DNA of 64,000 nt from Gammaproteobacteria bacterium (GTDB lineage Bacteria; Pseudomonadota; Gammaproteobacteria; SZUA-152), in the NCBI GenBank assembly GCA_021648485.1, contig JAKISS010000010.1, forward strand, positions 485-64,484, written 5' to 3'. A model generated the notes under the pieces. That model was not told the origin of the DNA. It saw only the letters and a program-made list of their open reading frames with translations, and searched no databases. This document shows positions 1-64,000 of this stretch, in pieces. The position numbers were made by a program, and so were the translations under genes. Positions within the stretch are counted from its first letter, which is position 1, and each line of letters starts with the position of its first letter.

Positions 1-229
1 CACCGTCGCAAGCCTTGTGCTGTCTAGCGGAAAAAATGTCAAGACTTTTTGAGTTTATACACAATATTTTTTCCGGATGAACACAGCCGTAATGTGTGCC
101 AACAATTTTGACGGCAAGTCATTGATAGGCTGTAACTCATTGAATGGTATATAAAATTTAATGTGGTTAAAAAGTGATCATTTTAAATATGACACTGGTA
201 TTGCAGCATGAAATGATTTTTTACCAGGG

Positions 230-264
230 TTGTCCACAAAGTTATCCACAGGTTTTGTGGATAA
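230..264. promoter_or_regulatory. Triad of DnaA-box 9-mers: TTGTCCACA (230-238), TTATCCACA (242-250), inverted TGTGGATAA (256-264)
   Basis: Two perfect TTATCCACA consensus boxes lie head-to-head across 5 bp, with a one-mismatch box 3 bp upstream. The cluster is about 150 bp upstream of the priA ATG. Confidence 0.55.
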
Positions 265-414
265 CCGGGAAAGCGATTGCACGACAATCAGTTAGCGCTA
301 GGTGCTGACAATATCAGTGAATCTCCATGGCTAACATCACACTTGTTTGTGGTCAGAAAGAAAGGAAAGCCGCGATGCAGCCAGGCCCAGCCCAGGTCTG
401 TTAAAGTGGCGCGG

Positions 415-2667
415 ATGTCCACAGCCAATATTTTTTTACGGGTCGCCATACCTTCTCCTTTGCGTCGCTGTTTTGATTATCTTCCACCAGCAGCGTGTGA
501 TTTACACATGCTACAACCAGGTATGCGCCTGCGAGTGCCGTTTGGGCGCACCACCGTGATTGCTGTGTTGTTGGCGATCAGCGACGAAACGGATGTACCC
601 AAATCACGCCTCAAACGCGTGAGTGAAGTGCTGGATGCAACGCCGGTGCTGTCACAGCCACTGCTGAAGTTGTTGATGTGGGCAAGCAGCTATTATCAGC
701 ATCCTGTGGGTGAAGTGATAAACAATGCTCTGCCTGCGTTGTTACGCCAGGGGCATACACCCGAAGTGAAAGGTGAACCGGCCTGGCAGTTAACGGATGA
801 TGGGCGCGCACTGGATGCGTCAGTGCTGGAACAAATCCGGCGTCGTGCCCCCCGACAAGCTGCACTGCTGCAATTATTAAGCACGGCACCGGGCACGGCC
901 ATGCCTGCACCACACATTGATGCCGTACAAAATAACTGGCGGCCCGTGATGAATAAACTGGTAGACAAAGGCTGGGTAGCGGTGACAAAGCGCGCCCGCT
1001 CGCTGTCATTACCCGTTGGTGGATCAACAACAGCACCTCAATTAAATGCCGCCCAGGCTGAGGCCGTTGCCGCCATTGCTGAAAAACTGGGGAGTTTTGG
1101 TGTGCATCTCGTGGATGGTGTTACGGGCAGCGGCAAGACCGAGGTGTATCTGGCACTCATCGAATCCGTATTGGCACAAAACCAGCAGGTGCTGGTGCTG
1201 GTGCCGGAGATCGGCCTCACCCCGCAACTGGTATCGCGTTTCCAGCAACGCTTTGCAGCGCCCATTGCGGTGTTGCATTCAGGGTTGTCAGATCGTGAAC
1301 GTCTGCGTACCTGGCTGATGGCCCGCAGCGGGGAAGCTGCCATTGTCATTGGCACCCGCTCAGCAGTGTTTACACCGTTTGCCCGGCTGGGATTAATGAT
1401 TCTTGATGAAGAACACGATGCCTCGTTCAAACAGCAGGAAGGTTTTCGCTACTCTGCGCGTGATGTAGCGGTAAAGCGTGCCCATATTGAAAGCCTGCCT
1501 GTGGTGCTGGGGTCGGCCACACCGTCACTGGAAACATTGCACAATGCCCATCAGGGACGGTACTCCCGGTCAGTGCTGGCGAAACGGGCCGGTGTCGCGC
1601 AACCACCGCGCATTGCCGTACTCGACGTACGCAAACAACCTATGTTCGATGGTCTGTCCACCGCACTGATTAATGCTGTGCGTCGGCACCTCGATAGCGG
1701 CGGGCAGGTACTGGTGTTTCTCAATCGGCGAGGTTATGCGCCTGCCATGTTATGCCACGACTGCGGCTGGGTGGCCAAATGTCGGCGTTGTGATGCGAAT
1801 ATGACGTTGTTCAATGGTAATGCACGCCTGCGCTGCCACCACTGTGGCAGTGAGCGACGTGCTGACGCATGTTGCCCGGATTGCCAAAGCCGCGAATTAC
1901 GGCCGGTGGGGGCAGGCACCGAGCGGTTGGAGGCCGCACTCAAACAACAGTTTCCTGATACCGGTATCGTACGTATTGACCGTGACACCACCCGCCGTAA
2001 AGGTGCTATGCAGAGCCTGCTGGACAGTGTGCATGACGGCAGTAAGCGCATTCTTGTGGGAACGCAAATGCTTGCCAAAGGGCACCATTTTCCGGATGTT
2101 ACTTTGGTCGGTATTGTGGACATTGACCAAGGACTGTTCAGCGCCGATTTTCGTGCTACTGAGCGCATGGCGCAGTTATTGGTGCAAGTCGCAGGTCGTG
2201 CAGGACGAGCGGAAAAACCCGGTCAGGTGCTGATTCAGACTCACCACCCCGACCATCCATTGCTGCAAATATTATTACACGAAGGGTACACAGCCTTTGC
2301 AAAAGCTGCGCTGGAAGAGCGCCAACAAACACAGCTTGCGCCATACAGTTACATGGCCCTGCTGCGTGCCGAAGCGGTGGACGGTCAGTTACCGTTGCAA
2401 TTTCTTAAGCATGCCCGCCAGCTTGCCGAACAGCTTGGAGCAGCCTTTGGTGCGAATTTTGGTGAAAGCAGTGTGCGATTGCTTGGCCCCATACCTGCAC
2501 CCATGGAGCGCCGTGCCGGGCGTATTCGTGCGCAACTCTTATTGCAAGCCTCTGAGCGAGCAGCATTGCACCATTTGCTGGAACCTTGGCTACAACAATT
2601 AGAGTCCGACAAGCTGGGCCGCAAGGTGCGCTGGTCCATTGATGTGGACCCACAGGAAATGTTTTAG
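415..2667 (+). CDS. priA: Primosomal protein N' (replication restart helicase PriA)
   Basis: Walker A GVTGSGKTEVY, DEEH box (ILDEEHD) and a Cys-rich zinc region (CHDCGW..CRRCD..CHHCG..CPDC). The start was moved to ATG 415 (MSTANIFLRV), giving a typical 750 aa. Confidence 0.9.
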   Translation: MSTANIFLRVAIPSPLRRCFDYLPPAACDLHMLQPGMRLRVPFGRTTVIAVLLAISDETDVPKSRLKRVSEVLDATPVLSQPLLKLLMWASSYYQHPVGEVINNALPALLRQGHTPEVKGEPAWQLTDDGRALDASVLEQIRRRAPRQAALLQLLSTAPGTAMPAPHIDAVQNNWRPVMNKLVDKGWVAVTKRARSLSLPVGGSTTAPQLNAAQAEAVAAIAEKLGSFGVHLVDGVTGSGKTEVYLALIESVLAQNQQVLVLVPEIGLTPQLVSRFQQRFAAPIAVLHSGLSDRERLRTWLMARSGEAAIVIGTRSAVFTPFARLGLMILDEEHDASFKQQEGFRYSARDVAVKRAHIESLPVVLGSATPSLETLHNAHQGRYSRSVLAKRAGVAQPPRIAVLDVRKQPMFDGLSTALINAVRRHLDSGGQVLVFLNRRGYAPAMLCHDCGWVAKCRRCDANMTLFNGNARLRCHHCGSERRADACCPDCQSRELRPVGAGTERLEAALKQQFPDTGIVRIDRDTTRRKGAMQSLLDSVHDGSKRILVGTQMLAKGHHFPDVTLVGIVDIDQGLFSADFRATERMAQLLVQVAGRAGRAEKPGQVLIQTHHPDHPLLQILLHEGYTAFAKAALEERQQTQLAPYSYMALLRAEAVDGQLPLQFLKHARQLAEQLGAAFGANFGESSVRLLGPIPAPMERRAGRIRAQLLLQASERAALHHLLEPWLQQLESDKLGRKVRWSIDVDPQEMF

Positions 2668-2733
2668 AGTAACAAGAATTCTCGTTTAAGCTGGTTTTTG
2701 TGTCAAATCACCTCCGAGCGAGGTTGATGATTT

Positions 2734-3429
2734 CTAGGCGTTATTTTTACGGCGAAACAGACTAAAGCCAAGCAACCCTAACGCCAGCAGTGCAACAGAT
2801 GAGGGTTCCGGTACACTGGTGGTTGTGCATTGGTCCTGGTTGATTGAGAAATTACCCACCCCCCAATACTCTGGATCAATCGTAACGGAAGTAATGGCGG
2901 AACAGTCACCATTACTATTGTTGGCGTAAATACCAAAACCGGGTGTGTTGTTACGGTTAACATTGAACCAGTACTGATTATCGATCCCCAGTCCGCTGGA
3001 CTCCGTCGCAGTAAGCCATGCGTTGTTGCTTGTGCTGCCCAGGTTGGCTCCAACGCTAAAAGAAAAGGCGCGGGTGTTTTCTGGAAGCAGAATTGTTATC
3101 AGATAGTTACTTGTTGTGTAGATATCATAGTCACTGACTTCACCGTTGTTCCACCAGCTTACATCATCAGCCAAACGACGACTCATGGCCAAAGGGCTGT
3201 CGTTTTGGTCAAGAAAATTCAGTGAACCACTAATGGGTGACATAACATTTGTTGTGCTGCCGCCCATGCCATTGGTGACGGAAAAATCAGTCATCGCGTA
3301 ACCACCAATTGTGGTGGGTGTCGCCGTACCAGATGCATATGTATCAAGAATCAGCGCGGCAGATGCCTGTGAAGACAGGCCAAGTGATGTTGCTGCAAAA
3401 AATGTGATGGCGGTTAAATGTTTAAACAT
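2734..3429 (-). CDS. PEP-CTERM sorting-domain secreted protein
   Basis: N-terminal signal peptide (MFKHLTAITFFAATSLGLSSQASA). C-terminal VPEPSSVALLALGLLGFSLFRRK, which is a PEP motif plus TM plus basic tail. Confidence 0.8.
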   Translation of the reverse strand: MFKHLTAITFFAATSLGLSSQASAALILDTYASGTATPTTIGGYAMTDFSVTNGMGGSTTNVMSPISGSLNFLDQNDSPLAMSRRLADDVSWWNNGEVSDYDIYTTSNYLITILLPENTRAFSFSVGANLGSTSNNAWLTATESSGLGIDNQYWFNVNRNNTPGFGIYANNSNGDCSAITSVTIDPEYWGVGNFSINQDQCTTTSVPEPSSVALLALGLLGFSLFRRKNNA

Positions 3430-3483
3430 GATACTTCTTACCTCGACAATGAAACTATAGGTTTGCTTGTTGTTTGATCAATA

Positions 3484-3499
3484 AGCATGCATTGTGCCA
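3484..3499 (-). promoter_or_regulatory. Sigma54 (-24/-12) promoter for the PEP-CTERM gene
   Basis: The minus strand reads TTGGCAC-AATGC-ATGCT, with GG and GC at canonical spacing. It lies about 55-70 bp upstream of ATG 3429. Confidence 0.5.
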
Positions 3500-3842
3500 A
3501 GTAAAATATTGCTAGTATTTATAATAAGATAGATGTTTATAGTCTTGCTGATAACGATAATTGTAAAGAATTTCGACGCATAAAATCTGGCTGGTTTTAA
3601 CGTCTTTCTGATACTGCTGATTGAATGATTGGTCAGCGTTGGCTGGTTGTGCGTAAGCCCATCGATGAGAGCATGGCTAATCCAGAGGCTCTTCCATCCA
3701 CAAACACCAACAGTTTGCCTGGTGAAAGGGGTGTCCAGACTTCATTCCTCGGTGAGAGATTGTAGTCAGGTATTTCTTCCTTGTGCCAGATAACCTTCAC
3801 AAGCGATAATGCTGCGCTTTCTTCGCGAAGATCGCCGACAAT

Positions 3843-5615
3843 ATGAAACAACAGCTTACCTCCCTGATTCAAGCCGCCATTGATACACTGAAATCTCAAG
3901 ACGTGTTACCTGCGGATCTGTCACCGAATATCCAGATTGACCGCACCCGCGATGCGAGTCACGGCGATTACGCCTGCAATATTGCGCTGATGCTGGCTAA
4001 ATCGGTGCGCTGCAAGCCTCGCGACCTGGCAGAGAAAATTGTTGCCGCATTGCCAGCGGCTGATCAGGTCGCAAAAGTCGACATTGCCGGGCCGGGTTTT
4101 ATTAATTTTACACTCACTGATGCGGCGGCTTTCGCTGTGGTGGAGGCGGTGCTGGACGCTGGCGAGGCCTACGGGCGCTCCACTATCGGTGACGACAAAT
4201 TCGTGCAAGTGGAGTTTGTGTCTGCCAATCCCACAGGCCCGTTGCATGTAGGCCACGGCCGTGGTGCAGCTTATGGTGCGGCCGTGGCGGATTTGCTGGT
4301 GGCCGTGGGTTTTAAGGTGCATCGCGAATACTACGTCAATGATGCCGGGCGGCAAATGGATATTCTTGCTGCCAGTGTATGGCTACGTTATCTCGACCTG
4401 TGTGGTGAAAATGCCAATAATGAGTTGCCGTTTCCCGTTAACGGCTACAAAGGCGATTATGTGTGGGATATCGCCGCCACGTTACAGCGTGAACACGGTG
4501 ATGCCTTTCGGCATGCGGCACAAATTGTGTTGACGAATCTGCCAGCCGATGAAATTGACGGTGGCGATAAAGAACAGTACATCGATGCGGTGATTAATCG
4601 CGCAAAAGAATTGTTGGGTGATGCGGCTTTTCGCACAGTGTTTGATGCAGGGCTCAACAGCATTCTCGATGATATCCGTCACGACCTTGAAGGTTTTGGT
4701 GTGGTCTACGAGGAATGGTTTTCGGAACGTTCTCTTACCGAATCGGGTGCGGTGGCGCGTGCTACTGAGCGTCTCAAAAATGCCGGTCATTTGTACGAAA
4801 AAGACGGCGCATGGTGGTTTCGTTCTACTGATTTTGGGGACGAAAAAGACCGCGTAGTGGTGCGTGACAACGGCCAAACCACCTATTTTGCATCAGACAT
4901 TGCGTATCATATGCAAAAGCTGGAGCGTGGTTTTGACCGTGTTATCGACGTGTGGGGAGCCGATCATCACGGTTATGTGCCGCGCGTTAAAGCTGCACTC
5001 ACTGCGTTGGGCGATGATGCCGATAAACTTGACGTGCTGCTGGTGCAGTTTGCAATTTTGTATCGTGGTGGCGAGAAGGCACAGATGTCTACCCGTTCCG
5101 GTGAATTTGTTACCTTACGTGAATTGCGCGAAGAAGTGGGCGACGATGCGGCACGGTTTTTCTACGTGATGCGCAAGTGCGAACAGCATATGGATTTTGA
5201 TCTCGATCTTGCCAAGTCTCAGAGCAGTGACAACCCGGTGTATTATATTCAATATGCTCACGCGCGAATCTGTAGCGTATTCCGCCAGCTGGCTGAAAAA
5301 AACCTGACTCATAATAGTGATAATGGTCTTTCCAGTTTGGCAGTATTAAACGAAATACATGAACAAGCTCTGTTGACCAGGCTTTCACGTTACCCGGAAG
5401 TGGTGGAGGCCGCAGCGCTGAATCATGAGCCGCATCAGTTGGCGCATTTTCTGCGCGAGCTAGCCAATGATTTTCACACGTATTACAACGCCCACCCGTT
5501 TTTGGTCGATGAGGCCGCCGTGCGTGATGCGCGCCTGTGTTTGATTAAGGCGACACGACAGGTGCTTGCTAACGGTTTGGGGCTGTTGGCCGTGTCGGCA
5601 CCGGAAACCATGTAA
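3843..5615 (+). CDS. argS: Arginine--tRNA ligase
   Basis: Class I signatures ([16 protein letters not shown] and MSTRSG, a KMSKS-like motif). 590 aa. Confidence 0.95.
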
Positions 5616-5630
5616 AGCACTGTCCTGGTT

Positions 5631-6203
5631 ATGGCCAAAGATTACAAAAATACTTCCAGACCCAAAACCAAGCCTCCCAAGCCAGCGCCGGGTTGGGTGT
5701 GGATGCTCGGTGGTTTGCTGATTGGCTTGTTGGTCGCGCTGCTGGTGTATCTCAGCGATGATTTGCAAACGGGCAGTGAGCGTGCAACGCCAGCGCCTGT
5801 GGTGGAAAAGAGTCAGGCTGCCCCCAAACAAGCCACAATTAATAACAAACCGAGGGAACAAACAGACAAAAAACCGCGTTTTGACTTTTATAATTTGTTG
5901 CCGGAAATGGAGGTATTTATTCCGCCACAAGAATTAGCGACGGAACGCGAACGCAAAACGGCGGATTCCATGACCTATTATTTGCAAGCGGGCTCTTTCC
6001 GCCGCATGGAAGATGCTGACCGTATGCGAGCCCAGCTGGCATTAAATAACATTGAATCTCATATTCAGCGCGTTACCATTAATAACAGTCAGACTTGGTA
6101 CAGGGTGCGAGTTGGTCCCTTTCAGAGCGCGCGCAAAATGGACGTAGTGCGTAACCGCCTGCGGGCACAATCCATAGACCCGATTGTGCTCAAGGTTAAA
6201 TAA
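5631..6203 (+). CDS. SPOR domain protein (FtsN/DedD-like cell-division peptidoglycan binder)
   Basis: N-terminal TM helix, a proline- and charge-rich linker, and a C-terminal SPOR-like YYLQAGSFRRMEDADRMRAQL...WYRVRVGPF. Confidence 0.75.
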   Translation: MAKDYKNTSRPKTKPPKPAPGWVWMLGGLLIGLLVALLVYLSDDLQTGSERATPAPVVEKSQAAPKQATINNKPREQTDKKPRFDFYNLLPEMEVFIPPQELATERERKTADSMTYYLQAGSFRRMEDADRMRAQLALNNIESHIQRVTINNSQTWYRVRVGPFQSARKMDVVRNRLRAQSIDPIVLKVK

Positions 6204-6410
6204 GTTCTTTTTATGCGCTTTCACAGTTGACCCTCAGGGTCAGCTTCTGACACTCTGTGACACTCGTCACGGTACGGTGAGTCGGCCAGTTTTACACGGC
6301 AAATCCGAGGTTTTTGCTGTAAACCTTTCGCCTCCTCTGCCGTTATACTTTGCAGGGAAAGTCGCTGACTTTGCTGCCTTTTTAGCCTGCCAGAACCGAT
6401 GATTAAATAA

Positions 6411-9400
6411 ATGAGCGCTGCCAAACAACTGCTGGATCACAAGTTGCTGAGATCGTTGTCGCCGCTGTGTGACCTGTCCCCCGATATGCTGGCTGAACTC
6501 AGTGATAAATCACGAGTGACCCAGGTGGTGACTGGTGCAACAATTTTCAAACAGGGTGAGCGGGATCATCGCACCCTGTACCTTGTGGCTGGCAAGCTGG
6601 AGCTTACTGATGCCTCGGGAAAAACCACAAAGTTAGTCGCTAACAGCAAGCAGGCACGCCAACCGCTGGATTCCATATCCCCACACACCGTTACCGCTGT
6701 TGCGAAGACACCGGTTTCCCTGCTGAACATCGATACCGACCTGCTTGAAATGTTGCTCAACTGGGGTGGAAAACAACAATCTTACGAAGTATCCAGTCTG
6801 GCAGTGGAGGAAGAAGATACCGACTGGATGAGTCGCTTCCTGCAATCCAAGGTCTTCCTCAAACTGCGCGCGGAAAACATCCAGACCATGATGATGCGCA
6901 TGGAAGAAATCAAGGTGCGCGCAAATACCGTGGTGATCAATCAGGACGACGATGACGACAACTATTACATCATTGCCAAAGGAAAGGCGAAAGTTGCCCG
7001 CCGGGTAGCCCCGGGTGCGCCGCTGATGAAGCTGGCGATTTTGACACCAGGCACCGGTTTTGGTGAAGAGGCGCTGATCAGCAATGGCAAGCGTAATGCC
7101 TCGGTGACCATGATGGAAGATGGTACGCTGATGCGACTGTCAAAAGAGGATTTTATCAGTCTGCTGGTCACCCCTATTTTGCAATATGTATCTTTTGATG
7201 AAGCCAAAGCCATGACAGGCCCGGATGTGCAATGGCTGGATGTGCGCAAACTGGCTGAATACTCCCGGGGCAGTCTGCCCGGCGCACGCAATATCCAGTT
7301 AGCTGAAATGCGCTTGCAACTGCGCAAGCTTAACAAATTACACAAATACATTGTTTTCAGTGATGGCGGCAGTCGTGCGGCGGCGGCTGTATTTTTGCTT
7401 AACCAGTATGGTCTGGATGCTTTTGTATTACGTGATGGCTTGAATGCTGTTTCGGCGTCTGCACTGGAAAAAAATGCGAGCAAATCACCTGCACAAACCA
7501 GCATACAGGCAACACCGCAAGACGTACCGACTCTGAAACCAGAGGATAATGTTGTCAATCTGCATGGCGAAGCCACAACCAGCGTGGAAAGCGATGGTCG
7601 CGTGGAAGCGCTGATGAGCAAGGCCAAGCAGCGCGTACAACAGGAAATGCAGCGCACCCAGGCGGCAGACAACGCCCGCAAACAAGCATTGGCCGAAGTA
7701 GCGAGGCTCAAAGAAGAAGCAGCCATTGCACGAAAAAAAGCCGAAGACGAAGCACGGCATGCAGCCGACCATGCGCGCAGCGAGGCAGAACGAGCCGCTG
7801 CACAAAAACGGGCCGATGATCTGGCCGCTGAACAGGCAGAGCGTGAAGCTGCCGTGCAGCGGGCAGAAGCAGAAACCGCGCGGGCTGAACAGGCTATGCA
7901 GGCACAAAAAAAAGCCGAAGAGGAAATTGAGCGCCTCAAACAGGATGCCGCCCAAGCACGTCGTGATATGGAAGCCCAGGCACGTCAATCAGCGGATACT
8001 GCGAAAAAAGAGACGGAAGACGAAATTATTCGTCTCAAGGCCGACGCTGAAATGGCACGTCGGCGCGTTGAAGAACAAGCCAGACTGGCCGCTGATGCAG
8101 CGCGTTCCGAAACAGAACGCAAGATGGCTCAGCAGCGTGCTGAAGAGGTCAGCCGCCATCAACAAGAAGCTGAAAGCGCTTTGCAAAAAGCCGAAATTGA
8201 GGCTATGCGCGCGCAACAGGCCGAAGCCGCACGGCAACAGGCCGAAGACGAAGCCGAGCGCATGCGCACCCGTGCTGAAGAAACCCAGCGCGAAATGGAA
8301 GAGCAAGCGCGTTTAGCCGCAGATCAGGCGCGTTCCGAAGCCGAGCGTGATGCTGCCCGGCAACGCGCCGAGGATCTGGCCGAACAACAGGAAGAACTGG
8401 AAGATGCGGTAAGCAAGGCTGAATCAGAAGCTGCGCGCGCGCAGGCAGCAGAAAGTGAGGTTGAGCGCCTGACAAAACTGGCAGACGAGGCGCGACTTCA
8501 GGCTGAAGCGCAGGCGCGCATGGCAGCGGATCAAGCGCGCAGTGAGGCAGAGCGCGAAATGGCTGCACAACGTGCGCAGGAAATGGGGCGCTTGCAGGCC
8601 GAGCGGGAAGAAATGGCAAGAAGGGCGGAAGATGAGGCATGTCGAACCCGGGCTGCTGAAGACGCTCGTTTACAAGCTGAAGCCGAAATTCAGCGGTTGA
8701 AGGTAGATGCTGAAGTAGCACGCATGCAGTTGGAAGAGCAGGCGCAACGGGTTGCTGATGCTGCACGCTCTGATGCAGAACGCGAAGCCATGCGCGCGCA
8801 GGCCGCCGAAGAAGCCCGCCTACAGGCGGTGCATGAACTGGAGCGCCTGGAAGCTGAAACAGAGCAAACACGTCTGGCCGCTGAGGCACAGGCGCGCTTG
8901 GCTGCTGATGCTGCACGTAGCGAAGCAGAGCGTGCGGCGGCGAGCCTGCGAGCCGAAGAACTGGCTCAGCAACAGGCTCAGCTGGAAGAAATTACCCGTC
9001 GTGCTGAGGAAGAAGCAACCCGTGCAGAAGAAGCCGATGCCGCACGGCAGCGGGCTGAAAATGAAATTATCCGTCGTCAGGCCGAGGCGGAAGAAGCCGA
9101 ACGGCGTGCAGCCGAAGAATCGAATCGTGCCCGGGAGGCTGAAACAGCCCGCCAGCAAATGGAAAAAGAAATGGCGCAGTTGCGAGCCGAGGCAGCGGCA
9201 GCCCGCGAGCAAGTGGAAAAACAGGCACGATTGTTTGCGGCCGCACAAAAGATTGAGGCAGAAGAGGCGCAGAAAAACAATTTGGAGGCCATGGATGTCG
9301 AGCGTAAAAAACGTGAAACTGCCGAGGCGGTTGCACAACAACAGACTCAACAACAAAGAGAAACCGAAATATTAGCTGAACAGGAGCGTTTGTCTAACGC

Positions 9401-11021
9401 AGAAGCCATGCTCCGCAAACAGGAAATGGAAGATGTTGCACGCATTGCCAAAGAAGAGGCTGTACGAGCGCAACAGGTTGCCGAAAAAATGCGCCGGGAG
9501 GCGGAAGAGGAAATCAAACGTCTGAAAGCGGAAGCGGAAGCTTCACGGTTACAGGCTGAGCTGGAGCACAAACGTTCCATTATCGCTGCTCGGCGTGAGG
9601 TGGATAAAAATCAAATCAAATTGGCAGCACAGGCTAAGGCAAAAAAGGCCGCCGCCATTCAACAACGCAAAAAAGCCGATGCCGGTAAGGCACGCCGGAT
9701 CCGCGAAGCCCGCGAGGCAGCACTGAAAGCCATTGGTAAAAATGAAGAAAGTCTGGACGACTTTATGGAGTTGGAAGCCGCAGCGGAAGAAGTTGCCGAA
9801 GTGGAAAACGCGATTATTGTGGACGAAAAAGAGATTGCCGAACGTGCCAAAGACCGATCAAACCTGATTGATCCCCGGGAAGTGATGAAGGTCGAAAAAC
9901 AGGAACAAAAACGCCAATGGGTATCAGACGATTTTATCTGGGAAGCAACACTGGGCTATCGTGATGATCCACATGTAGATGCTATTGGTTCACCAGCAGA
10001 CTCTGTGGGCGTTGAAAACGAGCGCAATCGAAAAGCAGAAAAAATTGCCGAGGAAAAAGTGCGACAGGAAACGGTCACACAAAATCCATCAATAGCATTG
10101 GAAGATAAGCAGGCAACGCAAAAACCATTGTTTGAAACGCAGGAAATCAATCGGTCGATTCGACCGCAACAGGATGTGACAACGCGGAAGCCCAAACGAG
10201 GGCCAGGCGGGAGGTGGATGGCAAGCGCTGCGTTGTTTCTGGTGATTATTTCCGGGGTAGGCTGGTTTTATTTTTCTGGTGGTGATGCGCCAGAAAAATT
10301 GAGGGCTGTAGTCAATCAGGGGACAGAGACACTGGGCGAAATTACCGACAAAGTAACCTCAAGCATTGGTGAAATAGGCCAGTCTGAACCTGAAACGCCT
10401 GCCAGTTCCGATGTGGAGGATGTCAAAAGTAAAGAGACTATAGCGCGTTTGCGTGAACGCCTGGAATCAATCAAGGCTGAAGCAGCCCAAAAAACGAATG
10501 TGGAAACGGGGCTTGTGGTGGCACCCGTGGTGATGCCTGCTGTAGAGGTGTCTCCCATGAGTGAAGCCCCTGTGACTGAAGTGTCAGAGGAGGCACCATT
10601 AATGCCGAATATTCAGGCCGAAGAACCAGCAGCAACAGTAGAAAAACAAGCGGAAGAAATAATAGAAGAAAGCGCGCTGGAGACGGTTGATGATGTGATG
10701 AGGGCATTGAATACGCCAGAGGCTATTACCGGGACAGTGGAAGTTGAAGCAGCGGTGGAAACCATTGAACTCGAAGTGATAGAACCCGAAACAATGGATG
10801 CTGTGATTGAAGATGAGGTCAGCACAGTGGAGTCGGTGGATAGCTTACCTATTGTTGATAAAGTGACTGACGCTGATGAGAGCATCGCCGAAACAGCAGT
10901 CCCTGTTACCATAGGTGATGCTGTCGCGGAAGAACCAAGGGATACAATCCCGGATAGCGTGGATGTGTTGGTGCCAACAGAAGCGCTGCCAATAGAAAAT
11001 ATTATACCCGCCAGTCAGTAG
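6411..11021 (+). CDS. Giant multidomain protein: 2x cyclic-nucleotide-binding domain, rhodanese-like domain, ~730-aa charged coiled coil, one TM helix, acidic C-terminal tail
   Basis: Second cNMP domain carries GTGFGEEALISNGKRNASV. Rhodanese-like WLDVRKLAEYSRGSLPGARNI...IVFSDGGSRAAAA. A/E/R/Q repeats follow. TM helix is WMASAALFLVIISGVGWFYF (nt ~10215-10275), followed by an E/V/P-rich tail. Confidence 0.85.
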   Translation: MSAAKQLLDHKLLRSLSPLCDLSPDMLAELSDKSRVTQVVTGATIFKQGERDHRTLYLVAGKLELTDASGKTTKLVANSKQARQPLDSISPHTVTAVAKTPVSLLNIDTDLLEMLLNWGGKQQSYEVSSLAVEEEDTDWMSRFLQSKVFLKLRAENIQTMMMRMEEIKVRANTVVINQDDDDDNYYIIAKGKAKVARRVAPGAPLMKLAILTPGTGFGEEALISNGKRNASVTMMEDGTLMRLSKEDFISLLVTPILQYVSFDEAKAMTGPDVQWLDVRKLAEYSRGSLPGARNIQLAEMRLQLRKLNKLHKYIVFSDGGSRAAAAVFLLNQYGLDAFVLRDGLNAVSASALEKNASKSPAQTSIQATPQDVPTLKPEDNVVNLHGEATTSVESDGRVEALMSKAKQRVQQEMQRTQAADNARKQALAEVARLKEEAAIARKKAEDEARHAADHARSEAERAAAQKRADDLAAEQAEREAAVQRAEAETARAEQAMQAQKKAEEEIERLKQDAAQARRDMEAQARQSADTAKKETEDEIIRLKADAEMARRRVEEQARLAADAARSETERKMAQQRAEEVSRHQQEAESALQKAEIEAMRAQQAEAARQQAEDEAERMRTRAEETQREMEEQARLAADQARSEAERDAARQRAEDLAEQQEELEDAVSKAESEAARAQAAESEVERLTKLADEARLQAEAQARMAADQARSEAEREMAAQRAQEMGRLQAEREEMARRAEDEACRTRAAEDARLQAEAEIQRLKVDAEVARMQLEEQAQRVADAARSDAEREAMRAQAAEEARLQAVHELERLEAETEQTRLAAEAQARLAADAARSEAERAAASLRAEELAQQQAQLEEITRRAEEEATRAEEADAARQRAENEIIRRQAEAEEAERRAAEESNRAREAETARQQMEKEMAQLRAEAAAAREQVEKQARLFAAAQKIEAEEAQKNNLEAMDVERKKRETAEAVAQQQTQQQRETEILAEQERLSNAEAMLRKQEMEDVARIAKEEAVRAQQVAEKMRREAEEEIKRLKAEAEASRLQAELEHKRSIIAARREVDKNQIKLAAQAKAKKAAAIQQRKKADAGKARRIREAREAALKAIGKNEESLDDFMELEAAAEEVAEVENAIIVDEKEIAERAKDRSNLIDPREVMKVEKQEQKRQWVSDDFIWEATLGYRDDPHVDAIGSPADSVGVENERNRKAEKIAEEKVRQETVTQNPSIALEDKQATQKPLFETQEINRSIRPQQDVTTRKPKRGPGGRWMASAALFLVIISGVGWFYFSGGDAPEKLRAVVNQGTETLGEITDKVTSSIGEIGQSEPETPASSDVEDVKSKETIARLRERLESIKAEAAQKTNVETGLVVAPVVMPAVEVSPMSEAPVTEVSEEAPLMPNIQAEEPAATVEKQAEEIIEESALETVDDVMRALNTPEAITGTVEVEAAVETIELEVIEPETMDAVIEDEVSTVESVDSLPIVDKVTDADESIAETAVPVTIGDAVAEEPRDTIPDSVDVLVPTEALPIENIIPASQ
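7749..9000 (+). repeat. Diverged tandem coiled-coil repeats (period ~69-76 aa) inside the giant CDS
   Basis: The anchor motif (E/A)QAR(L/M)AAD(A/Q)ARSEAER recurs at nt 7749, 8073, 8301, 8508, 8736 and 8886. Codons differ between copies. Confidence 0.7.
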
Positions 11022-11042
11022 TCATCCCGGGGAGGTGCAGGT

Positions 11043-11564
11043 TTATTCTGCGGCAGGTATTGTTGCCGTTACGTATTCAAATGTGCTGGTGTGCAGGGTT
11101 TCACCATTCTCATTGTTTACCACGACCTTCCATGTGCCTGTCCATTCAGGTAGCAGATTCTTGCTGGAATAAACCCGCCAACGTGCCCCGGAGCCAACTC
11201 TAAAGGTGATTTCAGCCATGATCTGACCATTATGTTCCCAGCGATGGGTAACAATTTGTCTGTCGAGCCCACGCAGGTCTGTGAAGAAAAAAATCCGGCT
11301 GGTATCTGTCGAAAATGTCTCCAGTGCGTCTATTGGCTCTCTGTCAACAATGGCGGTGGTAAAAATGGCCCGTGCAACATGATCAGTTTTGTTTGCTACC
11401 GGGCTGACTGTTGCTGGCGTTATTGCCGTTGCTGTTTCAATCTCGCTTGCTGTTTTTTCCGCAATCTCTGCAAGACTGGGGGGCGTTATGACCACCCCGG
11501 TCAGTAGCGCCAACATCGCATTGCGGGTTATCCGTCCAGTGGAAACAAAGTAGGGGGCGAACAT
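11043..11564 (-). CDS. DUF2914-like secreted protein
   Basis: Signal-like N-terminus. The motif FTTAIVDREPID...THRWEHNGQ...RWRVYSSK...GTWKVVV matches my recollection of the DUF2914 domain. Confidence 0.55.
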   Translation of the reverse strand: MFAPYFVSTGRITRNAMLALLTGVVITPPSLAEIAEKTASEIETATAITPATVSPVANKTDHVARAIFTTAIVDREPIDALETFSTDTSRIFFFTDLRGLDRQIVTHRWEHNGQIMAEITFRVGSGARWRVYSSKNLLPEWTGTWKVVVNNENGETLHTSTFEYVTATIPAAE

Positions 11565-11763
11565 GAGACTGACTCCTTTGCTATCTTGTTTTGGGGTTTC
11601 TAGCCGGTATCGTGACCCGGGTTTTTAGTTATATATCGGGCGGTTGGCAGGATGAGTGTATCAGAGTTCGTGTGTACGGAAAGGGCTGATGGCATGGTTG
11701 GTAAAATTGCCGCTGAGGTGGCCTATTATTGAACGGCTATTTTCCGCTGAATTTATAGTGTTT

Positions 11764-12216
11764 TTATTTACACCATTGATCAGCGACTTTTTGTGCTTCA
11801 GTCAAACGTGTCTGAATGTCCGTATCGCTGAGAAAACGGCGCTCTCCCTGGTCGGTGATTTCATATTGGCGACCGCCAAGTTTCAGGCTGATGACGCGAC
11901 GTTTAGCACTGGAACAATTTTTATCCCGACGTTCTTTTTCTGCTGCTACCTTGTTCGCAGCCGCTTTTTTATCTTTGCGTTCTTTGGCAAAGGCATCCAA
12001 CAGTTTATTGGTAGCATCCTGTTGATTGACCGGTTGTGGAGCCGATGTGCGAGCCGGGTCTTTGGGCAGTTTTATTTGTGTGGCTTGTTGACTGGGCGGA
12101 CGTTCGCCGTAATGGGTGTTGCCGTCACTGTCAGTCCATTTGTAGATTTTACTGGCAAAACTCAGGGACGACAGGCATAACAGGAAAACAGTTGCCAGAA
12201 TAATCAGGTTTTTCAT
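11764..12216 (-). CDS. DUF4124 domain protein (secreted)
   Basis: Start moved to MKNLIILATVFLLCLSSLSFA (signal peptide). It is followed by KIYKWTDSDGNTHYGERPP, the DUF4124 hallmark. Confidence 0.65.
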   Translation of the reverse strand: MKNLIILATVFLLCLSSLSFASKIYKWTDSDGNTHYGERPPSQQATQIKLPKDPARTSAPQPVNQQDATNKLLDAFAKERKDKKAAANKVAAEKERRDKNCSSAKRRVISLKLGGRQYEITDQGERRFLSDTDIQTRLTEAQKVADQWCK

Positions 12217-12470
12217 GCATAACCTCATCAAGGGTGGGTGTTGCAGGGAGCATAGCGTGGAACAGGAGGCCTGTAAATTTAACGGCGCTTCGGATTCAGA
12301 CTTTAGCAGATTGTTGATCGCCAAATATTTTCAAAGAACATAAATACATCCACAATCGTTAAAACCCAAGCGTTAACCTCAACACACACAACTAAAACCT
12401 GCCCCTAACATTCCACGCGCACTTTTATGTAACCCATGGCATGCTTTATTTGCCCGCTAAAAATGGTTGC

Positions 12471-12496
12471 AAAAAAAAGCGCCCGGCAAAGGGCGC
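12471..12496 (-). terminator. Rho-independent terminator of glnK-amtB
   Basis: The minus strand reads GCGCCCTTTGCCGGGCGC followed by T8. It lies 47 bp after the amtB stop. Confidence 0.75.
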
Positions 12497-12542
12497 TTGA
12501 AGTTGTCTGTTCACGGACAGACTTATTGTTGTGTCGTTTAAG

Positions 12543-13826
12543 TTATTTATTGGTGAATTCGGGATAAGCCTCCATACCGCACTCGGTAAGATCGACTCCC
12601 TCATACTCTTCTTCTTCTGTGACGCGCACACCCATGATCATCTTGATAATCATCCAGGTGATGTAACTGACCACGAATACCCAGACCAGAATGGTAAACA
12701 TGCCCACGAGCTGGCCACCAAGGCTGGCACCGTCATTGGTAAGCGGTACAGCTAACAGACCCCATATACCAACGACACCATGCACTGAAATGGCACCCAC
12801 CGGGTCATCAACCTTCAGCTTATCCAGGCCGATGATGGCGAACACTACCAGCAGGCCACCGAAACCACCAATCAGAGTGGCTTCCAGGGCAGAGGGGGTG
12901 GAAGGCTCGGCAGTAATTGCCACCAAACCCGCTAACGCGCCATTAAGTGTCATGGTTAAATCAGCCTTACCGAACAGCAATTTGGCAACAATCAATGCAA
13001 CAATCACACCACCCGCTGCCGCCGCATTCGTGTTCAGAAACACCATGGCCACCGAGTTGGCATTGGCAATATCGCCCAGCTTGAGCACGGAACCACCGTT
13101 GAAACCGAACCAGCCCATCCACAGGATGAACGTGCCCAGTGTTGCCAAGGGTAGATTGGCACCCGGGATTGCGTTGACCGAGCCATCTTTGCCATATTTG
13201 CCCTTACGAGCACCCAATACCAGTACGCCAGCTAAAGCCGCCGCTGCGCCCGCCATATGCACAATGCCGGAACCGGCAAAATCGGAGAAGCCGAAATCAT
13301 CACCCAGGTTGTACATGCCAAACACAGAATTACCACCCCAGGTCCAGCTACCTTCCATGGGATAGATGAAGCCGGTCATCACAACCGCAAACAACATGAA
13401 CGCCCACAGTTTCATGCGTTCTGCAACGGCACCGGAAACGATAGACATGGCGGTTGCCACAAAAACCACCTGAAAGAAGAAATCAGATGCATTGGAATAC
13501 ACTGCACTTCCGTCAAAACCGGCTTCAGCGGATTCTTTTAATACCGTACCGACCATGGCATCTGTATTTTCAGCACCGTCCAGCACGATGTTGGCCAGGA
13601 ACATACCGCCGTCATACATGATGTCGTAGCCGATCGCCAGGTACATGGTGCAGGCAATGGCAAACAATACGACGTTTTTGGTGAGAATTTCTGTGGTGTT
13701 TTTAGAGCGAACGAGTCCCGCTTCCAGCATGGCAAAACCTGCTGCCATCCACATCACCAAGGCACCACACACCAGAAAATAAAAGGTGTCCATGGCGTAC
13801 TGCAAATGAAAAATATTAGCTTCCAT
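12543..13826 (-). CDS. amtB: Ammonium transporter
   Basis: Amt family multi-TM protein (FAGSGIVHMAGAAAALAGVLVLGAR...NGALAGLVAITA) directly downstream of glnK. Confidence 0.95.
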   Translation of the reverse strand: MEANIFHLQYAMDTFYFLVCGALVMWMAAGFAMLEAGLVRSKNTTEILTKNVVLFAIACTMYLAIGYDIMYDGGMFLANIVLDGAENTDAMVGTVLKESAEAGFDGSAVYSNASDFFFQVVFVATAMSIVSGAVAERMKLWAFMLFAVVMTGFIYPMEGSWTWGGNSVFGMYNLGDDFGFSDFAGSGIVHMAGAAAALAGVLVLGARKGKYGKDGSVNAIPGANLPLATLGTFILWMGWFGFNGGSVLKLGDIANANSVAMVFLNTNAAAAGGVIVALIVAKLLFGKADLTMTLNGALAGLVAITAEPSTPSALEATLIGGFGGLLVVFAIIGLDKLKVDDPVGAISVHGVVGIWGLLAVPLTNDGASLGGQLVGMFTILVWVFVVSYITWMIIKMIMGVRVTEEEEYEGVDLTECGMEAYPEFTNK

Positions 13827-13843
13827 TATTATTGCTCCCCGTT

Positions 13844-14239
<396 letters not shown>

Positions 14240-14378
14240 TTACTGATGATTGCTACTGGTTACCGCGAAGTTGCAGTCCGAAAGAGTTGTCCGGGTTTAT
14301 TGGATCTCATTATTTTTTTCATATTTTCTCCCCAAATTAAAAGTGTGTTAATGGATTGGAAAATCTCCAATTACACAT

Positions 14379-14394
14379 AGCATCGACTGTGCCA
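14379..14394 (-). promoter_or_regulatory. Sigma54 promoter of glnK-amtB
   Basis: The minus strand reads TTGGCAC-AGTCG-ATGCT, the same architecture as the site at 3484-3499. Confidence 0.55.
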
Positions 14395-14489
14395 AGATAT
14401 GTAATGGTATTTTTTTCAGTAAGTTATGATAATTTTACAGGTTCAGCTGATGTTGCTTTGCACTAAAATGAGGAGCTTGACAGCGGCGC

Positions 14490-14517
14490 GCACCATTGTT
14501 GAGCGCTATATTGGTGC
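14490..14517. promoter_or_regulatory. Candidate NtrC-type enhancer inverted repeat GCACCA-N16-TGGTGC
   Basis: The half-sites resemble NtrC TGCACC/GGTGCA halves and lie ~100-125 bp upstream of the sigma54 promoter. The spacing is non-canonical. Confidence 0.3.
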
Positions 14518-14702
14518 AGGCATTTTTCGGGCATGCAAAAATAGGCCATATTGGGAATTGCGTGGTGAATCACTGGTCAGCACCCGTCTTATCTCGTTAA
14601 GATAATATGTGGCTTAAATCTTGTGGGCACGATCACTTGCAGGATGTTAGGCGTGACAGATGCAACGTATCTGTTGAGATAATCATGAAGGAGGTCAGCA
14701 AG

Positions 14703-14960
14703 ATGTTTGAAAATCGTTTAGACCCGAAAAAACTGGATGAATTGGCTCGCAGCGTGCTGGACAAATTGCCTGCCGGTTTTCAGACCATGCAACAGGATAT
14801 GGAAAAAAATCTGCGGGCAGCCTTACAAGTCGCACTCGCCAAAATGGAGCTGGTGACCCGCGACGAATTTGAAGTACAAAGCGCGGTATTGCAACGTAGC
14901 CGCGAAAAACTGGCGGCGCTGGAAGCAAGAGTGACTGAACTGGAAAAACAACTGAAATAA
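14703..14960 (+). CDS. ubiK: Ubiquinone biosynthesis accessory factor UbiK (YqiC/BMFP family)
   Basis: MFENRLDPKKLDELARSV...VTRDEFEVQSAVLQRSREKLAALEARVTELE. AAGGAGG sits 8 nt upstream of ATG 14703. The gene is divergent from glnK, as in pseudomonads. Confidence 0.75.
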   Translation: MFENRLDPKKLDELARSVLDKLPAGFQTMQQDMEKNLRAALQVALAKMELVTRDEFEVQSAVLQRSREKLAALEARVTELEKQLK

Positions 14961-15048
14961 CTTTTCCCGGTAGATGCATATATTCGACAAGCTACCGGCA
15001 CTCCTGCCATGAGGTAGAATGCCACCAGGTTGTTACCGGTGGACTGCC

Positions 15049-16410
15049 ATGCCCAATTCAAACAAAGAACACGAGCACCGCACCAAACGATTGCAGGCGT
15101 TCACGGATTTGCTCCGTGATGGCACGCTTGCCCGCGTGAAACGCGAGTTGCATGAGTTGCATCCGGCAGAAATTGCTCATTTGCTGGAAGCTCTGCCGCA
15201 TGAGCAGCGTGATGCGGTATGGGAGCTGGTTTCAGCTGAGCAGGAAGGCGATGTGTTGCTACAAGTCAACGATGATGTGCGTGAGCGATTGATTCGTGAC
15301 ATGGACAACAGCGAGTTGCTGGCTGCTGCCGAAGGACTGGAAGCCGATGATCTCGCCGATATTCTCAGCGATTTTCCTGATGCGGTAACCGATCAGGTAT
15401 TAGAGGCTATGGATGCGCAGCACCGCGAGCGTTTGGAAGCCGTGATGTCTTACCCGGAAGACACCGCTGGCGGGCTGATGAATATCGACACTATCACTGT
15501 GCGTGCCGATATCAGTCTCGATGTCGTTCTGCGTTACCTGCGACGTATCGGTGAAATTCCGGAAATGACCGATCAGCTTATTGTGACCAATCGCGAAAAC
15601 AAATACCTCGGGCTGTTGCCACTGACAACGTTGCTGATCAAAAACCCCGATACGCTGGTCGCAGAACATATGGATCGTGAACGGGAGGCGATTCTCGCCA
15701 CCCTGCCGGAGCAGGAAGTCGCCAGCTTGTTTGAAAAACGTAATCTGGTGTCTGCGCCTGTGGTGGACGAAGACGGTCGGCTGCTGGGTCGTATCACCAT
15801 CGATGATGTGGTGGATGTGATTCGTGATGAAGCCGAGCATTCGTTGATGAGCATGGCGGGTCTCTCGGAAGAGGATGATATGTTTGCGCCCGTGGCTACC
15901 AGCTCACAACGCCGAGCTGTCTGGCTGGGTGTGAATCTACTCACCGCTTTGCTGGCATCATGGGTTATTGGCCAGTTCGATGCCACCCTGGAAAAAATGG
16001 TGGCACTGGCTATTCTCATGCCGATTGTTGCCAGCATGGGCGGCATTGCGGGTAACCAGACCCTGACGTTAGTCATTCGCGGTATGGCGCTGGGGCAAAT
16101 CAGCCGTTCCAATGCGCGGCGGTTGTTTAACAAGGAGCTGTTGGTAGGCGGGCTCAACGGGGTGATTTGGGCGCTGATCGTCGGCGGTATTGTAACGGCC
16201 TGGTTTGGCGATGCACAATTAGGTGGCATTATCGCCGCCGCAATGCTGATTAACCTGATTGTTGCTGCCATGGCCGGGGCGACCATTCCGCTGATGCTCA
16301 AGCGTGTCGGTATTGATCCTGCGCTGGCGGGTGGTGTGTTGCTGACCACAGTCACGGATGTCATTGGCTTTCTGGCTTTTTTGGGGCTGGCAGCCCTGCT
16401 GTTGTATTAA
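15049..16410 (+). CDS. mgtE: Magnesium transporter MgtE
   Basis: MgtE N-domain, tandem CBS domains, and a C-terminal TM domain (MPIVASMGGIAGNQT...TDVIGF). Confidence 0.9.
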   Translation: MPNSNKEHEHRTKRLQAFTDLLRDGTLARVKRELHELHPAEIAHLLEALPHEQRDAVWELVSAEQEGDVLLQVNDDVRERLIRDMDNSELLAAAEGLEADDLADILSDFPDAVTDQVLEAMDAQHRERLEAVMSYPEDTAGGLMNIDTITVRADISLDVVLRYLRRIGEIPEMTDQLIVTNRENKYLGLLPLTTLLIKNPDTLVAEHMDREREAILATLPEQEVASLFEKRNLVSAPVVDEDGRLLGRITIDDVVDVIRDEAEHSLMSMAGLSEEDDMFAPVATSSQRRAVWLGVNLLTALLASWVIGQFDATLEKMVALAILMPIVASMGGIAGNQTLTLVIRGMALGQISRSNARRLFNKELLVGGLNGVIWALIVGGIVTAWFGDAQLGGIIAAAMLINLIVAAMAGATIPLMLKRVGIDPALAGGVLLTTVTDVIGFLAFLGLAALLLY

Positions 16411-16437
16411 TATTTACGGTTATGGATAATTAAGCCG

Positions 16438-16875
16438 ATGCCTGCACCAGAAACACCCAAACTGACCGTCGATATTATTGTCGAGCTCATCGACCGGCCC
16501 GGTCGGCCCATATTGCTCATCGAACGTAAAAATCCGCCATATGGCTGGGCACTGCCCGGCGGTTTTGTCGATGTAGGTGAAAGCCTGGAGCAGGCTGCCG
16601 TGCGGGAAGCGGCGGAAGAAATTTCGCTGCCGGTAAAACTCATCACCCTGTTGGGGTGTTACTCGGAGCCGACTCGTGACCCGCGTGGTCATACCGTTTG
16701 TGCCGTATATACCGCCGAGGCCAGCGGCGAACCTCAGGCTGCTGATGATGCTGCGAACGTGCAGGTTTTTTTACCTGAAGATCTACCTTCACCTATGGCT
16801 TTTGATCATGCGTTGATTCTTGCGGATTATCTGAATTATCGGAAAAACGGCGAACGGACACCGTTGCGGGGTTAG
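16438..16875 (+). CDS. NUDIX hydrolase
   Basis: Nudix box GGFVDVGESLEQAAVREAAEEISL. Confidence 0.8.
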   Translation: MPAPETPKLTVDIIVELIDRPGRPILLIERKNPPYGWALPGGFVDVGESLEQAAVREAAEEISLPVKLITLLGCYSEPTRDPRGHTVCAVYTAEASGEPQAADDAANVQVFLPEDLPSPMAFDHALILADYLNYRKNGERTPLRG

Positions 16876-16998
16876 AGGCTGACAGAACCGTTCTTTAAAC
16901 ACTGGAAACAACCTAAAGCCCCTTTGGTGTCTGCCGATACCACCGGTATCAAACGAGCGCCTGGCCCATGCCGGTGACCACTTGCAAGGATTGCCACC

Positions 16999-18207
16999 GT
17001 GTCCGATTTTTTCATTGCCCGCCAACCCATCTATGATCGCAAACTGTATGTGTATGCCTATGAACTGCTGTATCGTTCCAGCGAAAAAAATTACGCTGAT
17101 ATAGTCGATGGCGACGATGCCACTTCCCAGGTACTGGTCAATGCGCTGATGGAGGTTGGGCTACCTGAACTGGTCGGGCAATCATTGGCCTTTATCAATC
17201 TCACTGAACGTTACATTGTGGAAGGCTTGCCGCCATCGTTGGCTCAGGACAATCTGGTGCTGGAGGTATTGGAAGACATCGAACCCACGGAGGCCGTGAT
17301 TACCGGTCTGAAAAAACTGAAAGCTGCGGGTCACGTCATCGTTCTTGATGATTTTATTTGTGATGGCAGCAAACAGGCACTGGTAGAGCTGGCAGATATC
17401 ATCAAATTTGATCTGTTCACTTTGCCGGGAGGCACATTAACCGAGCAGGTCAAAAAACTCCGCCCAACCGGTGTGCGTTTACTGGCAGAAAAAGTCGAAA
17501 CCCCGGAAGAATACGAATATTGCAAAGCGTTGGGCTTTGATTATTTTCAGGGGTACTTTTTTTGCAAACCGAAAATTGTTAAAGGCGCACGTACGCTGAC
17601 AAGCCGCATGGCCATCATGCAATTGCTGACCAAGTTGCAGAATCCTGAACTGGACTTCAGTGAACTGCAAACATTGGTGGCACAGGATGTTTCCCTGTCA
17701 TACCGGATTTTGCGTTATATCAATTCCGCGCATGTCAGTGTTGGGCGAAAAGTCGAGTCCATACAGCAAGCCATCAGTTTGTTGGGCCTCAACACCATCA
17801 AAACCTGGGTGGCGATCCTGGCCATGTCGAGTATTGATGACAAGCCTTACGAACTGATTCTTACGGCGTTGATTCGTGCGCACATGTGCGAAACATTGTC
17901 TGCTGACACGCCTGTATCTGCTGAAAACGCCTTCACTGTGGGCCTATTCTCAGCATTGGATGCCTTCATCAATAAACCTCTGGATGAAATTCTGGACACC
18001 TTACCGCTATCAGATACACTGCATCATGCTCTGTTGGATAAAACCGGCGAACTGGGGCAACTGCTGTCACTGGTATTAAGTTATGAGCGCGGTCAATGGA
18101 ACGATCTGAGTAACACACACTATAACGGCGGCACTTTGCGCACAGCCTATCTGGCATCGATTCGCTGGGCGGGTGAAATCAGTCATTCGCTGATCACCAA
18201 AAAATAA
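16999..18207 (+). CDS. EAL + HDOD domain protein (c-di-GMP phosphodiesterase-type signalling protein)
   Basis: EAL-domain residues are readable (YELLYR, FINL, LEVLED, VLDDF, IKFD, AEKVET, FQGYFF). A C-terminal HDOD-like region follows. GTG start. Confidence 0.8.
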   Translation: MSDFFIARQPIYDRKLYVYAYELLYRSSEKNYADIVDGDDATSQVLVNALMEVGLPELVGQSLAFINLTERYIVEGLPPSLAQDNLVLEVLEDIEPTEAVITGLKKLKAAGHVIVLDDFICDGSKQALVELADIIKFDLFTLPGGTLTEQVKKLRPTGVRLLAEKVETPEEYEYCKALGFDYFQGYFFCKPKIVKGARTLTSRMAIMQLLTKLQNPELDFSELQTLVAQDVSLSYRILRYINSAHVSVGRKVESIQQAISLLGLNTIKTWVAILAMSSIDDKPYELILTALIRAHMCETLSADTPVSAENAFTVGLFSALDAFINKPLDEILDTLPLSDTLHHALLDKTGELGQLLSLVLSYERGQWNDLSNTHYNGGTLRTAYLASIRWAGEISHSLITKK

Positions 18208-18396
18208 CGTTATCTGTCTGTCAACAAAGCTCAACCGAACAAAAGTCAGTCATCGCTCAGGTATTCAATAACCTGATGTCCCCGGAATTCTGACCCGCAC
18301 AAAATATGTGCAGAAATAAAAATCCCCGAACGACCCCGCCCGTAACTTGCGGTACAATCCGCTCTCATTTAAATCGGATGCATCAGTAATATTCTC

Positions 18397-18972
18397 GTGA
18401 CCAATCTACCCTTAGGCAAACACCGGTTTGAGCCCCGCTGGCAGGCGTGGTCACCTGTTGCCCGTCATGGCGCAACGTCGGAGTTGCTGGAGTGGTTGCT
18501 GGATTCCACTTCGTTGACCCGTCGCTTGCAGCAGACATGCCGGGGTCAGTTTCGTGTTGAACCGATTGAGCAACACTGGCAGCGACCGATGCTGAATGAG
18601 GCACAGGCGCTGGGCGTATTACCACATGAACGCTGTTTTGTACGCGAAGTGCGTTTATTATGTGATGATCAGCCATGGGTATTTGCTCGCACAGTGATTC
18701 CGGTGCGCACCTTGACCGGGCCCCGTCGCCGTCTGTCACGACTGGGTAAAAAACCATTGGGCGCGGTGTTGTTCGCAGATCGCTCCATGGTGCGCAGCGG
18801 CATTGAGGTTACGCGGTTGTCGCCAGATCAGCCGTTATTTGCGCGCGCCACAACGGGTTTGCCTCAATTGCCGACAAATATCTGGGGGCGGCGGTCAGTT
18901 TTTTTTCTTAACCACCATCCATTGCTGGTGAGTGAAATTTTTCTCCCTGCCATCTGCCCGCATCAGGGTTAG
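18397..18972 (+). CDS. ubiC: Chorismate--pyruvate lyase
   Basis: UbiC-sized protein immediately upstream of ubiA, ending in LVSEIFLP-type sequence. Confidence 0.7.
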
Positions 18973-18991
18973 TCGGCTACAGTATCCGCTC

Positions 18992-19936
18992 ATGAACATA
19001 CCAAGCGTAATATCGGATCTGAACTGGGAGCGCATTAAGGATCGCAGTTACCAGTATGCGTTATTGATGCGCTTGCACCGTCCCATTGGCACTTACCTGT
19101 TGCTATGGCCGACGGCGTGGGCGTTGTGGATTGCGGGACAGGGCAACCCGGATACGGGAGTGACGCTGGTGTTTGTGCTGGGCGTGGTGCTGTTGCGTGC
19201 GGCGGGTTGTGTGATTAATGATTATGCCGACCGTGAATTTGACCCGCGTGTTGCGCGCACCAAAAGCCGTCCCATTGCGGCGGGCAAAGTAACACCCCGG
19301 GAAGCATTGATACTGTTTGTGGTGTTATGCCTGGTTGCTTTTATGCTGGTATTGACGACGAACGGGCTCACCATTGCTCTGTCGCTGGTTGGCGCAGTGC
19401 TGGTGGCAATTTATCCTTTTACGAAACGTCACACGTATCTGCCGCAAGTGTTTTTGGGGCTGGCTTTTGGCTGGGCTATTCCCATGACATTTGCAGCACA
19501 AACCGGTGAAGTACCACTGGTGGCGTGGTTGCTGCTCATCGCCACAGTATTATGGGCTACAGCTTATGACAGCATGTATGCCATGGTGGATATCGAGGAT
19601 GACTTGAAAATCGGTGTTAAATCCACGGCGATTTTATTTGGTGATGCTGACCGCATGATTATTGGCAGTATCCAGGTGATGTTGCTTCTTACTTTATGGA
19701 TTATCGGTAACAAACTGGAACTGGATGTATTTTATTTTCTGGGTCTGTTGGTAGCGACAGGATTGGGTGTGTATCAGCAATGGCTGATTCGTGACCGCAG
19801 TCCTGAAGGTTGTTTCAAGGCTTTTCTTAATAATCATTGGTTTGGTGCTGTGATTTTTGCCGGACTGGTGTTGCATTACTGGTTTGCGGAAGGATCTGCG
19901 GAGTCCGTTGTCAGTGCCGTAAGTGGAGGTTTTTAA
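18992..19936 (+). CDS. ubiA: 4-hydroxybenzoate octaprenyltransferase
   Basis: UbiA prenyltransferase motifs NDYADREFD and [13 protein letters not shown]. Start moved to ATG 18992. Confidence 0.9.
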
Positions 19937-19940
19937 ATAG

Positions 19941-20942
19941 ATGTGGATGTCGTGGTTGGCTGTGGCGGGTGGTTTGGTTTTTTTGGTATGGAGTGCTGAA
20001 CGTTTTGTGCATGGTGCGGCAGGGCTGGCACGTAACCTGGGTGTGTCACCACTGATTATTGGTATGACTATCATGGGCTTTGGCACCTCGGCACCCGAGA
20101 TGCTGGTTTCCGGTATGGCCGCCAGCAGTGGTAATCCCGGGATGGGGATCGGCAATGCGTTAGGCTCCAACATCGCCAATATTGCGCTGGTTTTGGGGGC
20201 AACAGCACTGATCATGCCGTTAACAGTGGATTCCGGCATTTTGCGCCGCGAATTTCCCGTGCTGTTTGCAGCGACCTTGCTGGCAGGTGCCTTGATGCTT
20301 GATGGTGAATTGGGTGTGCTCGATGGCACTATCCTGCTGGGGTCCACGGCCTTATTGATTTTCTGGATGATCTGGTTGGGTAAACGTTCACAATCTGCAC
20401 CTTCTGGTGCCCCAGCAACAGCTTCGCTGGCGGACCCGTTGACCGGTGAATTCGAAAGAGAAGTCCCCACCAGTTTAAGTACCGGACAAGCGGTATTCTG
20501 GGCTGTTCTGGGGCTGGTGGCTTTGGTGCTGAGTTCCAGGCTGTTGGTGTGGGGTGCGGTAGGTATTGCTCAAGACCTGGGCGTGAGTGATTTAGTGATC
20601 GGTTTGACCATTATCGCTATCGGCACCAGCCTGCCAGAACTGGCTGCCTCGGTAATGAGTGCTCTCAAAGGTGAAGACGATATGGCTGTGGGCAATATCA
20701 TTGGCTCTAATATGTTCAACTTGTTGGCGGTACTGGCTTTGCCGGGATTGATTGCCCCCAGCGTATTGGAGCCGGCAGTGTTGCAACGTGATTTTCCTGT
20801 CGTGCTAGGATTAACCTTCGTGTTATTCCTGATGGCCTATGGCTTCAGAGGGCCGGGCCGAATCAATCGTCTTGAAGGCGGTTTGTTGCTGGCCTGTTTT
20901 GTCGGTTACATGACGTGGCTGGGTATGACAGGCCTAGGCTGA
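19941..20942 (+). CDS. yrbG: Calcium/sodium antiporter (CaCA family, YrbG-like)
   Basis: Two alpha-repeats (GTSAPE / GTSLPE). Positioned upstream of kdsD, as in E. coli. Confidence 0.85.
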   Translation: MWMSWLAVAGGLVFLVWSAERFVHGAAGLARNLGVSPLIIGMTIMGFGTSAPEMLVSGMAASSGNPGMGIGNALGSNIANIALVLGATALIMPLTVDSGILRREFPVLFAATLLAGALMLDGELGVLDGTILLGSTALLIFWMIWLGKRSQSAPSGAPATASLADPLTGEFEREVPTSLSTGQAVFWAVLGLVALVLSSRLLVWGAVGIAQDLGVSDLVIGLTIIAIGTSLPELAASVMSALKGEDDMAVGNIIGSNMFNLLAVLALPGLIAPSVLEPAVLQRDFPVVLGLTFVLFLMAYGFRGPGRINRLEGGLLLACFVGYMTWLGMTGLG

Positions 20943-20978
20943 TAGATTTAGGCATAATACCCGGATAATAATCAAAAA

Positions 20979-21956
20979 ATGATGAGTCCCGTTAAACTTG
21001 AACAAATGGCCCTTGCGGTCATCGACATTGAAGCCAAAGCCATAGCCGACCTTGCCGGCCGCATTGGCCCGGATTTTGTGCATGCCTGCCGTTTCATGTA
21101 TGACTGCGAAGGTCGTATTGTGGTGCTGGGCATGGGCAAGTCAGGCCATATTGGCGAAAAAATCGCTGCCACTCTGGCCAGCACCGGCAGCCCCGCTTTT
21201 TTTGTACACCCGGGTGAAGCCAGTCACGGCGATATGGGCATGATCACCCGCAATGATGTGGTGCTGGCACTGTCTAATTCCGGCGAAACCACGGAAGTTC
21301 TCACCATTCTGCCACTCATCAAACGCTTGGGAGTGCCACTTATTGCGCTCACCGGTAAGGTTGATTCCACTCTGGCCGGGGCCGCCGATGCACACCTTGA
21401 TGTGAGTGTGGAAAAAGAAGCATGCCCACTGGGACTGGCACCTACCTCCAGTACCACAGCAGCACTGGTGATGGGTGATGCGCTGGCGGTATCATTGCTG
21501 GAACAGCGTGGGTTTACTGCGGATGATTTTGCACTGTCGCACCCCGGCGGTTCACTGGGGCGGCGTTTATTGCTGCATGTGGAAGATATTATGCACGGCA
21601 ACGATAGCATTCCCTGTGTGAGCGATACCGCCAGCCTTAGCGAAGCGCTACTGGAAATGACGCAAAAAGGTTTGGGGATGACCGGTGTTGTTGATGCCGA
21701 TGGCAAGCTGGCAGGTATTTTTACCGACGGTGATTTGCGCCGGGTACTGGATCATGGCGAAGTTAATGTTCATCAAACCGGCATTGCTGAGGTGATGACA
21801 CGCAATTGCAAAACGGTACAGGCCCGGCAATTGGCGGTGGAAACACTGAGTCTGATGGAGCAGTACAAAATTAATTCGTTAATGGTAGTGAATGAACAAC
21901 AGCGACCCGTTGGCGCGCTGAATATGCATGACTTGCTGCGCGCGGGAGTGGTTTGA
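20979..21956 (+). CDS. kdsD: Arabinose-5-phosphate isomerase
   Basis: SIS domain (GMGKSGHIGEKIAATLASTG) plus tandem CBS domains. Confidence 0.9.
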   Translation: MMSPVKLEQMALAVIDIEAKAIADLAGRIGPDFVHACRFMYDCEGRIVVLGMGKSGHIGEKIAATLASTGSPAFFVHPGEASHGDMGMITRNDVVLALSNSGETTEVLTILPLIKRLGVPLIALTGKVDSTLAGAADAHLDVSVEKEACPLGLAPTSSTTAALVMGDALAVSLLEQRGFTADDFALSHPGGSLGRRLLLHVEDIMHGNDSIPCVSDTASLSEALLEMTQKGLGMTGVVDADGKLAGIFTDGDLRRVLDHGEVNVHQTGIAEVMTRNCKTVQARQLAVETLSLMEQYKINSLMVVNEQQRPVGALNMHDLLRAGVV

Positions 21957-21999
21957 TAAAACCCTTCTCTAAAAGTCAGGAACCAAACCCAGGAATAAT

Positions 22000-22524
22000 A
22001 TGAAAGATATTCTCGCCCGTGCGGCCCAAATCAAACTGCTGATCTTTGACGTAGACGGTGTGCTTACCGATGGTCGTTTGATTTTCGGTGATGATGGACA
22101 GGAATACAAAGCTTTTCACTCCCGTGATGGTCACGGTATGAAAATGTTGCAAAACAGTGGTGTGGAGGTGGGCATCATCACCGGTCGTACATCAAAAGTG
22201 GTGGAACACCGCATGGCCAACCTCGGCATCAAGCATGTTTATCAGGGCAAGCTGGAAAAACTGCCTGCTTTCGAAGAACTTATTGCCAAGTTGGGACTCG
22301 ACGCGGAACAAGTGGCGTACATGGGGGATGATGTGGTGGATTTACCTATTATGCTGCGTGTGGGGTTAGCCGTAGCCACTAACGATGCCCATGTACTGGT
22401 GAGCAAGCACGCCCATTGGCAATCCCCGCACAACGGTGGTCAGGGGGCAGCACGCGATCTCTGCGAGCTGATTATGGAGGCGCAGGGAACGCTGGACGCC
22501 GCCATGCAGTATTATTTGCAATAG
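22000..22524 (+). CDS. kdsC: KDO 8-phosphate phosphatase
   Basis: HAD motif LIFDVDGVLTDG...YMGDDVVDLP. Confidence 0.9.
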   Translation: MKDILARAAQIKLLIFDVDGVLTDGRLIFGDDGQEYKAFHSRDGHGMKMLQNSGVEVGIITGRTSKVVEHRMANLGIKHVYQGKLEKLPAFEELIAKLGLDAEQVAYMGDDVVDLPIMLRVGLAVATNDAHVLVSKHAHWQSPHNGGQGAARDLCELIMEAQGTLDAAMQYYLQ

Positions 22525-22673
22525 GCTGTTTATAGGGTCTGGTACACATTCCGAGAATGAAAGTCATTTTGAGGTGAATAATGGTTCTATTTAACAAAAA
22601 TGAGCGGCAAATGTGACCAAAATGAATTTTCCGCCGCAGACTTCTCATTCTCGAACAGGCTCCTAGGTATCGG

Positions 22674-23246
22674 ATGTTGTTTCAGCGCTTGTGGAAATCC
22701 TTCGTCCCTCTGCTGGTTGTGCTTGTCGCCGGACTCAGTGTGTGGCTGTTTCAGAAACAGCCGGATAAGGGACCAATAGTGACACCGCAAACTCAACGTG
22801 TGCCGGACTCGTTCATGGAAAATTTCACCACACAAGTATTAGACGAACAGGGGCGGCCGCAATATCAACTCCAGGCCACACATATGGCACATTACGCCGA
22901 TGATGATCGCAGTGAATTTACGCAACCACAATTTACCGCTTTCCAGTCCGATGGTCAGCGCTGGACGGCAGTGGCAGAAACCGGTCGCGCGGAAAATGGT
23001 AATGGACAGATTTTTCTGGATGGCTCGGTGATCATCCAACGCTACCCTGACGAGCTAGCATCGGCCAATTTACAGATTCGTACCCGCGATGTGCGCGTGC
23101 GGCCTGCGGATGATTATGCAGAAACGAATCAGGCAGCCACCATCGTGCAAAATGAAGACACCTTGAAGACAGTGGGTCTGCAAGTATATTTCCGCAAGGG
23201 GCAGGTACAATTATTGTCGCAGGTACGAGGGATTTATGCGCCTTAA
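22674..23246 (+). CDS. lptC: LPS export protein LptC
   Basis: N-terminal anchor plus an OstA-like fold. Its position, overlapping lptA, is conserved. Confidence 0.8.
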   Translation: MLFQRLWKSFVPLLVVLVAGLSVWLFQKQPDKGPIVTPQTQRVPDSFMENFTTQVLDEQGRPQYQLQATHMAHYADDDRSEFTQPQFTAFQSDGQRWTAVAETGRAENGNGQIFLDGSVIIQRYPDELASANLQIRTRDVRVRPADDYAETNQAATIVQNEDTLKTVGLQVYFRKGQVQLLSQVRGIYAP

Positions 23247-23754
23247 GCTCCTGTTATTGCTGATGAGCTGTGTGTTCAGCGCACTGGTATTGGCCAGTAA
23301 CGATGACAGCCAACAGCCGGTTCATATTGCGGCTGATCGGGCAGAGATTGACGAAGCGCTAGGAGTAATGACCTACACCGGCCATGTGATAGTGCGTCAG
23401 GGAGGCATTGAGATGCGTGCCGATAAAGTGGTGGTGTACAGCAAAGAGGGAGAATTGCAACGCATTACCGCACAGGGTCAGCCAGCGCATTATTTGCAGG
23501 AACGGGCGGACGGAAAAGTCGTGAAAGGCAGCAGTCAGCGCATGGAATACAACGCGAACAACAAACAGGTGTTGCTGCTGGGCAAAGCACAATTCTGGCA
23601 GGGTGGTAATCGTTTTAGCGGTAATCGTATTCAATATGACCCCGATGCCGAGCGAGTACTCGCCAATGCGGGCGCTGCCAACAAAACAGGTGAGCAACAG
23701 AGAGTAACCGTTATCTTACAACCGCGCCCTAAAAAAACTGACACCCAGCCATGA
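23236..23754 (+). CDS. lptA: LPS transport periplasmic protein LptA
   Basis: Signal peptide and an OstA N-terminal-type beta-jellyroll sequence. Position is conserved. Confidence 0.85.
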
Positions 23755-24476
23755 GCAATTTGGTTGCCATCGATCTTGCCAAGCAATATCAATCACGGCA
23801 GGTGGTAAAAAAAGTCTCCGTCACCGTAGGTAGTGGCGAAGTGGTGGGCCTGCTGGGCCCCAACGGTGCAGGTAAGACCACCTGCTTTTACATGATTGTC
23901 GGTCTGGTGGCTTGTGATTATGGTCAGATTCACCTCAATGATCATGATGTCACCCATTATCCATTGCATGCACGGGCCCGTTTGGGCATCGGTTACCTGC
24001 CGCAAGAAGCCTCGGTGTTTCGCAAACTCAGTGTTGCGGATAATTTATTGGCCATATTACAGACCCGCGCCGACCTGACGCGACAGCAGCAACAATGCAA
24101 ACTGGACGAATTGCTAGGTGAGCTGCATATTAGCCACATTCGTGATTCGCCGGGTATGAGTCTCTCGGGGGGAGAACGCCGACGGGTAGAAATCGCCCGC
24201 GCACTGGCCACTGAGCCCAAATTCATCTTGTTAGACGAACCTTTTGCCGGTGTTGACCCCATTTCCGTGCTGGATATTCAGCGTATAATCAATCACTTAA
24301 CCGAACGCGGCATCGGTGTGCTGATTACCGACCATAACGTAAGAGAAACCCTTGGGATTTGCCACCGTGCCTATATTATGAATGCCGGTGAAGTGATCGC
24401 TCAGGGTATTCCGGAAGACGTGCTTAAAGATTCTCACGTCAGGGACGTTTATCTGGGACAGGATTTTAAACTTTGA
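23751..24476 (+). CDS. lptB: LPS export ABC transporter ATP-binding protein LptB
   Basis: Walker [10 protein letters not shown], signature LSGGERRR, Walker B ILLDEP. ATGA overlap with lptA. Confidence 0.95.
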
Positions 24477-24628
24477 CATATAGCAGCGTCTATTGAAGAT
24501 ATAAAAAATAAATACCTGCCAAGTCTTCAACATCCCGGGGTTTGGAGTAAACTGACAATAAATAACAGGTAAAAAGATCGCTCCCCTTTGGGAGAAGCGA
24601 CTTTGACCAAGGCCCGACTCGCATATCA

Positions 24629-26161
24629 ATGAAGCAAACCTTACAGCTTAAACTGGGTCAGCATCTGACCATGACCCCTCAGTTGCAACAGGCTATCCGC
24701 TTGTTACAGCTCTCTACTCTGGAGTTGCAAACGGAGATTCAGGAGGCGCTTGAATCCAATCCTATGCTTGAGGTTACAGAGGAGGCCGCTGCGGAACGTC
24801 GTGAAAATGACAGCGGTGAACGAAGTGATGGCGAAACGAGCACTACCGCTGACAGCCGCAGCGGTGAAAATCGTACTGAAAACCAAAGTGAAGATGGTGA
24901 AAACATCGACGTAGCTGACCGTGCTGTGGACAAACAGGAGCAGGAAATCCCCAACGATCTGCCCACCGACAGTGAATGGGAAGACTCCTACAGCGATACC
25001 TACGTCGATTCCTACAGCTCTGTTTCGCGGAACAATGACAGTGAGAACTTAAGTTACGAACAAGCGGATAGCAGCAGCGAAAGCCTGCAAGATCATTTAT
25101 TATGGCAGTTAAATCTTTCCCCTTGCAGCGAAACTGACCAAGCTATTGCCACAACTATTATTGACGCCATTGATGACGATGGTTACCTCAGTACATCACT
25201 GGAAGAACTGCATCAATCCCTGTCCGAAGGTAACGACATTGAGCTGGATGAAGTAGAAGCGGTATTACACCGCGTACAGGATTTTGACCCACCCGGTATT
25301 GCTGCCCGTGATCTTCGCGAATGTATGCTGATTCAACTGAAATATTACGATGCGGAAACACCCTGGCTGAGCGAAGCAAAGGTGTTACTCAAAGAACATT
25401 TTGATGCCTTGGCCAAACGTGAATATCCACTGATTATGCGCCGCATGAAATTGGCCGAAACACAAATGCAGCACGTCATTCAGCTGGTGCAAAGCCTTAA
25501 TCCGCGACCCGGTGGACACATTACAGGCAGCCAGCCTGAATACATTATTCCTGATGTCTTTGTGAAAAGGATAAAAGGCCAGTGGCGTGTGGAGTTGAAC
25601 CCGGATATCACCCCGAAAATTGGTATCAACAGCCTTTACGCAAAAATGGCGCAACGTAATAACAGCAAAGATGCCACTTTCTTGAAAAATAATTTACAGG
25701 AAGCACGCTGGTTTATTAAAAGTCTGCGCAGTCGTAACGAAACATTATTAAAAGTAGCAACAACTATTGTTGATCGTCAGCGCGGCTTTTTTGATCACGG
25801 TGAAGAGGCCATGAAACCCATGGTGATGCACGATATCGCAGAAATTGTTGAAATGCATGAATCAACCATTTCCCGGGTTACCACAAAAAAATATATGCAT
25901 ACCCCGCGAGGTATATTTGAACTGAAGTTTTTCTTTTCAAGTCATGTGGGAACGACGACGGGCGGTGAATGCTCAGCCACCGCCATTCGCGCAATTTTGA
26001 AAAAATTGATTGCCGCTGAAAAGCCAAGTAAACCATTGAGTGATAATAAATTGGCAGGTTTGCTGGGTGATCAGGGTATCAATGTGGCACGTCGCACGGT
26101 GGCAAAATACCGTGAAGCAATGTCCATCGCACCATCCAATGAACGTAAACGGCTTGTCTAA
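24629..26161 (+). CDS. rpoN: RNA polymerase sigma-54 factor
   Basis: N-terminal Gln/Leu region, acidic region II, and RpoN box ARRTVAKYR. Confidence 0.95.
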   Translation: MKQTLQLKLGQHLTMTPQLQQAIRLLQLSTLELQTEIQEALESNPMLEVTEEAAAERRENDSGERSDGETSTTADSRSGENRTENQSEDGENIDVADRAVDKQEQEIPNDLPTDSEWEDSYSDTYVDSYSSVSRNNDSENLSYEQADSSSESLQDHLLWQLNLSPCSETDQAIATTIIDAIDDDGYLSTSLEELHQSLSEGNDIELDEVEAVLHRVQDFDPPGIAARDLRECMLIQLKYYDAETPWLSEAKVLLKEHFDALAKREYPLIMRRMKLAETQMQHVIQLVQSLNPRPGGHITGSQPEYIIPDVFVKRIKGQWRVELNPDITPKIGINSLYAKMAQRNNSKDATFLKNNLQEARWFIKSLRSRNETLLKVATTIVDRQRGFFDHGEEAMKPMVMHDIAEIVEMHESTISRVTTKKYMHTPRGIFELKFFFSSHVGTTTGGECSATAIRAILKKLIAAEKPSKPLSDNKLAGLLGDQGINVARRTVAKYREAMSIAPSNERKRLV

Positions 26162-26223
26162 CTGTCGTAGCTAACAAAAAATAGCAGCCGAATGGACGTT
26201 GGATACAACTAAAGGAGTTAATT

Positions 26224-26568
26224 ATGCAAGTTAATGTTACTGGTCAACATCTTGAAATTACCGATTCGCTTCGTGACTATATTACTACCAAGCTGGCTAA
26301 ACTGGAGCGACATATCGATACGGTGACCAACGTTCATGCTATCCTCAGCGTGGAAAAACAGCGTCAAAAAGCGGAGGCCACGATTCATATTAACGGAGCC
26401 AATCTTTTTGCGGCTGCCGAAGATGAAAATATGTACACGGCCATCGATGCATTAATCGACAAACTTGATCGCCAGGTGAAAAAACACAAAGAAAAACGTT
26501 CTAATCACCATCGTGGCAGCAGTTCTGCGTTGCAGGCCTCATTACAGGAAGAGGCTTCGCAGGAATAA
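26224..26568 (+). CDS. hpf: Ribosome hibernation promoting factor
   Basis: MQVNVTGQHLEITDSLRDYI... in the position downstream of rpoN. Confidence 0.9.
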   Translation: MQVNVTGQHLEITDSLRDYITTKLAKLERHIDTVTNVHAILSVEKQRQKAEATIHINGANLFAAAEDENMYTAIDALIDKLDRQVKKHKEKRSNHHRGSSSALQASLQEEASQE

Positions 26569-26672
26569 TCCAGAAAACTGTGCAACAATAACATTGTGTG
26601 TGGGAGTGAAAGCTCCCGCACACGCTATCAAACCCATTGATTTTTAATCCTATTTATTATCACAATATTACC

Positions 26673-27137
26673 ATGCAACTTTCTGACATTATTACCCCCG
26701 AGCGCATTGCGACGCAGGTGCCTGTTGCCAGCAAAAAACGTGCGCTGGAAACACTTAGCGAGCTTTTTGTGACGCGCTCAGCTGGCACGCTGGATGCGCA
26801 CGATATCTTTAACAGTTTAATTGCCCGTGAGCGCCTGGGTACCACAGCCATTGATCATGGTGTTGCCATACCACACGGACGACTCAAAAACAGCACAGAA
26901 ACTATTGGTGCCTTTGTGCAATTGGCTAATGGTATTGATTGTGATGCTTTTGATCGTCAATCGGTTAATCTCATGTTTGCATTACTGGTGCCTGAGGACT
27001 CCACCGAAGAGCACTTGCAATTGTTGGCGCGCTTAGCCGAAATGTTCAGTGATAACGAATTGCGTGAAAAATTACGGGCAGCGGCTAACAGTCAGTCACT
27101 TTATGATTCGCTGATTGACTGGGACCGGAATCACTAG
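26673..27137 (+). CDS. ptsN: PTS IIA-like nitrogen regulatory protein PtsN (EIIA-Ntr)
   Basis: EIIA-Ntr motif GTTAIDHGVAIPHGR. Start moved to ATG 26673. Confidence 0.9.
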   Translation: MQLSDIITPERIATQVPVASKKRALETLSELFVTRSAGTLDAHDIFNSLIARERLGTTAIDHGVAIPHGRLKNSTETIGAFVQLANGIDCDAFDRQSVNLMFALLVPEDSTEEHLQLLARLAEMFSDNELREKLRAAANSQSLYDSLIDWDRNH

Positions 27138-27174
27138 CCCGTATCAAATAACTGGAATTTGTACCCCCCGGCCT

Positions 27175-28125
27175 ATGAACGACACTGTTACCGTCAATCT
27201 TTTGTTTCAGCGTTATCAACAACGACTAGGTTTGCAGTGGCTTGCCGGGCGTGGTGGTGAGCAGCGAACATTGAGGTATAGCGCTGATACCTCAGGTCAT
27301 TCGTTGATTGGCTATCTCAATGTTATTCATCCCAATCGGTTACAACTACTGGGGCCGATAGAGCTTGATTATCTCAATAAGCTTGATGTTGTGTCACGCC
27401 AACAGCTGATTGAACAATTATGCGCAGGTGAACCGGCAGCAGTCGTGATTGCTGAGCAGCAATCCGCCCCGGATGATTTGTGTGATTTTTGTGAAAAAAC
27501 CGATACACCCTTATTGTTGTCCAATCTCGGCAGTACAAAACTGATGTGCAGCCTGCGCCATTATCTTGATGATGAACTGGCAGAAAAAACAGTAGTACAC
27601 GGCGTGTTTCTGGAAGTACATGGTATGGGTGTGTTGCTTACCGGAGAAAGCAGTGTTGGTAAGAGTGAGCTGGCACTGGAGTTGATATCCCGTAATCATC
27701 GGCTGATTGCGGATGATGCTCCGGAGTTCTCACGAGTGGGGCCTGATACCGTGCGTGGCCGCTGTCCTGAAGTTTTACGGGACTTTATCGAAGTGCGTGG
27801 TCTGGGTATCCTGAATATCCGCGCCATGTACGGTGACAGTGCTATCAAATTTAACAAAGACCTACGTTTGATTGTGCACTTACAACGACTGGCTGCGGAA
27901 GACCTGCACAAAGTAGATCGCTTGAAAGGCAGTTATCGCAAGCGCACGATTCTGGATGTCGAAATTCCCGAAGCCACGCTACCCGTGGCCTCCGGGCGCA
28001 ACCTTGCCGTGCTGGTGGAAGCCGCAGTGCGAGACCATATTTTATTACGTAAGGGGTACAATGCCGTCGAAGCCTTCAGCCAGCGACAGCGTGAATTGAT
28101 TCAGGCGCAAACGATTCCATCTTAG
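27175..28125 (+). CDS. hprK: HPr(Ser) kinase/phosphorylase
   Basis: P-loop GESSVGKSELALEL and HprK signature IEVRGLGILNI. Start moved to ATG 27175. Confidence 0.9.
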   Translation: MNDTVTVNLLFQRYQQRLGLQWLAGRGGEQRTLRYSADTSGHSLIGYLNVIHPNRLQLLGPIELDYLNKLDVVSRQQLIEQLCAGEPAAVVIAEQQSAPDDLCDFCEKTDTPLLLSNLGSTKLMCSLRHYLDDELAEKTVVHGVFLEVHGMGVLLTGESSVGKSELALELISRNHRLIADDAPEFSRVGPDTVRGRCPEVLRDFIEVRGLGILNIRAMYGDSAIKFNKDLRLIVHLQRLAAEDLHKVDRLKGSYRKRTILDVEIPEATLPVASGRNLAVLVEAAVRDHILLRKGYNAVEAFSQRQRELIQAQTIPS

Positions 28126-28238
28126 GCCGGTATGACAGAATAACGTGGATATCGTGCTTGTCTACCCACATTACTTTGTCATACCTCCTTAACAAATAGA
28201 CAATTAATGCAATCTTAAATTAAAGTGCATCACATATT

Positions 28239-29096
28239 ATGAAACTTGTTGTTATCAGCGGCGTCTCCGGCTCCGGAAAATCCACAGCCCTGCATGTGCT
28301 GGAAGATCAGGGCTATTATTGTATCGACAATTTGCCGGTGGGCCTGTTGCCGGACTTTGCGGTAAAAATGAATGCCTTTCCCGGACAACTGGGTGAGTTG
28401 GCCGCCGTGGGTATTGATGCCCGCAATCCACCGTTGGATCTCAGTCGTTTCCCGGAAATTCTCGATACATTGAAAGATGCGGGTGTTGATTGCGAAGTGA
28501 TTTTTCTCGATGCTGATGATGAAGTGTTATTCAAACGGTTTAGTGAAACCCGCCGTAAACACCCCTTGAGTGGAGAAGAAATTCCTTTGCAGGAAGCCAT
28601 ACATTATGAGCGACGCTTGCTGCAACCCGTTATTGATCGTGCTGACTTGTTTACCGACACCACCCGAAGTAATGTACATCAGCTTCGCGACCTGATTCGT
28701 GAACGCATACGAGGTGAACAGCAAGTCGGGCTGTCAATTTTATTTGAGTCATTTGGTTTTAAACATGGCATGGCAGCAGATGCCGATTTTGTTTTCGATG
28801 CGCGTTGCCTGCCCAATCCGCATTGGGAAAATAAATTACGCGCATTGACCGGTCGGGACCAACCCGTTGCAGATTTTCTTAAAGGTCAGGAATTGGTGGA
28901 AAGTTTTTTTGTACAGATACAAGAAATGATGACCCAGTGGATTCCTTGTTTTGAAGCCGACAACCGCAGCTACTTGACCATTGCCACCGGCTGCACAGGT
29001 GGTCAACACCGTTCGGTATATTTAACCGAGCGTCTCGGCCAGTATTTTCAGCAACAACGCGATAACGTTATCATTCGTCATCGTGACTTACCCTGA
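28239..29096 (+). CDS. rapZ: RNase adapter protein RapZ (YhbJ)
   Basis: Walker A GVSGSGKSTAL. Position is conserved. Confidence 0.9.
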   Translation: MKLVVISGVSGSGKSTALHVLEDQGYYCIDNLPVGLLPDFAVKMNAFPGQLGELAAVGIDARNPPLDLSRFPEILDTLKDAGVDCEVIFLDADDEVLFKRFSETRRKHPLSGEEIPLQEAIHYERRLLQPVIDRADLFTDTTRSNVHQLRDLIRERIRGEQQVGLSILFESFGFKHGMAADADFVFDARCLPNPHWENKLRALTGRDQPVADFLKGQELVESFFVQIQEMMTQWIPCFEADNRSYLTIATGCTGGQHRSVYLTERLGQYFQQQRDNVIIRHRDLP

Positions 29097-29109
29097 CTGA
29101 GAGCCTGTC

Positions 29110-29511
29110 ATGACTATCGGTGTACTTTTGGTGAGCCACGAATCTCTTGGGTATATGATGCTGGATATCAGTGTCAAAACACTCAGCGTCTGCCCGTTGG
29201 CAACCCGTGTGCTAAGTGTGCCACTGGATGACGACCTGGACACGCTGGCCAAGCGTGCTGAAAAAATGGTTATTGAACTGGACAGTGGTGACGGCGTGTT
29301 AGTTCTCACTGATCTCTGTGGCGCAACACCCTCGAATATTGCCTGCCGACTTGTTCGCCTCAACCATGTCATGGTTGTTGCTGGTCTCAACCTGTCCATG
29401 CTGATTCGAGTGCTTAACTATCCCGAACTGTCACTTGCTGAAATGGCTGAACGCGCTGTGGACGGTGGGCGTCAAGGTGTTATGTTATTGCCTGGTCGCA
29501 ACGAAGCCTGA
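29110..29511 (+). CDS. PTS EIIA component, mannose/fructose family
   Basis: EIIA-Man-type N-terminus IGVLLVSHESLG. 133 aa. Confidence 0.75.
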   Translation: MTIGVLLVSHESLGYMMLDISVKTLSVCPLATRVLSVPLDDDLDTLAKRAEKMVIELDSGDGVLVLTDLCGATPSNIACRLVRLNHVMVVAGLNLSMLIRVLNYPELSLAEMAERAVDGGRQGVMLLPGRNEA

Positions 29512-29534
29512 TGTAATACAGGAGTCTCCCGAAG

Positions 29535-29804
29535 ATGATCCATCGTCCCGTTACCATCATCAACAAGCTTGGTTTGCACGCCCGCGCGGCGGCCAAACTG
29601 GTGGCGCTTGCCAGTCAATTTGGCAGTGATATCAAACTGGTTAAAAGCACCACCGAGGTTAATGGCAAGAGTATTCTCGGAGTTATGATGCTGGCCGCCG
29701 CCAAAGGTACGGAGCTGGAGTTGATTGCTGAAGGTGCGGATGAAATAAAAGCACTGGATGCACTGGAAAACCTTATTGCGCGCCGTTTTGATGAGACTGA
29801 ATAG
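29535..29804 (+). CDS. ptsH: HPr-family phosphocarrier protein (HPr/NPr) with His15 and Ser46
   Basis: GLH15ARAA and NGKS46ILGVMML. Confidence 0.9.
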   Translation: MIHRPVTIINKLGLHARAAAKLVALASQFGSDIKLVKSTTEVNGKSILGVMMLAAAKGTELELIAEGADEIKALDALENLIARRFDETE

Positions 29805-29819
29805 CGTGTAATTTTCTGA

Positions 29820-30896
29820 TCAGGGCACAATCCATAAATGACTAAACCAGAAATAGCGCCCCGGTCGGGATGAGGGTGCGGTGCAGTTATAGCGACTGCG
29901 GCCGCGCGGCAAGGGGGTTGGTGCCTGTACTGAAAAATGCCGCATTTTTCGATTCAGCCATTTAACGCTCACCGCACCCTGGCCCGATACAAAGCATGAC
30001 AACTGATCCAGTCGCGCATCGCTTTTTGCCAGTTCAACATTCATTCGAGGGGCTTCTTGTGTCGTAACCACTGGCTCCCATGGTCGTATTGCCATGACAG
30101 GAAAGGCAAGACTTTGCAGCTTTTGTTTAAAATCCGGTAAAGCAGCAAAACGTTCCGCCATAGGGAAGCGTGGTAAAGCACGCAAATCTGCACCCAAACT
30201 AACCGGCCCGGACTGCTGACCAAAAGCCACCAACCCCATCGTGGTTACCAGTCCCGCCAGTCTCTCGTTATATTCACCGTAGGGATAAGCAAAAAATGCA
30301 GGTGCTCTGCCCAGCTCTGCTTTAATGCGTTGCTGGGCACGGGCAATATCATCCTTTACGCGTTTGTGCCATTGGTTGGTTGTTTCATCTGTCCGGCGTT
30401 GAATCAGGTGATCATGTGTTGCCGAGTGATTTTCAAAACTCGCGCCATACTGTTGCATTTCACGCATTTGCTGCCAATTCATGTAGGCTGGAAAACGTTG
30501 GTCAACACCGTCAGTGGCAACAAAAACAGTAAACGGCCAACCACGTTCACGCAGTCGTGGATAAGCTTCGTCGAATACTGATCGGTAAGCATCGTCAACG
30601 GTGATGGCTACCACACGATCAGGAAAAGGCTTTTGTTTACGTGCGTAATCCACCACCTTTGCCAATGGCCAGACCTGATATCCCCCCTGTGTCAAATAAT
30701 CCAGATGGGCATCAAATTGTGCGAGCCGAATGTTGGTTGATGGGTATTTATCCACACCGAAATGGTGATACATGAGCACCACAGCTTGTGACTCTTCCGC
30801 CTGTGTACTGGACAACATACCGCCCATTAACAGTGCCGCCAGCATGTTGATCAAACGGAAAAAGCAAGGATTTTTAAGATGTTTTAATGGGTGCAT
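29820..30896 (-). CDS. Polysaccharide deacetylase family protein (NodB-homology, PgaB-N-like)
   Basis: Signal peptide. ITVDDAYRSVF, FTVFV and NHSATH motifs are typical of CE4 deacetylases. Confidence 0.75.
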   Translation of the reverse strand: MHPLKHLKNPCFFRLINMLAALLMGGMLSSTQAEESQAVVLMYHHFGVDKYPSTNIRLAQFDAHLDYLTQGGYQVWPLAKVVDYARKQKPFPDRVVAITVDDAYRSVFDEAYPRLRERGWPFTVFVATDGVDQRFPAYMNWQQMREMQQYGASFENHSATHDHLIQRRTDETTNQWHKRVKDDIARAQQRIKAELGRAPAFFAYPYGEYNERLAGLVTTMGLVAFGQQSGPVSLGADLRALPRFPMAERFAALPDFKQKLQSLAFPVMAIRPWEPVVTTQEAPRMNVELAKSDARLDQLSCFVSGQGAVSVKWLNRKMRHFSVQAPTPLPRGRSRYNCTAPSSRPGRYFWFSHLWIVP

Positions 30897-30930
30897 GGGT
30901 AAATTTCATCCCGTTTACGTGTGTGGCAGC

Positions 30931-31115
30931 ATTATCCTAAATTAATCAGTTAAATCTACTGCGAGCGCCTAATGCACAGAATCTAAAGCATTTTTCAGAA
31001 CATGTTGAACTCACCGTATGGGTGATACACTTTCGTCCAAAATAACCTGAAAAACGCTTTATCTTCCGCACCTTAGTCGCTCTCGCTACGGTTTAACTGA
31101 TTAATTTAGGATTAT
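30931..31115. repeat. ~185-bp imperfect palindrome (ERIC/MITE-like intergenic element)
   Basis: Perfect 21-bp terminal arms ATCCTAAATTAATCAGTTAAA (30934-30954) / TTTAACTGATTAATTTAGGAT (31092-31112). Nested arms AAAGCATTTTTCAG / CTGAAAAACGCTTT. Centre near 31016. Confidence 0.65.
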
Positions 31116-31311
31116 AGTAGGCGTATTTCTAGCCGCTATATTTACAAGATTTAAAACCAATCACCTTGCTCATAAACAGGCAGGCTGGTTGTGCATTATT
31201 ACCTTGAATACAAATGGGTACCCGGCTATTTTCCATGAAGGATAGCGCATATATTGACGGTGTTAATCACAGTCAGCGCGTTTTCTGGAAAACCTGAGAG
31301 CAAAGCAAATT

Positions 31312-31746
31312 ATGCGCAGCTTTACCCGACATCCTTCAAATGTCCCTGTTGATTTTCAACTGGAGGAACTGGTCACCGATGGTGGTGACTATCTTAAAAA
31401 TGTCAGCCAGGGCGGGCTTGCCTTTCATTCCACGGTCACACTGAAGCCAGGTACCACTATCCGCATCAAGATCCCATTGGTATCCCCTGTATTTCAAGCT
31501 ATTGGCAAAGTCACCTGGTGTCACCCCCTGCAAAATACCTTCGAAATTGGCATCCAGTTTCTGGATGAAAATGACACTTTTCGGGCACGTATGGTTGAGC
31601 AAATTTGCCATATTGAACAATATAAACAGGAGGTTTTCGACAAAGATGGACGTCAGCTCAGCGGTGAACAGGCTGCGGTGGAATGGATTCAGAAATATGC
31701 AACAGATTTCTCCAACGCTGCCGACACAGAAAACAACAGCGATTAA
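31312..31746 (+). CDS. PilZ domain protein (c-di-GMP receptor)
   Basis: Canonical RxxxR (RSFTR) and N-x-S-x-x-G (NVSQGG) motifs. Confidence 0.85.
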   Translation: MRSFTRHPSNVPVDFQLEELVTDGGDYLKNVSQGGLAFHSTVTLKPGTTIRIKIPLVSPVFQAIGKVTWCHPLQNTFEIGIQFLDENDTFRARMVEQICHIEQYKQEVFDKDGRQLSGEQAAVEWIQKYATDFSNAADTENNSD

Positions 31747-31792
31747 TATTTTTTAATCCTGAATTAATCAGGCAACCCGACAGATACCAACT

Positions 31793-32647
31793 ATGAATGA
31801 AAAAATTCAGGATTTACTGAGCAATATTGAACAGCTGATTTCACTGCCAGCAGCCTATGTGAGGCTGAATGAGCTAGTGGATGATCCCGGCAGTAGTACG
31901 GATGACATTGCGCACGTTATTACCCAGGACGTTGCTCTCACCGCCCGCTTGCTACGGGTCGCCAACAGCCCGTTGTACGGGCTGTCCACACAAATCGATA
32001 CTGTGTCACGCGCCGTTACCGTGCTAGGTACCCAGCAAGTACGCAGTCTTGCCCTGGCCACGTCCGCGTGCAAGTCTTTTGAAGGCATTCCCAATGAACT
32101 GATGTCTATGGAAAATTTCTGGGAGCATAGTATTCTTTGCGCCCTGTGCGCACGCACCCTTGCTTTGGAATGCCTCAAACAGCAGCGCGAGGCCGTGTTC
32201 GTTGCGGGCCTGTTACATGATATTGGCCAATTGGTGTTGTACCGCGCCTTGCCGGATCTTTCGCGCCAGACCCTTGAAGCCTGTCTCGATAGCCCGGATG
32301 AACTGGAATCCCAGGAAGCCGAGCGGGAAATCATCGGCTTTGACCACGCGGAAATCGGCAGCGAACTGGCGCGAAACTGGTCGTTGCCTGCAAGCCTGCA
32401 AGTCTGCATTGCCTATCATCATGATCCGGCACAAGCCACACAAAGCCGTGTGGAAACCGCCATTGTGCATATCGCTAACAGTATTGCCGCCCTGGTCGAA
32501 TTAAACACTCAGGAACTGGATAATGCACCCCGTATTCACGATATCGCCTGGGAACTAACCGGACTTGACGAGGATATTATTGCACCGACAATAGCCAGTG
32601 TGCAGACACAAATCGGCGATGCGCGTGCGCTGCTCATGGGCAGTTAA
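31793..32647 (+). CDS. HDOD domain signalling protein
   Basis: HDOD-type sequence (LPAAYVRLNELV...LTARLLRVANSPLYG...LLHDIGQLVL...AYHHDP). Confidence 0.85.
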   Translation: MNEKIQDLLSNIEQLISLPAAYVRLNELVDDPGSSTDDIAHVITQDVALTARLLRVANSPLYGLSTQIDTVSRAVTVLGTQQVRSLALATSACKSFEGIPNELMSMENFWEHSILCALCARTLALECLKQQREAVFVAGLLHDIGQLVLYRALPDLSRQTLEACLDSPDELESQEAEREIIGFDHAEIGSELARNWSLPASLQVCIAYHHDPAQATQSRVETAIVHIANSIAALVELNTQELDNAPRIHDIAWELTGLDEDIIAPTIASVQTQIGDARALLMGS

Positions 32648-32690
32648 GAAACGCATAGACTCCCAAGACTTCTTTATTTTCACGCCCAAT

Positions 32691-32727
32691 AAAAAAACCG
32701 CGACCACCATGGTCGCGGTTTTTTTTA
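32691..32727. terminator. Bidirectional rho-independent terminator
   Basis: A7-CCGCGACC-ACCAT-GGTCGCGG-T8, between the convergent HDOD and Sel1 genes. Confidence 0.8.
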
Positions 32728-32743
32728 TTGATGCCTGTTTACA

Positions 32744-33577
32744 TTACATCGCCAAAGCAACCTTGGTATCCTCATCTGCCGTGAGTTTCTTTAGCGCCAC
32801 AACGGCATCTTGCGCCCCCTGTGCCGCAGCCAGGCTCAGCCAATACTGTGCTTGACGGATATCGCGCGGCACATCGGTGCCTTCGGCGTACAGACGACCC
32901 AGGCTCAACTGTGCCAGCGTATGGCCTTGCAAAGCCGATTTTTCCATCCACTTCAAGGCCAATACCATGTTGGTTTTCATGCCCAGACCCTGCTGATACA
33001 TACCCGCCAGCTTATATTGCGCATCCGCATTACCTTTTTGCGCATGTACATCAAATTCAGAAGCCGCGACCTGGTAGAGGCGATGGCTTTCCTGTGTGTT
33101 AGCGCTTACACCTTCTGCACCCTTGGAAAAAACAGCGCCGAGCTGATAATAAGCATCCGGGTGACCTTGTTCTGCGGCTTTGCGGTACCACTCAACAGCA
33201 CGTTTTACATTATTTTGCTTTTCTGAAAGATAGAAATTACCTAAAGAAAACTGTGCATGAACAACCCCCTTTTCGGCAGCCTTGCGTGTCCACTTCAGCG
33301 TTTCAGACGGTATATCTTCAGCATAAAGTTTGTTTTCCGCGAATAGACGCATCAACATATGCTCCGCCCCGTCATTGCCAGCATCGGCAGCACCCATAAA
33401 ATGCTGTCCCGCCTCGGCGTAATTGCCCACGGCGTAAGCCATCAAACCATCTTCATATAAATCAGCCTGCACACTAAAAGCCGTAACACCTAATGACAAA
33501 CCAAGAATGGCCTTACAAAAAATTCCTGGTGTACGACGTGCTACATTCTGTGTGTGGCGAGATGCAAAAATCATCAT
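32744..33577 (-). CDS. Sel1-repeat (TPR-like) secreted protein
   Basis: Signal peptide and repeated A..WY.KAAEQG...AQ..LG.MY motifs. Confidence 0.8.
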   Translation of the reverse strand: MMIFASRHTQNVARRTPGIFCKAILGLSLGVTAFSVQADLYEDGLMAYAVGNYAEAGQHFMGAADAGNDGAEHMLMRLFAENKLYAEDIPSETLKWTRKAAEKGVVHAQFSLGNFYLSEKQNNVKRAVEWYRKAAEQGHPDAYYQLGAVFSKGAEGVSANTQESHRLYQVAASEFDVHAQKGNADAQYKLAGMYQQGLGMKTNMVLALKWMEKSALQGHTLAQLSLGRLYAEGTDVPRDIRQAQYWLSLAAAQGAQDAVVALKKLTADEDTKVALAM

Positions 33578-33863
33578 AGCTCTCCTGCTATCCGGTTAAA
33601 TGTTGTGGTGAATGTTTACTGCTTGTCTCGTGTTGCGTTGATCGAGCATCTTTACGGCCAGCGCTGGACATACTGAACCCTGCCACTCTAAAAATGTGAT
33701 AAAGATCACCTTGCAATTCTTATTTAGTGATTTTTGAAATATTTATCAATATTTAGATGCTGATTGGTGTATTTTTATGGTAAAAAGGTGGATTGGATAT
33801 GAAATACCATAAAAATATAACGGGGTATAATTTTATCTTATATAAATATAAGGGGTGCTTGCG

Positions 33864-34817
33864 GTGAAACTGCAACAACTACGGTATATCTGTGAGGTTG
33901 CCCGACGGGGATTAAATGTCACCACGGCGGCCGAACGCCTGTTCACTGCTCAATCGGGCATCAGCACCCAGATTCGTCTGCTCGAAGAAGAATTAAATAC
34001 ACAGATTTTTGAGCGTCACGGCAAACGACTGACCGGCGTCACCCAGGCGGGCGAAAGCATCATCACCATGGCCGAGCGTATTCTTACCGAAGCTGAAAAT
34101 ATTCGCCAGGTCGCTCAGCAGGTAAACGATGACACCAAAGGTACATTGTCTATCGCCACCACGCACACCCAGGCTTATCACGCCCTGCCGAAAGTTATCG
34201 CCAAATTCACCGAGATTTACCCCGATGTAAAACTGCGTATCCATCAGGGAAATACACAACAAATTTATGACATGCTGCTCAGTCGCACGGCCGATGTAGC
34301 CGTGACTACTGCCAGTAAAAATATGCCTAAAGAGCTGGTGATGCTGCCCTATCGGGAATGGAGTTTATCGGCCATCACCCCTCCGGGACATCCGTTGACC
34401 CAAGAACCCGAACTGACGCTGTCCGCATTGGCAAAATACCCGTTGATTACCTACGACCACGAAGTTGCTGGTCGCGCTGCCATCAACCAGGCTTTTACTA
34501 ACGAAGGCCTGCTTACCAACATTGCGCTCACTGCACTGGACTCTGACATCATCAAAAAATATGTCCGACTGGGACTGGGAGTAGGCTTGATTGCCGAAAC
34601 AGCGCTAGATGATGCCGAAGATAGCAATCTTGCCGTGATGCCGGCTGGCCACCTGTTTCGTCCTAGCACCAGTTGCGTGTGCGTGCATCGTGGCCGCCAC
34701 TTACGCAACTATGTTTATGCGTTTATCACTCACATCACCCCACAGCTTACCGAAGATGCCGTGGAAGGCATCCTGCACTGGGAGTCTACCAAGGGTGAAA
34801 ATCAGACCCTGCGCTAA
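33864..34817 (+). CDS. cysB: LysR-family transcriptional regulator, CysB/Cbl subfamily
   Basis: VKLQQLRYICEV...ATTHTQA...DIIKKYVRLGLGVG closely parallels E. coli CysB. GTG 33864 was preferred, with AAGGGG 8 nt upstream. The ORF track start is 33855. Confidence 0.8.
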   Translation: MKLQQLRYICEVARRGLNVTTAAERLFTAQSGISTQIRLLEEELNTQIFERHGKRLTGVTQAGESIITMAERILTEAENIRQVAQQVNDDTKGTLSIATTHTQAYHALPKVIAKFTEIYPDVKLRIHQGNTQQIYDMLLSRTADVAVTTASKNMPKELVMLPYREWSLSAITPPGHPLTQEPELTLSALAKYPLITYDHEVAGRAAINQAFTNEGLLTNIALTALDSDIIKKYVRLGLGVGLIAETALDDAEDSNLAVMPAGHLFRPSTSCVCVHRGRHLRNYVYAFITHITPQLTEDAVEGILHWESTKGENQTLR

Positions 34818-34830
34818 AAGTGTCGGGAAT

Positions 34831-35418
34831 TTATCGTTCTTCAGCTTTTTGTCCAACGAACAGCGCTTCATTTCGCAGCCCCTGCGTAATGTCGCCCAAC
34901 GCTCCCACTTCGTGATACACCCGCAGTCGCAGCGGAGCAAACATTGTCAGCAATTCATTTTCGGCCAATAAAAAATCGGGATTCGTCGGCCCTTGTTGAT
35001 GCACCTTATCTTTTATAAATGTCTGATAAAACAACAAACCACCTGGCCGCAATGCGGCACACAACGCTGGAGCCAAAGCCCGTTGCAAAAAATAGCTGAT
35101 TACAATCACATCAAACGATGTTGGCATCGGTGGTTGTTCGCCTACATCACGCACGGCAGCCTCCACCTGCAAACATTCTGCCGCCATGTGCAATCGCAAT
35201 GCATCAATCGCCACCGATGACAAATCCCAGGCTTGCACGGCCAGACCTGCCTGCGCCAGTAACAATGCGTTACCGCCCAGGCCACAGGCCAGATCCAGCG
35301 CATCACCCGATGTTGGCAACAGATGACGGTTTTCCCGTAAAACCTGCGCCGCCCGGGGTTTACCCTCTGCGGTCGCATACCGGCCATTCCATTTTTTCTG
35401 TTCGTGTTTTATTGACAT
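34831..35418 (-). CDS. Class I SAM-dependent methyltransferase (TehB-like)
   Basis: Motif I ALDLACGLGGNALLLA. Start moved to ATG 35418. Confidence 0.7.
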   Translation of the reverse strand: MSIKHEQKKWNGRYATAEGKPRAAQVLRENRHLLPTSGDALDLACGLGGNALLLAQAGLAVQAWDLSSVAIDALRLHMAAECLQVEAAVRDVGEQPPMPTSFDVIVISYFLQRALAPALCAALRPGGLLFYQTFIKDKVHQQGPTNPDFLLAENELLTMFAPLRLRVYHEVGALGDITQGLRNEALFVGQKAEER

Positions 35419-35576
35419 TGTTTTCTCGCATGTTGTTTTCATACACATTGGTTACGGAACATGGATCCACACTTGACCACAGGCGGCCAATAGCGAAAGA
35501 TCATCCATTCTAGTCGAAACCTGCGAACACTATTTATTCAACTGATTAATTCAGCTTTAACCGGAATACGATCACG

Positions 35577-35780
35577 ATGGAAAACAGAATAACTGACCTG
35601 GAAATTCGCCTTACCCATCAAGAGGCAGCACTGGAAGAAATGAACGATGTGCTGCTGACGCAACACACGCTGATTGGTAAATTGCAGGATGACCTCACTC
35701 GCTTGCGAGGACAGCTGCAAGACAATAACACAGGGGATGTGACTGAACAGGTCAACGAACCTCCACCTCCACATTATTGA
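35577..35780 (+). CDS. slyX: SlyX family protein
   Basis: 67 aa. RITDLEIRLTHQEAALEEMNDVL coiled coil is typical of SlyX. Confidence 0.7.
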   Translation: MENRITDLEIRLTHQEAALEEMNDVLLTQHTLIGKLQDDLTRLRGQLQDNNTGDVTEQVNEPPPPHY

Positions 35781-35832
35781 ATACGGTGATTTTTTATATA
35801 TGCACAAAAATCTGTAAGAATGCTAATCCACG

Positions 35833-36147
35833 ATGATCGATATTCTGTGGCTGATCATTCTAGGGCTGGGCATAGGGTACTGGTGGGATAGTGTGCGCAC
35901 CCAAGAGCTTGCCCGGGATGCCGGGTTACGTGCCTGCCAACAAGCTGATGTGCAATTTCTTGACGACACTGTAGAACGAAAACGGCAATGGTTCCGGCGC
36001 AATACGCAGGGTAAAATCCAGTTATGCCGATTGTATTTTTTTGAATTTACCAGTGATGGTGCCGAGCGTTATCAGGGGCGCATTGTGATGTTTGGGCAGG
36101 CTTTGCGTGAGGTGGAAATGGACGCCTACCGTATCCCGCAGAAATAG
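35833..36147 (+). CDS. DUF3301-like small membrane protein
   Basis: N-terminal TM helix and C-terminal LCRLYFFEFTSDGAERYQGRIVM, recalled from the DUF3301 family. Confidence 0.45.
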   Translation: MIDILWLIILGLGIGYWWDSVRTQELARDAGLRACQQADVQFLDDTVERKRQWFRRNTQGKIQLCRLYFFEFTSDGAERYQGRIVMFGQALREVEMDAYRIPQK

Positions 36148-36148
36148 G

Positions 36149-37600
36149 TTATTTACGCCAGAAAGCCGGTGTTAATAACACCAGTAAAGTGAATATTTCC
36201 AAACGCCCTAACAGCATGGCAAAACACAAAATCCATTTTGCAGTGGAATTGATATCACCATAATGCGCACCGACATCACCCAGGCCAGGGCCAAGATTGT
36301 TCATGGAGGCGGCCACGGCAGAGAAGGCTGTGATTTGGTCCAGCCCGGTCATCATGATTAATAACATGATCACTGCGAATGATGCGATGTACAGCGCAAA
36401 GAAACCCCACACTGCATTAATAACCCGCTCGGATAATGGCTTGTTGCCAATTTTAACGGGAATCTGCGCATTGGGATGAATCAGCCGAAAGATTTCTCGC
36501 AATCCCTGTTTGACCAGTAATAAAAACCGGACCACTTTGAGCCCGCCGCCTGTGGAGCCCGCACAGCCACCAATAAAGCTGGTAAACAATAACAGGACCG
36601 GCAAAAACCCTGGCCAATTGTAATAATCTGTCGTGGTAAATCCACTGGTCGTACCAATGGACACCGCTTGAAAAATTCCGTGATGAAGCGCATTGCCAAA
36701 GGTGTCAAAAGTCTTTGTCTGGTAGAGATAAACAGTGGTAATAACCGCACTGACTGATAAGACGAAAAAGTAGGTGCGTACTTCCGGGTCATACAAATAA
36801 GGTTTCAAACTCATTCCACGCCAGGCCAAAAAGTGTAATGCGAAATTGATACCCGCAAGCAGCATGAATACGACAGCCACCATTTCGATAAGCATGCTGT
36901 CAAAGTAACCGATGCTGGCATCATGCGTGGAAAAACCGCCAATGGCGATAGTGGAAAAACTGTGTGCAATGGCATCAAAACCACTCATGCCCGCTAACCA
37001 ATAGGCCAGAGCACAGCTGACTGTTAACCCCAGGTAGATGTACCACAACGCTTTGGCTGTTTCTGTGATACGCGGTGTGAGTTTGCTGTCTTTCATTGGT
37101 CCCGGCGTTTCAGCGCGATATAGCTGCATGCCACCGATACCCAGCATGGGTAGAATAGCAACGGCCAGCACAATGATGCCCATGCCGCCCATCCACTGTA
37201 GTTGTTGCCGGTAAAACAGAATGGCATGAGGCAAATCATCAAGACCCGTCAGCACGGTTGCACCAGTGGTGGTTAGCGCTGAAATGGATTCAAAGACGGC
37301 ATCCGTCAATGACATGTGGGGGGTTTCCGCCAACAGGAACGGCAACGAACCCGATAGACCCAACACCAGCCAGAATACAGCGACAATAATAAACCCACCG
37401 CGTAAACGTACTTCCATTTTTACTTTGCGCACAGGAAACCACGTTACCAGCCCCATGGTCAGTGTCGCAATAAATGCACCAAGAAAAGGATAAACTGCAC
37501 CATCGCCATACCACAAACCCACTGCGGCAGGTGGCAGTGTGGTGAAACTGAAGACCATCAACAACAGTCCGACGATGCGTTGAATAACAGCGCGTTGCAT
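36149..37600 (-). CDS. trkH: Trk system potassium uptake protein TrkH
   Basis: Multi-TM TrkH family protein next to trkA. Start moved to ATG 37600 (MQRAVIQRIVG). Confidence 0.9.
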   Translation of the reverse strand: MQRAVIQRIVGLLLMVFSFTTLPPAAVGLWYGDGAVYPFLGAFIATLTMGLVTWFPVRKVKMEVRLRGGFIIVAVFWLVLGLSGSLPFLLAETPHMSLTDAVFESISALTTTGATVLTGLDDLPHAILFYRQQLQWMGGMGIIVLAVAILPMLGIGGMQLYRAETPGPMKDSKLTPRITETAKALWYIYLGLTVSCALAYWLAGMSGFDAIAHSFSTIAIGGFSTHDASIGYFDSMLIEMVAVVFMLLAGINFALHFLAWRGMSLKPYLYDPEVRTYFFVLSVSAVITTVYLYQTKTFDTFGNALHHGIFQAVSIGTTSGFTTTDYYNWPGFLPVLLLFTSFIGGCAGSTGGGLKVVRFLLLVKQGLREIFRLIHPNAQIPVKIGNKPLSERVINAVWGFFALYIASFAVIMLLIMMTGLDQITAFSAVAASMNNLGPGLGDVGAHYGDINSTAKWILCFAMLLGRLEIFTLLVLLTPAFWRK

Positions 37601-37705
37601 TGGCGTTACAGGGAAAAGGGAAAAGAAGAAAAGGGGCCGGAAATACACAGGCCGTTAGGCTGAAACAAGGTCATTTTTTCCTTTTCCCTTTTATTTTTTT
37701 TACGT

Positions 37706-39079
37706 TCACAGAAAAGTGACGCCAACCTGAAACAAGCGCTCTACATCCGGAATACGTTCTTTGTCTACGACAAATAAAATGACATGATCATCTGCTTCGA
37801 TCACGGTATCGTGGTGGGCAATGATAACTTTGTCACCTCGCACAATAGCGCCGATATTTGTGCCTGCGGGTAATTTAATATCCTCAATGGCTCGCCCAAC
37901 AACTTTGGATGATTTTTTATCGCCATGTGCCACAGCCTCAATGGCTTCCGCAGCACCCCGACGCAGGGAATGTACGGCGGTGACATCACCACGACGCACA
38001 TGGGTTAACAAACTGCCAATAGTGGCCTGTTGTGGTGAGATGGCGATATCAATAATGCCGCTTTGTACCAGATCAACATAAGCGGCACGGTTTATCAGCG
38101 CCATGACTTTTTGTGCGCCGAGACGTTTGGCCAGCATCGCGGAAAGAATGTTGGCTTCATCGTCATTGGTGACGGCACAAAACACATCGGTGTGCTCGAT
38201 GTTTTCATCCATCAACAATTCTTCGTCGGCAGCGTCACCGTGCAGCACGATGGTTTTTTCCAGATCGATAGAAATGCGTTTCGAGCGTTCAGCATTATGG
38301 TCGATCAGTTTGACCTGATATTTATATTCCAGCGCCTTGGCAAGGCGTGTACCGATATTGCCACCACCCGCAAGTATGACGCGTTTGACCGGGCGATCCA
38401 GGCGTCGTAATTCTTTCATTACCACACGAATATGACGTCTTGCCGCGATGAAAAAGACCTCGTCATCTGCTTCAATGACAGTGTCGCCATCGGGGGCAAT
38501 GGCGTGACCGCGACGATAAATGGCGGCCACTCGTGTTTCTACACCCGGCATATGTTCACGCAGGGTTTTTAAGGCCTGGCCCACCAGTGGGCCACCATAA
38601 TAAGCGCGCACGGCCACCAGCTGGACTTTGCCACCGGCGAAGTCCAGCACCTGTAATGCGCCCGGATGTTCAATCAGCCGTTGTACATAGTCAGTGACCA
38701 ATTGCTCAGGACTGATGAGCACGTCCACGGGTAGCGCTTCCTGTGTAAATAATTGGGGGTGGGATAAATAACCAACACTGCGTACCCGGGCAATTTTAGT
38801 GGGTGTGTGAAACAGGGTGTAGGCTACCTGACAAGCGATCATGTTGATTTCATCGCTGTTAGTCACGGCCAAAATCATGTCTGCATCTTCAGCGCCGGCG
38901 CGTGCCAGCACTTCAGGATGGGCGGCTTCTCCCACCACGGTGTTGATATCCAACCGGTCGCGCAGGGTTTCAAGTTTGGTTTCGTCGATATCCACCACAG
39001 TGATGTCACTTGCCTCGGTGGCCAGCACTTCTGCCACCGAGGTGCCTACCTGACCCGCGCCCAATATTATTATTTTCAT
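37706..39079 (-). CDS. trkA: Trk system potassium uptake protein TrkA
   Basis: [16 protein letters not shown] Rossmann motif, duplicated RCK domains, 458 aa. Confidence 0.95.
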
Positions 39080-39089
39080 AAATTCCTGA

Positions 39090-40448
39090 CTAGCGACCCA
39101 CTCGTCGCGTATCAATTCCCAAAGTACGCAGCTTGCGGTAAAGGTTTGTTCGTTCCATGCCCACCAGCCTGGCCACTTTGCCCACGCTGCCGCCCGCCTG
39201 TTGTAAATGATATTCAAGATAGGCCTTTTCAAATTGCTCACGCGCCTGGCGTAAAGGCAAATCAAAATTTGCCGGGTCTATGTTCCCGAATGATACTGCA
39301 CCAGCACCCAGTGCGGTCTCCACTTCATCCAGTCCAATATCGGTTTCCAGCCCCAGCACCAGTAAACGCCGTACTAAACCTTCCAGTTCGCGGATATTGC
39401 CCGGCCATTCATAGTGACGCAAGCGATTTTGTGCCGCCACTGTAAAATTACGATAAGGCAAGGCCTCTTTATCCACCAGCAGATTAACGTAATACACCAA
39501 CAATTCGGTAACATCTTCCACATGTTCCCGCAGGGCTGGCACATGCACTGGCACAACATTCAATAGATGATATAAATCCTCACGAAAACGGCCAGCGCGG
39601 ATTTCCTGTTCCAAATCATAGTGAGTAGCGGTGATAATACGCGCATCCAGGGTCAGGGATTGACTGCCATTCATGCGCACCCATTTGCCCGTGCTCAAAA
39701 CAGCAAATAAGCTATCCTGTATGTCGGCATCCAGCTCGGCGACATCGTCCAGAAACAGCGTGCCACCTTGTGCCTGTTCGAGAAAGCCGGGCTGAATATC
39801 TGCGCCTTCTTCTTTACCAAATAACAATACATCACCCTGGCCATCGTGAAATTGCCGGGTATGCACACCAATAAACGGGCCATGTTGTCGCGCAGAGCGC
39901 GCATGAAGATATTCGGCACTGAATGTTTTCCCGCTGCCGGGTTCACCATAAAACAACACGGTTCCCGAATGATGTGCCAGCTTTTCCAGTTGTTCACGCA
40001 ACAATTGAATTTGCACCGTCTTACCTACTGGCGGCATGGGTTGTAACGACACACGTTGCAGATTGTTTGGCGTATTTTGTTTTGCCTCCATCAGGGTATG
40101 CTCAACAGTGTGCAACAATTTGGCTAACGACAGAGGTTTTTCAATAAAGTCCTTCGCACCCAGACGAGTCGCTTCTACTGCTGTTTCCACATTGCCATGA
40201 CCGGACATCATAATCACCGGTGCAGTCATGGTTAGATCGCTGGAAAATTCTTTTAACAGGGTAATGCCGTCAATGTCAGGCATCCAGATATCCAGCAAAA
40301 TCATGTCGGGGGTTTTCTGACGTACCAAATGCCGCGCTGCCTCACCATTTTCTGCAATGGCCACTGCATAACCTTCATCTTCCAGAATATCTTTTACCAA
40401 TGTGCAGATATCCGGTTCATCATCCACCACTAAAATATAAGGTTTCAT
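39090..40448 (-). CDS. ntrX: NtrX-type response regulator (REC + AAA+ + Fis-HTH, no GAFTGA loop)
   Basis: REC domain ([18 protein letters not shown]), Walker A GEPGSGKT, and [27 protein letters not shown] where GAFTGA would sit. C-terminal HTH. Confidence 0.75.
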
Positions 40449-42715
40449 TATTTTACTTTATCTTTATGGAAGAGTTTATTTTGTGCCTGTCGCGTTTCTG
40501 CGGCGGGTGTCATATCGTTTTTTAAGGCTGGCAAACGTATCACGATTCGTGCGCCACCTTTTGTTCGGTTTTCTGCGTATAGAATGCCGTCATGTTCTTC
40601 GACAATACGCTTAACCACGGCTAATCCCAAACCGCTGCCTTTTGGTTTATTGGTGACATAGGGCTCAAACAGGTTTTCCAGCATATCAGGAGGAATGCCT
40701 GGGCCATTATCTTCAATTTTGATCTCCACAACGTGCTCCGAAGCGTGTTTCACTTCTTGCAAATGAATGTCCACTCTACCCTGCGGTGTATCAGACAGCG
40801 ACTCGATGGCATTACGAATCAGATTATGCAGCAATTGACGAATACGACCGACATCAGCTTCCACCATTGGCGTTGATTCTTTGCCATGTACGTACAACGT
40901 GATTTTCTGCTTTTCCCCCGCGTACAAATCCAGCACTTCACCAATCAGAACTTCCAGCACTAACGGCGATGGCTGTAGTTTTGGTGCGCGCGCATATTCA
41001 GAAAAGGCCTCCACCATGTCTTTCATTGATTGCACCTGCTGCACAATGGTGTGTGTGGAGCGATCCAGCACTTCGGCATCTTCCGGTGCCATTTTGCCAA
41101 GATATTTATGCCGTAAACGTTCTGCGGAAAGCTGAATGGGCGTTAACGGGTTTTTGATTTCGTGTGCCAGTCGTCGCGCCACTTCGCCCCAGGCCGCATC
41201 ACGCTGTGCCTGAATCATCGCCGTCACATCATCGAACACGACGACAAACCCTGATGTCATGCCTTTTGCACCGGGCAGTCTTGCGCCCTGACACATCAGG
41301 GTCTTGTGTCGCCCGAAACCGGTTAATGCAATTTCTTCGCGCCAGTCATCGGCATCATCGTCAATGTGTTTTGCGATGGCAGTAATAAATGTTTTCAGCT
41401 CTGGAGCATCATGTTCAATTTGCGCCAGACTCTTACCCATGGCGGCATCCATATCCTGCTCCAGAATGTGGTTGGCCGCAGCATTGACCGCGCGCATACG
41501 TTGATTTTTATCCAATGTGATAACCCCGGATGAAAGCCGACCCAGCACGGCACGTAAATAGTTTTGCTCACGCTCGGCCCGATGCTGACTTTTTTGTGCA
41601 TCCCGTTGTGCCTCGGAGACCTTGTCGGTCATATCCATAAAAGATTGCACCAATGCACCCAGTTCATCTGTGCGTGTAACCGGCAGTTTTTTCTGATAAT
41701 TACCGGATGCCACGGCGCGTGTACCAATGGCCAGAATGCGTATCGGTGCAACCAGTCGCTGGGCAAAAAAGAAAGCCGCCCACACGGCTGACAACAGGGT
41801 TACCAACAGCACCAGCGACAAAGTAAAACTAAAACTTTGCTTCAGCGGATCACGCAAATATACCAGCTCTTTGTATTGGGTGATGGCCGATTGCACACCC
41901 TCTGCCAGCACACTGACCCGCGCATCTATGGGGTACAACATAAACAATACACGCGGATCAACTGCAGCACTCGACGCATCTATTTGCACTGCGGTGCGAA
42001 TATGTAAGCCCCGATTATCGATAGGAGCCAGCCCCACGTAGTCATGTTTATCGCGCACCTGCGACAAAATCGAGCGACCGGGTTTTTGCGGGATAATGGT
42101 CATGGTGTCAGCGCTTGAGGAGGCAATGACCCGCCCGCTCTGAAATAACAGGGTAAGTTCACTGGCACCACTTTCGTCGCGCAATTCATTCAGTCTGAAC
42201 ATGACGATTGCGTTTGGTGTTTCCCGCAGATCGGCCGCGATGGCTCGTGTTTGCTTGAGCCTGTCACGCATGCGCATATCCAGCGATGAGCGACTCAGTT
42301 CCAGTGAATCTTCCATGGCACGCTCTACCCGTACATCAAACCAGCTGTCGATGCCTTTTTGTAAAAATCCTAACGAGAAATAGAAAACAATGGAAACGGG
42401 CACCAATGCCATAACCACAAATATTATCACCAGCCTGACAGTCAGTCGCGAACCCGTGGCAGCACGACGATACTGGCGTATCAAACGCACTGCATCGACA
42501 CCGATCAAACCCACCAGTACGATCAGTCCCAATACATTGACCACCACCAGCATCACATGCATGCGTCCGAACTGGCTGGAGTTTTCTGTTGCCGCGCTCA
42601 ACAACCATAATGAGCCGAGCATAAAAATGGCCATGATGATGACCGGCACCACGCTGGTGGACATACGCCGCAGCCATACCAGTAATTTACCCATCACAGT
42701 CTGTCTGCTGCGCAA
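40448..42715 (-). CDS. ntrY: NtrY-type sensor histidine kinase (multi-TM, HAMP, PAS, HisKA, HATPase)
   Basis: H-box RRLAHEIKNPLTPI, N-box and G-boxes (DNGPGI, GSGLGLA). TAATG overlap with ntrX. Confidence 0.75.
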   Translation of the reverse strand: MRSRQTVMGKLLVWLRRMSTSVVPVIIMAIFMLGSLWLLSAATENSSQFGRMHVMLVVVNVLGLIVLVGLIGVDAVRLIRQYRRAATGSRLTVRLVIIFVVMALVPVSIVFYFSLGFLQKGIDSWFDVRVERAMEDSLELSRSSLDMRMRDRLKQTRAIAADLRETPNAIVMFRLNELRDESGASELTLLFQSGRVIASSSADTMTIIPQKPGRSILSQVRDKHDYVGLAPIDNRGLHIRTAVQIDASSAAVDPRVLFMLYPIDARVSVLAEGVQSAITQYKELVYLRDPLKQSFSFTLSLVLLVTLLSAVWAAFFFAQRLVAPIRILAIGTRAVASGNYQKKLPVTRTDELGALVQSFMDMTDKVSEAQRDAQKSQHRAEREQNYLRAVLGRLSSGVITLDKNQRMRAVNAAANHILEQDMDAAMGKSLAQIEHDAPELKTFITAIAKHIDDDADDWREEIALTGFGRHKTLMCQGARLPGAKGMTSGFVVVFDDVTAMIQAQRDAAWGEVARRLAHEIKNPLTPIQLSAERLRHKYLGKMAPEDAEVLDRSTHTIVQQVQSMKDMVEAFSEYARAPKLQPSPLVLEVLIGEVLDLYAGEKQKITLYVHGKESTPMVEADVGRIRQLLHNLIRNAIESLSDTPQGRVDIHLQEVKHASEHVVEIKIEDNGPGIPPDMLENLFEPYVTNKPKGSGLGLAVVKRIVEEHDGILYAENRTKGGARIVIRLPALKNDMTPAAETRQAQNKLFHKDKVK

Positions 42716-42724
42716 AACGGCTAA

Positions 42725-43309
42725 TTACAAATCCCATGAGTACCACCCACTGTTCAACCACCACTCACTGGAAATATAGGCCTTAAGCTGCATGGGTACA
42801 GGCAGGCTGCCCAAATCCAGGCGGGAACGGGCACGCACCTTGTAATGTTCGTTTGGTTGCAACAAATGGGCATCCAGAATAGGTAACTGTTCAATTTTAC
42901 CCAAGGCATCCAGCGTCGCATCTAATGTGGAATAGACAAATTGAGAGCCGCTGTTGATGTTGCGCAATAAATATTGATCGGCCAGCGTGTGGTATTGAAT
43001 TTCGTAGCGCTGCTCCAGGCTGGCCAGCACGATGTCCCACAGATAACGACTGGGCGTATAAACCTCGATATCCAGAATGATGGTGAGCGTAACACCATTA
43101 TCCAGCGCCGTTAGTGCCTGCGGCGTGAGTTTTAACTCCAGGTTTGCATTTAGGCGATAAATATTACCGACCAATTCTGTTTTTGCATCATGCACGGTAA
43201 ACAACGGAGTGGCTGCGGTCGCCTCCAGTGCGAGGCCACTGAAAACCAGCAATGCAGCCATTAAGCCGCAGCGCCTGTTTCTGGTGTTTATGCTGTTTTT
43301 TCCAAACAT
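42725..43309 (-). CDS. DUF4390 domain protein
   Basis: Signal peptide. Its position between rsmB and ntrY is the usual context for DUF4390. The family call is from memory. Confidence 0.55.
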   Translation of the reverse strand: MFGKNSINTRNRRCGLMAALLVFSGLALEATAATPLFTVHDAKTELVGNIYRLNANLELKLTPQALTALDNGVTLTIILDIEVYTPSRYLWDIVLASLEQRYEIQYHTLADQYLLRNINSGSQFVYSTLDATLDALGKIEQLPILDAHLLQPNEHYKVRARSRLDLGSLPVPMQLKAYISSEWWLNSGWYSWDL

Positions 43310-44592
43310 GCGTAATAAAACCCGTCCATACCGTTGTTTCCCGTCAGCACTTGTTGTCCCACCTTGGCGGGTATCCCCCAGGGTACGTTTATTGTTTTGG
43401 GCTGCACATCCGACTGTCTGCCCACAAATGCCGTTATTTGTCTGGCGTTTTCTTCAGGTAATACCGAACACGTCGCGTACACCAGCATACCGCCAGGCTT
43501 GAGCAGGGGCCAGATGGCATCCAGTATTTGTGCCTGCAACGTCACCAGCTTTTTGATATCGGATTCACGGCGTAATAATTTGATGTCGGGATGGCGACGG
43601 ATCACTCCGGTAGCCGAGCAGGGTGCATCCAGCAGAATACGATCAAACGCTTGACCATCCCACCATTCTTTGGGCGTACAGGCATCACCCACAATACATT
43701 GGGCAGTTTTGCCCAAGCGTTGCAGATTCTCCTCCACTCGTTGCAGACGAGCGGCATCCACATCCACCGCCACCATTTCCACTTCGGCCAGCTCCAGCAT
43801 GTGCGCGGTTTTACCGCCAGGTGCTGCGCACACATCAAGCACACGCTGCCCTGATTTCAACGCCATCAAACCCGCTGCCTGTTGCGCGGCTTCGTCCTGC
43901 ACCGATAGCCAGCCCTCGGTAAAACCCGGCAATACTGTCACATCCTGCGGGTGTTCGAGTCGAATAGCGCTTGCGGTGAATTCACTACAACTGGCCGCAA
44001 TGTCATTTTCTTTCAATCGCTGCACATAGTCATTTGCGCTGATTTTTGCCGTGTTGATGCGCAGACACATGGGAGGGCGCTGATTATTGGCCATCAGTAT
44101 CGCCTGCCAGTCTGTGGGCCAGGCCTCGCGTAGCGCGTTAATCAACCATTGCGGGTGTGACCAGAGCCCCTCCTCCGAGGCATCGGCTTGCGCCAATAAC
44201 TTTTCCTGCTGACGCTGAAAGTTACGCAACACACCATTTACCATACCCCGTGCCCAGATTTTTTTAAGGGTCACCGTAGCGGCCACCGTTTCTGACACAG
44301 CGGCATGATCCGGCACCCGCATGCGCATTAACTGATACAGACCCAGTAACAACAGTGCCTGTACGTCTGCATCTTTTTCTTTCAGCGGCTTTTTTAACAA
44401 GCTGGCGACTATGAGTGACAAACGATGATATTCGCGCAGCACGCCGTAACACATCTCCTGAATCAGCGCGCGATCATCGCCAAGCGCAGGTGGTACATCT
44501 TCCATGGCGCGGGACAGGGAGCGCCCATCGCGGGTGACCTGACTAAGAATGCGTGCAGCCGTGGCTCGCGGGTTTTGTTTTGATGGGGGCAT
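43288..44592 (-). CDS. rsmB: 16S rRNA (cytosine967-C5)-methyltransferase
   Basis: NusB-like N-terminus aligns to E. coli RsmB from MPPSKQNPRATAARIL. MTase motifs DVCAAPGGKT, DAPCSATG and TCS. Confidence 0.9.
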   Translation of the reverse strand: MPPSKQNPRATAARILSQVTRDGRSLSRAMEDVPPALGDDRALIQEMCYGVLREYHRLSLIVASLLKKPLKEKDADVQALLLLGLYQLMRMRVPDHAAVSETVAATVTLKKIWARGMVNGVLRNFQRQQEKLLAQADASEEGLWSHPQWLINALREAWPTDWQAILMANNQRPPMCLRINTAKISANDYVQRLKENDIAASCSEFTASAIRLEHPQDVTVLPGFTEGWLSVQDEAAQQAAGLMALKSGQRVLDVCAAPGGKTAHMLELAEVEMVAVDVDAARLQRVEENLQRLGKTAQCIVGDACTPKEWWDGQAFDRILLDAPCSATGVIRRHPDIKLLRRESDIKKLVTLQAQILDAIWPLLKPGGMLVYATCSVLPEENARQITAFVGRQSDVQPKTINVPWGIPAKVGQQVLTGNNGMDGFYYACLEKTA

Positions 44593-44714
44593 TAGAATGC
44601 GTGGGTGAGCACAAAAAACGCGCCCACCCTGTGACCTCTGTTCACGAACAGATTCCTGAATTACAGACGTAGGGCGGGCACGTTTTTTGTGGCCACACAG
44701 ATTCTGGCAATACA

Positions 44715-45653
44715 TTATCCAAGTTGAACACCCAATAAACGATGGGCATTGAGAAATTGCCCGGCATCCAGTGCTTTGCCACCAGGCAGCTGCAATTGAT
44801 GAATGCGCAATACACCGTCGCCAGTAGCGACATCGATACCCTCACGGGATTCGGCCAGCACGGTGCCCGGTGTTGCATTGCTGCCCTCACCAATGGCCTC
44901 GGCCAACCAGATGCGCAGATTTTTATCGTCAACACGGGTGAAAGCCACCGGCCAGGGATTAAAAGCACGTACAGTACGCGACAACACCTGTGCCGATTGT
45001 GTCCAGTTAATTTCCGCCTCAGCTTTTTGCAGTTTCTCAGCATAGTTGGCATCAGCATCGTTTTGTTTTTCCGGTACTGCGCTACCATCAGCCAGCAATT
45101 TCAGAGTATTGCACAGAGCCGTCGCTCCCAAAACAGCCAGCTTGTCGTGCAAAGTCTCAGCCGTATCGGTGCTTTTAATGGGGCACACGACCTTGTGCAG
45201 CATGTCGCCGGTATCCAGACCTGCGTCCATTTGCATAATGGTAACGCCGGTTTGCTCGTCTCCCGCCAGAATTGCCCGCTGAATAGGCGCAGCACCACGC
45301 CAGCGTGGCAGTAACGAAGCATGCACATTGATACAGCCCAGACGTGGCGCAACCAACACCGGTTCGGGCAGGATCAGTCCATAGGCCACCACCACCAGCA
45401 CATCAGCCTGCCAGTCCGCCAGTATTTGCTGGGCTTGTTCGTCACGCAGACTCACCGGTTGCAGTACGGGCAGATTATGTGACTGTGCCAATGCTTTCAC
45501 CGGACTGGCGGTAAGTTTGCGGCCACGACCCGCCGGGCGATCCGGCTGGGTGTACACTGCCAGCACGTCATGTTTGGCATTCAACAACGCTTGCAAACTG
45601 CTGGCCGCAAATGCCGGGGTACCGGCAAAAATAATTTTCAAGCTTTCGGCCAC
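44715..45653 (-). CDS. fmt: Methionyl-tRNA formyltransferase
   Basis: [11 protein letters not shown]..., [15 protein letters not shown]. Confidence 0.95.
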
Positions 45654-45691
45654 AGTGTTTCCTTCTGGAGGGTTGTCTGGAAATTATGCCA

Positions 45692-46195
45692 TCACATCGT
45701 GTGCTGGCGCATTTTTTCCATTTTTTTACGAATACGCTTGCGTTTCATTTCCGACAGATAATCCACAAACAGCTTGCCATCGAGGTGATCTATTTCGTGC
45801 TGCACACACACCGCCAGCAGGTCATCTACCGTCAATTCCTGCGTATTTCCATCACGGTCCAGATAGCGCACGGTGATCTCTTTTGCCCGGGAGACGGGCT
45901 CATAAATACCCGGCACGGACAGGCAGCCCTCATCCATTTTTTCATTACCACTGTGCTCAACGATCTCCGGATTGATGAAACATTTCGGCTGACTTTTGTC
46001 TTCCGAAATATCGATAACGATTACCCGCTTCAGTACGTTCACCTGCACCGCCGCCAGGCCAATGCCCGGCGCACTGTACATGGTCTCGAACATGTCATCC
46101 ACCAATGTTCGGATGCTGTCGTCCACCGACACCACCGGTGCGGCTTTTTGACGTAATTTAGGATCGGGAAATTGTAAAATAGTGAGTATGGACAT
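45692..46195 (-). CDS. def: Peptide deformylase
   Basis: [14 protein letters not shown] and HEIDHL motifs. Start moved to ATG 46195. Confidence 0.95.
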
Positions 46196-46549
46196 GTGAA
46201 CTCGGTCAAATTCGGGGTAACAGGCAAAAGATATGATAATCGCTGCCGACATTATACCCAAAGCAATGAAGATTTAGGTGAATAGTGTGCGCCTTGTTTG
46301 TTTTATGACCAGACAAATGAAATAAACAGGGCATGCCATAACACCCGAATCACCATCATTTTGAACACATATTTGGCAAAGACTTGTGACATCAATAAAT
46401 GGCACTGCTCAAAAACACGCAAAAATGATACATTCAAATCAGGTTTAGCATTTACGCTTATCCTGTTAATTTTAAAATGCTTCGCTGGAGTCTGGAATAT
46501 GATTCGTCTAAACTCGGGCAAACTGATAAACAGAGGGATCATCGTGTTG

Positions 46550-47629
46550 ATGAAAGTATTATCTGTTAAAAAAAATCTGGCCTTTAAAAAGTTTTTGGGT
46601 CTGATCATTCTGGGTCTGGCCATCACCGGTAGCGTAGCGCTGGCGGATACTATCAAACTCAAAGCTGATCACCCGGATAAATATACGGTGGTGAAGGGTG
46701 ATACCCTCTGGGATATCTCCGCGCATTTTTTGCAAAGCCCATGGAAATGGCCCGAAGTATGGAGCTATAACCCGCAAATCGAAAACCCTCACCTTATTTA
46801 TCCCGGTGATGTGGTGTATCTCGAATATGACGCCCAGGGACGACCGGTTTTGCGCGTCAGCCGTGGTCAGGCCACTGTAAAAATGTCGCCACAGGTACAC
46901 TCCACCCGTGTTGATACCCCCATTGCCAGCATTCCACTCAACGCCATTGAACAGTTCCTGGGTGAGCCTCGTGTACTCAATCAGCGCGAAATCGACAATG
47001 CCGGTTATGTGCTCTCCGGTAAAGATGCACGTTTGATGTCTGGTTCCGGTGACCGTATTTATGCCCGAGGCCTGATCCCTGGCGAAGACCCCAACTCCAC
47101 TTATGCCGTACTGCGCATCGGCAAACCCTATCGTAATCCCGGAGCCAAACCGGGAGACATCCTTGGCTACGAAGCCCTGCATGTCGCCGATGCCCAAGTG
47201 GAAGATTTTGGTGATCCCTCCACCCTGCGCGTCAAAGACTCTACCCGTGAAACCCTGGTAGGAGACCGCCTGATTCCTAAAAAGGCCTCGGGGCTTGACC
47301 AGGCATTTATTCCCAAACCACCAGAAATTCCAATGGAAGGTCAGATTATTGCCGTCATTGATGGTGTCTCCCGCGTTGGTCAATTTCAAACCGTAGTGCT
47401 TAACCAGGGCGAACAGGATGGCTTGGAAACCGGGCATGTGCTGGCGGTATTCCGGGCAGGCAAAGTCGTGCGTGACTACAATGCTAAAAAACGCGGTGAA
47501 GAAGTCACTTTGCCAGATCAGCGCGCCGGTATTGTACTGGTATATCGTACCTTTGACCGCGTCAGCTATGCGCTGGTCATGGAAGCTGAACGCGACATGG
47601 CAGTGTATGATTACGTGCGGAATCCATAA
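46550..47629 (+). CDS. LysM peptidoglycan-binding domain protein
   Basis: Signal peptide from MKVLSVKK..., LysM motif YTVVKGDTLWDISAHFL. In the conserved position upstream of dprA. Confidence 0.8.
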   Translation: MKVLSVKKNLAFKKFLGLIILGLAITGSVALADTIKLKADHPDKYTVVKGDTLWDISAHFLQSPWKWPEVWSYNPQIENPHLIYPGDVVYLEYDAQGRPVLRVSRGQATVKMSPQVHSTRVDTPIASIPLNAIEQFLGEPRVLNQREIDNAGYVLSGKDARLMSGSGDRIYARGLIPGEDPNSTYAVLRIGKPYRNPGAKPGDILGYEALHVADAQVEDFGDPSTLRVKDSTRETLVGDRLIPKKASGLDQAFIPKPPEIPMEGQIIAVIDGVSRVGQFQTVVLNQGEQDGLETGHVLAVFRAGKVVRDYNAKKRGEEVTLPDQRAGIVLVYRTFDRVSYALVMEAERDMAVYDYVRNP

Positions 47630-47679
47630 CGCTTTTCAAAACGAAAACCTCAGCACCCGGCCCATGGAGGGGCTTCGCT

Positions 47680-48864
47680 TTGGGTATATTCCACGATTCT
47701 TCACAACATCCGGGCGCTACACCGCCCCTTGCGCCACACACAGTTTCCGAGTCCGTAGCCATACCCGATACCGACTCCCTGCGTTACTGGCTTGCCCTTC
47801 TGCACGCCCCAGGAGTCGGCGCGATTCGTTTTTTGCGCATCCTTGAACATGAGCCTGATCTGCCCCGGTTTTTTGCGAATCGTGGAACCTCCAGTAATGA
47901 GTTGAGACTCCCATCCAAGTTGCACCGCTATCTGGCAAAGCCTAATTGGCAGGCCGTGGACGCTGCGCTGGCCTGGGCCGAAGACAGGCACTGCTACATC
48001 ATTGGCCTGCTTGACCCTCGATATCCCGCACTACTGAAAGAAATTCCTGATCCACCCCCTATTTTGTTTGTGCGTGGTGATATTAATCTGCTTACTCAGC
48101 CCCAGCTGGCCATAGTGGGCAGCCGCAATCCCAGCGCCAGCGGTTCCCAGCTTGCCCATGATTTTGCCGCTTCACTGACCCGCCATGGTCTGACAATTAC
48201 CAGCGGCCTGGCGCTGGGAATTGATGCTGCAAGTCATCAGGGCGCGCTGAATGCCGACGGCAAAACTATTGCCGTGGCAGGCACCGGGCTGGATCGTATT
48301 TATCCGGCTCGGCACCGGGAGCTGGGGCACCACATCGCTGAACAAGGAGCGCTGGTCAGTGAATTTCCACCCGGCACACCCCCTATCGCCAGTAATTTTC
48401 CACGCCGCAACCGTATTATCAGCGGGCTTAGCCTGGGTGTACTGGTCATCGAAGCCGCACTAAAAAGTGGTTCATTAATTACCGCACGACTCGCCTCCGA
48501 ACAGGGGCGTGAGGTATTTGCCATTCCCGGCTCTATTCATAACCCGCTGGCCAGGGGCTGTCATATGCTTATCCAGCAAGGAGCCAAACTCACCATGGAA
48601 ATCAGTGACATCCTCGAAGAACTTGCACCATTGGCTGCCTTTGTTGTTGAACATGGGGGTACACCCTCAAACGCCACACCGGTCGGTGAGCCTGTATTTT
48701 CTGACCATCCGTTTCTTGAAAAAATGGGATTTGAACCCATATCCATTGATGCATTGGTAGAACGCAGCGGATTGACGGCAGAGGCCGTTTCCTCCATGCT
48801 GTTGACACTGGAAATACAGGGAATTGTGGCCTCGACGGGCGGCTTGTATAGCCGGATAAGTTGA
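47680..48864 (+). CDS. dprA: DNA processing protein DprA (Smf)
   Basis: Rossmann-like DprA core (AIVGSRNPS..GLALGIDAASHQGAL..VSEFPPGT..FPRRNRIISGLS). TTG start is uncertain. Confidence 0.88.
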   Translation: MGIFHDSSQHPGATPPLAPHTVSESVAIPDTDSLRYWLALLHAPGVGAIRFLRILEHEPDLPRFFANRGTSSNELRLPSKLHRYLAKPNWQAVDAALAWAEDRHCYIIGLLDPRYPALLKEIPDPPPILFVRGDINLLTQPQLAIVGSRNPSASGSQLAHDFAASLTRHGLTITSGLALGIDAASHQGALNADGKTIAVAGTGLDRIYPARHRELGHHIAEQGALVSEFPPGTPPIASNFPRRNRIISGLSLGVLVIEAALKSGSLITARLASEQGREVFAIPGSIHNPLARGCHMLIQQGAKLTMEISDILEELAPLAAFVVEHGGTPSNATPVGEPVFSDHPFLEKMGFEPISIDALVERSGLTAEAVSSMLLTLEIQGIVASTGGLYSRIS

Positions 48865-48948
48865 ATGGGATTTTCAGTTCAGATCGTTGCCACAACCACT
48901 AACAACAGCTAATTTTCATCGCGAAAATACGATATTAAGTAGGTACTC

Positions 48949-49428
48949 ATGAAAGAAGACGTACTCGACGTACTCATGTATCTCTTCGAGAATTATATGG
49001 ATGACGATATCGACATGGAGGCGGATCCCGAAGCCCTCAAAACCCAGCTCCGTGAAGCAGGGTTTCTCAATGCTGAAATCAATAAAGCTTTCACCTGGCT
49101 GGAAGACTTATCGGTGTTGCAAGAAGGTGGCGACACATATGCCTCGTACGGAGGACGCTCCATTCGTATTTTCAGCCCAACAGAAGAAAAAAAACTGGAT
49201 GTCGAATGCCGAGGCTTTTTGATCTTTCTGGAACAAATGGGAGTGCTTACGGATGCCAGCCGCGAACTGGTCATCAACCGCATCATGGCGCTGGAGTCAC
49301 TGGAGATTGACCTTGATCAAGTCAAATGGGTAGTGCTAATGGTGTTATTCAATCAGCCGGGATTGGAAGAAGCCTTTACCTGGATGGAAAACATGGTAAT
49401 GGAAGAGTTTCAGCAGCCATTGCATTAG
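48949..49428 (+). CDS. smg: Smg protein (DUF494)
   Basis: MKEDVLDVLMYLFENY... in the conserved position after dprA. Confidence 0.85.
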   Translation: MKEDVLDVLMYLFENYMDDDIDMEADPEALKTQLREAGFLNAEINKAFTWLEDLSVLQEGGDTYASYGGRSIRIFSPTEEKKLDVECRGFLIFLEQMGVLTDASRELVINRIMALESLEIDLDQVKWVVLMVLFNQPGLEEAFTWMENMVMEEFQQPLH

Positions 49429-49490
49429 GGGGCGTTAATGCCCACAGGCATAGACGATCAGCATCAATGATAGATATTGTTTAAGCACAT

Positions 49491-49537
49491 AAAAGGGAGC
49501 ATTGCTTGATGTTAAGCAATATTCACCCCCCTTTTTT
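49491..49537. terminator. Bidirectional hairpin terminator
   Basis: AAAAGGGAGC-ATTGCTT-GATGTT-AAGCAAT-..CCCCCCTTTTTTT, between convergent smg and the acyltransferase gene. Confidence 0.55.
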
Positions 49538-49547
49538 TACCTGTTCG

Positions 49548-50426
49548 TTAATAAAATTTGTCTTCCCCTTCCGGCCTTGTCTTAAATCGTTTATAAGCCC
49601 ATTGATACTGAGCCGGGTTCTGTAATACACATTGCTCAACAGCCTGATTAAGGCGGGTTGCTTTTTGTATTTCATCACCCTCTGTCAATGCTGAATCCGT
49701 TTTTTGAATATGCAAGTGATACCCCTTACCTTTCGGTAACCGCTCCGCATAAACCATAAACACTGTCGCCCCGCTTTTCGCAGCAAGTCGGGAGATCAAG
49801 GTCATCGTATTGGCCTGTACACCAAAAAAAGGGGCAAATACACCGGAGGTTCGATCCGGTTCCTGGTCAGGCAGAATGGCAACCAGTTCCCCACGTCCCA
49901 ACGCTTTATAAAGAGTCCGCACGCCACCAGCATCAGTGCGCGCCAGAGTAGCGCCCGTCCGTTCACGGGCGTTGCGCATCAGGCTGTCCAGATCCTGAAT
50001 CCGGGGTGGTCGATACAGGGTGGTCATGGGTCCGCAGCGCGAGCAGTAAAGCCCGGCCACTTCCCAGGCACCCAAATGCGGTGCTGCCAGAATCACGCCC
50101 TTGCCACTCGCCATAGCGTCCTTTAGCAATGATGCGCCACTGACATCCTGTATTTTGGCTAGAATATTTTCCGCTGGCCACAGCCAAAGCCCTCCGGTTT
50201 CCAGTGCTGCCTTGGTCGTTTCCTGTAAGCTTTCACGCACCAGCTGGCTGCGTTGTTGTGTCGTCCAGGTGGGGAAACAGCGGTCAATATTGCAGCGGGT
50301 GACGTGTCGCATCTGATTGTTAAAGCGATTCAACAGGCTTCCCAGTCCAGCGCCCAGCGCATGGCTTGCCGACAAAGGCAGCAGGGACGTAAGCCGCAAC
50401 AGCAATTTGATGACAATAATGTGCAT
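49548..50426 (-). CDS. Lipid A biosynthesis (Kdo)2-lipid IVA acyltransferase family protein (LpxL/HtrB-like)
   Basis: LpxL/LPLAT-type sequence (AAPHLGAWE...LPDQEP...F) and length. Confidence 0.75.
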   Translation of the reverse strand: MHIIVIKLLLRLTSLLPLSASHALGAGLGSLLNRFNNQMRHVTRCNIDRCFPTWTTQQRSQLVRESLQETTKAALETGGLWLWPAENILAKIQDVSGASLLKDAMASGKGVILAAPHLGAWEVAGLYCSRCGPMTTLYRPPRIQDLDSLMRNARERTGATLARTDAGGVRTLYKALGRGELVAILPDQEPDRTSGVFAPFFGVQANTMTLISRLAAKSGATVFMVYAERLPKGKGYHLHIQKTDSALTEGDEIQKATRLNQAVEQCVLQNPAQYQWAYKRFKTRPEGEDKFY

Positions 50427-50428
50427 TG

Positions 50429-51259
50429 TTACATACCGGTTTCCAGCGAGGCGGTCGGAGTTTTGTCTAGTGAGTCTGACCAGACGTCAGCTATATTGTC
50501 CTTGTTTCGTGAATAAAACCGGGGATCCATCAGCGGTTTGAGCGTATTCAGCAAACTTTTGAACAACAGTTTGTTATCTTGCTCCTCGGCGGCCAATAAT
50601 GTTTTCATGTGCTGGCGTTGTGTGGGCATCTGAAAACAGGCAGGACAACTATCGGGAATCACTGGCAGCCCGGCGGTTTTGGCAAAAATGGCCGTCTGCT
50701 GCTCTCGCGCATAGACCAGTGGACGGATAATCCGCACATCACCTGCATCATTTTGGTAACAGGCTTTCATGGTGCGCAGCTGTCCGCCATGAAAAGCCGA
50801 TAGCAAAAAGCTTTCCGCGAGATCATCCAGATGTTGACCCAGCGCCAGTACGTTGTAACCTTCATCGCGTAGAATGCGATACATAATGCCGCGTTTAATG
50901 CGTGAGCAAAACGCACAATAAGACGGTTTGCCCATGTGCTTTTTGGCTTGTTCCATAATGGGCTGGGCTTCAAAAAAATACGGAATACCCAGCCCGGCCA
51001 GATAAGGCTTGAGGCGGGCAGGCTCAAAGCCCTCCACCATAGGGTCCACTGTCAACGCACCCACCTCGAAATGCACCGGGGCGCATCGCTGAAAATGCAA
51101 TAATAAATGCAGCAACGAAAGTGAATCTTTACCTCCGGAGAGGCCTACCAGAATACGGTCACCGTCACGGATCATTTTATGGTCACTGATTGCTCGTCCC
51201 ACTGGACGTAACAGGGATTTGGAAAGGAGTGATTCAGGGCGGGGAAATACTTTTTTCAT
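50429..51259 (-). CDS. ttcA: tRNA 2-thiocytidine(32) synthetase
   Basis: PP-loop GLSGGKDS and Cys clusters CAFCSR / CPAC. Confidence 0.9.
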   Translation of the reverse strand: MKKVFPRPESLLSKSLLRPVGRAISDHKMIRDGDRILVGLSGGKDSLSLLHLLLHFQRCAPVHFEVGALTVDPMVEGFEPARLKPYLAGLGIPYFFEAQPIMEQAKKHMGKPSYCAFCSRIKRGIMYRILRDEGYNVLALGQHLDDLAESFLLSAFHGGQLRTMKACYQNDAGDVRIIRPLVYAREQQTAIFAKTAGLPVIPDSCPACFQMPTQRQHMKTLLAAEEQDNKLLFKSLLNTLKPLMDPRFYSRNKDNIADVWSDSLDKTPTASLETGM

Positions 51260-51440
51260 GGGTGCATAGTGTACCTTGTCAGCTATAAGTTCAGGGGGTT
51301 AGCGCTTTGACCCCGGGTAAAAGTTTGAGGCTCAGCCCATTCACGTTAAAAATCCGCCGCACATTACATGATTTTGTTTTGTATATATAATAAAGCGCCC
51401 GGGGATACTCCTGTCACGCATAATAGAGGGTGATGCACGA

Positions 51441-51695
51441 ATGGAAATGTTTTACATCCTGAACCACTGGCACTGGTGGGCGCTGGGCGCGTTGTTTGTG
51501 CTTGGTGAACTTATCACACCCTGTGTTTATTTTGTCGCCATTGGCATTGCCGCTGTGCTGGTTGGTCTGGTGACCCGGTTCATGCCCGAAATGGCAGGTG
51601 AGTGGCAACTGGGCTTGTTTATCGGTCTGACCCTGATTAGTACAGGCATTGCGCGCAATAAACGGCGTGGCGGTTCTCCCCGACAAAAAGCCTGA
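51441..51695 (+). CDS. NfeD-like membrane protein lacking the C-terminal OB-fold domain
   Basis: HWHWWALGALFVLGELIT...IAAVLVGLV...EWQLGLFIGLTLI parallels the membrane half of E. coli YbbJ. The ORF stops 45 nt before the next gene. Confidence 0.4.
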   Translation: MEMFYILNHWHWWALGALFVLGELITPCVYFVAIGIAAVLVGLVTRFMPEMAGEWQLGLFIGLTLISTGIARNKRRGGSPRQKA

Positions 51696-51740
51696 TAAAG
51701 CACCTCTGGCAACGTAAACCGACTGACAAAGGATGGCACC

Positions 51741-52169
51741 ATGAGCACCAACAAGCACGTCAAGAGTATCAACCCTATCGAAGCGCAAAAGCTGCTGGAA
51801 GAGAACCCCAGCGCCGTATTGATTGACGTGCGCTCCGCCATGGAGTTTTTGTTTGTGGGGCACCCTAAGGGTGCTGTACATGTGGCATGGATTGACGAGC
51901 CTGACTGGAAGGTGGATTCTGCTTTTTCTTCCCATGTGCGCCAGGTGATGCTCGGCGGACTCAATTGTGACGATGATGGCTGTACGCCTGTGGTGCTGAT
52001 TTGCCGTAGTGGCAAGCGCTCTCACGAAGCAGGAGAAACCCTGCTTAAAGAGGGCTTTAATGATGTCTATAACGTGTTAGAAGGTTTCGAAGGCGAGCTG
52101 GATGAAGAGCATCATCGCTCCACTCTGGGTGGCTGGCGTTTTCATAACCTGCCTTGGGAACAATGCTGA
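51741..52169 (+). CDS. Rhodanese-like domain protein
   Basis: LIDVRSAMEF... and active-site loop LICRSGKRS. Confidence 0.8.
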   Translation: MSTNKHVKSINPIEAQKLLEENPSAVLIDVRSAMEFLFVGHPKGAVHVAWIDEPDWKVDSAFSSHVRQVMLGGLNCDDDGCTPVVLICRSGKRSHEAGETLLKEGFNDVYNVLEGFEGELDEEHHRSTLGGWRFHNLPWEQC

Positions 52170-52241
52170 ATTCCAAGGCCTGAGCACCCGGCACTTCGTG
52201 CTAGAATATCTGGCTATTTACCCCCGTATACCGGTACCCCC

Positions 52242-55200
52242 ATGACTGAATTCGAAAAACGTCTCAAAAACCAAATCCTTATTTTGGATGGTGCCATGGG
52301 CACCATGATCCAGCAACACAGTCTGGACGAGGCTGGTTATCGTGGCGAGCGTTTTGCCGACTGGCACAGCGACGTGAAAGGCAATAACGACCTGCTGTCG
52401 TTAACCCAGCCACAGATCATCCGTGACATTCACGAGCAATACCTGGACGCTGGCGCTGACATTGTAGAAACCAACACTTTCAGCGCCAACGCCGTGTCCA
52501 TGACCAATTATCACATGCAGGACATGGTCTACGAGTTGAACCTGGAATCCGCCAGACTGGCTCGCCTCGCCTGTGATTCACGTACAACGACCGACAAGCC
52601 CCGCTTCGTGGCCGGCGTACTTGGCCCCACCGACCGCACTGCTACTCTGTCGCCGGATGTCAATCGCCCCGGTTTTCGTAACATCGATTTCGACACGTTG
52701 TGTGAAACCTATCTGGAGGCCACCAAAGGTTTGGTGGATGGTGGCTCCGATATCATTTTGGTGGAAACCATCTTCGATACACTCAATGCCAAAGCCGCGC
52801 TGTATGCCATTGAAGATTACTTTGAAACCAGTGGCAAGCGCCTGCCAGTGATGATTTCCGGCACGATTACCGATGCCTCCGGGCGTACCCTGTCTGGACA
52901 AACTGCCGAGGCCTTTTGGAATTCGATGCGCCATATCGAGCCTATTAGTTTTGGGTTCAACTGTGCATTGGGTGCAGCGGAATTGCGTCAGTACGTGGAA
53001 GAAATTGCGGGCATCGCCAATTGTCACATCAACAGCCATCCCAACGCCGGTCTGCCCAACGAGTTCGGCGAGTACGATGAAACGCCGGAAGAAATGGCGG
53101 CAGAGATCGAAGAATGGGCAAAAAGCGGCTTTGTGAACATCATCGGTGGCTGTTGTGGCACCACACCACCACACATCAGAGCCATTGCCAATGCTGTGGA
53201 AAAACACGCCCCTCGCAAGATACCTGAAGACGACCACACCTGCCGTCTGGCGGGGCTGGAACCACTGAACATCACTGCTGAATCGTTATTTGTTAACGTC
53301 GGTGAACGCACCAACGTCACTGGTTCCGCCAAATTCAAACGACTGATTCTTGAAGAGCAATTTGATGAAGCACTGAGTGTGGCCCGCGAACAAGTGGAAA
53401 ATGGCGCACAGGTTATCGATATCAACATGGATGAGGCTATGCTTGATGGCGTCGTTGCCATGCGCGATTTTCTTAACCTCATTGCCTCGGAGCCAGATAT
53501 CTCCAAGGTGCCGGTGATGATCGATTCATCCAAATGGGAAATCATCGAAGCCGGTCTCAAATGCAATCAAGGCAAAGGCATCGTCAATTCCATCTCACTG
53601 AAAGAGGGCGAAGAAAAATTTATCGTCCATGCAAAGAAAGTGCGGCAATACGGTGCGGCAATGATCATCATGGCTTTTGATGAAGAAGGGCAGGCTGACA
53701 CCGAAGCACGCAAAATTGAGATTTGCACACGTTCATATAAGATTCTGACGGAAATTGTTGGCTTCCCGCCGGAAGACATTATCTTTGATCCTAATATTTT
53801 TGCCGTCGCCACGGGCATTGAAGAACACAACAATTACGGCGTGGATTTCATTGAAGCCACTCGTAAAATCACAGCAACCCTGCCTTACGCCAAGGTGTCC
53901 GGCGGCGTATCCAACGTCTCGTTTTCATTCCGCGGCAACAACCCGGTACGCGAAGCAATCCATTCGGTATTCCTGTATCACGCCATCAAGGCAGGCATGG
54001 GTATGGGTATTGTCAACGCTGGCCAGCTTGCCGTATACGATGACCTGCCTGCCGAACTGAAAGAGCGCGTGGAGGATGTAGTCCTTAACCGCCGCGATGA
54101 TGCCACTGACCGCCTGCTGGAAATCGCTGAACAATACCGTGGCGATGGCGCTATTGCGAAAAAAGAAAATCTCGAATGGCGCGAACTGCCCGTCGCCAAA
54201 CGCCTTGAGCACGCACTGGTGAAAGGTATTGATACCTATGCCGTAGAAGATGCCGAAGAAGCGCGCTTGAGTTTTGATCGCCCCATCCACGTTATTGAAG
54301 GTCCGTTGATGGATGGCATGAACGTGGTGGGTGACCTGTTCGGTGAAGGAAAAATGTTTTTGCCGCAAGTCGTAAAAAGCGCGCGCGTCATGAAAAAAGC
54401 GGTAGCCCACCTCATTCCCTTTATCGAGGCCGAAAAAGGAGAAGGCCAAAAAGCCGCAGCCAAAGTGCTGATGGCCACTGTCAAAGGTGACGTACATGAC
54501 ATTGGCAAGAATATCGTTGGCGTGGTTTTGCAGTGCAACAATATTGAAGTCATCGACATTGGCGTAATGGTGCCTGCACAAAAAATTCTCGATGCCGCGA
54601 AAGAACACAACGTGGATATCATTGGTCTTTCCGGTTTGATCACACCGTCGTTAGAAGAAATGTCACACATTTCCAGTGAAATGCAACGTCTGGGCATGAG
54701 CATCCCACTGATGATCGGTGGTGCCACTACTTCTCGCGCACACACAGCGGTAAAAATTGAGCCTAACTATAAAAATGGTCCCAGCGTGTGGGTGAAAGAT
54801 GCCTCGCGCGCTGTGGGTGTCGTACAAAACCTGATTTCTCCGGAGCTGAAAAAAGATTTTGTTGCCAAACTGCAAGCCGATTACGTGCAAGTTCGTGAGA
54901 ATCACGCCAACCGCCAGCGCGCCATCAAATGGCTGACCCTGGAACAGGCACGCGCCAACAAGGCCCAAATTGACTGGGCCGATTACACGCCACCCGCTCC
55001 CGGGAAAACAGGCATACAGGTATTTGAGGATTTCCCGTTGAAAGAGCTGCGTGATTACATCGACTGGACACCTTTTTTCCATTCCTGGGAATTAAAAGGC
55101 AGCTACCCGAAAATTTTTGATGATGCGCAAAAAGGTGAAGAAGCCCGTAAACTGTTTGCAGATGCAGAAAGCATGCTGGATAAAATCATCAGCGAAAAAT

Positions 55201-55910
55201 GGCTGCAAGCAAAAGCTGTGGTGGGCATATTCCCCGCTAACAGCGTGGATGATGATATCGAAATTTACACCGATGAATCACGCAGAGAAATCCTGACCGT
55301 CTTTTGTAATCTGCGCCAGCAGCAACAAAAAGTCGACGGCAAACCCAATCGCTGCCTCAGTGACTTTATCGCCCCCAAAGACAGCGGCAAAATCGATTAT
55401 CTCGGAGGCTTCGCCGTGACTGCTGGCATCGGCATCGACGAACATATCGCCGAATTTGAAAAAAATCACGATGACTACCATGCCATTATGATCAAGGCAC
55501 TGGCCGACCGCCTTGCCGAAGCCTTTGCTGAACGTATGCATGAAAAAGTACGCCAGGAAATCTGGGCTTATAACACTGAGCAGCTTAGCAAGGAGCAGCT
55601 TGTTAAAGAACAGTATAAAGGCATACGTCCTGCTGCTGGTTATCCTACTTCCCCTGACCACACCGAAAAAGACAGTTTGTGGGCGCTGCTCGACGTGCAG
55701 GAAAATACCGGCATCTGGCTCACCGAAGCCAAAGCCATGGTACCCACTGCGGCAGTTAGCGGCCTGTATTTTGCGCACCCGGAATCCTGTTACTTTGCTG
55801 TGGGCAAAATCAACCAGGATCAGGTAGCCGACTATGCCAAGCGCAAGAAAATGGATTTGCAGGATGCGGAATACTGGCTGGCACCCAACCTGGGTTACAA
55901 CAAAACCTGA
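52242..55910 (+). CDS. metH: Cobalamin-dependent methionine synthase
   Basis: All MetH modules are present over 1222 aa: Hcy, pterin, B12-binding (GDVHDIGKN) and AdoMet activation. Confidence 0.97.
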
Positions 55911-56139
55911 TTATTTCACCTGCCTTAGCAGCTTAAATGTGAGTTATGTGCTAAATCATTCTGTTAGCCTTTTTTACTGAAAATACCTGTATTCCGATCT
56001 GTTTTTAGCCAGAATCCAGAGGTTTACATCCCCGGACAAGCGTTCTAATACAGTAGGAAGTTATGTTGTCGTGGCATTGGTAAGGTCGCGTGTTATAAAC
56101 ACAGAGATCGCAGAGACGCAGAAGGCTCAAAGTGTTTAG

Positions 56140-56244
56140 TTGTTTTTCTCTGTGCCCTCCGCTATCACCGGTCACAAAGATCTGGCCATGCTCAAGCGTT
56201 ATATTCATTTAAAGGCTGAAGACCTGGCGAAGAAGTTAGGATAA
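56140..56244 (+). pseudogene. 3'-terminal stub of a tyrosine recombinase (integrase) gene
   Basis: Encodes LFFSVPSAITGHKDLAMLKRYIHLKAEDLAKKLG*, the conserved integrase C-terminus with the catalytic Tyr in RY-H-L. An in-frame TAG lies at 56137 and nothing recognisable upstream. Confidence 0.6.
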
Positions 56245-56313
56245 AGCAAAGTAAGATTGTGCGGATGGTAGGGTAGCCAAAACAATTAAAATAATGAAAT
56301 GGGGATGGCTTAA

Positions 56314-57264
56314 GTGTCAGATCAGTTTTTTGAAAAACCAATCTTGAACTCGCCATATGAGTATCCAAATACTCACCGGGAGCTTGATGAATCGGGACAG
56401 CCGACACAGAAAGTCGTCAATGCCCGTCGTAGGGCAGAGTTTATAACGCCTATTCCCAGACCCCGAAAGCGAAAAGGGCCGGTTGAACAGGCGCAAATGG
56501 ACTTAGGGACAACCATTGGCCCGGAGGGTGATTCGCAGCGATACGACCCTACGCCGATTATTAACCAGCTCCGTAGCCATGTAGATGAGTGGCGTAGATT
56601 GAAAAACCCAAATGACTGGGGAGTGACGCCGGAGACAGCGAGGCTTCTGCAACATTGGCGGCACCACAGCTTTAACGAAATACGGCCATTTTTCTGCCAG
56701 ATAGAAGCCGTGGAAGTGGCTATATGGCTTACCGAAGTCGCACCTAAAATAGGCAAGGCAGGCAAAATATTCCTGAATCACCTCGATAGCGCCAACAATG
56801 ATGCAAACCCAGAATTGATGAGACTGGCATTAAAACTAGCCACCGGGGCAGGTAAGACCACTGTCATGGCGATGATTATCGCCTGGCAGACAATCAACTC
56901 GGTGCGCCGCTCCAACAGTAAAAAGTACTCCCGGGGGTTTCTTATTGTTGCACCAGGGTTAACGATTAAAGACCGGCTTCGTGTCTTGTTGCCCAACGAT
57001 CCAGACAGCTACTACGCCAGCCGCGAGCTGGTGCCCAACGATATGTTGCCTGATCTGGAAAAGGCCAAAGATGACATTATTCCCCTTGAGTCGCGCTTGT
57101 CCTCTGTATCAGACGATACGGTTGACCTTGAAGAGGTTTACAATACTGAACGACATTTGCTCTATGTTGCCTGCACTCGTGCGAGGGATCATTTGTTAGT
57201 GACGGGTGTTGAGCCTGGATCTGAGTTTTTGGATGATCTGAAGGTATTGGCTAGTGATGAGTGA
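56314..57264 (+). CDS. Chimeric ORF, probably a pseudogene: type III restriction Res/DEAD-box helicase N-terminal ~250 aa fused in frame to a UvrD-like helicase C-terminal remnant
   Basis: FFEKPILNSPYEYP...LATGAGKTTVMA (helicase motif I, nt ~56836-56862) with no later helicase motifs. From ~57070 the sequence switches to ...ERHLLYVACTRARDHLLV (SF1 motif VI-like). Confidence 0.65.
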   Translation: MSDQFFEKPILNSPYEYPNTHRELDESGQPTQKVVNARRRAEFITPIPRPRKRKGPVEQAQMDLGTTIGPEGDSQRYDPTPIINQLRSHVDEWRRLKNPNDWGVTPETARLLQHWRHHSFNEIRPFFCQIEAVEVAIWLTEVAPKIGKAGKIFLNHLDSANNDANPELMRLALKLATGAGKTTVMAMIIAWQTINSVRRSNSKKYSRGFLIVAPGLTIKDRLRVLLPNDPDSYYASRELVPNDMLPDLEKAKDDIIPLESRLSSVSDDTVDLEEVYNTERHLLYVACTRARDHLLVTGVEPGSEFLDDLKVLASDE

Positions 57265-58942
57265 CACGATGACAGAGCAGGAACTTCATGATTACCTGCA
57301 AACTCATTACTCCACAGAGAATGTGAGCTGTGAGCACAAAGCATTTTCTCGCCTTCGCCATGCGGTGTCGGGTAAAGCGGGTGATGACGTGATTTCCTAT
57401 GTGTCAGCGCTGGCTAATATGGAGGGTGGTCAGCTTATCTTCGGTGTTGAGGATGGCACGCTTAATGTTCTGGGCATTGCTGATTGCCACGATTTCACTC
57501 CGGAAAATCTGCCACATCGTTTGATCGGTAACTGTGTCAATCTAAACAGTGAGGGGCTGCGGGTTGAGGTCTTCATCACTCAGGACTCGGGCAAGCGGGT
57601 GTGGGTGCTTCATGTACCCAAGCATCAGCCGAGGAAGCCGGTGTTTGCTCATCGTAAGGGGTGGCAGCGTAGCGGTGATAGTTTGATCGAATTACGGCCT
57701 GAGCGAGAAGCGGTTATTTTGGCTGAAGCGGTTTCTGCCAATGAGGATTGGTCAATTCAGGTGGTGGAAGATGCAACCTTGGATGATCTTTCAGCAGAGG
57801 CAATTACTGCTGCCCGAAATCACTTCAAAAAGAAAAATGCTACGTTAGCTGCGGAGGTGGATAGGTGGAGTGATGAGGTTTTTCTAAACAAGGCTAAGCT
57901 GACGATTCAGGGCAAGATAACGCGGGCCGCCTTGGTGCTGCTGGGTAAGCCGGAGTCTGATCACTTTTTAACACCTGCGGTGGTTACCCTAAGCTGGATT
58001 GTAAAGGATCGGGATGGTCTGGAAGAGGACTATGAGCATTTTTCTGCACCGCTAATTTTGGCGGTGGACAAGCTCTTTGCCCGTATCCGTAATCTTAAAT
58101 ATCGCTATATGGCAGATAGCACGCTGTTTCCAGAAGAGGTGAATAAATACGATACCTGGGTTATTCGTGAGGCTCTACATAATTGCATCGCTCATCAGGA
58201 CTATCAATTAGGCGCGCGAGTGGTGGTTGTGGAATTTCCAGACCGGCTGGTATTTTCCAACAAAGGGGGCTTTATCCCTGGTGATGTGGAACGGGTGATT
58301 AGCCTGGATGCCCCTGAACCTTACTACCGTAACCGTTTTTTGGCCCAGGCAATGGTGAGCCTGAATATGATTGATACGGTGGGTAGTGGTATCAAGAAAA
58401 TGTACGTTACGCAGCGTCGTCGTTTCTTTCCCATGCCTGATTACCGTATTGAGCCAGATGGCGTGATGGTGACTATCTATGGCCGTATCGTGGACGAACG
58501 CTTCTCAAAGCTGCTGGCGGCAGATCCCGAGTTGTTGCTACATGATGTGATTTTGTTGGACAAAGTGCAGAAGGGCTATCAGTTAAGCGATGATGAAATA
58601 AAGACCCTGCGGGATAAAAAGCTGATTGAGGGGCGTAAACCCAATCTGTTTGTGTCGGCCAAAGTGGCGAGTGCAACGGGACAAAAGGCGGCTTACACCA
58701 AGCAAAAGGCCTTGGATCAGCAATATTATTTAGACATGATTCTTAAGCTCATTGAGCAGCATGGGGAAGTTGGCCGAGCAGATATTGATGAGCTGTTGTG
58801 GAAAATGCTTCCCGATTTTTTGGATGACAAACAGCGCAAAATCAAAATCAATAATCTTCTGAGCGAGCTTTCAGTACGGCAGGGGAAAATTCGCAATATT
58901 GGCACACGTGGCCAGCCGAAGTGGGTGTTGATAGGGAGCTAA
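57257..58942 (+). CDS. AlbA_2 (Schlafen-type) + HATPase_c_4 + C-terminal wHTH protein ('RecG-like ATP-binding / putative DNA-binding' family)
   Basis: N-terminal ENVSCEHKAF...ISYVSALANMEGGQLIFGVEDGTLNVLGI. Central REALHNCIAHQDYQLGARVVVVEFPDRLVFSNKGGF. Start could be 57254, 57257 or 57269. Confidence 0.75.
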   Translation: MSDTMTEQELHDYLQTHYSTENVSCEHKAFSRLRHAVSGKAGDDVISYVSALANMEGGQLIFGVEDGTLNVLGIADCHDFTPENLPHRLIGNCVNLNSEGLRVEVFITQDSGKRVWVLHVPKHQPRKPVFAHRKGWQRSGDSLIELRPEREAVILAEAVSANEDWSIQVVEDATLDDLSAEAITAARNHFKKKNATLAAEVDRWSDEVFLNKAKLTIQGKITRAALVLLGKPESDHFLTPAVVTLSWIVKDRDGLEEDYEHFSAPLILAVDKLFARIRNLKYRYMADSTLFPEEVNKYDTWVIREALHNCIAHQDYQLGARVVVVEFPDRLVFSNKGGFIPGDVERVISLDAPEPYYRNRFLAQAMVSLNMIDTVGSGIKKMYVTQRRRFFPMPDYRIEPDGVMVTIYGRIVDERFSKLLAADPELLLHDVILLDKVQKGYQLSDDEIKTLRDKKLIEGRKPNLFVSAKVASATGQKAAYTKQKALDQQYYLDMILKLIEQHGEVGRADIDELLWKMLPDFLDDKQRKIKINNLLSELSVRQGKIRNIGTRGQPKWVLIGS

Positions 58943-59224
58943 ACCTATTAATTAACCGCTATTTTAAGATTTTTTTATGAAAGGGAAGGTGGTAACTAAT
59001 TGTTTTTTATGTTTAATAGTTGTTTTTGTGGCAGTTGAAAATTAAAGGAAGACTAAAAATAGTGAGCTATGGAAGTCGGTGCTTGATCGTTCAGTTTGAA
59101 ACTTGTGCTTCATTTTCCTTTTCAGCAATACGATACCCCATTGCCCGGTAGCCTCGCTGGCGTTTATCCCACACTTTCAATAACGCAGGGTGTCCGGTAT
59201 TGACACTTGTGTTAGTAACGTGCC

Positions 59225-61474
59225 TTAATCAGCGCTGTTCACCTCTTGCTCGATTTCATCAATAGCCTGCATCACAATCCCTTTGATCTCATTCAAAAAC
59301 TTAAACACCAGTTTGTCACCTCGAGCGTCGGGAATGGGGACATATTCAGCGTAAATGCTGCTGATGCGTTGGCGGCGCTTGAAGGTGCTGCCTGCGCCGC
59401 GTAGCGCATAGGCTTCATGCCAGGCCGGTTGTGCCAGCTCCCTGAGTCGGTGTGAGCTGAGCTCAGGGATTTTCTGCGTGACGGCGGTTTTGATGCGGTC
59501 GATGGTTTCGCGCTTTTGTTCTTCTGTCGCTTGGCCGCTCCACTCAATCGGGTTTTCCAAAAAACGCGAGATGGCTGCTGACAGGGCAGTAATAAGATTG
59601 GACGCTGGGCGTAGATAAAAGCCATCATCCCAGCCTTCGGCATAGCGTCGGCTTAGAGCTTTAATGCTTTGCCATGGGCTAGGGGTAAATTCAGGGTGCT
59701 GGGCCAAACCCAGTCTGCTATTCCATTGCTGGCGGAAGTCATGGCTAGCCTCTTGTATAGCGAGTACCAGGTTGTCCGGGCTGTATTTGGGAAAGGATAC
59801 CGGCTCAAAGACCGGTGGTTGGGCAGCGGCCAGATGTGTCAGCAGTTTGTTGAGTTCTGGTATGGCGGGTTTGGGATCGGCTTTGTCGATTCTACCCACA
59901 TAAAAAGTGCTGCTTTCCAGGTGGTGCAAGAGATGGCGTGCCGCTTCGGTGGAGACGTTTTTTGCCAGCTGGTTTTCTGCCACATTGCGCACCCCTCCGA
60001 AGATATGATCGAGCTTGGCTTGGCCTTTAAGGTTGTCGCCCTTTACTGCATCCATATGTGTGAATACCACGGCCAGCTTTTGGGTGTGGCCGGTATTGAC
60101 GATACCCTCAAGCGCTTTGCCAGCGGCGAAGTTAGTCATGCTGTTCTTGGCGCTGTCCACCAGCAGGATGACATCGGTGCTATGCAGCAAGGCTAGTGTT
60201 TGTTCGGGAAGATCCGCTGTAGTGCCTGCTTTATGCATTAAGCCTTCTGTGTCGATCAGCACCAGCTTGGCTGGGTTGGCGGCCCAGTTGGGCTTGAAGG
60301 GGCCGGATACTCGCATGCCATTGACCAGCGGGGTGAGCAGTTTGCCCCAGGATTGAATGGCGATGCCGGAGAAAAAGCGTACAGATTTGAGGAATTGCTC
60401 GCGTTGTATTGCGGGTGTTTCAATGTGCCAGGCGCGTGGCCAGCCAGTGGTGGTTTTCTCGAATTTGCCGTTGGGAGTTAAGTCGAATTTGCTGCGGATT
60501 TCATCAAGGATGTCGGAGGTGATTTCCAGAAATGCATCTGAAACGATGGCTTCTTCTTCAACTAGGTCCATGGCGGCATTGCGATCTTCTGACGACATCT
60601 CTGACAGCGGGCCTTGCTGATGCTCAACGGCTGCTTTTTTCTCTTGCGTAAGTGTCATGATGCGGTTGATATACCCGGCAAGAAGTTGCTGCGAGCGTGC
60701 TTTATCTTCGTCGGTGGGTGTGATGTCAGCCTGATTGTCTACGGCTGACTCGGTCTCTTCATCATCATAATCATAGGGATCGATCTCTTCTGCTTCGCTG
60801 GGCAGTTCGCCCAAAATATATTTGAGCCTGAAGCGCATATCACTCTTTTCCAGTAGGGTTTCCGCCACCCTCTGTTCGCTACTGTCGATGGCTTTTACCA
60901 GGGCGGCAGAGAGCGACTCTTCTATCTCAAAACGGGTTTCGTGTTCCGACATGAAGGTTACAACGGCCTGGTAGTGCTCACTATCGGAGACGGTAATTTC
61001 TGTGGGAAAGGTGGTGGTTCTGTTCACGGATGTGGATGGAAAGCGCTCCTTTTCGGGGTGGGTGCCAATCAACTGCCGCAATAAGGTGGTTTTACCCGCA
61101 CCCGGCACGCCTAACAATGCCACACTGGAATAGCCCTGGTTGTGGTCGGGTAGCGGTAAAAGTTTATCTCTCAGTTGGGTGGCGGATTGAGTGCGGGGCG
61201 CGATCTCTCCATAGAAGATTTCTACCACTTTGGCATCAAACTGCTTGGCGGCATCGGTTTGTGAGCCTATCGACCACAGCGATTCATCTGATAGCAGTTG
61301 GTTGAGTTGTGCGGTTAGACGCTGGGCTTCCTTTTCGTCGCACGTGCCTAGTCCTTTGCGGGTTTTCTTGCCGGGCTTGTTGTTGTTATCTGTTTTCAGT
61401 GGATGGCGGAATTCGACCAGCCAGGACTTGCGACCGGGGTTTTTTTTGGCAGTTGCAGTGTAACGCTGGGTCAT
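59225..61474 (-). CDS. Orphan 749-aa P-loop GTPase-like protein with split G domain and integrase-arm-like N-terminus
   Basis: G1 GVPGAGKTT (nt ~61088-61111), G3 LIDTEGL (~60243-60263), G4-like FTHMD (~60052-60066), with a ~270-aa acidic helical insert between G1/G2 and G3. Start set at ATG 61474, with GGAG 7 nt upstream. Confidence 0.7.
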   Translation of the reverse strand: MTQRYTATAKKNPGRKSWLVEFRHPLKTDNNNKPGKKTRKGLGTCDEKEAQRLTAQLNQLLSDESLWSIGSQTDAAKQFDAKVVEIFYGEIAPRTQSATQLRDKLLPLPDHNQGYSSVALLGVPGAGKTTLLRQLIGTHPEKERFPSTSVNRTTTFPTEITVSDSEHYQAVVTFMSEHETRFEIEESLSAALVKAIDSSEQRVAETLLEKSDMRFRLKYILGELPSEAEEIDPYDYDDEETESAVDNQADITPTDEDKARSQQLLAGYINRIMTLTQEKKAAVEHQQGPLSEMSSEDRNAAMDLVEEEAIVSDAFLEITSDILDEIRSKFDLTPNGKFEKTTTGWPRAWHIETPAIQREQFLKSVRFFSGIAIQSWGKLLTPLVNGMRVSGPFKPNWAANPAKLVLIDTEGLMHKAGTTADLPEQTLALLHSTDVILLVDSAKNSMTNFAAGKALEGIVNTGHTQKLAVVFTHMDAVKGDNLKGQAKLDHIFGGVRNVAENQLAKNVSTEAARHLLHHLESSTFYVGRIDKADPKPAIPELNKLLTHLAAAQPPVFEPVSFPKYSPDNLVLAIQEASHDFRQQWNSRLGLAQHPEFTPSPWQSIKALSRRYAEGWDDGFYLRPASNLITALSAAISRFLENPIEWSGQATEEQKRETIDRIKTAVTQKIPELSSHRLRELAQPAWHEAYALRGAGSTFKRRQRISSIYAEYVPIPDARGDKLVFKFLNEIKGIVMQAIDEIEQEVNSAD

Positions 61475-61508
61475 GGTCTGGCTCCAATTGATGTTCCGTG
61501 GTGTTCCA

Positions 61509-61536
61509 ATAGTAGCCCCTTGGCTGGGGGTGTCAA
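61509..61536 (-). promoter_or_regulatory. Sigma70-type promoter of the GTPase gene
   Basis: The minus strand reads TTGACA-16 nt-TACTAT, ending ~35 nt upstream of ATG 61474. Confidence 0.45.
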
Positions 61537-62374
61537 GCCTTACCGGAACACCTTGGAACATCACTGCGTGATGACGAAGGTTTGCCTCTAGCAAGCAGGG
61601 GATGAACTCTGTTGGGCTATAGTTATTGTTGCTGACAGTGTCAACGGCTCCCGAAGCGAATAGCTGCACAGTGTCCGCACTGCGAACACCTGCAACTCAT
61701 GTCCTTATGCAACGAAAAAGTGTTAGCACTGCTAACGTTTCTTAAAAACCATTCCATAATTCAAAAATACCCGCGAAAAGAGGCCTGTTGGGGTAAGTTT
61801 GCCGGGGAGTTACATTGTTACGCAACTGCTATACTGAACTTGTTCTAACCGCTATCGCTACGGTCAATTAGCGATACCCTTGCCGAGTAATCGGCACCCA
61901 GCGCCTCTTCGATCCGATTCAGGTGCGACAGTCTTTAGACTGCGGGTCATGCCTTAACACTTTCTTTATCAATATTCGGAGTCAGCTCCGAGCACCCTCA
62001 CGACTGATTACTTTGATCAATTCATCTTTATAGCTGCGCCAGATTGTCTGTTGCAGCATCAAATCACTGCGCCCGTCTTTGCTGGAGGCGCGTAGCGTGT
62101 CCACAGAGACGGGCGTCATGAGTATGGCGCAATGTCCTATCAATACAGGCTTTCTCGGCGTGCCTTGCCGATGTAAAAGCCCACAAAACCTCTGAATACG
62201 GCGGCAGGTTTATAATCTGCAACAGCCAGTACCTTACCTGCGATCTGTGCAATGCAGATCGTGCAGAGGTGCCATGTATTCGGGATTGAACTGCCCTGCT
62301 GCTATCAAGCAGCCCCTAGTCATGGGCAATGACCAAGGCGCGACCGGCGCTCCTCTGGTGCAGACTTATATAGC

Positions 62375-63067
62375 GTGGCGAAAGCCGAGTTTATCGCCAT
62401 GCGGCTAGCCGCACTGGCTGGGCTGCATGTTGCATCGGTTACGATGATGCAAGCCACCAATAAAGATGTATTGCTGATCAAGCGTTTTGATCGTATTCAT
62501 GCGACGAAAGGATGGCAGTGCAAAGCCATGGTTTCCGGCCTGACTTTGTTGAGCCTGGATGAGATGATGGCACGCTATGCCAGTTATGAGGATTTAGCCG
62601 AAATTATTCGCTATCGCTTCAGGAGTGCTTTCTCGACATTGCAGGAATTGTTTTCCCGCCTGGTATTTAATATTTTGTGCGGGAATACAGACGATCACGC
62701 CCGCAATTATGCTGCTTTTTGGGATGGAGAAATGCTCTCCCTTACGCCAGCCTATGATATTTGCCCACAAGTGTGTATGGGCAATGAGGCCATGCTGATT
62801 TCGGGTGATAACCGGATGAGCCAGCTTACCGTTTGCCTGGATGCGGCAGCGCATTTTCGACTCTCTCGTGAAGAAGCTCGCAAAATTATCGAGCATCAAA
62901 TTGAGACTATTGAAACAAACTGGGAGCTCGTGTGCGATGAAGCAAATTTAAGTAAAACGGATCGCGCCCTGTTCTGGAAGCGGCAATTTCTTAACCCATT
63001 TGCGCTGCAAGGGTTTGCTGAATCTGAAAACAAACACGCCCCCAGAGACGCTGTCCAAGATAGATGA
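62375..63067 (+). pseudogene. hipA: HipA-family kinase toxin, C-terminal half only
   Basis: LLIKRFDR...GNTDDHARNYAAFWDG...TPAYDI (catalytic loop at nt ~62681-62707). The N-terminal ~180-200 aa and the P-loop region are missing or frameshifted. No hipB found. Confidence 0.7.
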
Positions 63068-63124
63068 AGGAATTTGAATAATAAAATTTATGTGATATTT
63101 TGTATTTGTGCAGATAGCTGTCCC

Positions 63125-63931
63125 CTACGATGACGCTCCACCACCCCGTCGTTTCTCCCGCCGCAATGCCCACAATGCGGCATATTTATTAAACGCGCCT
63201 TGTGCATAGGTCACTGCCACCACGAACCCCGCTGGCCCGTCCAGAAAACCTAACCGTATAAAGTAGATCAAAATAAAATTCCATAATGAGCGAAGCGCAG
63301 CAATGGGCAGACCTCCGCCCCATTTGCCTGCCGCAAACCGCTTTTGCCCACCCAGCCAGGCATATTTGGCACTTTTTTGCAGAGCGTGCCCGTAGTGGCG
63401 ATGTGTATAGTGATACAAACGACCTTCGAGTGTGCCTTTTTTACCCGGTGCCAACACTACATGTTCGTGTACTTGCGCATCGGTAAAGCGTGCGCCTTCG
63501 CGCTTGAATAAGCGTCGTGGCGCACGGGCGCTGCGGCCAAAGTCCATACGATGTCCGTAGACCATTACGGCCCAGGGTGTGCGATAACCGACACATTCAG
63601 GATTGTCCGTTAATGCCGCATCAATATCGTGCCGCAATTCGGGGGAAACACGTTCATCGGCATCAATGGAAAGCACCCAATCACAGCGGGCCTTTTCCAG
63701 GGCGCGTTGTTTTTGTGGGCCATAACCGGGCCAGTCGGTTTCAAATACCTTGTCGGTATAACGTCGGGCAATGTCTACGGTGTTATCGGAAGAGCCGCTG
63801 TCTAATACGATAATTTCATCCGCCCAGTTGGCGACGGATTGCAGGCAGGGTTCAATGCGGTCGGCTTCGTCCTGGGCGATGATGGTGACTGACAGACTTT
63901 GTTTACGTTTAACCGGTTCACTGCGCGCCAT
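63125..63931 (-). CDS. Family 2 glycosyltransferase (LPS core-type, KdtX/WaaE-like)
   Basis: LSVTIIAQDEADRIEPCL...DEIIVLDSGSSDNT...SIDADE. ATG 63931 is preferred, but the ORF stays open to the window edge (64000), so the 5' end is uncertain. Confidence 0.75.
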   Translation of the reverse strand: MARSEPVKRKQSLSVTIIAQDEADRIEPCLQSVANWADEIIVLDSGSSDNTVDIARRYTDKVFETDWPGYGPQKQRALEKARCDWVLSIDADERVSPELRHDIDAALTDNPECVGYRTPWAVMVYGHRMDFGRSARAPRRLFKREGARFTDAQVHEHVVLAPGKKGTLEGRLYHYTHRHYGHALQKSAKYAWLGGQKRFAAGKWGGGLPIAALRSLWNFILIYFIRLGFLDGPAGFVVAVTYAQGAFNKYAALWALRREKRRGGGASS

Positions 63932-64000
63932 GCGTGATTGCGTGCAAATAGCCGCGAAAATCACCGCCAGATAAAATGCCAAGAAACTCACCGGGCGCAC

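Follow-up and report, generated by a model that had tools for sequence, protein, structure and literature searches.

Very few bacterial effectors of cAMP or cGMP are known beyond transcription factors of the CRP type. CbpA of Pseudomonas aeruginosa, reportedly identified by Endoh and Engel in 2009 as a polar cAMP-binding protein, is said to contain one degenerate and one functional cyclic-nucleotide-binding (CNB) domain and to localize in a cAMP-dependent manner. The PKA regulatory subunit (PKA-R) is held at the membrane by AKAPs, Pycsar effectors bring cNMP-binding and transmembrane (TM) segments together, and in Pseudomonas FimV is connected with cAMP signalling. In TolA, an N-terminal TM segment is followed by a periplasmic helical domain II and a C-terminal TolA domain III; the tail-anchored golgins of eukaryotes have a binding head, a rod on the 100-nm scale and a C-terminal TM segment. 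In most bacteria, cAMP acts almost only via CRP, CbpA being a rare exception (PMC11139211). The hallmarks of HubP/FimV (PMC12918733) are a periplasmic N-terminal LysM-like peptidoglycan-binding domain, an extensive acidic cytoplasmic region and a C-terminal FimV TPR. In FrzS and AglZ of Myxococcus xanthus, which act as localization beacons, a receiver-like domain is joined to a long coiled coil (PMC1974792, PMC9811614).

The stretch of DNA analysed here (64 000 nucleotides, hereafter the window) carries at 6411..11021, on the forward strand, a single open reading frame with an ATG start and no interruption, which codes for 1536 amino acids (aa) plus a stop. All the features of this giant protein given below lie on the same strand. 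It is a real, conserved and uncharacterized bacterial protein. The translation and the Pfam matches (cNMP_binding twice, Rhodanese once and nothing else) agree with the reading frame and architecture proposed in the initial annotation. Full-length orthologues of 1486-1676 aa are present in at least 10 independent assemblies, and the collinear ones include some on contigs of 200-370 kb. The dN/dS ratio is 0.04-0.10 across head, rod and anchor; it is 0.05-0.06 for the rod and 0.04-0.06 for head and rod together, indicating equal constraint, and reaches 0.34-0.42 in the tail, indicating relaxed selection. The earlier worry that the rod might be mis-assembled is refuted by the full-length orthologues in independent assemblies and by the strong purifying selection on the rod; it is also rejected because TRF detects no real DNA tandem repeats in the rod and the orthologues are collinear. 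A scan for promoters and terminators near the gene gave nothing above shuffled expectation. A 3-codon uORF abuts the start codon; it is confined to the closest relatives and is therefore not treated as a feature.

The head (aa 1-350) has a mean column conservation of 0.84 and an AF2 model with a pLDDT of 87, which Foldseek matches to the tandem CNB-A/B of PKG I-beta (4z07) and PKA RI-alpha with an E of about 1e-19. The first fold, CNB-A (aa ~18-118; 6462..6764), is the second of the two Pfam cNMP_binding stretches and is modelled as a beta-barrel plus helix (pLDDT about 85-95). It is degenerate, as first proposed: the phosphate-binding cassette (FGE...R.A) is absent from CNB-A in every family member aligned. 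The best cNMP_binding stretch (aa 167-252, E 4.5e-22) lies in CNB-B (aa 137-256; 6819..7178). The CNB-B cassette GTGFGEEALISNGKRNASV (aa 214-232; nt 7050-7106), already recognized in the initial annotation, aligns to PGDAFGELALLYNAPRAATV of T. gondii PKA-R and reads GFGEEAL...RNASV, fitting the pattern G-E-x-A-L ... R-x-A. Among 25 homologues, G214, F217, G218, L222, R228 and A230 never vary, and conservation reaches at least 90% at E219, E220, A221 and N229. CNB-B is predicted to be ligand-competent and to be the sole CNB of the head able to bind a cyclic nucleotide.

The C-helix of CNB-B passes directly into a rhodanese-like fold (aa 265-349; 7203..7457; Pfam E 1.5e-11; AF2 pLDDT >90). The loop FSDGGSRA (aa 316-323; nt 7356-7379) aligns with CDTGRRS of free paralogues of ~350 aa; the catalytic Cys is therefore replaced by Ser, and Ser or Gly occupies this position in 9/9 clade orthologues in which the loop was read. 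These aligned loops support the original reading of a loop without catalytic Cys, and the rhodanese of the window protein is predicted to be a pseudo-enzyme. It is followed by a flexible linker of ~45 residues to the rod (aa 350-395; 7458..7595), rich in T/P/S/Q and, with a mean column conservation of 0.50, among the least conserved segments of the protein.

The 740 aa of the rod (aa 396-1135; 7596..9815) include 26% A, 19% E, 13% R, 10% Q and 5% K, with 0 Pro and 4 Gly. It lies within a proline-free run of 777 residues (aa 378-1154; nt 7542-9872) and would be ~110 nm long as one continuous helix. The rod is certainly helical, and i/i+3 and i/i+4 salt bridges are enriched in it (z 9.2). The strong hydrophobics (L/I/V/M/F/Y/W) show no heptad pattern in the rod (z 1.0-1.5); with Ala included there is an apolar stripe (z 5.7), which a hendecad test detects equally well (5.9) and whose register shifts often. 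The coil of ~730 residues of A/E/R/Q/K in heptad-like arrangement that had been described therefore stands in its composition, whereas the heptad is weak (z about 1 for strong hydrophobics, 5.7 with Ala); in place of a 'giant coiled coil', the protein is better described as containing one giant helix without interruption, rich in salt bridges and only partially showing coiled-coil signatures. For at least part of its length the rod probably pairs into a coiled coil. Because the strong hydrophobics lack a heptad pattern, a dimeric form is uncertain, and the rod may instead be one stable helix on its own or a bundle folded back on itself.

The rod has a mean column conservation of 0.81, and 281 of its 740 positions are invariant among 11 orthologues. 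The conservation is periodic, with overall peaks at 3.48 and 3.62 residues and a local one at 3.52 residues (power 12) at aa 816-920. The best offset of self-similarity is 76 aa, corresponding to ~7 divergent quasi-repeats of ~76 aa (aa 441-911; 7731..9143) with an A-R-S-E-A-E-R-like motif at positions 455, 531, 564, 640, 709, 785 and 835; of the four orthologues that are 64-66% identical, three keep the same spacing. Neither the rod nor the tail has a match in Pfam or NCBIfam, even at an E of 10. The proposal that the protein acts as a molecular 'ruler' does not hold as a general property: the rods are ~760-780 residues long in the clade of the window and 280-860 elsewhere, and one relative is rod-less. 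Within the clade, proline-free runs of 777, 777, 778 and 778 residues looked like exact conservation of length. The alignment disagreed with such a strict ruler, showing that the core of L003 is ~45 residues longer, an excess offset by different borders, and only approximate conservation of rod length is therefore claimed within the clade.

Between the rod and the membrane there are ~130 residues of mixed, proline-containing sequence. They include a conserved cytoplasmic motif, KRQWVSDDFIWEATLGYRDDPHV (aa 1167-1189; 9909..9977), called here W-SD, almost all positions of which are invariant in the alignment of the anchor module. The motif is also present in the rod-less relative (P0051) and, N-terminally, in single-pass TPR proteins (P0124/P0127/P0128/P0131). 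A word-based search with the anchor module gave five partial matches, and an exhaustive HMM search, which brought the TPR proteins to light, just 23 matches. The single TM helix, expected at about aa 1268-1288, was located at aa 1270-1288 (10218..10274), after the basic stretch RKPKRGPGGR. Its Kyte-Doolittle score is 1.9, the only one above 1.4 in the protein (runner-up 1.34), and nearly all long-form homologues have one TM at the equivalent place. The remainder (aa 1291-1536; 10281..11018) is an acidic tail, close to the ~245 aa first given, with a net charge of -44 and 17% E, 13% V, 11% A, 9% T and 8% P. Its column conservation is 0.45, with short conserved islands (GTETLGEITDKV..., ARLRERLESIKAEAAQK, LETVDDVMRAL and VESVDSLPIVD), and it is probably disordered. 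The flanks of the TM helix carry 5 K/R on the N-side and 2 on the C-side; this positive-inside bias is consistent with the topology originally suggested, with sensors and coil in the cytoplasm and the tail in the periplasm. The protein is predicted to be a bitopic inner-membrane protein, N-in/C-out and almost entirely cytoplasmic.

As the initial annotation had supposed, no characterized protein with this combination of domains was found in the literature, NCBIfam or the PDB. Literature searches on the architecture, on DUF2914 and on cNMP-binding plus rhodanese yielded nothing relevant, and the sequence search of the PDB returned generic CNB and rhodanese matches only. A close likeness is to PKA-R and PKG, to whose tandem CNB-A/B the head aligns structurally and whose canonical cassette it retains in CNB-B. 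By analogy with PKA-R, a partner could be held and then released on nucleotide binding, and the membrane attachment recalls that through AKAPs. Unlike PKA-R and PKG, the giant protein has a degenerate CNB-A, no dimerization/docking domain, no inhibitor sequence and no known kinase partner; its anchor is covalent (rod plus TM), and a pseudo-rhodanese follows CNB-B. CbpA, as it is reported, is similarly a non-transcriptional cAMP effector with a degenerate and a functional CNB, but is small and soluble and lacks a rhodanese, a rod and a TM segment.

The suggested resemblance to HubP, FimV and TolA is general at most. HubP/FimV are likewise large single-pass inner-membrane proteins with long charged regions of low complexity. 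Pfam finds no LysM, TPR or FimV domain in the giant protein; its N-terminus is a predicted cytoplasmic CNB head without signal peptide or TM, which reverses the topology, and its acidic region follows the TM, on the predicted periplasmic side. With TolA domain II it shares a very long Ala- and charge-rich helix on one TM; identity with TolA is rejected, as its own TM lies at aa 1270-1288, its helix is predicted to be cytoplasmic and no Pfam or NCBIfam match, the TolA C-domain included, is TolA-related. FrzS and AglZ are comparable in placing an atypical or partly degenerate signalling-type domain at the N-terminus of a long helical or coiled-coil region. They differ in having a receiver rather than CNB plus rhodanese and in being soluble, with neither TM nor periplasmic tail, and they are not homologous. 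The golgins have the same geometry and are unrelated, the analogy being functional only. For the design of head, rod and anchor as a whole there is no studied bacterial counterpart.

The uncharacterized CNB-CNB-rhodanese-rod-TM family is defined here by a homologous head, a proline-free helical stretch of 280 residues or more, a single TM close to the C-terminus and a portion in the periplasm. There are ~25 such long forms besides the window protein, among them L001-L004, L006, L010-L017, L020, L035, L070, L081-L083, L085, P0113, P0114, P0121 and P0125; one host, Thiohalophilus thiocyanatoxydans DSM 16326, is in culture, which makes the hypotheses below experimentally testable. Three clades of sulfur-oxidiser-like Gammaproteobacteria share the architecture, each with its own periplasmic end: an acidic tail, a short tail or an FGE-sulfatase domain. 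The rods, of 280-860 residues, are not alignable between clades, and the rod-less relative consists of the head, the W-SD motif and the TM. The free proteins of ~350 aa, also from Gammaproteobacteria, show homology to the giant protein along its entire head (36-46% identity) and have its domain order and degenerate CNB-A. They differ from the giant protein in ending after the rhodanese, in keeping CDTGRRS and in often following glnK-amt. They are considered paralogues because a free and a long form coexist in locus L035. The family can be viewed as an evolutionary series that begins with a free, enzyme-like module and ends with a pseudo-enzyme on a tether. The free forms are uncharacterized and annotated as 'cyclic nucleotide-binding domain-containing protein'.

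The window is core chromosome and not an island. The neighbours of the giant gene code for ArgRS, a SPOR-domain protein, a DUF2914 protein, a DUF4124 protein, Amt and P-II; the SPOR, DUF2914 and DUF4124 genes had been named correctly. The upstream neighbour (5631..6203, forward strand) had been called a SPOR cell-division protein; the SPOR domain is confirmed (Pfam E 2.7e-20), and the division role is dropped, the protein being identified by its domain alone. The order argS-SPOR-giant gene (L001, L002, L003, L005, L006, L008, L081, L082, L083, L085) is conserved in the clade of the window and lost in the Thiohalophilus-like clade. Downstream, a small secreted DUF2914 protein (11043..11564, reverse strand; Pfam E 3.2e-19) is encoded convergently and is not co-transcribed. 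This gene lies tail-to-tail with long forms in nine loci of two clades and in none of 58 free-form loci, and is the only neighbour common to two of the three clades. Four of six sampled DUF2914 homologues adjoin a protein of 1486-1545 aa, three of these with precomputed cNMP and Rhodanese matches; in one sampled locus DUF2914 occurs without the giant gene. The AF2 model of the DUF2914 protein is a seven-strand beta-sandwich, weakly matching Ig-like folds, UNC119, RhoGDI and PapD (E >= 3e-4), which gives no functional lead. The DUF2914 protein is possibly a periplasmic partner of the giant protein.

The architecture suggests, with a probability that we put at roughly 40%, a docking head that is switched by cNMP and carried on a long tether or scaffold at the membrane; the cNMP-gated scaffold first put forward is thus plausible. 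Binding of cAMP or cGMP to CNB-B would displace the lid helix and bring the pseudo-rhodanese into a new position, and this shift would alter the choice of cytoplasmic partner held or released by the head; the arrangement would work like a PKA regulatory subunit with a built-in AKAP-like anchor. The rod would serve beyond a spacer as a constrained surface for interaction or self-assembly, and the TM and tail would hold the protein at the envelope, perhaps through the secreted DUF2914 protein. Because the linker is flexible and the length of the rod variable, the rod is unlikely to relay a conformational signal across the membrane. A bolder version, which we consider rather unlikely, would make this the first bacterial second-messenger-gated long-range tether, with a PKA-R-like head carried on a ~100-nm rod from the inner membrane. 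With cAMP or cGMP as the cue, such a head would take hold of a cargo or enzyme in the cytoplasm, place it or let it go, on a principle like that of AKAPs or golgins in a prokaryote; the ~76-residue repeats would form a periodic surface for binding or assembly, and the tail with DUF2914 would provide the fixation in the envelope. The family adds a predicted ligand-competent, PKA-R-like sensor on a membrane-anchored rod ~0.1 micrometre long, and it suggests that environmental Gammaproteobacteria use cyclic nucleotides spatially and outside transcription.

Constraint on the rod equals that on the head (dN/dS 0.05 and the invariant positions given above), and a role in a filament or lattice fits this at least as well as a tether does. 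The protein could be a membrane-attached cytoskeletal element, comparable to crescentin, FilP/Scy and other coiled-coil-rich proteins, whose rods would self-assemble laterally into a lattice or filament under the membrane, with a head that tunes assembly or is vestigial. The preserved spacing of the ~76-aa quasi-repeats and the helix-type periodicity of conservation argue in the same direction. However, the phosphate-binding cassette of CNB-B is invariant across the whole family, so that the head is not vestigial; the rods cannot be aligned between clades and differ about three-fold in length, and one relative has none. We regard this explanation as doubtful.

The gene order of the free paralogues raises another alternative: the head could regulate ammonium transport with GlnK-Amt, as the free forms may do, and the giant form would tether this function at the membrane. 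An amt gene is directly upstream and on the same strand in 28 of the 52 free-form loci with upstream DNA, locus L037 has the order P-II, Amt, free CNB-CNB-rhodanese gene, and a glnK-amt pair is found within a few kb of the giant gene in the window, L001, L002, L006, L081, L083 and L085. In the window, however, the pair runs convergently to the giant gene, with two other genes in between, and no Amt is nearby in L082 or in the Thiohalophilus-like clade. The Amt beside the free forms is moreover a different paralogue, about 30% identical, and the proximity may be inherited gene order, which makes this link improbable. We give still less credence to a transmembrane signal transducer, in which a signal sensed by the periplasmic tail would reach the head through the coiled coil, or one from the head would reach the tail. 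The single pass with domains on both sides of the membrane would suit it, as would the folded periplasmic FGE-sulfatase domain of one clade, but a poorly conserved Pro/Thr/Ser-rich linker joins head and rod, and the mixed segment lies between rod and TM; the tail of the window protein is acidic, fast-evolving and probably disordered, and Pfam reveals no HAMP or S-helix-type element.

A membrane-anchored, cNMP-regulated sulfurtransferase with an active rhodanese is very improbable: the fold is present, Cys is kept in the free paralogues and in Thiohalophilus-like long forms, and the hosts look like sulfur oxidisers, but the catalytic position is occupied by Ser in the window protein and by Ser or Gly in each of the nine close orthologues read, and in the long forms that keep Cys the arginines of the loop are mostly lost (CDDGSHS, CNDGTQS). 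An assembly artefact, a pseudogene or a Pycsar-type phage-defence effector (cNMP-binding domain fused to TM), which the long low-complexity sequence, the close homologues ending inside the rod on short contigs and the known domain combination of Pycsar effectors might evoke, is effectively refuted by the lack of DNA tandem repeats, the collinear full-length orthologues in independent assemblies, the strong purifying selection, the lack of any PADLOC match (CBASS-type included) for the giant protein or its neighbours and the conserved core-chromosome synteny with argS.

Among the W-SD TPR proteins there is one full-length metagenome locus (L087), whose context is uninformative. A search with the FHA-cyclase of clade B and a scan of the large open reading frames identified no nucleotide cyclase in the 64-kb window, which counts against the reading of a cNMP-switched head. 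In favour of that reading, in six loci of the sister clade a gene for a protein with an FHA domain and a class III cyclase domain is located three genes from the long form.

The giant protein is encoded by a single ORF (window 6411–11021, forward strand) with an ATG start, 1536 codons and no internal stops in the ORF list or the translation. Pfam recognizes two cNMP-binding stretches (best aa 167–252, E 4.5e-22), one rhodanese domain (aa 265–349, E 1.5e-11) and no other domain. The rod (aa 396–1135) and the C-terminal third give zero Pfam matches at a threshold relaxed to E 10, and NCBIfam gives sub-threshold rhodanese matches only. There is one membrane helix candidate, aa 1270–1288 (Kyte–Doolittle 1.9; runner-up 1.34). 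The 15 residues preceding it include five Lys/Arg, and two follow it, a charge bias consistent with an N-in, C-out orientation. The last 246 residues, the tail, have a net charge of −44. The ORF list, Pfam, composition and hydropathy thus bear out the initial annotation: two cNMP domains, rhodanese, rod, one transmembrane helix (TM) and an acidic tail.

That annotation had also raised the possibility of repeat mis-assembly. Within the gene, Tandem Repeats Finder lists no more than four short, trivial rows, so the protein repeats of the rod do not correspond to DNA repeats on which an assembler could go astray. Scanning one genome per species yielded collinear full-length orthologues of 1539 (L001), 1565 (L002), 1593 (L003) and 1575 aa (L006), and a fifth collinear one of more than 1371 aa, cut off by the contig end (L004); they stem from different MAG projects. 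Four further orthologues, reached via homologues of the neighbouring DUF2914 protein, have 1545 (L081), 1507 (L082), 1522 (L083) and 1486 aa (L085); their contigs measure 53 to 373 kb. An exhaustive profile search added the long forms P0113 (1542 aa) and P0114 (1676 aa). The best matches of the first protein search were short because their 3–4-kb contigs stop inside the rod. The dN/dS values against L001 and L002, respectively, are 0.039 and 0.056 for the head (aa 1–350), 0.061 and 0.048 for the rod, 0.10 and 0.11 for the post-rod region with the TM, and 0.34 and 0.42 for the tail. As the rod and head values are similar, the rod must be translated and is under constraint as strong as that on the globular head. 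Mis-assembly of the rod is ruled out by the repeat analysis, the collinear orthologues and this purifying selection. Several antisense ORFs of up to 324 aa (window 6965–9375, reverse strand) lie within the rod-coding region; since dN/dS backs the forward frame, we consider them by-products of the biased sense-strand composition.

Across 25 aligned homologues, the second cNMP domain (CNB-B) has a phosphate-binding cassette in which G214, F217, G218, L222, R228 and A230 are invariant and E219, E220, A221 and N229 at least 90 per cent conserved. HMMER pairs this cassette, PGTGFGEEALISNGKRNASVT, with PGDAFGELALLYNAPRAATVT of Toxoplasma PKA-R. The first domain (CNB-A) lacks the cassette in every family member. 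The alignment thus agrees with the earlier description of a degenerate first and a cassette-bearing second domain, and CNB-B is predicted to be ligand-competent. An AlphaFold2 model of the head based on the same alignment has a mean pLDDT of 87.4 and a pTM of 0.60; only the termini and an acidic loop (aa 120–135) are of low confidence. The top Foldseek matches in the PDB are the tandem CNB-A/B of PKG I-beta (4z07) and PKA RI-alpha (E about 1e-19), making PKA-R and PKG the nearest folds within the CNB superfamily. The helix following CNB-B (aa 245–256) reaches the rhodanese domain within ten residues. The active-site loop of the latter reads FSDGGSRA, compared with YCDTGRRS in most homologues, and the Cys position is Ser or Gly in all nine close orthologues read (loops include SDGGSRA, SNHTHRA, SQEENRA, SNKGDRA, GNAENRS, SDKVGRA and SNHSDRA). 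This confirms the absence of the catalytic Cys noticed earlier; judged by this replacement, the rhodanese of clade A, the window's own, is a dead pseudo-enzyme.

The rod consists of 26% Ala, 19% Glu, 13% Arg, 10% Gln and 5% Lys, with four glycines and no proline; the proline-free run (aa 378–1154) extends over 777 residues. Its best self-comparison offset is 76 residues. A motif resembling A-R-S-E-A-E-R occurs at aa 455, 531, 564, 640, 709, 785 and 835, with a spacing (109, 76, 69 or 145, 76, 50) kept in three of four orthologues at 64–66% identity. Compared with composition-preserving shuffles, opposite-charge pairs at i/i+3 and i/i+4 are strongly enriched (z 9.2). The rod has an apolar stripe if Ala is included (z 5.7 for heptads, 5.9 for hendecads) but not otherwise; no heptad pattern emerges from the large hydrophobic residues by themselves (z 1.0–1.5), and the best register shifts often. 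Among 11 orthologues, the two strongest conservation periods are 3.48 and 3.62 residues (power/variance 9.1 and 7.8), with a local period of 3.52 at aa 816–920 (power 12). From its sequence, we regard the rod as certain to be an unbroken helix, one face of which is conserved. This is compatible with coiled-coil pairing along parts of its length but does not prove it: of the ‘giant coiled coil’ proposed earlier, the long uninterrupted helix and the Ala-inclusive stripe stand, and the heptads of large hydrophobics do not. At 0.15 nm per residue, the 740 residues would span about 110 nm. Mean column conservation in the 11 orthologues is highest in the head (0.84) and the rod (0.81), followed by the post-rod region (0.67), the TM (0.61), the linker (aa 350–395; 0.50) and the tail (0.45). 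The linker is rich in Thr, Pro, Ser and Gln; with its low conservation, this makes rigid mechanical coupling of head and rod unlikely. The parts of the protein C-terminal of the head are a flexible linker, a long helix under constraint, a single TM and an acidic tail that evolves fast.

A nearly invariant motif, KRQWVSDDFIWEATLGYRDDPHV (aa 1167–1189; window 9909–9977, forward strand), here called W-SD, lies about 80 residues N-terminal of the TM. A profile of the W-SD region, TM and first periplasmic helices matched only 23 proteins in 1.84 billion representatives. These include partial and full long forms, among them the remoter P0121 (1257 aa) and P0125 (1225 aa), which possess cNMP and rhodanese domains. 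There is also a rare family of 544–632 aa (P0124, P0127, P0128 and P0131) with W-SD near the N-terminus, a Pro/Gln-rich cytoplasmic region, one TM and periplasmic TPRs; it shares the consensus RQW[VI]SD..[IM]WE.TLG.R.D with the long forms. The gene context of one such TPR protein (L087, 5018–6643), the one full locus, is uninformative. Another protein, P0051 (517 aa), carries head, W-SD and TM without the rod. W-SD recurs in other architectures and so forms a cytoplasmic module in its own right, which probably serves as a binding site.

Among the best 80 loci found with the head, free proteins of about 350 aa carrying the loop CDTGRRS account for 58 and long forms for about 20. The long forms fall into three distinguishable clades. 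Clade A (1486–1676 aa) is characterized by W-SD, the acidic tail, loss of the Cys and argS-SPOR genes upstream. Clade B (L010–L017, L020; 950–1160 aa) has a rod of 280–500 residues, the motif GRIILEGEEDIFIFKEP before the TM and a short tail; its rhodanese loop has kept the Cys and lost the arginines. It has a cultured member, Thiohalophilus thiocyanatoxydans DSM 16326 (L013, 987 aa). ExbB-ExbD-ExbD-TonB genes (TonB_C) immediately adjoin clade B genes upstream in most loci, the Thiohalophilus loci being different; downstream are NERD, an unknown gene, then an FHA plus class III cyclase gene (the cyclase in six loci). In L016, an FHA-domain class III adenylate/guanylate cyclase (15113–16036, reverse strand) lies three genes from the long form, with equivalents in L010, L011, L015, L019 and L020; a GGDEF protein is found nearby in some Thiohalophilus-like loci. 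In clade C (L035, 1691 aa, about 10001–15073; L070, 1808 aa), a periplasmic FGE-sulfatase domain (SUMF1-like, E 4e-59) takes the place of the acidic tail behind the TM. In L035, a free 357-aa paralogue is encoded a few genes from the long form.

The window gene is preceded on the same strand by ArgRS and SPOR-domain protein genes and followed on the opposite strand by DUF2914, DUF4124, Amt and P-II; domain matches support the SPOR, DUF2914 and DUF4124 neighbours named previously. DUF2914 (11043–11564, reverse strand) is a small secreted protein encoded tail to tail with the giant gene, and it is the sole neighbour common to clades A and B. It adjoins long forms in nine loci and free forms in none of 58. 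Places where it lies beside a long form include the window, L081–L083, L085, L010, L011, L015, L016 and L019. Four of six sampled DUF2914 homologues adjoin a giant gene of 1486–1545 aa; three of these giants carry precomputed cNMP and rhodanese matches, while the fourth, L081, shares 64% identity with the window protein. Of the other sampled homologues, L086 lacks a giant gene and a 267-aa type is unrelated. The AF2 model of DUF2914 is a seven-strand beta-sandwich (pLDDT 80–93 over aa 80–165) with weak, generic matches only (Ig-like, UNC119, RhoGDI, PapD).

We propose, with a probability of about 40 per cent, that the giant protein is a cNMP-switched head on a membrane tether or scaffold. Cyclic nucleotide binding to CNB-B would shift the lid helix, continuous with the pseudo-rhodanese, and so alter the binding partner of the head. 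Rod and TM would hold this switchable head up to about 100 nm off the inner membrane, or along it, and the tail, perhaps with DUF2914, would secure the protein in the envelope. The rod may double as a conserved interaction or self-assembly surface; that the protein is mainly a structural lattice or filament is possible, if unlikely.

A role linked to Amt/GlnK is improbable for the giant protein itself. In its favour, an Amt gene lies directly upstream of the free form, on the same strand, in 28 of the 52 free-form loci having upstream DNA (gap 148–542 bp; including L018, L022, L023, L025, L026, L028, L029, L033 and L037), and these paralogues keep the rhodanese Cys. The order in L037 is Gcw_chp, P-II, Amt, CNB-CNB-rhodanese, AroE. 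The window glnK-amt pair (12543–14230, reverse strand) is 1.5 kb from the giant gene and convergent with it. Together, these positions suggest that the module is tied to ammonium transport or nitrogen signalling. A transmembrane transducer is slightly more doubtful: the same head occurs with different rods and periplasmic ends, and in the rod-less P0051, which favours a tether or scaffold over a relay. The catalytic Cys that defines active rhodaneses is absent, and a working sulfurtransferase is very improbable. An artefact or defence effector can be dismissed, given zero PADLOC matches and the core-chromosome context (PriA, ArgRS, MgtE, RpoN, TrkAH, NtrY, MetH).

The suggested resemblance to HubP/FimV/TolA fails on defining features: LysM, the cytoplasmic acidic region and the FimV TPR, as given in PMC12918733, are lacking, as are those of TolA. 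The tether or scaffold shares a design principle, a signalling head plus a long helical region, with FrzS/AglZ, which join an atypical signalling domain to a long coiled coil (PMC1974792, PMC9811614). The proposed cAMP-effector status would be shared with CbpA (cited in PMC11139211). The earlier remark that no characterized protein is known to have this combination holds: databases give the family only a generic name (‘cyclic nucleotide-binding domain-containing protein’), and a literature search on the architecture found no paper. We rate the protein as a putative membrane-anchored helical scaffold with a signalling head, a variant among known such proteins. Its architecture, from which the function is inferred, is both unusual and conserved, and a cultured relative makes it amenable to testing.

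At the far end of the window, an 814-aa protein (59225–61669, reverse strand) has weak dynamin-family and GTPase matches and adjoins a Schlafen/AlbA_2 and HATPase_c_4 protein (57254–58942, forward strand); together they may form a small patch of accessory or defence-like genes (57254–61669). A 402-aa protein (16999–18207, forward strand) with a partial EAL match (C-terminal half of the profile only) followed by HDOD may be a degenerate c-di-GMP-related signalling protein. No clear Shine–Dalgarno sequence precedes the start codon of the giant gene, which is abutted by a three-codon upstream ORF (ATG ATT AAA TAA; 6396–6410, forward strand). Among the relatives, only the nearest have this upstream ORF, namely L001 and, with overlap, L002; in more distant orthologues, GGAATAGAGA precedes the ATG in its place.

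Follow-up and report, generated by a model that had tools for sequence, protein, structure and literature searches.

A stand-alone dynamin-like GTPase with a split G domain and four conserved candidate operator sites

A 64 kb stretch of gammaproteobacterial DNA, analyzed at its full length and referred to here as the window, carries a large GTPase gene on its minus strand, within a small decayed islet. A previous sequence-only reading of the window described the product as an intact 749-aa protein with a G domain split by an insert and an N-terminus resembling the arm-type module of tyrosine integrases, and proposed that it was either a new single-gene defense system or a sensor orphaned from its partner. 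The locus raises the question of what kind of GTPase this is, what its N-terminal domain might recognize, and whether it works alone.

Gene model and the split G domain

The longest reading of the minus-strand ORF that ends at 59225 starts from a GTG at 61669 and would yield 814 aa, while an ATG at 61474 yields 749 aa. The shorter product is the right length for the GTPase, because all of the aligned homologues (40/40) begin at the equivalent Met. The ORF is real, intact and under purifying selection, with dN/dS values of 0.07-0.13 in comparisons with four relatives, and the claim of an intact 749-aa gene was thus correct. The upper coordinate that had been assigned to the gene, 61536, falls on the -35 hexamer and not on the start codon. 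It had also been claimed that this is the only intact large gene of the islet; the GTPase gene is intact, but its exclusivity is not obvious, since a neighboring AlbA_2/HATPase_c_4 ORF of 562 aa (57254-58942) also seems uninterrupted.

All of the GTPase motifs that had been read from the protein (G1, switch I, G3, VILLVDSA and G4) were found and are invariant or nearly so in an alignment of 40 homologues (Table 1), with G1, the G2 Thr, G3 and G4 occurring in the dynamin/TRAFAC order. The G1 pattern in this alignment is G122-x4-G127-K128-T129, VILLVDSA corresponds to residues 435-442, and the G4-like motif lies at the end of a modeled strand (467-472). Model confidence (pLDDT) was low at residues 148-154, as is expected of a mobile switch.

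Pfam Dynamin_N (PF00350) scored 33.3 bits against a cut-off of 27 and aligned through positions 1-88 of its 168 positions with residues 118-212, MMR_HSR1 scored 32.4 bits against a cut-off of 21.9, and the AIG1, SRP54, LeoA and Der profiles each aligned through their G3-G4 half with residues 400-486. By the coordinates of these two profile halves, the split of the G domain is real, as had been proposed. The insert that separates G2 from G3 comprises about 190-250 residues; in the window protein it is predicted to contain an acidic disordered loop (residues 225-250, net charge -12), three long helices (255-332), a beta hairpin and a further helix. The C-terminal region had no profile match in any library searched, and its invariant residues in the alignment are W601-Q602, K605, R610, R676, W685, G693 and R700.

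The best full-length fold matches were Drp1, SynDLP, MxA, LeoA, Fzo1/mitofusin and a DynA-like pair, with E values no better than 2e-3 and TM scores of at most 0.3, and matches to the G domain only (Toc34, aIF2-gamma) reached probabilities of up to 0.99. When a profile of the full family was compared with PDB sequences, Der, Era and ABC-F proteins matched, in each case through P-loop or G3 fragments only. Nuclease, TIR and SIR2 domains were not found in Pfam, NCBIfam, PADLOC or PHROGs, nor was a TM-like hydrophobic stretch (maximum 19-residue Kyte-Doolittle mean of 1.02, a test that amphipathic paddles would escape); these results agree with the earlier failure to see such motifs. The searches likewise revealed no effector domain and no element for membrane binding. 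Two other classes of NTPase were considered and rejected. STAND/AVAST NTPases matched at the P-loop only (nSTAND_NTPase5, 22 bits against a cut-off of 34; NB-ARC, 14.3; NACHT, 13.2), and defense ABC-type ATPases (PtuA, OLD, GajA) matched in the N-terminal half only (PtuA, 16.9 bits; ABC_tran, 21 bits against a cut-off of 25). Over the G3-G4 half, the alignments are to Der and AIG1 GTPases rather than to ABC-type ATPases. Judged by its above-threshold profile matches and invariant G1-G4 motifs, the protein is a TRAFAC/dynamin-like GTPase with a split G domain, in line with its first classification.

Table 1. Coordinates of the GTPase gene, its protein regions and its leader in the window
Feature	Position	Strand	Basis or remark
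GTPase CDS, 749 aa	59225..61474	minus	ORF list and homologue starts; stop codon 59225-59227
N-terminal domain, residues 1-95	61190..61474	minus	AF2 model, Pfam DUF6538, hhalign, BFVD matches
G1/P-loop, G122-VPGAG-K128-T129	61088..61111	minus	invariant in 40 homologues; site of all P-loop profile matches
Switch I/G2 stretch TSVNRTTTFP, residues 148-157	61004..61033	minus	invariant T153-T155 (alignment)
Insert, about residues 213-399	60278..60838	minus	HMM coordinates of the G-domain halves, model secondary structure, charge
G3, D408-T409-E410-G411 (DxxG)	60242..60253	minus	invariant; aligns with Der G3 (PDB profile search)
G4-like T472-H-M474-D475	60050..60061	minus	T472, M474 and D475 invariant (40 homologues)
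C-terminal all-helical region, residues 561-749	59228..59794	minus	model secondary structure, alignment
Shine-Dalgarno GGAG	61482..61485	minus	sequence; 7 nt before ATG
Candidate downstream operator pair D1-D2, GGAACACC-AC-GGAACATC	61490..61507	minus	exact pattern match
Sigma-70-type promoter, TTGACA (61536-61531)-16 nt-TACTAT (61514-61509)	61509..61536	minus	consensus scan, conservation
Candidate upstream operator pair U1-U2, GATGTTCC-AA-GGTGTTCC	61545..61562	minus	exact pattern match

The N-terminal domain and the sites around the promoter

An AF2 model of the N-terminal domain (pLDDT 89.8) contains strands 7-11, 18-28 and 34-41, helix 47-62 and then two short helices, with the topology of a three-stranded antiparallel sheet packed on a helix. 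It is the sole positively charged part of the protein (net charge +6). The N-domain of lambda Int likewise comprises three antiparallel strands followed by a helix, within about 60 residues (PMC2831311), and the modeled domain shares this strand-strand-strand-helix plan with it and with other arm-type domains.

Of 38 family N-domains, 11 matched Pfam DUF6538 (PF20172), the best with an E value of 2.7e-4. Every one of these scores lay below the curated cut-off (11.9 bits against 27 for the window protein), and one of the 38 matched Arm-DNA-bind_3 (PF13356). Comparison of the N-domain with DUF6538 sequences by hhalign gave a probability of 79% and an E value of 1.5e-5 over 32 columns; here the DUF6538 alignment was shallow, because a 67-aa DUF6538 query recovered just 9 close Mesorhizobium sequences. 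The two best Foldseek matches in BFVD were phage integrases (probabilities 0.84 and 0.96, E values 0.11-0.16). The corresponding search of the PDB returned no integrase (best E 0.38), so structural support comes from BFVD only. An HMM of the N-domain, run against all ORFs of the fetched loci, did not recover the adjacent DUF6538 integrase of locus L064, and the link to DUF6538 integrases was made by profile-profile comparison only. The N-domain and the Mesorhizobium integrase have in common the pattern W/Y-x-F-R-x-x-x-P ... K-x-x-R-x-LGT-x-D-x-x-EA. The domain thus weakly but consistently matches DUF6538, which is found at the N-terminus of one class of tyrosine integrases, and the proposed likeness to an integrase arm has three weak, independent supports (Pfam, hhalign and BFVD) and none from PDB folds. 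The associated remark that no recombinase core follows was accurate: the protein has no match to Phage_integrase (PF00589), and the N-domain leads into the GTPase with no core-binding or catalytic recombinase domain.

The promoter and Shine-Dalgarno site that had been assigned to the gene were both located. A consensus scan alone was not significant for the promoter (3 sites against 2.8 expected); about 50 homologous loci keep the -35/-10 pair in the corresponding position, and in 48 of 53 loci the -35 hexamer, TTGAC(A/G/T/C), is conserved at a constant distance from the candidate operator pair. GGAG or GAGG occurs at the equivalent place in most homologous leaders.

Four 8-bp half-sites (GATGTTCC) surround this promoter: two are direct and lie upstream of -35, and two are inverted and lie just downstream of -10. 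The direct pair, U1-U2, has a 10-bp period and lies 8 nt upstream of the -35 hexamer. The second pair, D1-D2, is an inverted copy of U2-U1 and starts 1 nt after the -10 hexamer, as it does in most loci, so that it covers the expected transcription start. Exact pattern matching found only these two half-site pairs in the window, and no further copies in the flanks of the other loci, except for one in L058-L063. The layout U1-U2, -35, -10, D1-D2 was found in 53 of 54 close loci, with half-site bases conserved at 90-100% and variable spacers; divergent relatives (30-45% identity, plasmid copies included) keep the layout with GTTGTNCC as the half-site. The sequence-only reading had missed this four-site arrangement. 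Like many arm sites of tyrosine integrases, the candidate cognate sites recur as direct repeats at an interval of one helical turn; they bracket a promoter, however, and do not flank a recombination core.

The half-sites were present in 62 of 63 loci that encode the N-domain and in none of the five that do not. The N-less state of the latter (L068, L074-L076 and L077) was confirmed on the DNA, and these loci represent at least three lineages and about three independent events. The N-domain is missing from a group of family members of about 650-690 aa; in a metagenome scan with the N-less alignment, most of the 7 loci recovered encode the N-domain upstream in frame, which suggests that some N-less database entries may be truncated calls. 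Hosts with the sites include Gamma-, Beta- and Alphaproteobacteria, Acidobacteriota, Chloroflexota, Binatia, cyanobacteria and Smithella, and no gene other than the GTPase is common to these loci. The co-occurrence of N-domain and sites indicates that the four conserved sites are probably bound by the protein's own N-domain. The candidate operator is the strongest evidence for the proposed DNA binding by the N-domain, and it points to autoregulation rather than to anchoring on target DNA. N-domain columns 10 and 21 separate two classes of half-site in 58 loci, with plasmid locus L082 as the exception. We do not claim these positions as specificity determinants, because L082 does not conform and the two classes also divide along phylogenetic lines.

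Distribution and genomic neighborhood of the family

Homology searches recovered 1054 homologues and 1364 clusters at 50% identity (E<=1e-3). The 120 best homologues have identities of 59-96%, and almost every one of them is about 750 aa long. A search from an N-less member added 3396 further matches, and full-length relatives number in the thousands in at least 8 phyla. The word orphan, which had been applied to this gene, is hence apt in that it has no partner gene and inapt in that it is far from unique, with more than 1000 close and more than 3000 more distant homologues. The family spreads horizontally as a self-contained unit of leader and ORF: nucleotide homology to the closest loci ends with the stop codon on one side and 90-157 bp before the ATG on the other, and these loci lie in different genomic places, one copy having 94% nucleotide identity. 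No tRNA genes, Rfam families or islet-flanking direct repeats were found, and there is thus no sign of an att site.

No cluster of neighbors was common to 52 species-level loci, and on either side at most 4 of 122 flanking ORFs carried any one Pfam family. Since no neighboring gene is conserved, the GTPase is a stand-alone gene, and the proposed single-gene architecture was upheld across about 60 loci. The genes upstream of N-less copies on Rhodococcus plasmids were rejected as partners; they are conserved between two near-identical plasmids only.

The neighbors are often defense or mobile genes (BREX, Druantia, AbiE, R-M, integrases), and many are housekeeping genes. AbiEi/AbiEii, PLD and SNF2, Fic and ParDE, and an integrase followed by SNF2 and DndB were among the neighbors; strong PADLOC matches within three genes on either side include DruE, BrxA/B/C, PbeA, type I methyltransferases, MADS proteins, AbiEii and PD-T7-5. 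Homologues thus lie repeatedly among defense and mobile genes in the loci examined, in line with the defense or mobile context proposed earlier. In the window itself, a HipA_C fragment and the N-fragment of a restriction enzyme with a UvrD_C tail fused to it fit the description of the islet as decayed. A role in defense is suggested by genomic neighborhood alone.

Known systems and alternative explanations

The dynamin superfamily, including bacterial dynamin-like proteins (BDLP, DynA, LeoA and SynDLP), resembles this GTPase in the order of G1-G4 and in being built as large proteins with helical regions outside the G domain. In contrast, the protein described here has the long G2-G3 insert and no detected paddle or TM element, and it adds a predicted DNA-binding-type N-domain and candidate operator sites of its own. 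It is also encoded by a single gene, unlike the tandem-pair dynamins. A two-gene dynamin-like system, LeoA with LeoBC, occurs in defense islands, and P-loop mutants abolish its defense (10.1101/2022.05.11.491447). Whereas LeoA/LeoBC is an operon of two dynamin-like genes, no second dynamin gene was found beside the GTPase in 52 loci, and Dynamin_N is not among the families listed for the flanking ORFs. The LeoA and LeoBC system of Millman et al. 2022 was later named Eleos. The PADLOC model for LeoA (PDLC03839) matched residues 400-486 at 19 bits (E 1.5e-4), with no stretch passing alone. No named family covers this architecture, and the placement of the protein outside the named defense families stands.

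We favor, with rather better than even confidence, the explanation that the protein represents an unnamed family of stand-alone TRAFAC GTPases that moves as a leader and ORF unit, is autorepressed through its N-domain, and acts as a GTP-driven machine, possibly in defense. The basic N-domain would bind the half-sites as a dimer of dimers, and with the two direct sites upstream of -35 and the two inverted sites over the transcription start occupied, the protein would repress its own synthesis. By analogy with other dynamin-like proteins, the C-terminal helical bundle and the split G domain, helical insert included, may together constitute a GTP-driven assembling machine or switch. More speculatively, this machine might serve defense against phages or mobile elements, and autorepression might keep the amount of a potentially harmful protein low and buffered; membrane remodeling, sequestration of an invader component or some other step could be its effect. 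The locus would be an autorepressed single-gene cassette, most likely encoding a defense GTPase. A bolder form of this explanation, which we offer tentatively, is that a dynamin-like GTPase captured an integrase arm-type domain and became a self-repressing sentinel parked on DNA, from which a trigger would cause GTP-dependent release or assembly against phage or invading DNA.

We consider it unlikely that the protein is a cellular housekeeping-type bacterial dynamin with a membrane or envelope role, like DynA or BDLP, that is autoregulated by chance and often located in variable regions. Its dynamin-like G domain and helical regions and the strong purifying selection would fit such a role, as would the precedent of B. 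subtilis DynA, a housekeeping dynamin with a phage phenotype according to a citation in 10.1101/2022.05.11.491447. Furthermore, one N-less clade is syntenic across genomes (CoA-transferase, GTPase, purL) despite identities of 53-91%, which looks like vertical, housekeeping-like retention. However, the distribution of the family is very patchy (a pattern scan of 185,579 species genomes gave 52 loci, distributed over at least 8 phyla), its neighbors differ at nearly every locus, and the copy with 94% nucleotide identity sits in another genomic context with homology ending at the gene borders. The missing hydrophobic paddle or TM stretch and the lack of a tandem second dynamin gene also argue against a housekeeping dynamin.

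It is improbable, too, that the locus is a maintenance or segregation module of a mobile element, in which by analogy the repeats would be centromere-like and the DNA-binding GTPase would be adaptor and motor in one. The analogy is with TubZRC or with ParR/parC, in which the repeats lie on either side of the promoter and bring about autorepression as well. The half-sites resemble parC in lying on both sides of the promoter of the proposed binder's gene, which predicts autorepression; the NTPase is expected to self-assemble, and some copies lie beside integrases or relaxases or on plasmids. Unlike parC with its ten repeats, however, the locus has just four half-sites, exactly at operator positions, and the proposed binder is fused to the NTPase. 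Relatives were found in 11 of 72,556 plasmid records and in none of 50,697 phage records, a search of PHROGs was also empty, and most copies occupy small chromosomal islets without replication or transfer genes, rather than plasmids. The N-less forms that do reside on Rhodococcus plasmids are without half-sites.

Similarly doubtful is the explanation that the half-sites are bound by another factor, be it a regulator of the host or integrases of the DUF6538 type that act in trans as they would on arm sites, which would leave the N-domain a role in, e.g., protein-protein contact or the binding of invader DNA. In Mesorhizobium the GTPase gene directly follows a DUF6538-carrying integrase. Integrases adjoin only about 3 of 45 loci, however. 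The GTTC direct repeats also recall the alphaproteobacterial LexA (SOS) box, which the literature gives as a GTTC-N7-GTTC direct repeat. This candidate was rejected, because every locus shows GTTC-N6-GTTC spacing, with a 10-bp period, and most of the hosts belong to groups other than the Alphaproteobacteria; in addition, the conserved half-site extends past GTTC. Any other factor would also have to account for sites that recur across the hosts named above with the GTPase as the only shared gene and that are absent from all five N-less loci. Finally, the proposal of an orphaned sensor whose effector partner was lost as the islet decayed is very improbable: the window islet is indeed decayed, but no relative has a conserved partner in about 60 loci, intact defense islands included, and the Rhodococcus upstream genes offer none.

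The only dynamin-like GTPases so far known in bacterial defense are a two-gene system and the housekeeping protein DynA. The autorepressed GTPase that we favor belongs to a family of thousands of members in many phyla, in which a single gene carries a built-in circuit of four 8-bp sites and a 95-residue domain, and a clade without both the N-domain and the sites offers a natural control. It would offer a compact system in which to study what bacterial dynamin-like proteins sense and do, would give DUF6538 a function in the recognition of direct repeats one helical turn apart, and is a candidate addition to catalogues of defense systems. Should the DNA-parked sentinel prove true, it would be the first member of the dynamin family to bind DNA in a sequence-specific way, and would represent a new class of single-gene immune or conflict module.

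The GTPase gene and its split G domain

The minus-strand reading frame that ends at 59225 reaches GTG 61669 in its longest reading (814 aa in the ORF listing). Because the equivalent Met is the start in 40/40 aligned homologues, the start codon was fixed at ATG 61474, which lies 7 nt downstream of GGAG and gives the 749-aa protein described in the sequence-only reading. The gene is intact, and its dN/dS of 0.07-0.13 against four relatives indicates purifying selection. All of the GTPase motifs listed in that reading were present and invariant or nearly so among the 40 homologues (see table), and the split G domain proved real, its two halves mapping to separate residue ranges in profile searches: positions 1-88 of the Dynamin_N profile align to residues 118-212, and residues 400-486 align to the G3-G4 halves of the AIG1, SRP54, LeoA and Der profiles. 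In an AlphaFold model (pLDDT 78, pTM 0.75), a disordered acidic loop, three long helices (255-332) and a small sheet lie between the halves, and ~190 helical residues follow the G domain. The acidic loop (residues 225-250, window 60725-60802, inside the G-domain insert) has a net charge of -12 and an invariant D232-P233-Y234, and the N-terminal 95 residues (N-domain) have a net charge of +6. As had been noted, the protein has no TM-like stretch.

The motifs and Pfam score place the protein in the dynamin/TRAFAC large-GTPase class. It falls outside the two-gene LeoA/LeoBC defence system, the STAND or AVAST NTPases and the ABC-type defence ATPases, and no Pfam, NCBIfam, PADLOC or PHROGs model was found beyond partial G-domain matches, in agreement with the earlier failure to place it in a named family. 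No single-gene dynamin-like protein with a DNA-binding domain was described in the titles and abstracts of the literature searched.

Features of the GTPase, its leader and the surrounding islet (half-site sequences and nt gaps as shared by the aligned loci; coordinates as in the window)
Feature	Position or distance	Strand	Remarks
P-loop	G122...K128-T129		alignment
Thr stretch	T153-T155		alignment
D408-TEG	from residue 408		alignment
VILLVDSA	present in GTPase		alignment
T472-HMD	from residue 472		alignment
Upstream pair	61562-61545	minus	GATGTTCC-NN-G(A/G)TGTTCC; two direct half-sites, 10-bp period
Gap, upstream pair to -35	7-9 nt		-35 = TTGACA
Promoter TTGACA-16-TACTAT	61536-61509	minus
-35	61536-61531	minus
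-35 to -10 spacing	16-18 nt		-10 = TATAAT-like hexamer
-10	61514-61509	minus
Gap, -10 to downstream pair	usually 1 nt
Downstream pair	61507-61490	minus	GGAACA(C/T)C-NN-GGAACATC; same two half-sites, inverted
Downstream pair to ATG	9-16 nt		GGAG included
Chimeric ORF, 316 aa	56314-57264	+	restriction-enzyme N-fragment fused to UvrD_C tail
AlbA_2/HATPase_c_4 ORF, 562 aa	57254-58942	+	uninterrupted; Schlafen/AlbA_2 and HATPase_c_4 domains
HipA_C-only fragment, 230 aa	62375-63067	+	N-terminal Couple_hipA part missing

Self-contained transfer and genomic context

The description of the gene as an orphan fails by homology and holds for its surroundings. A word-indexed search returned 1054 homologues (identity is 59-96% for the best 120, almost all of which are ~750 aa long), an exhaustive profile search gave 1364 clusters at 50% identity (464 at E<=1e-30), and a search with a divergent member added 3396 further relatives; database names in the family include "hypothetical", "dynamin family protein", "miro-like" and "EutP (predicted NTPase)". 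When ORFs were called in all loci and clustered, no neighbour was common to loci beyond near-identical genomes, and any given Pfam family was present in at most 4 of the 122 flanking ORFs on either side. The 52 loci from a pattern scan of one genome per species belong to Gamma-, Beta- and Alphaproteobacteria, Acidobacteriota, Binatia, Chloroflexota, Smithella, cyanobacteria and others. In four of them (L021, L046, L055 and L056) the frame is broken into at least two pieces by a frameshift or stop, which reflects decay of the copies or else faulty MAG assembly.

Between the window and its closest relatives (94%, 91% and 83% identical), nucleotide homology stops at the stop codon and 90-157 bp 5' of the ATG, and the genomic place of these relatives differs (between DUF484 and xerC, or beside an integrase fragment). 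Therefore, the travelling unit is the leader plus the ORF. Plasmid carriage is rare (11 of 72,556 plasmid records), and no relative was found in the phage genomes searched.

Strong PADLOC matches among the three neighbours on each side in a subset of loci were DruE (E 1e-303), BrxA/B/C, PbeA, type I methyltransferases, MADS proteins, AbiEii, PD-T7-5 and several PDC candidates; housekeeping genes at the borders of islets make up many of the remaining neighbours. The gene lies directly 3' of a DUF6538 + Phage_integrase gene in Mesorhizobium, followed by SNF2 and DndB genes; between AbiEi/AbiEii and PLD/SNF2/NOV_C on a 1.4-Mb contig; in a Fic + ParDE islet bounded by mnmG and a P-type ATPase gene at one locus; next to MTaX1, helicase, SMC and methyltransferase genes in Cupriavidus; and next to patatin and nucleotidyltransferase genes on a Caballeronia plasmid.

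The window islet, bounded by metH and a glycosyltransferase gene, contains a chimeric ORF, an AlbA_2/HATPase_c_4 ORF and a HipA_C fragment beside the GTPase gene, and therefore its earlier description as decayed holds. The restriction endonuclease profile of the BPTD_3080 family has 970 positions, and residues 6-252 of the chimeric ORF match positions 1-236 of it (E 2.6e-97; well short of the cut-off for the full length). The final ~40 residues of the ORF correspond to the C-terminal tail of UvrD-like helicases and of GajB. A deletion appears to have joined two decayed defence genes here. The AlbA_2/HATPase_c_4 ORF, which overlaps the end of the chimera by 11 nt, converges on the GTPase gene and weakly matches a pAgo-associated PADLOC model (E 5e-9), may represent another intact gene in the islet. 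Only short ORFs occupy the ~700 bp before the HipA_C fragment (61670-62375); in the Halioglobus locus L001/L007, which is 87% identical, a hipA of full length (407 aa) is found at a distance of 3.4 kb from the GTPase gene. ARAGORN detected no tRNA gene in the whole 64-kb window, and no Rfam family reached its gathering score there.

Residues 1-95 are missing from some family members, which are ~650-690 aa long. In three ~3-Mb genomes (L074-L076, gene 6001-8070), such an N-less form of 679-690 aa, 53-91% identical to the N-less query P0193, occupies one syntenic site directly 3' of a CoA_transf_3 gene, before purL in two of the three, with no half-sites; the GTPase core appears to have been kept by vertical descent without its putative DNA-binding module. 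Such a syntenic clade favours a housekeeping dynamin-like protein, a rival against which the patchy distribution, the variable neighbours and the transfer of the bare cassette all argue.

A palindromic four-site candidate operator

Alignment of the 220 bp 5' of the start codon in 54 loci showed a common layout in all but one: two pairs of 8-bp half-sites form a palindromic arrangement around a conserved promoter, with half-site positions 90-100% conserved and freely varying spacers. The promoter proposed in the sequence-only reading was present and is kept across relatives; a consensus promoter scan alone was not significant (3 sites vs 2.8 expected). The downstream pair covers the predicted transcription start, a position at which a repressor would act. 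With two mismatches allowed, no other half-site pair was found in the 64-kb window, and in the fetched loci pairs occur in leaders only, save one extra copy in L058-L063 (L058 7107-7124, ~850 bp upstream of the GTPase gene, beside a ParE-like toxin gene), which may be a remnant of another cassette leader.

The layout is kept in much more divergent relatives of 30-45% identity (metagenome contigs; Azospirillum, Bradyrhizobium, Agrobacterium and Caballeronia plasmids). Most of these relatives have GTTGT(T/A/G)CC half-sites, and within a locus the outer sites often change in step with the inner ones; GTTGTTCC-class members include Azospirillum plasmid NZ_CP022368 (L078) and Caballeronia plasmid NZ_CP049160. 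An inserted small DUF4258 gene (4560-4990) separates the operator/promoter of L078 from its GTPase gene; the operon thus has two genes, and the downstream half-sites number three (GGAACAAC x3, 10-bp period), not two.

The N-less state was confirmed on DNA at five loci (metagenome contig L068, L074-L076 and Rhodococcus plasmid L077), and half-sites were absent from all five. Thus, the sites co-occur with the N-domain: the candidate operator is found in 62/63 N-domain-encoding loci vs 0/5 N-less loci, the latter being only about three independent events. The Methylobacter MAG locus L051 (upstream of 10001) is the only N-domain-encoding locus without a detectable upstream pair, and its downstream pair is degenerate (AGAACACTTTAACACATC). 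Because the GTPase is the only gene common to all loci, binding of the sites by its own N-domain would be the simplest reading. In 58 loci, two beta-strand columns of the N-domain separate the two half-site classes (position 10, K/R vs T/S/A; position 21, E/D/A vs I/S/T); one plasmid locus breaks this rule and the class split follows phylogeny, making these positions a lead, not evidence.

Repeats around a promoter recall parC, as in a partition-like module, but this reading is disfavoured by the rarity of the gene on plasmids and by the presence of four sites only, in operator-like placement. Binding by another factor is likewise disfavoured: the sites are conserved phylum-wide without another shared gene, and N-less loci do not have them. 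The alphaproteobacterial SOS box was rejected as their identity, since the GTTC-N6-GTTC spacing of the sites does not fit it. The earlier suggestion of an orphaned sensor is disfavoured, as the neighbour comparison revealed no partner gene anywhere among the loci.

The N-domain and the proposed circuit

Modelled alone (pLDDT 89.8), the N-domain has strands at 7-11, 18-28 and 34-41, a helix at 47-62 and then two short helices, which is the topology reported in PMC2831311 for the N-domain with which lambda integrase binds arm sites. DUF6538, a Pfam domain of tyrosine-integrase N-termini (as in L064), was matched by 11/38 family N-domains (best E 2.7e-4) and Arm-DNA-bind_3 by one, all below curated cut-offs. 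Comparison with a small DUF6538 alignment by hhalign gave a probability of 79% (E 1.5e-5) over the core F-R-x-x-x-P ... R-x-LGT-x-D-x-x-EA, and the top two Foldseek matches among viral models were integrases (probabilities 0.84 and 0.96, E 0.11-0.16). Foldseek against the PDB gave no match, and our literature searches found no paper mentioning DUF6538. The sequence and fold evidence therefore partly supports the proposal of an integrase-arm-like N-terminus, and the N-domain is probably a relative of the integrase N-domain; as was also observed earlier, no recombinase core follows it.

We propose that two N-domains of a dimer would occupy a pair of direct half-sites spaced by one helical turn. 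The upstream and downstream pairs would each be filled by one such dimer; occupancy of the downstream pair would block initiation, and thus the GTPase would repress itself. By analogy with other dynamin-like proteins, GTP binding and hydrolysis by the split G domain may drive dimerisation or assembly via the helical insert and C-terminal bundle. More speculatively, autorepression might hold a defence gene at a low level, and DNA and the conserved acidic loop might compete for the basic N-domain; that this loop could serve as a DNA mimic is pure speculation. We consider an autoregulated stand-alone GTPase the probable reading, and a defence role a tentative one with an even chance or slightly less. 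The enzyme class is known and its architecture here is new, combined with a clear, testable candidate regulatory circuit.
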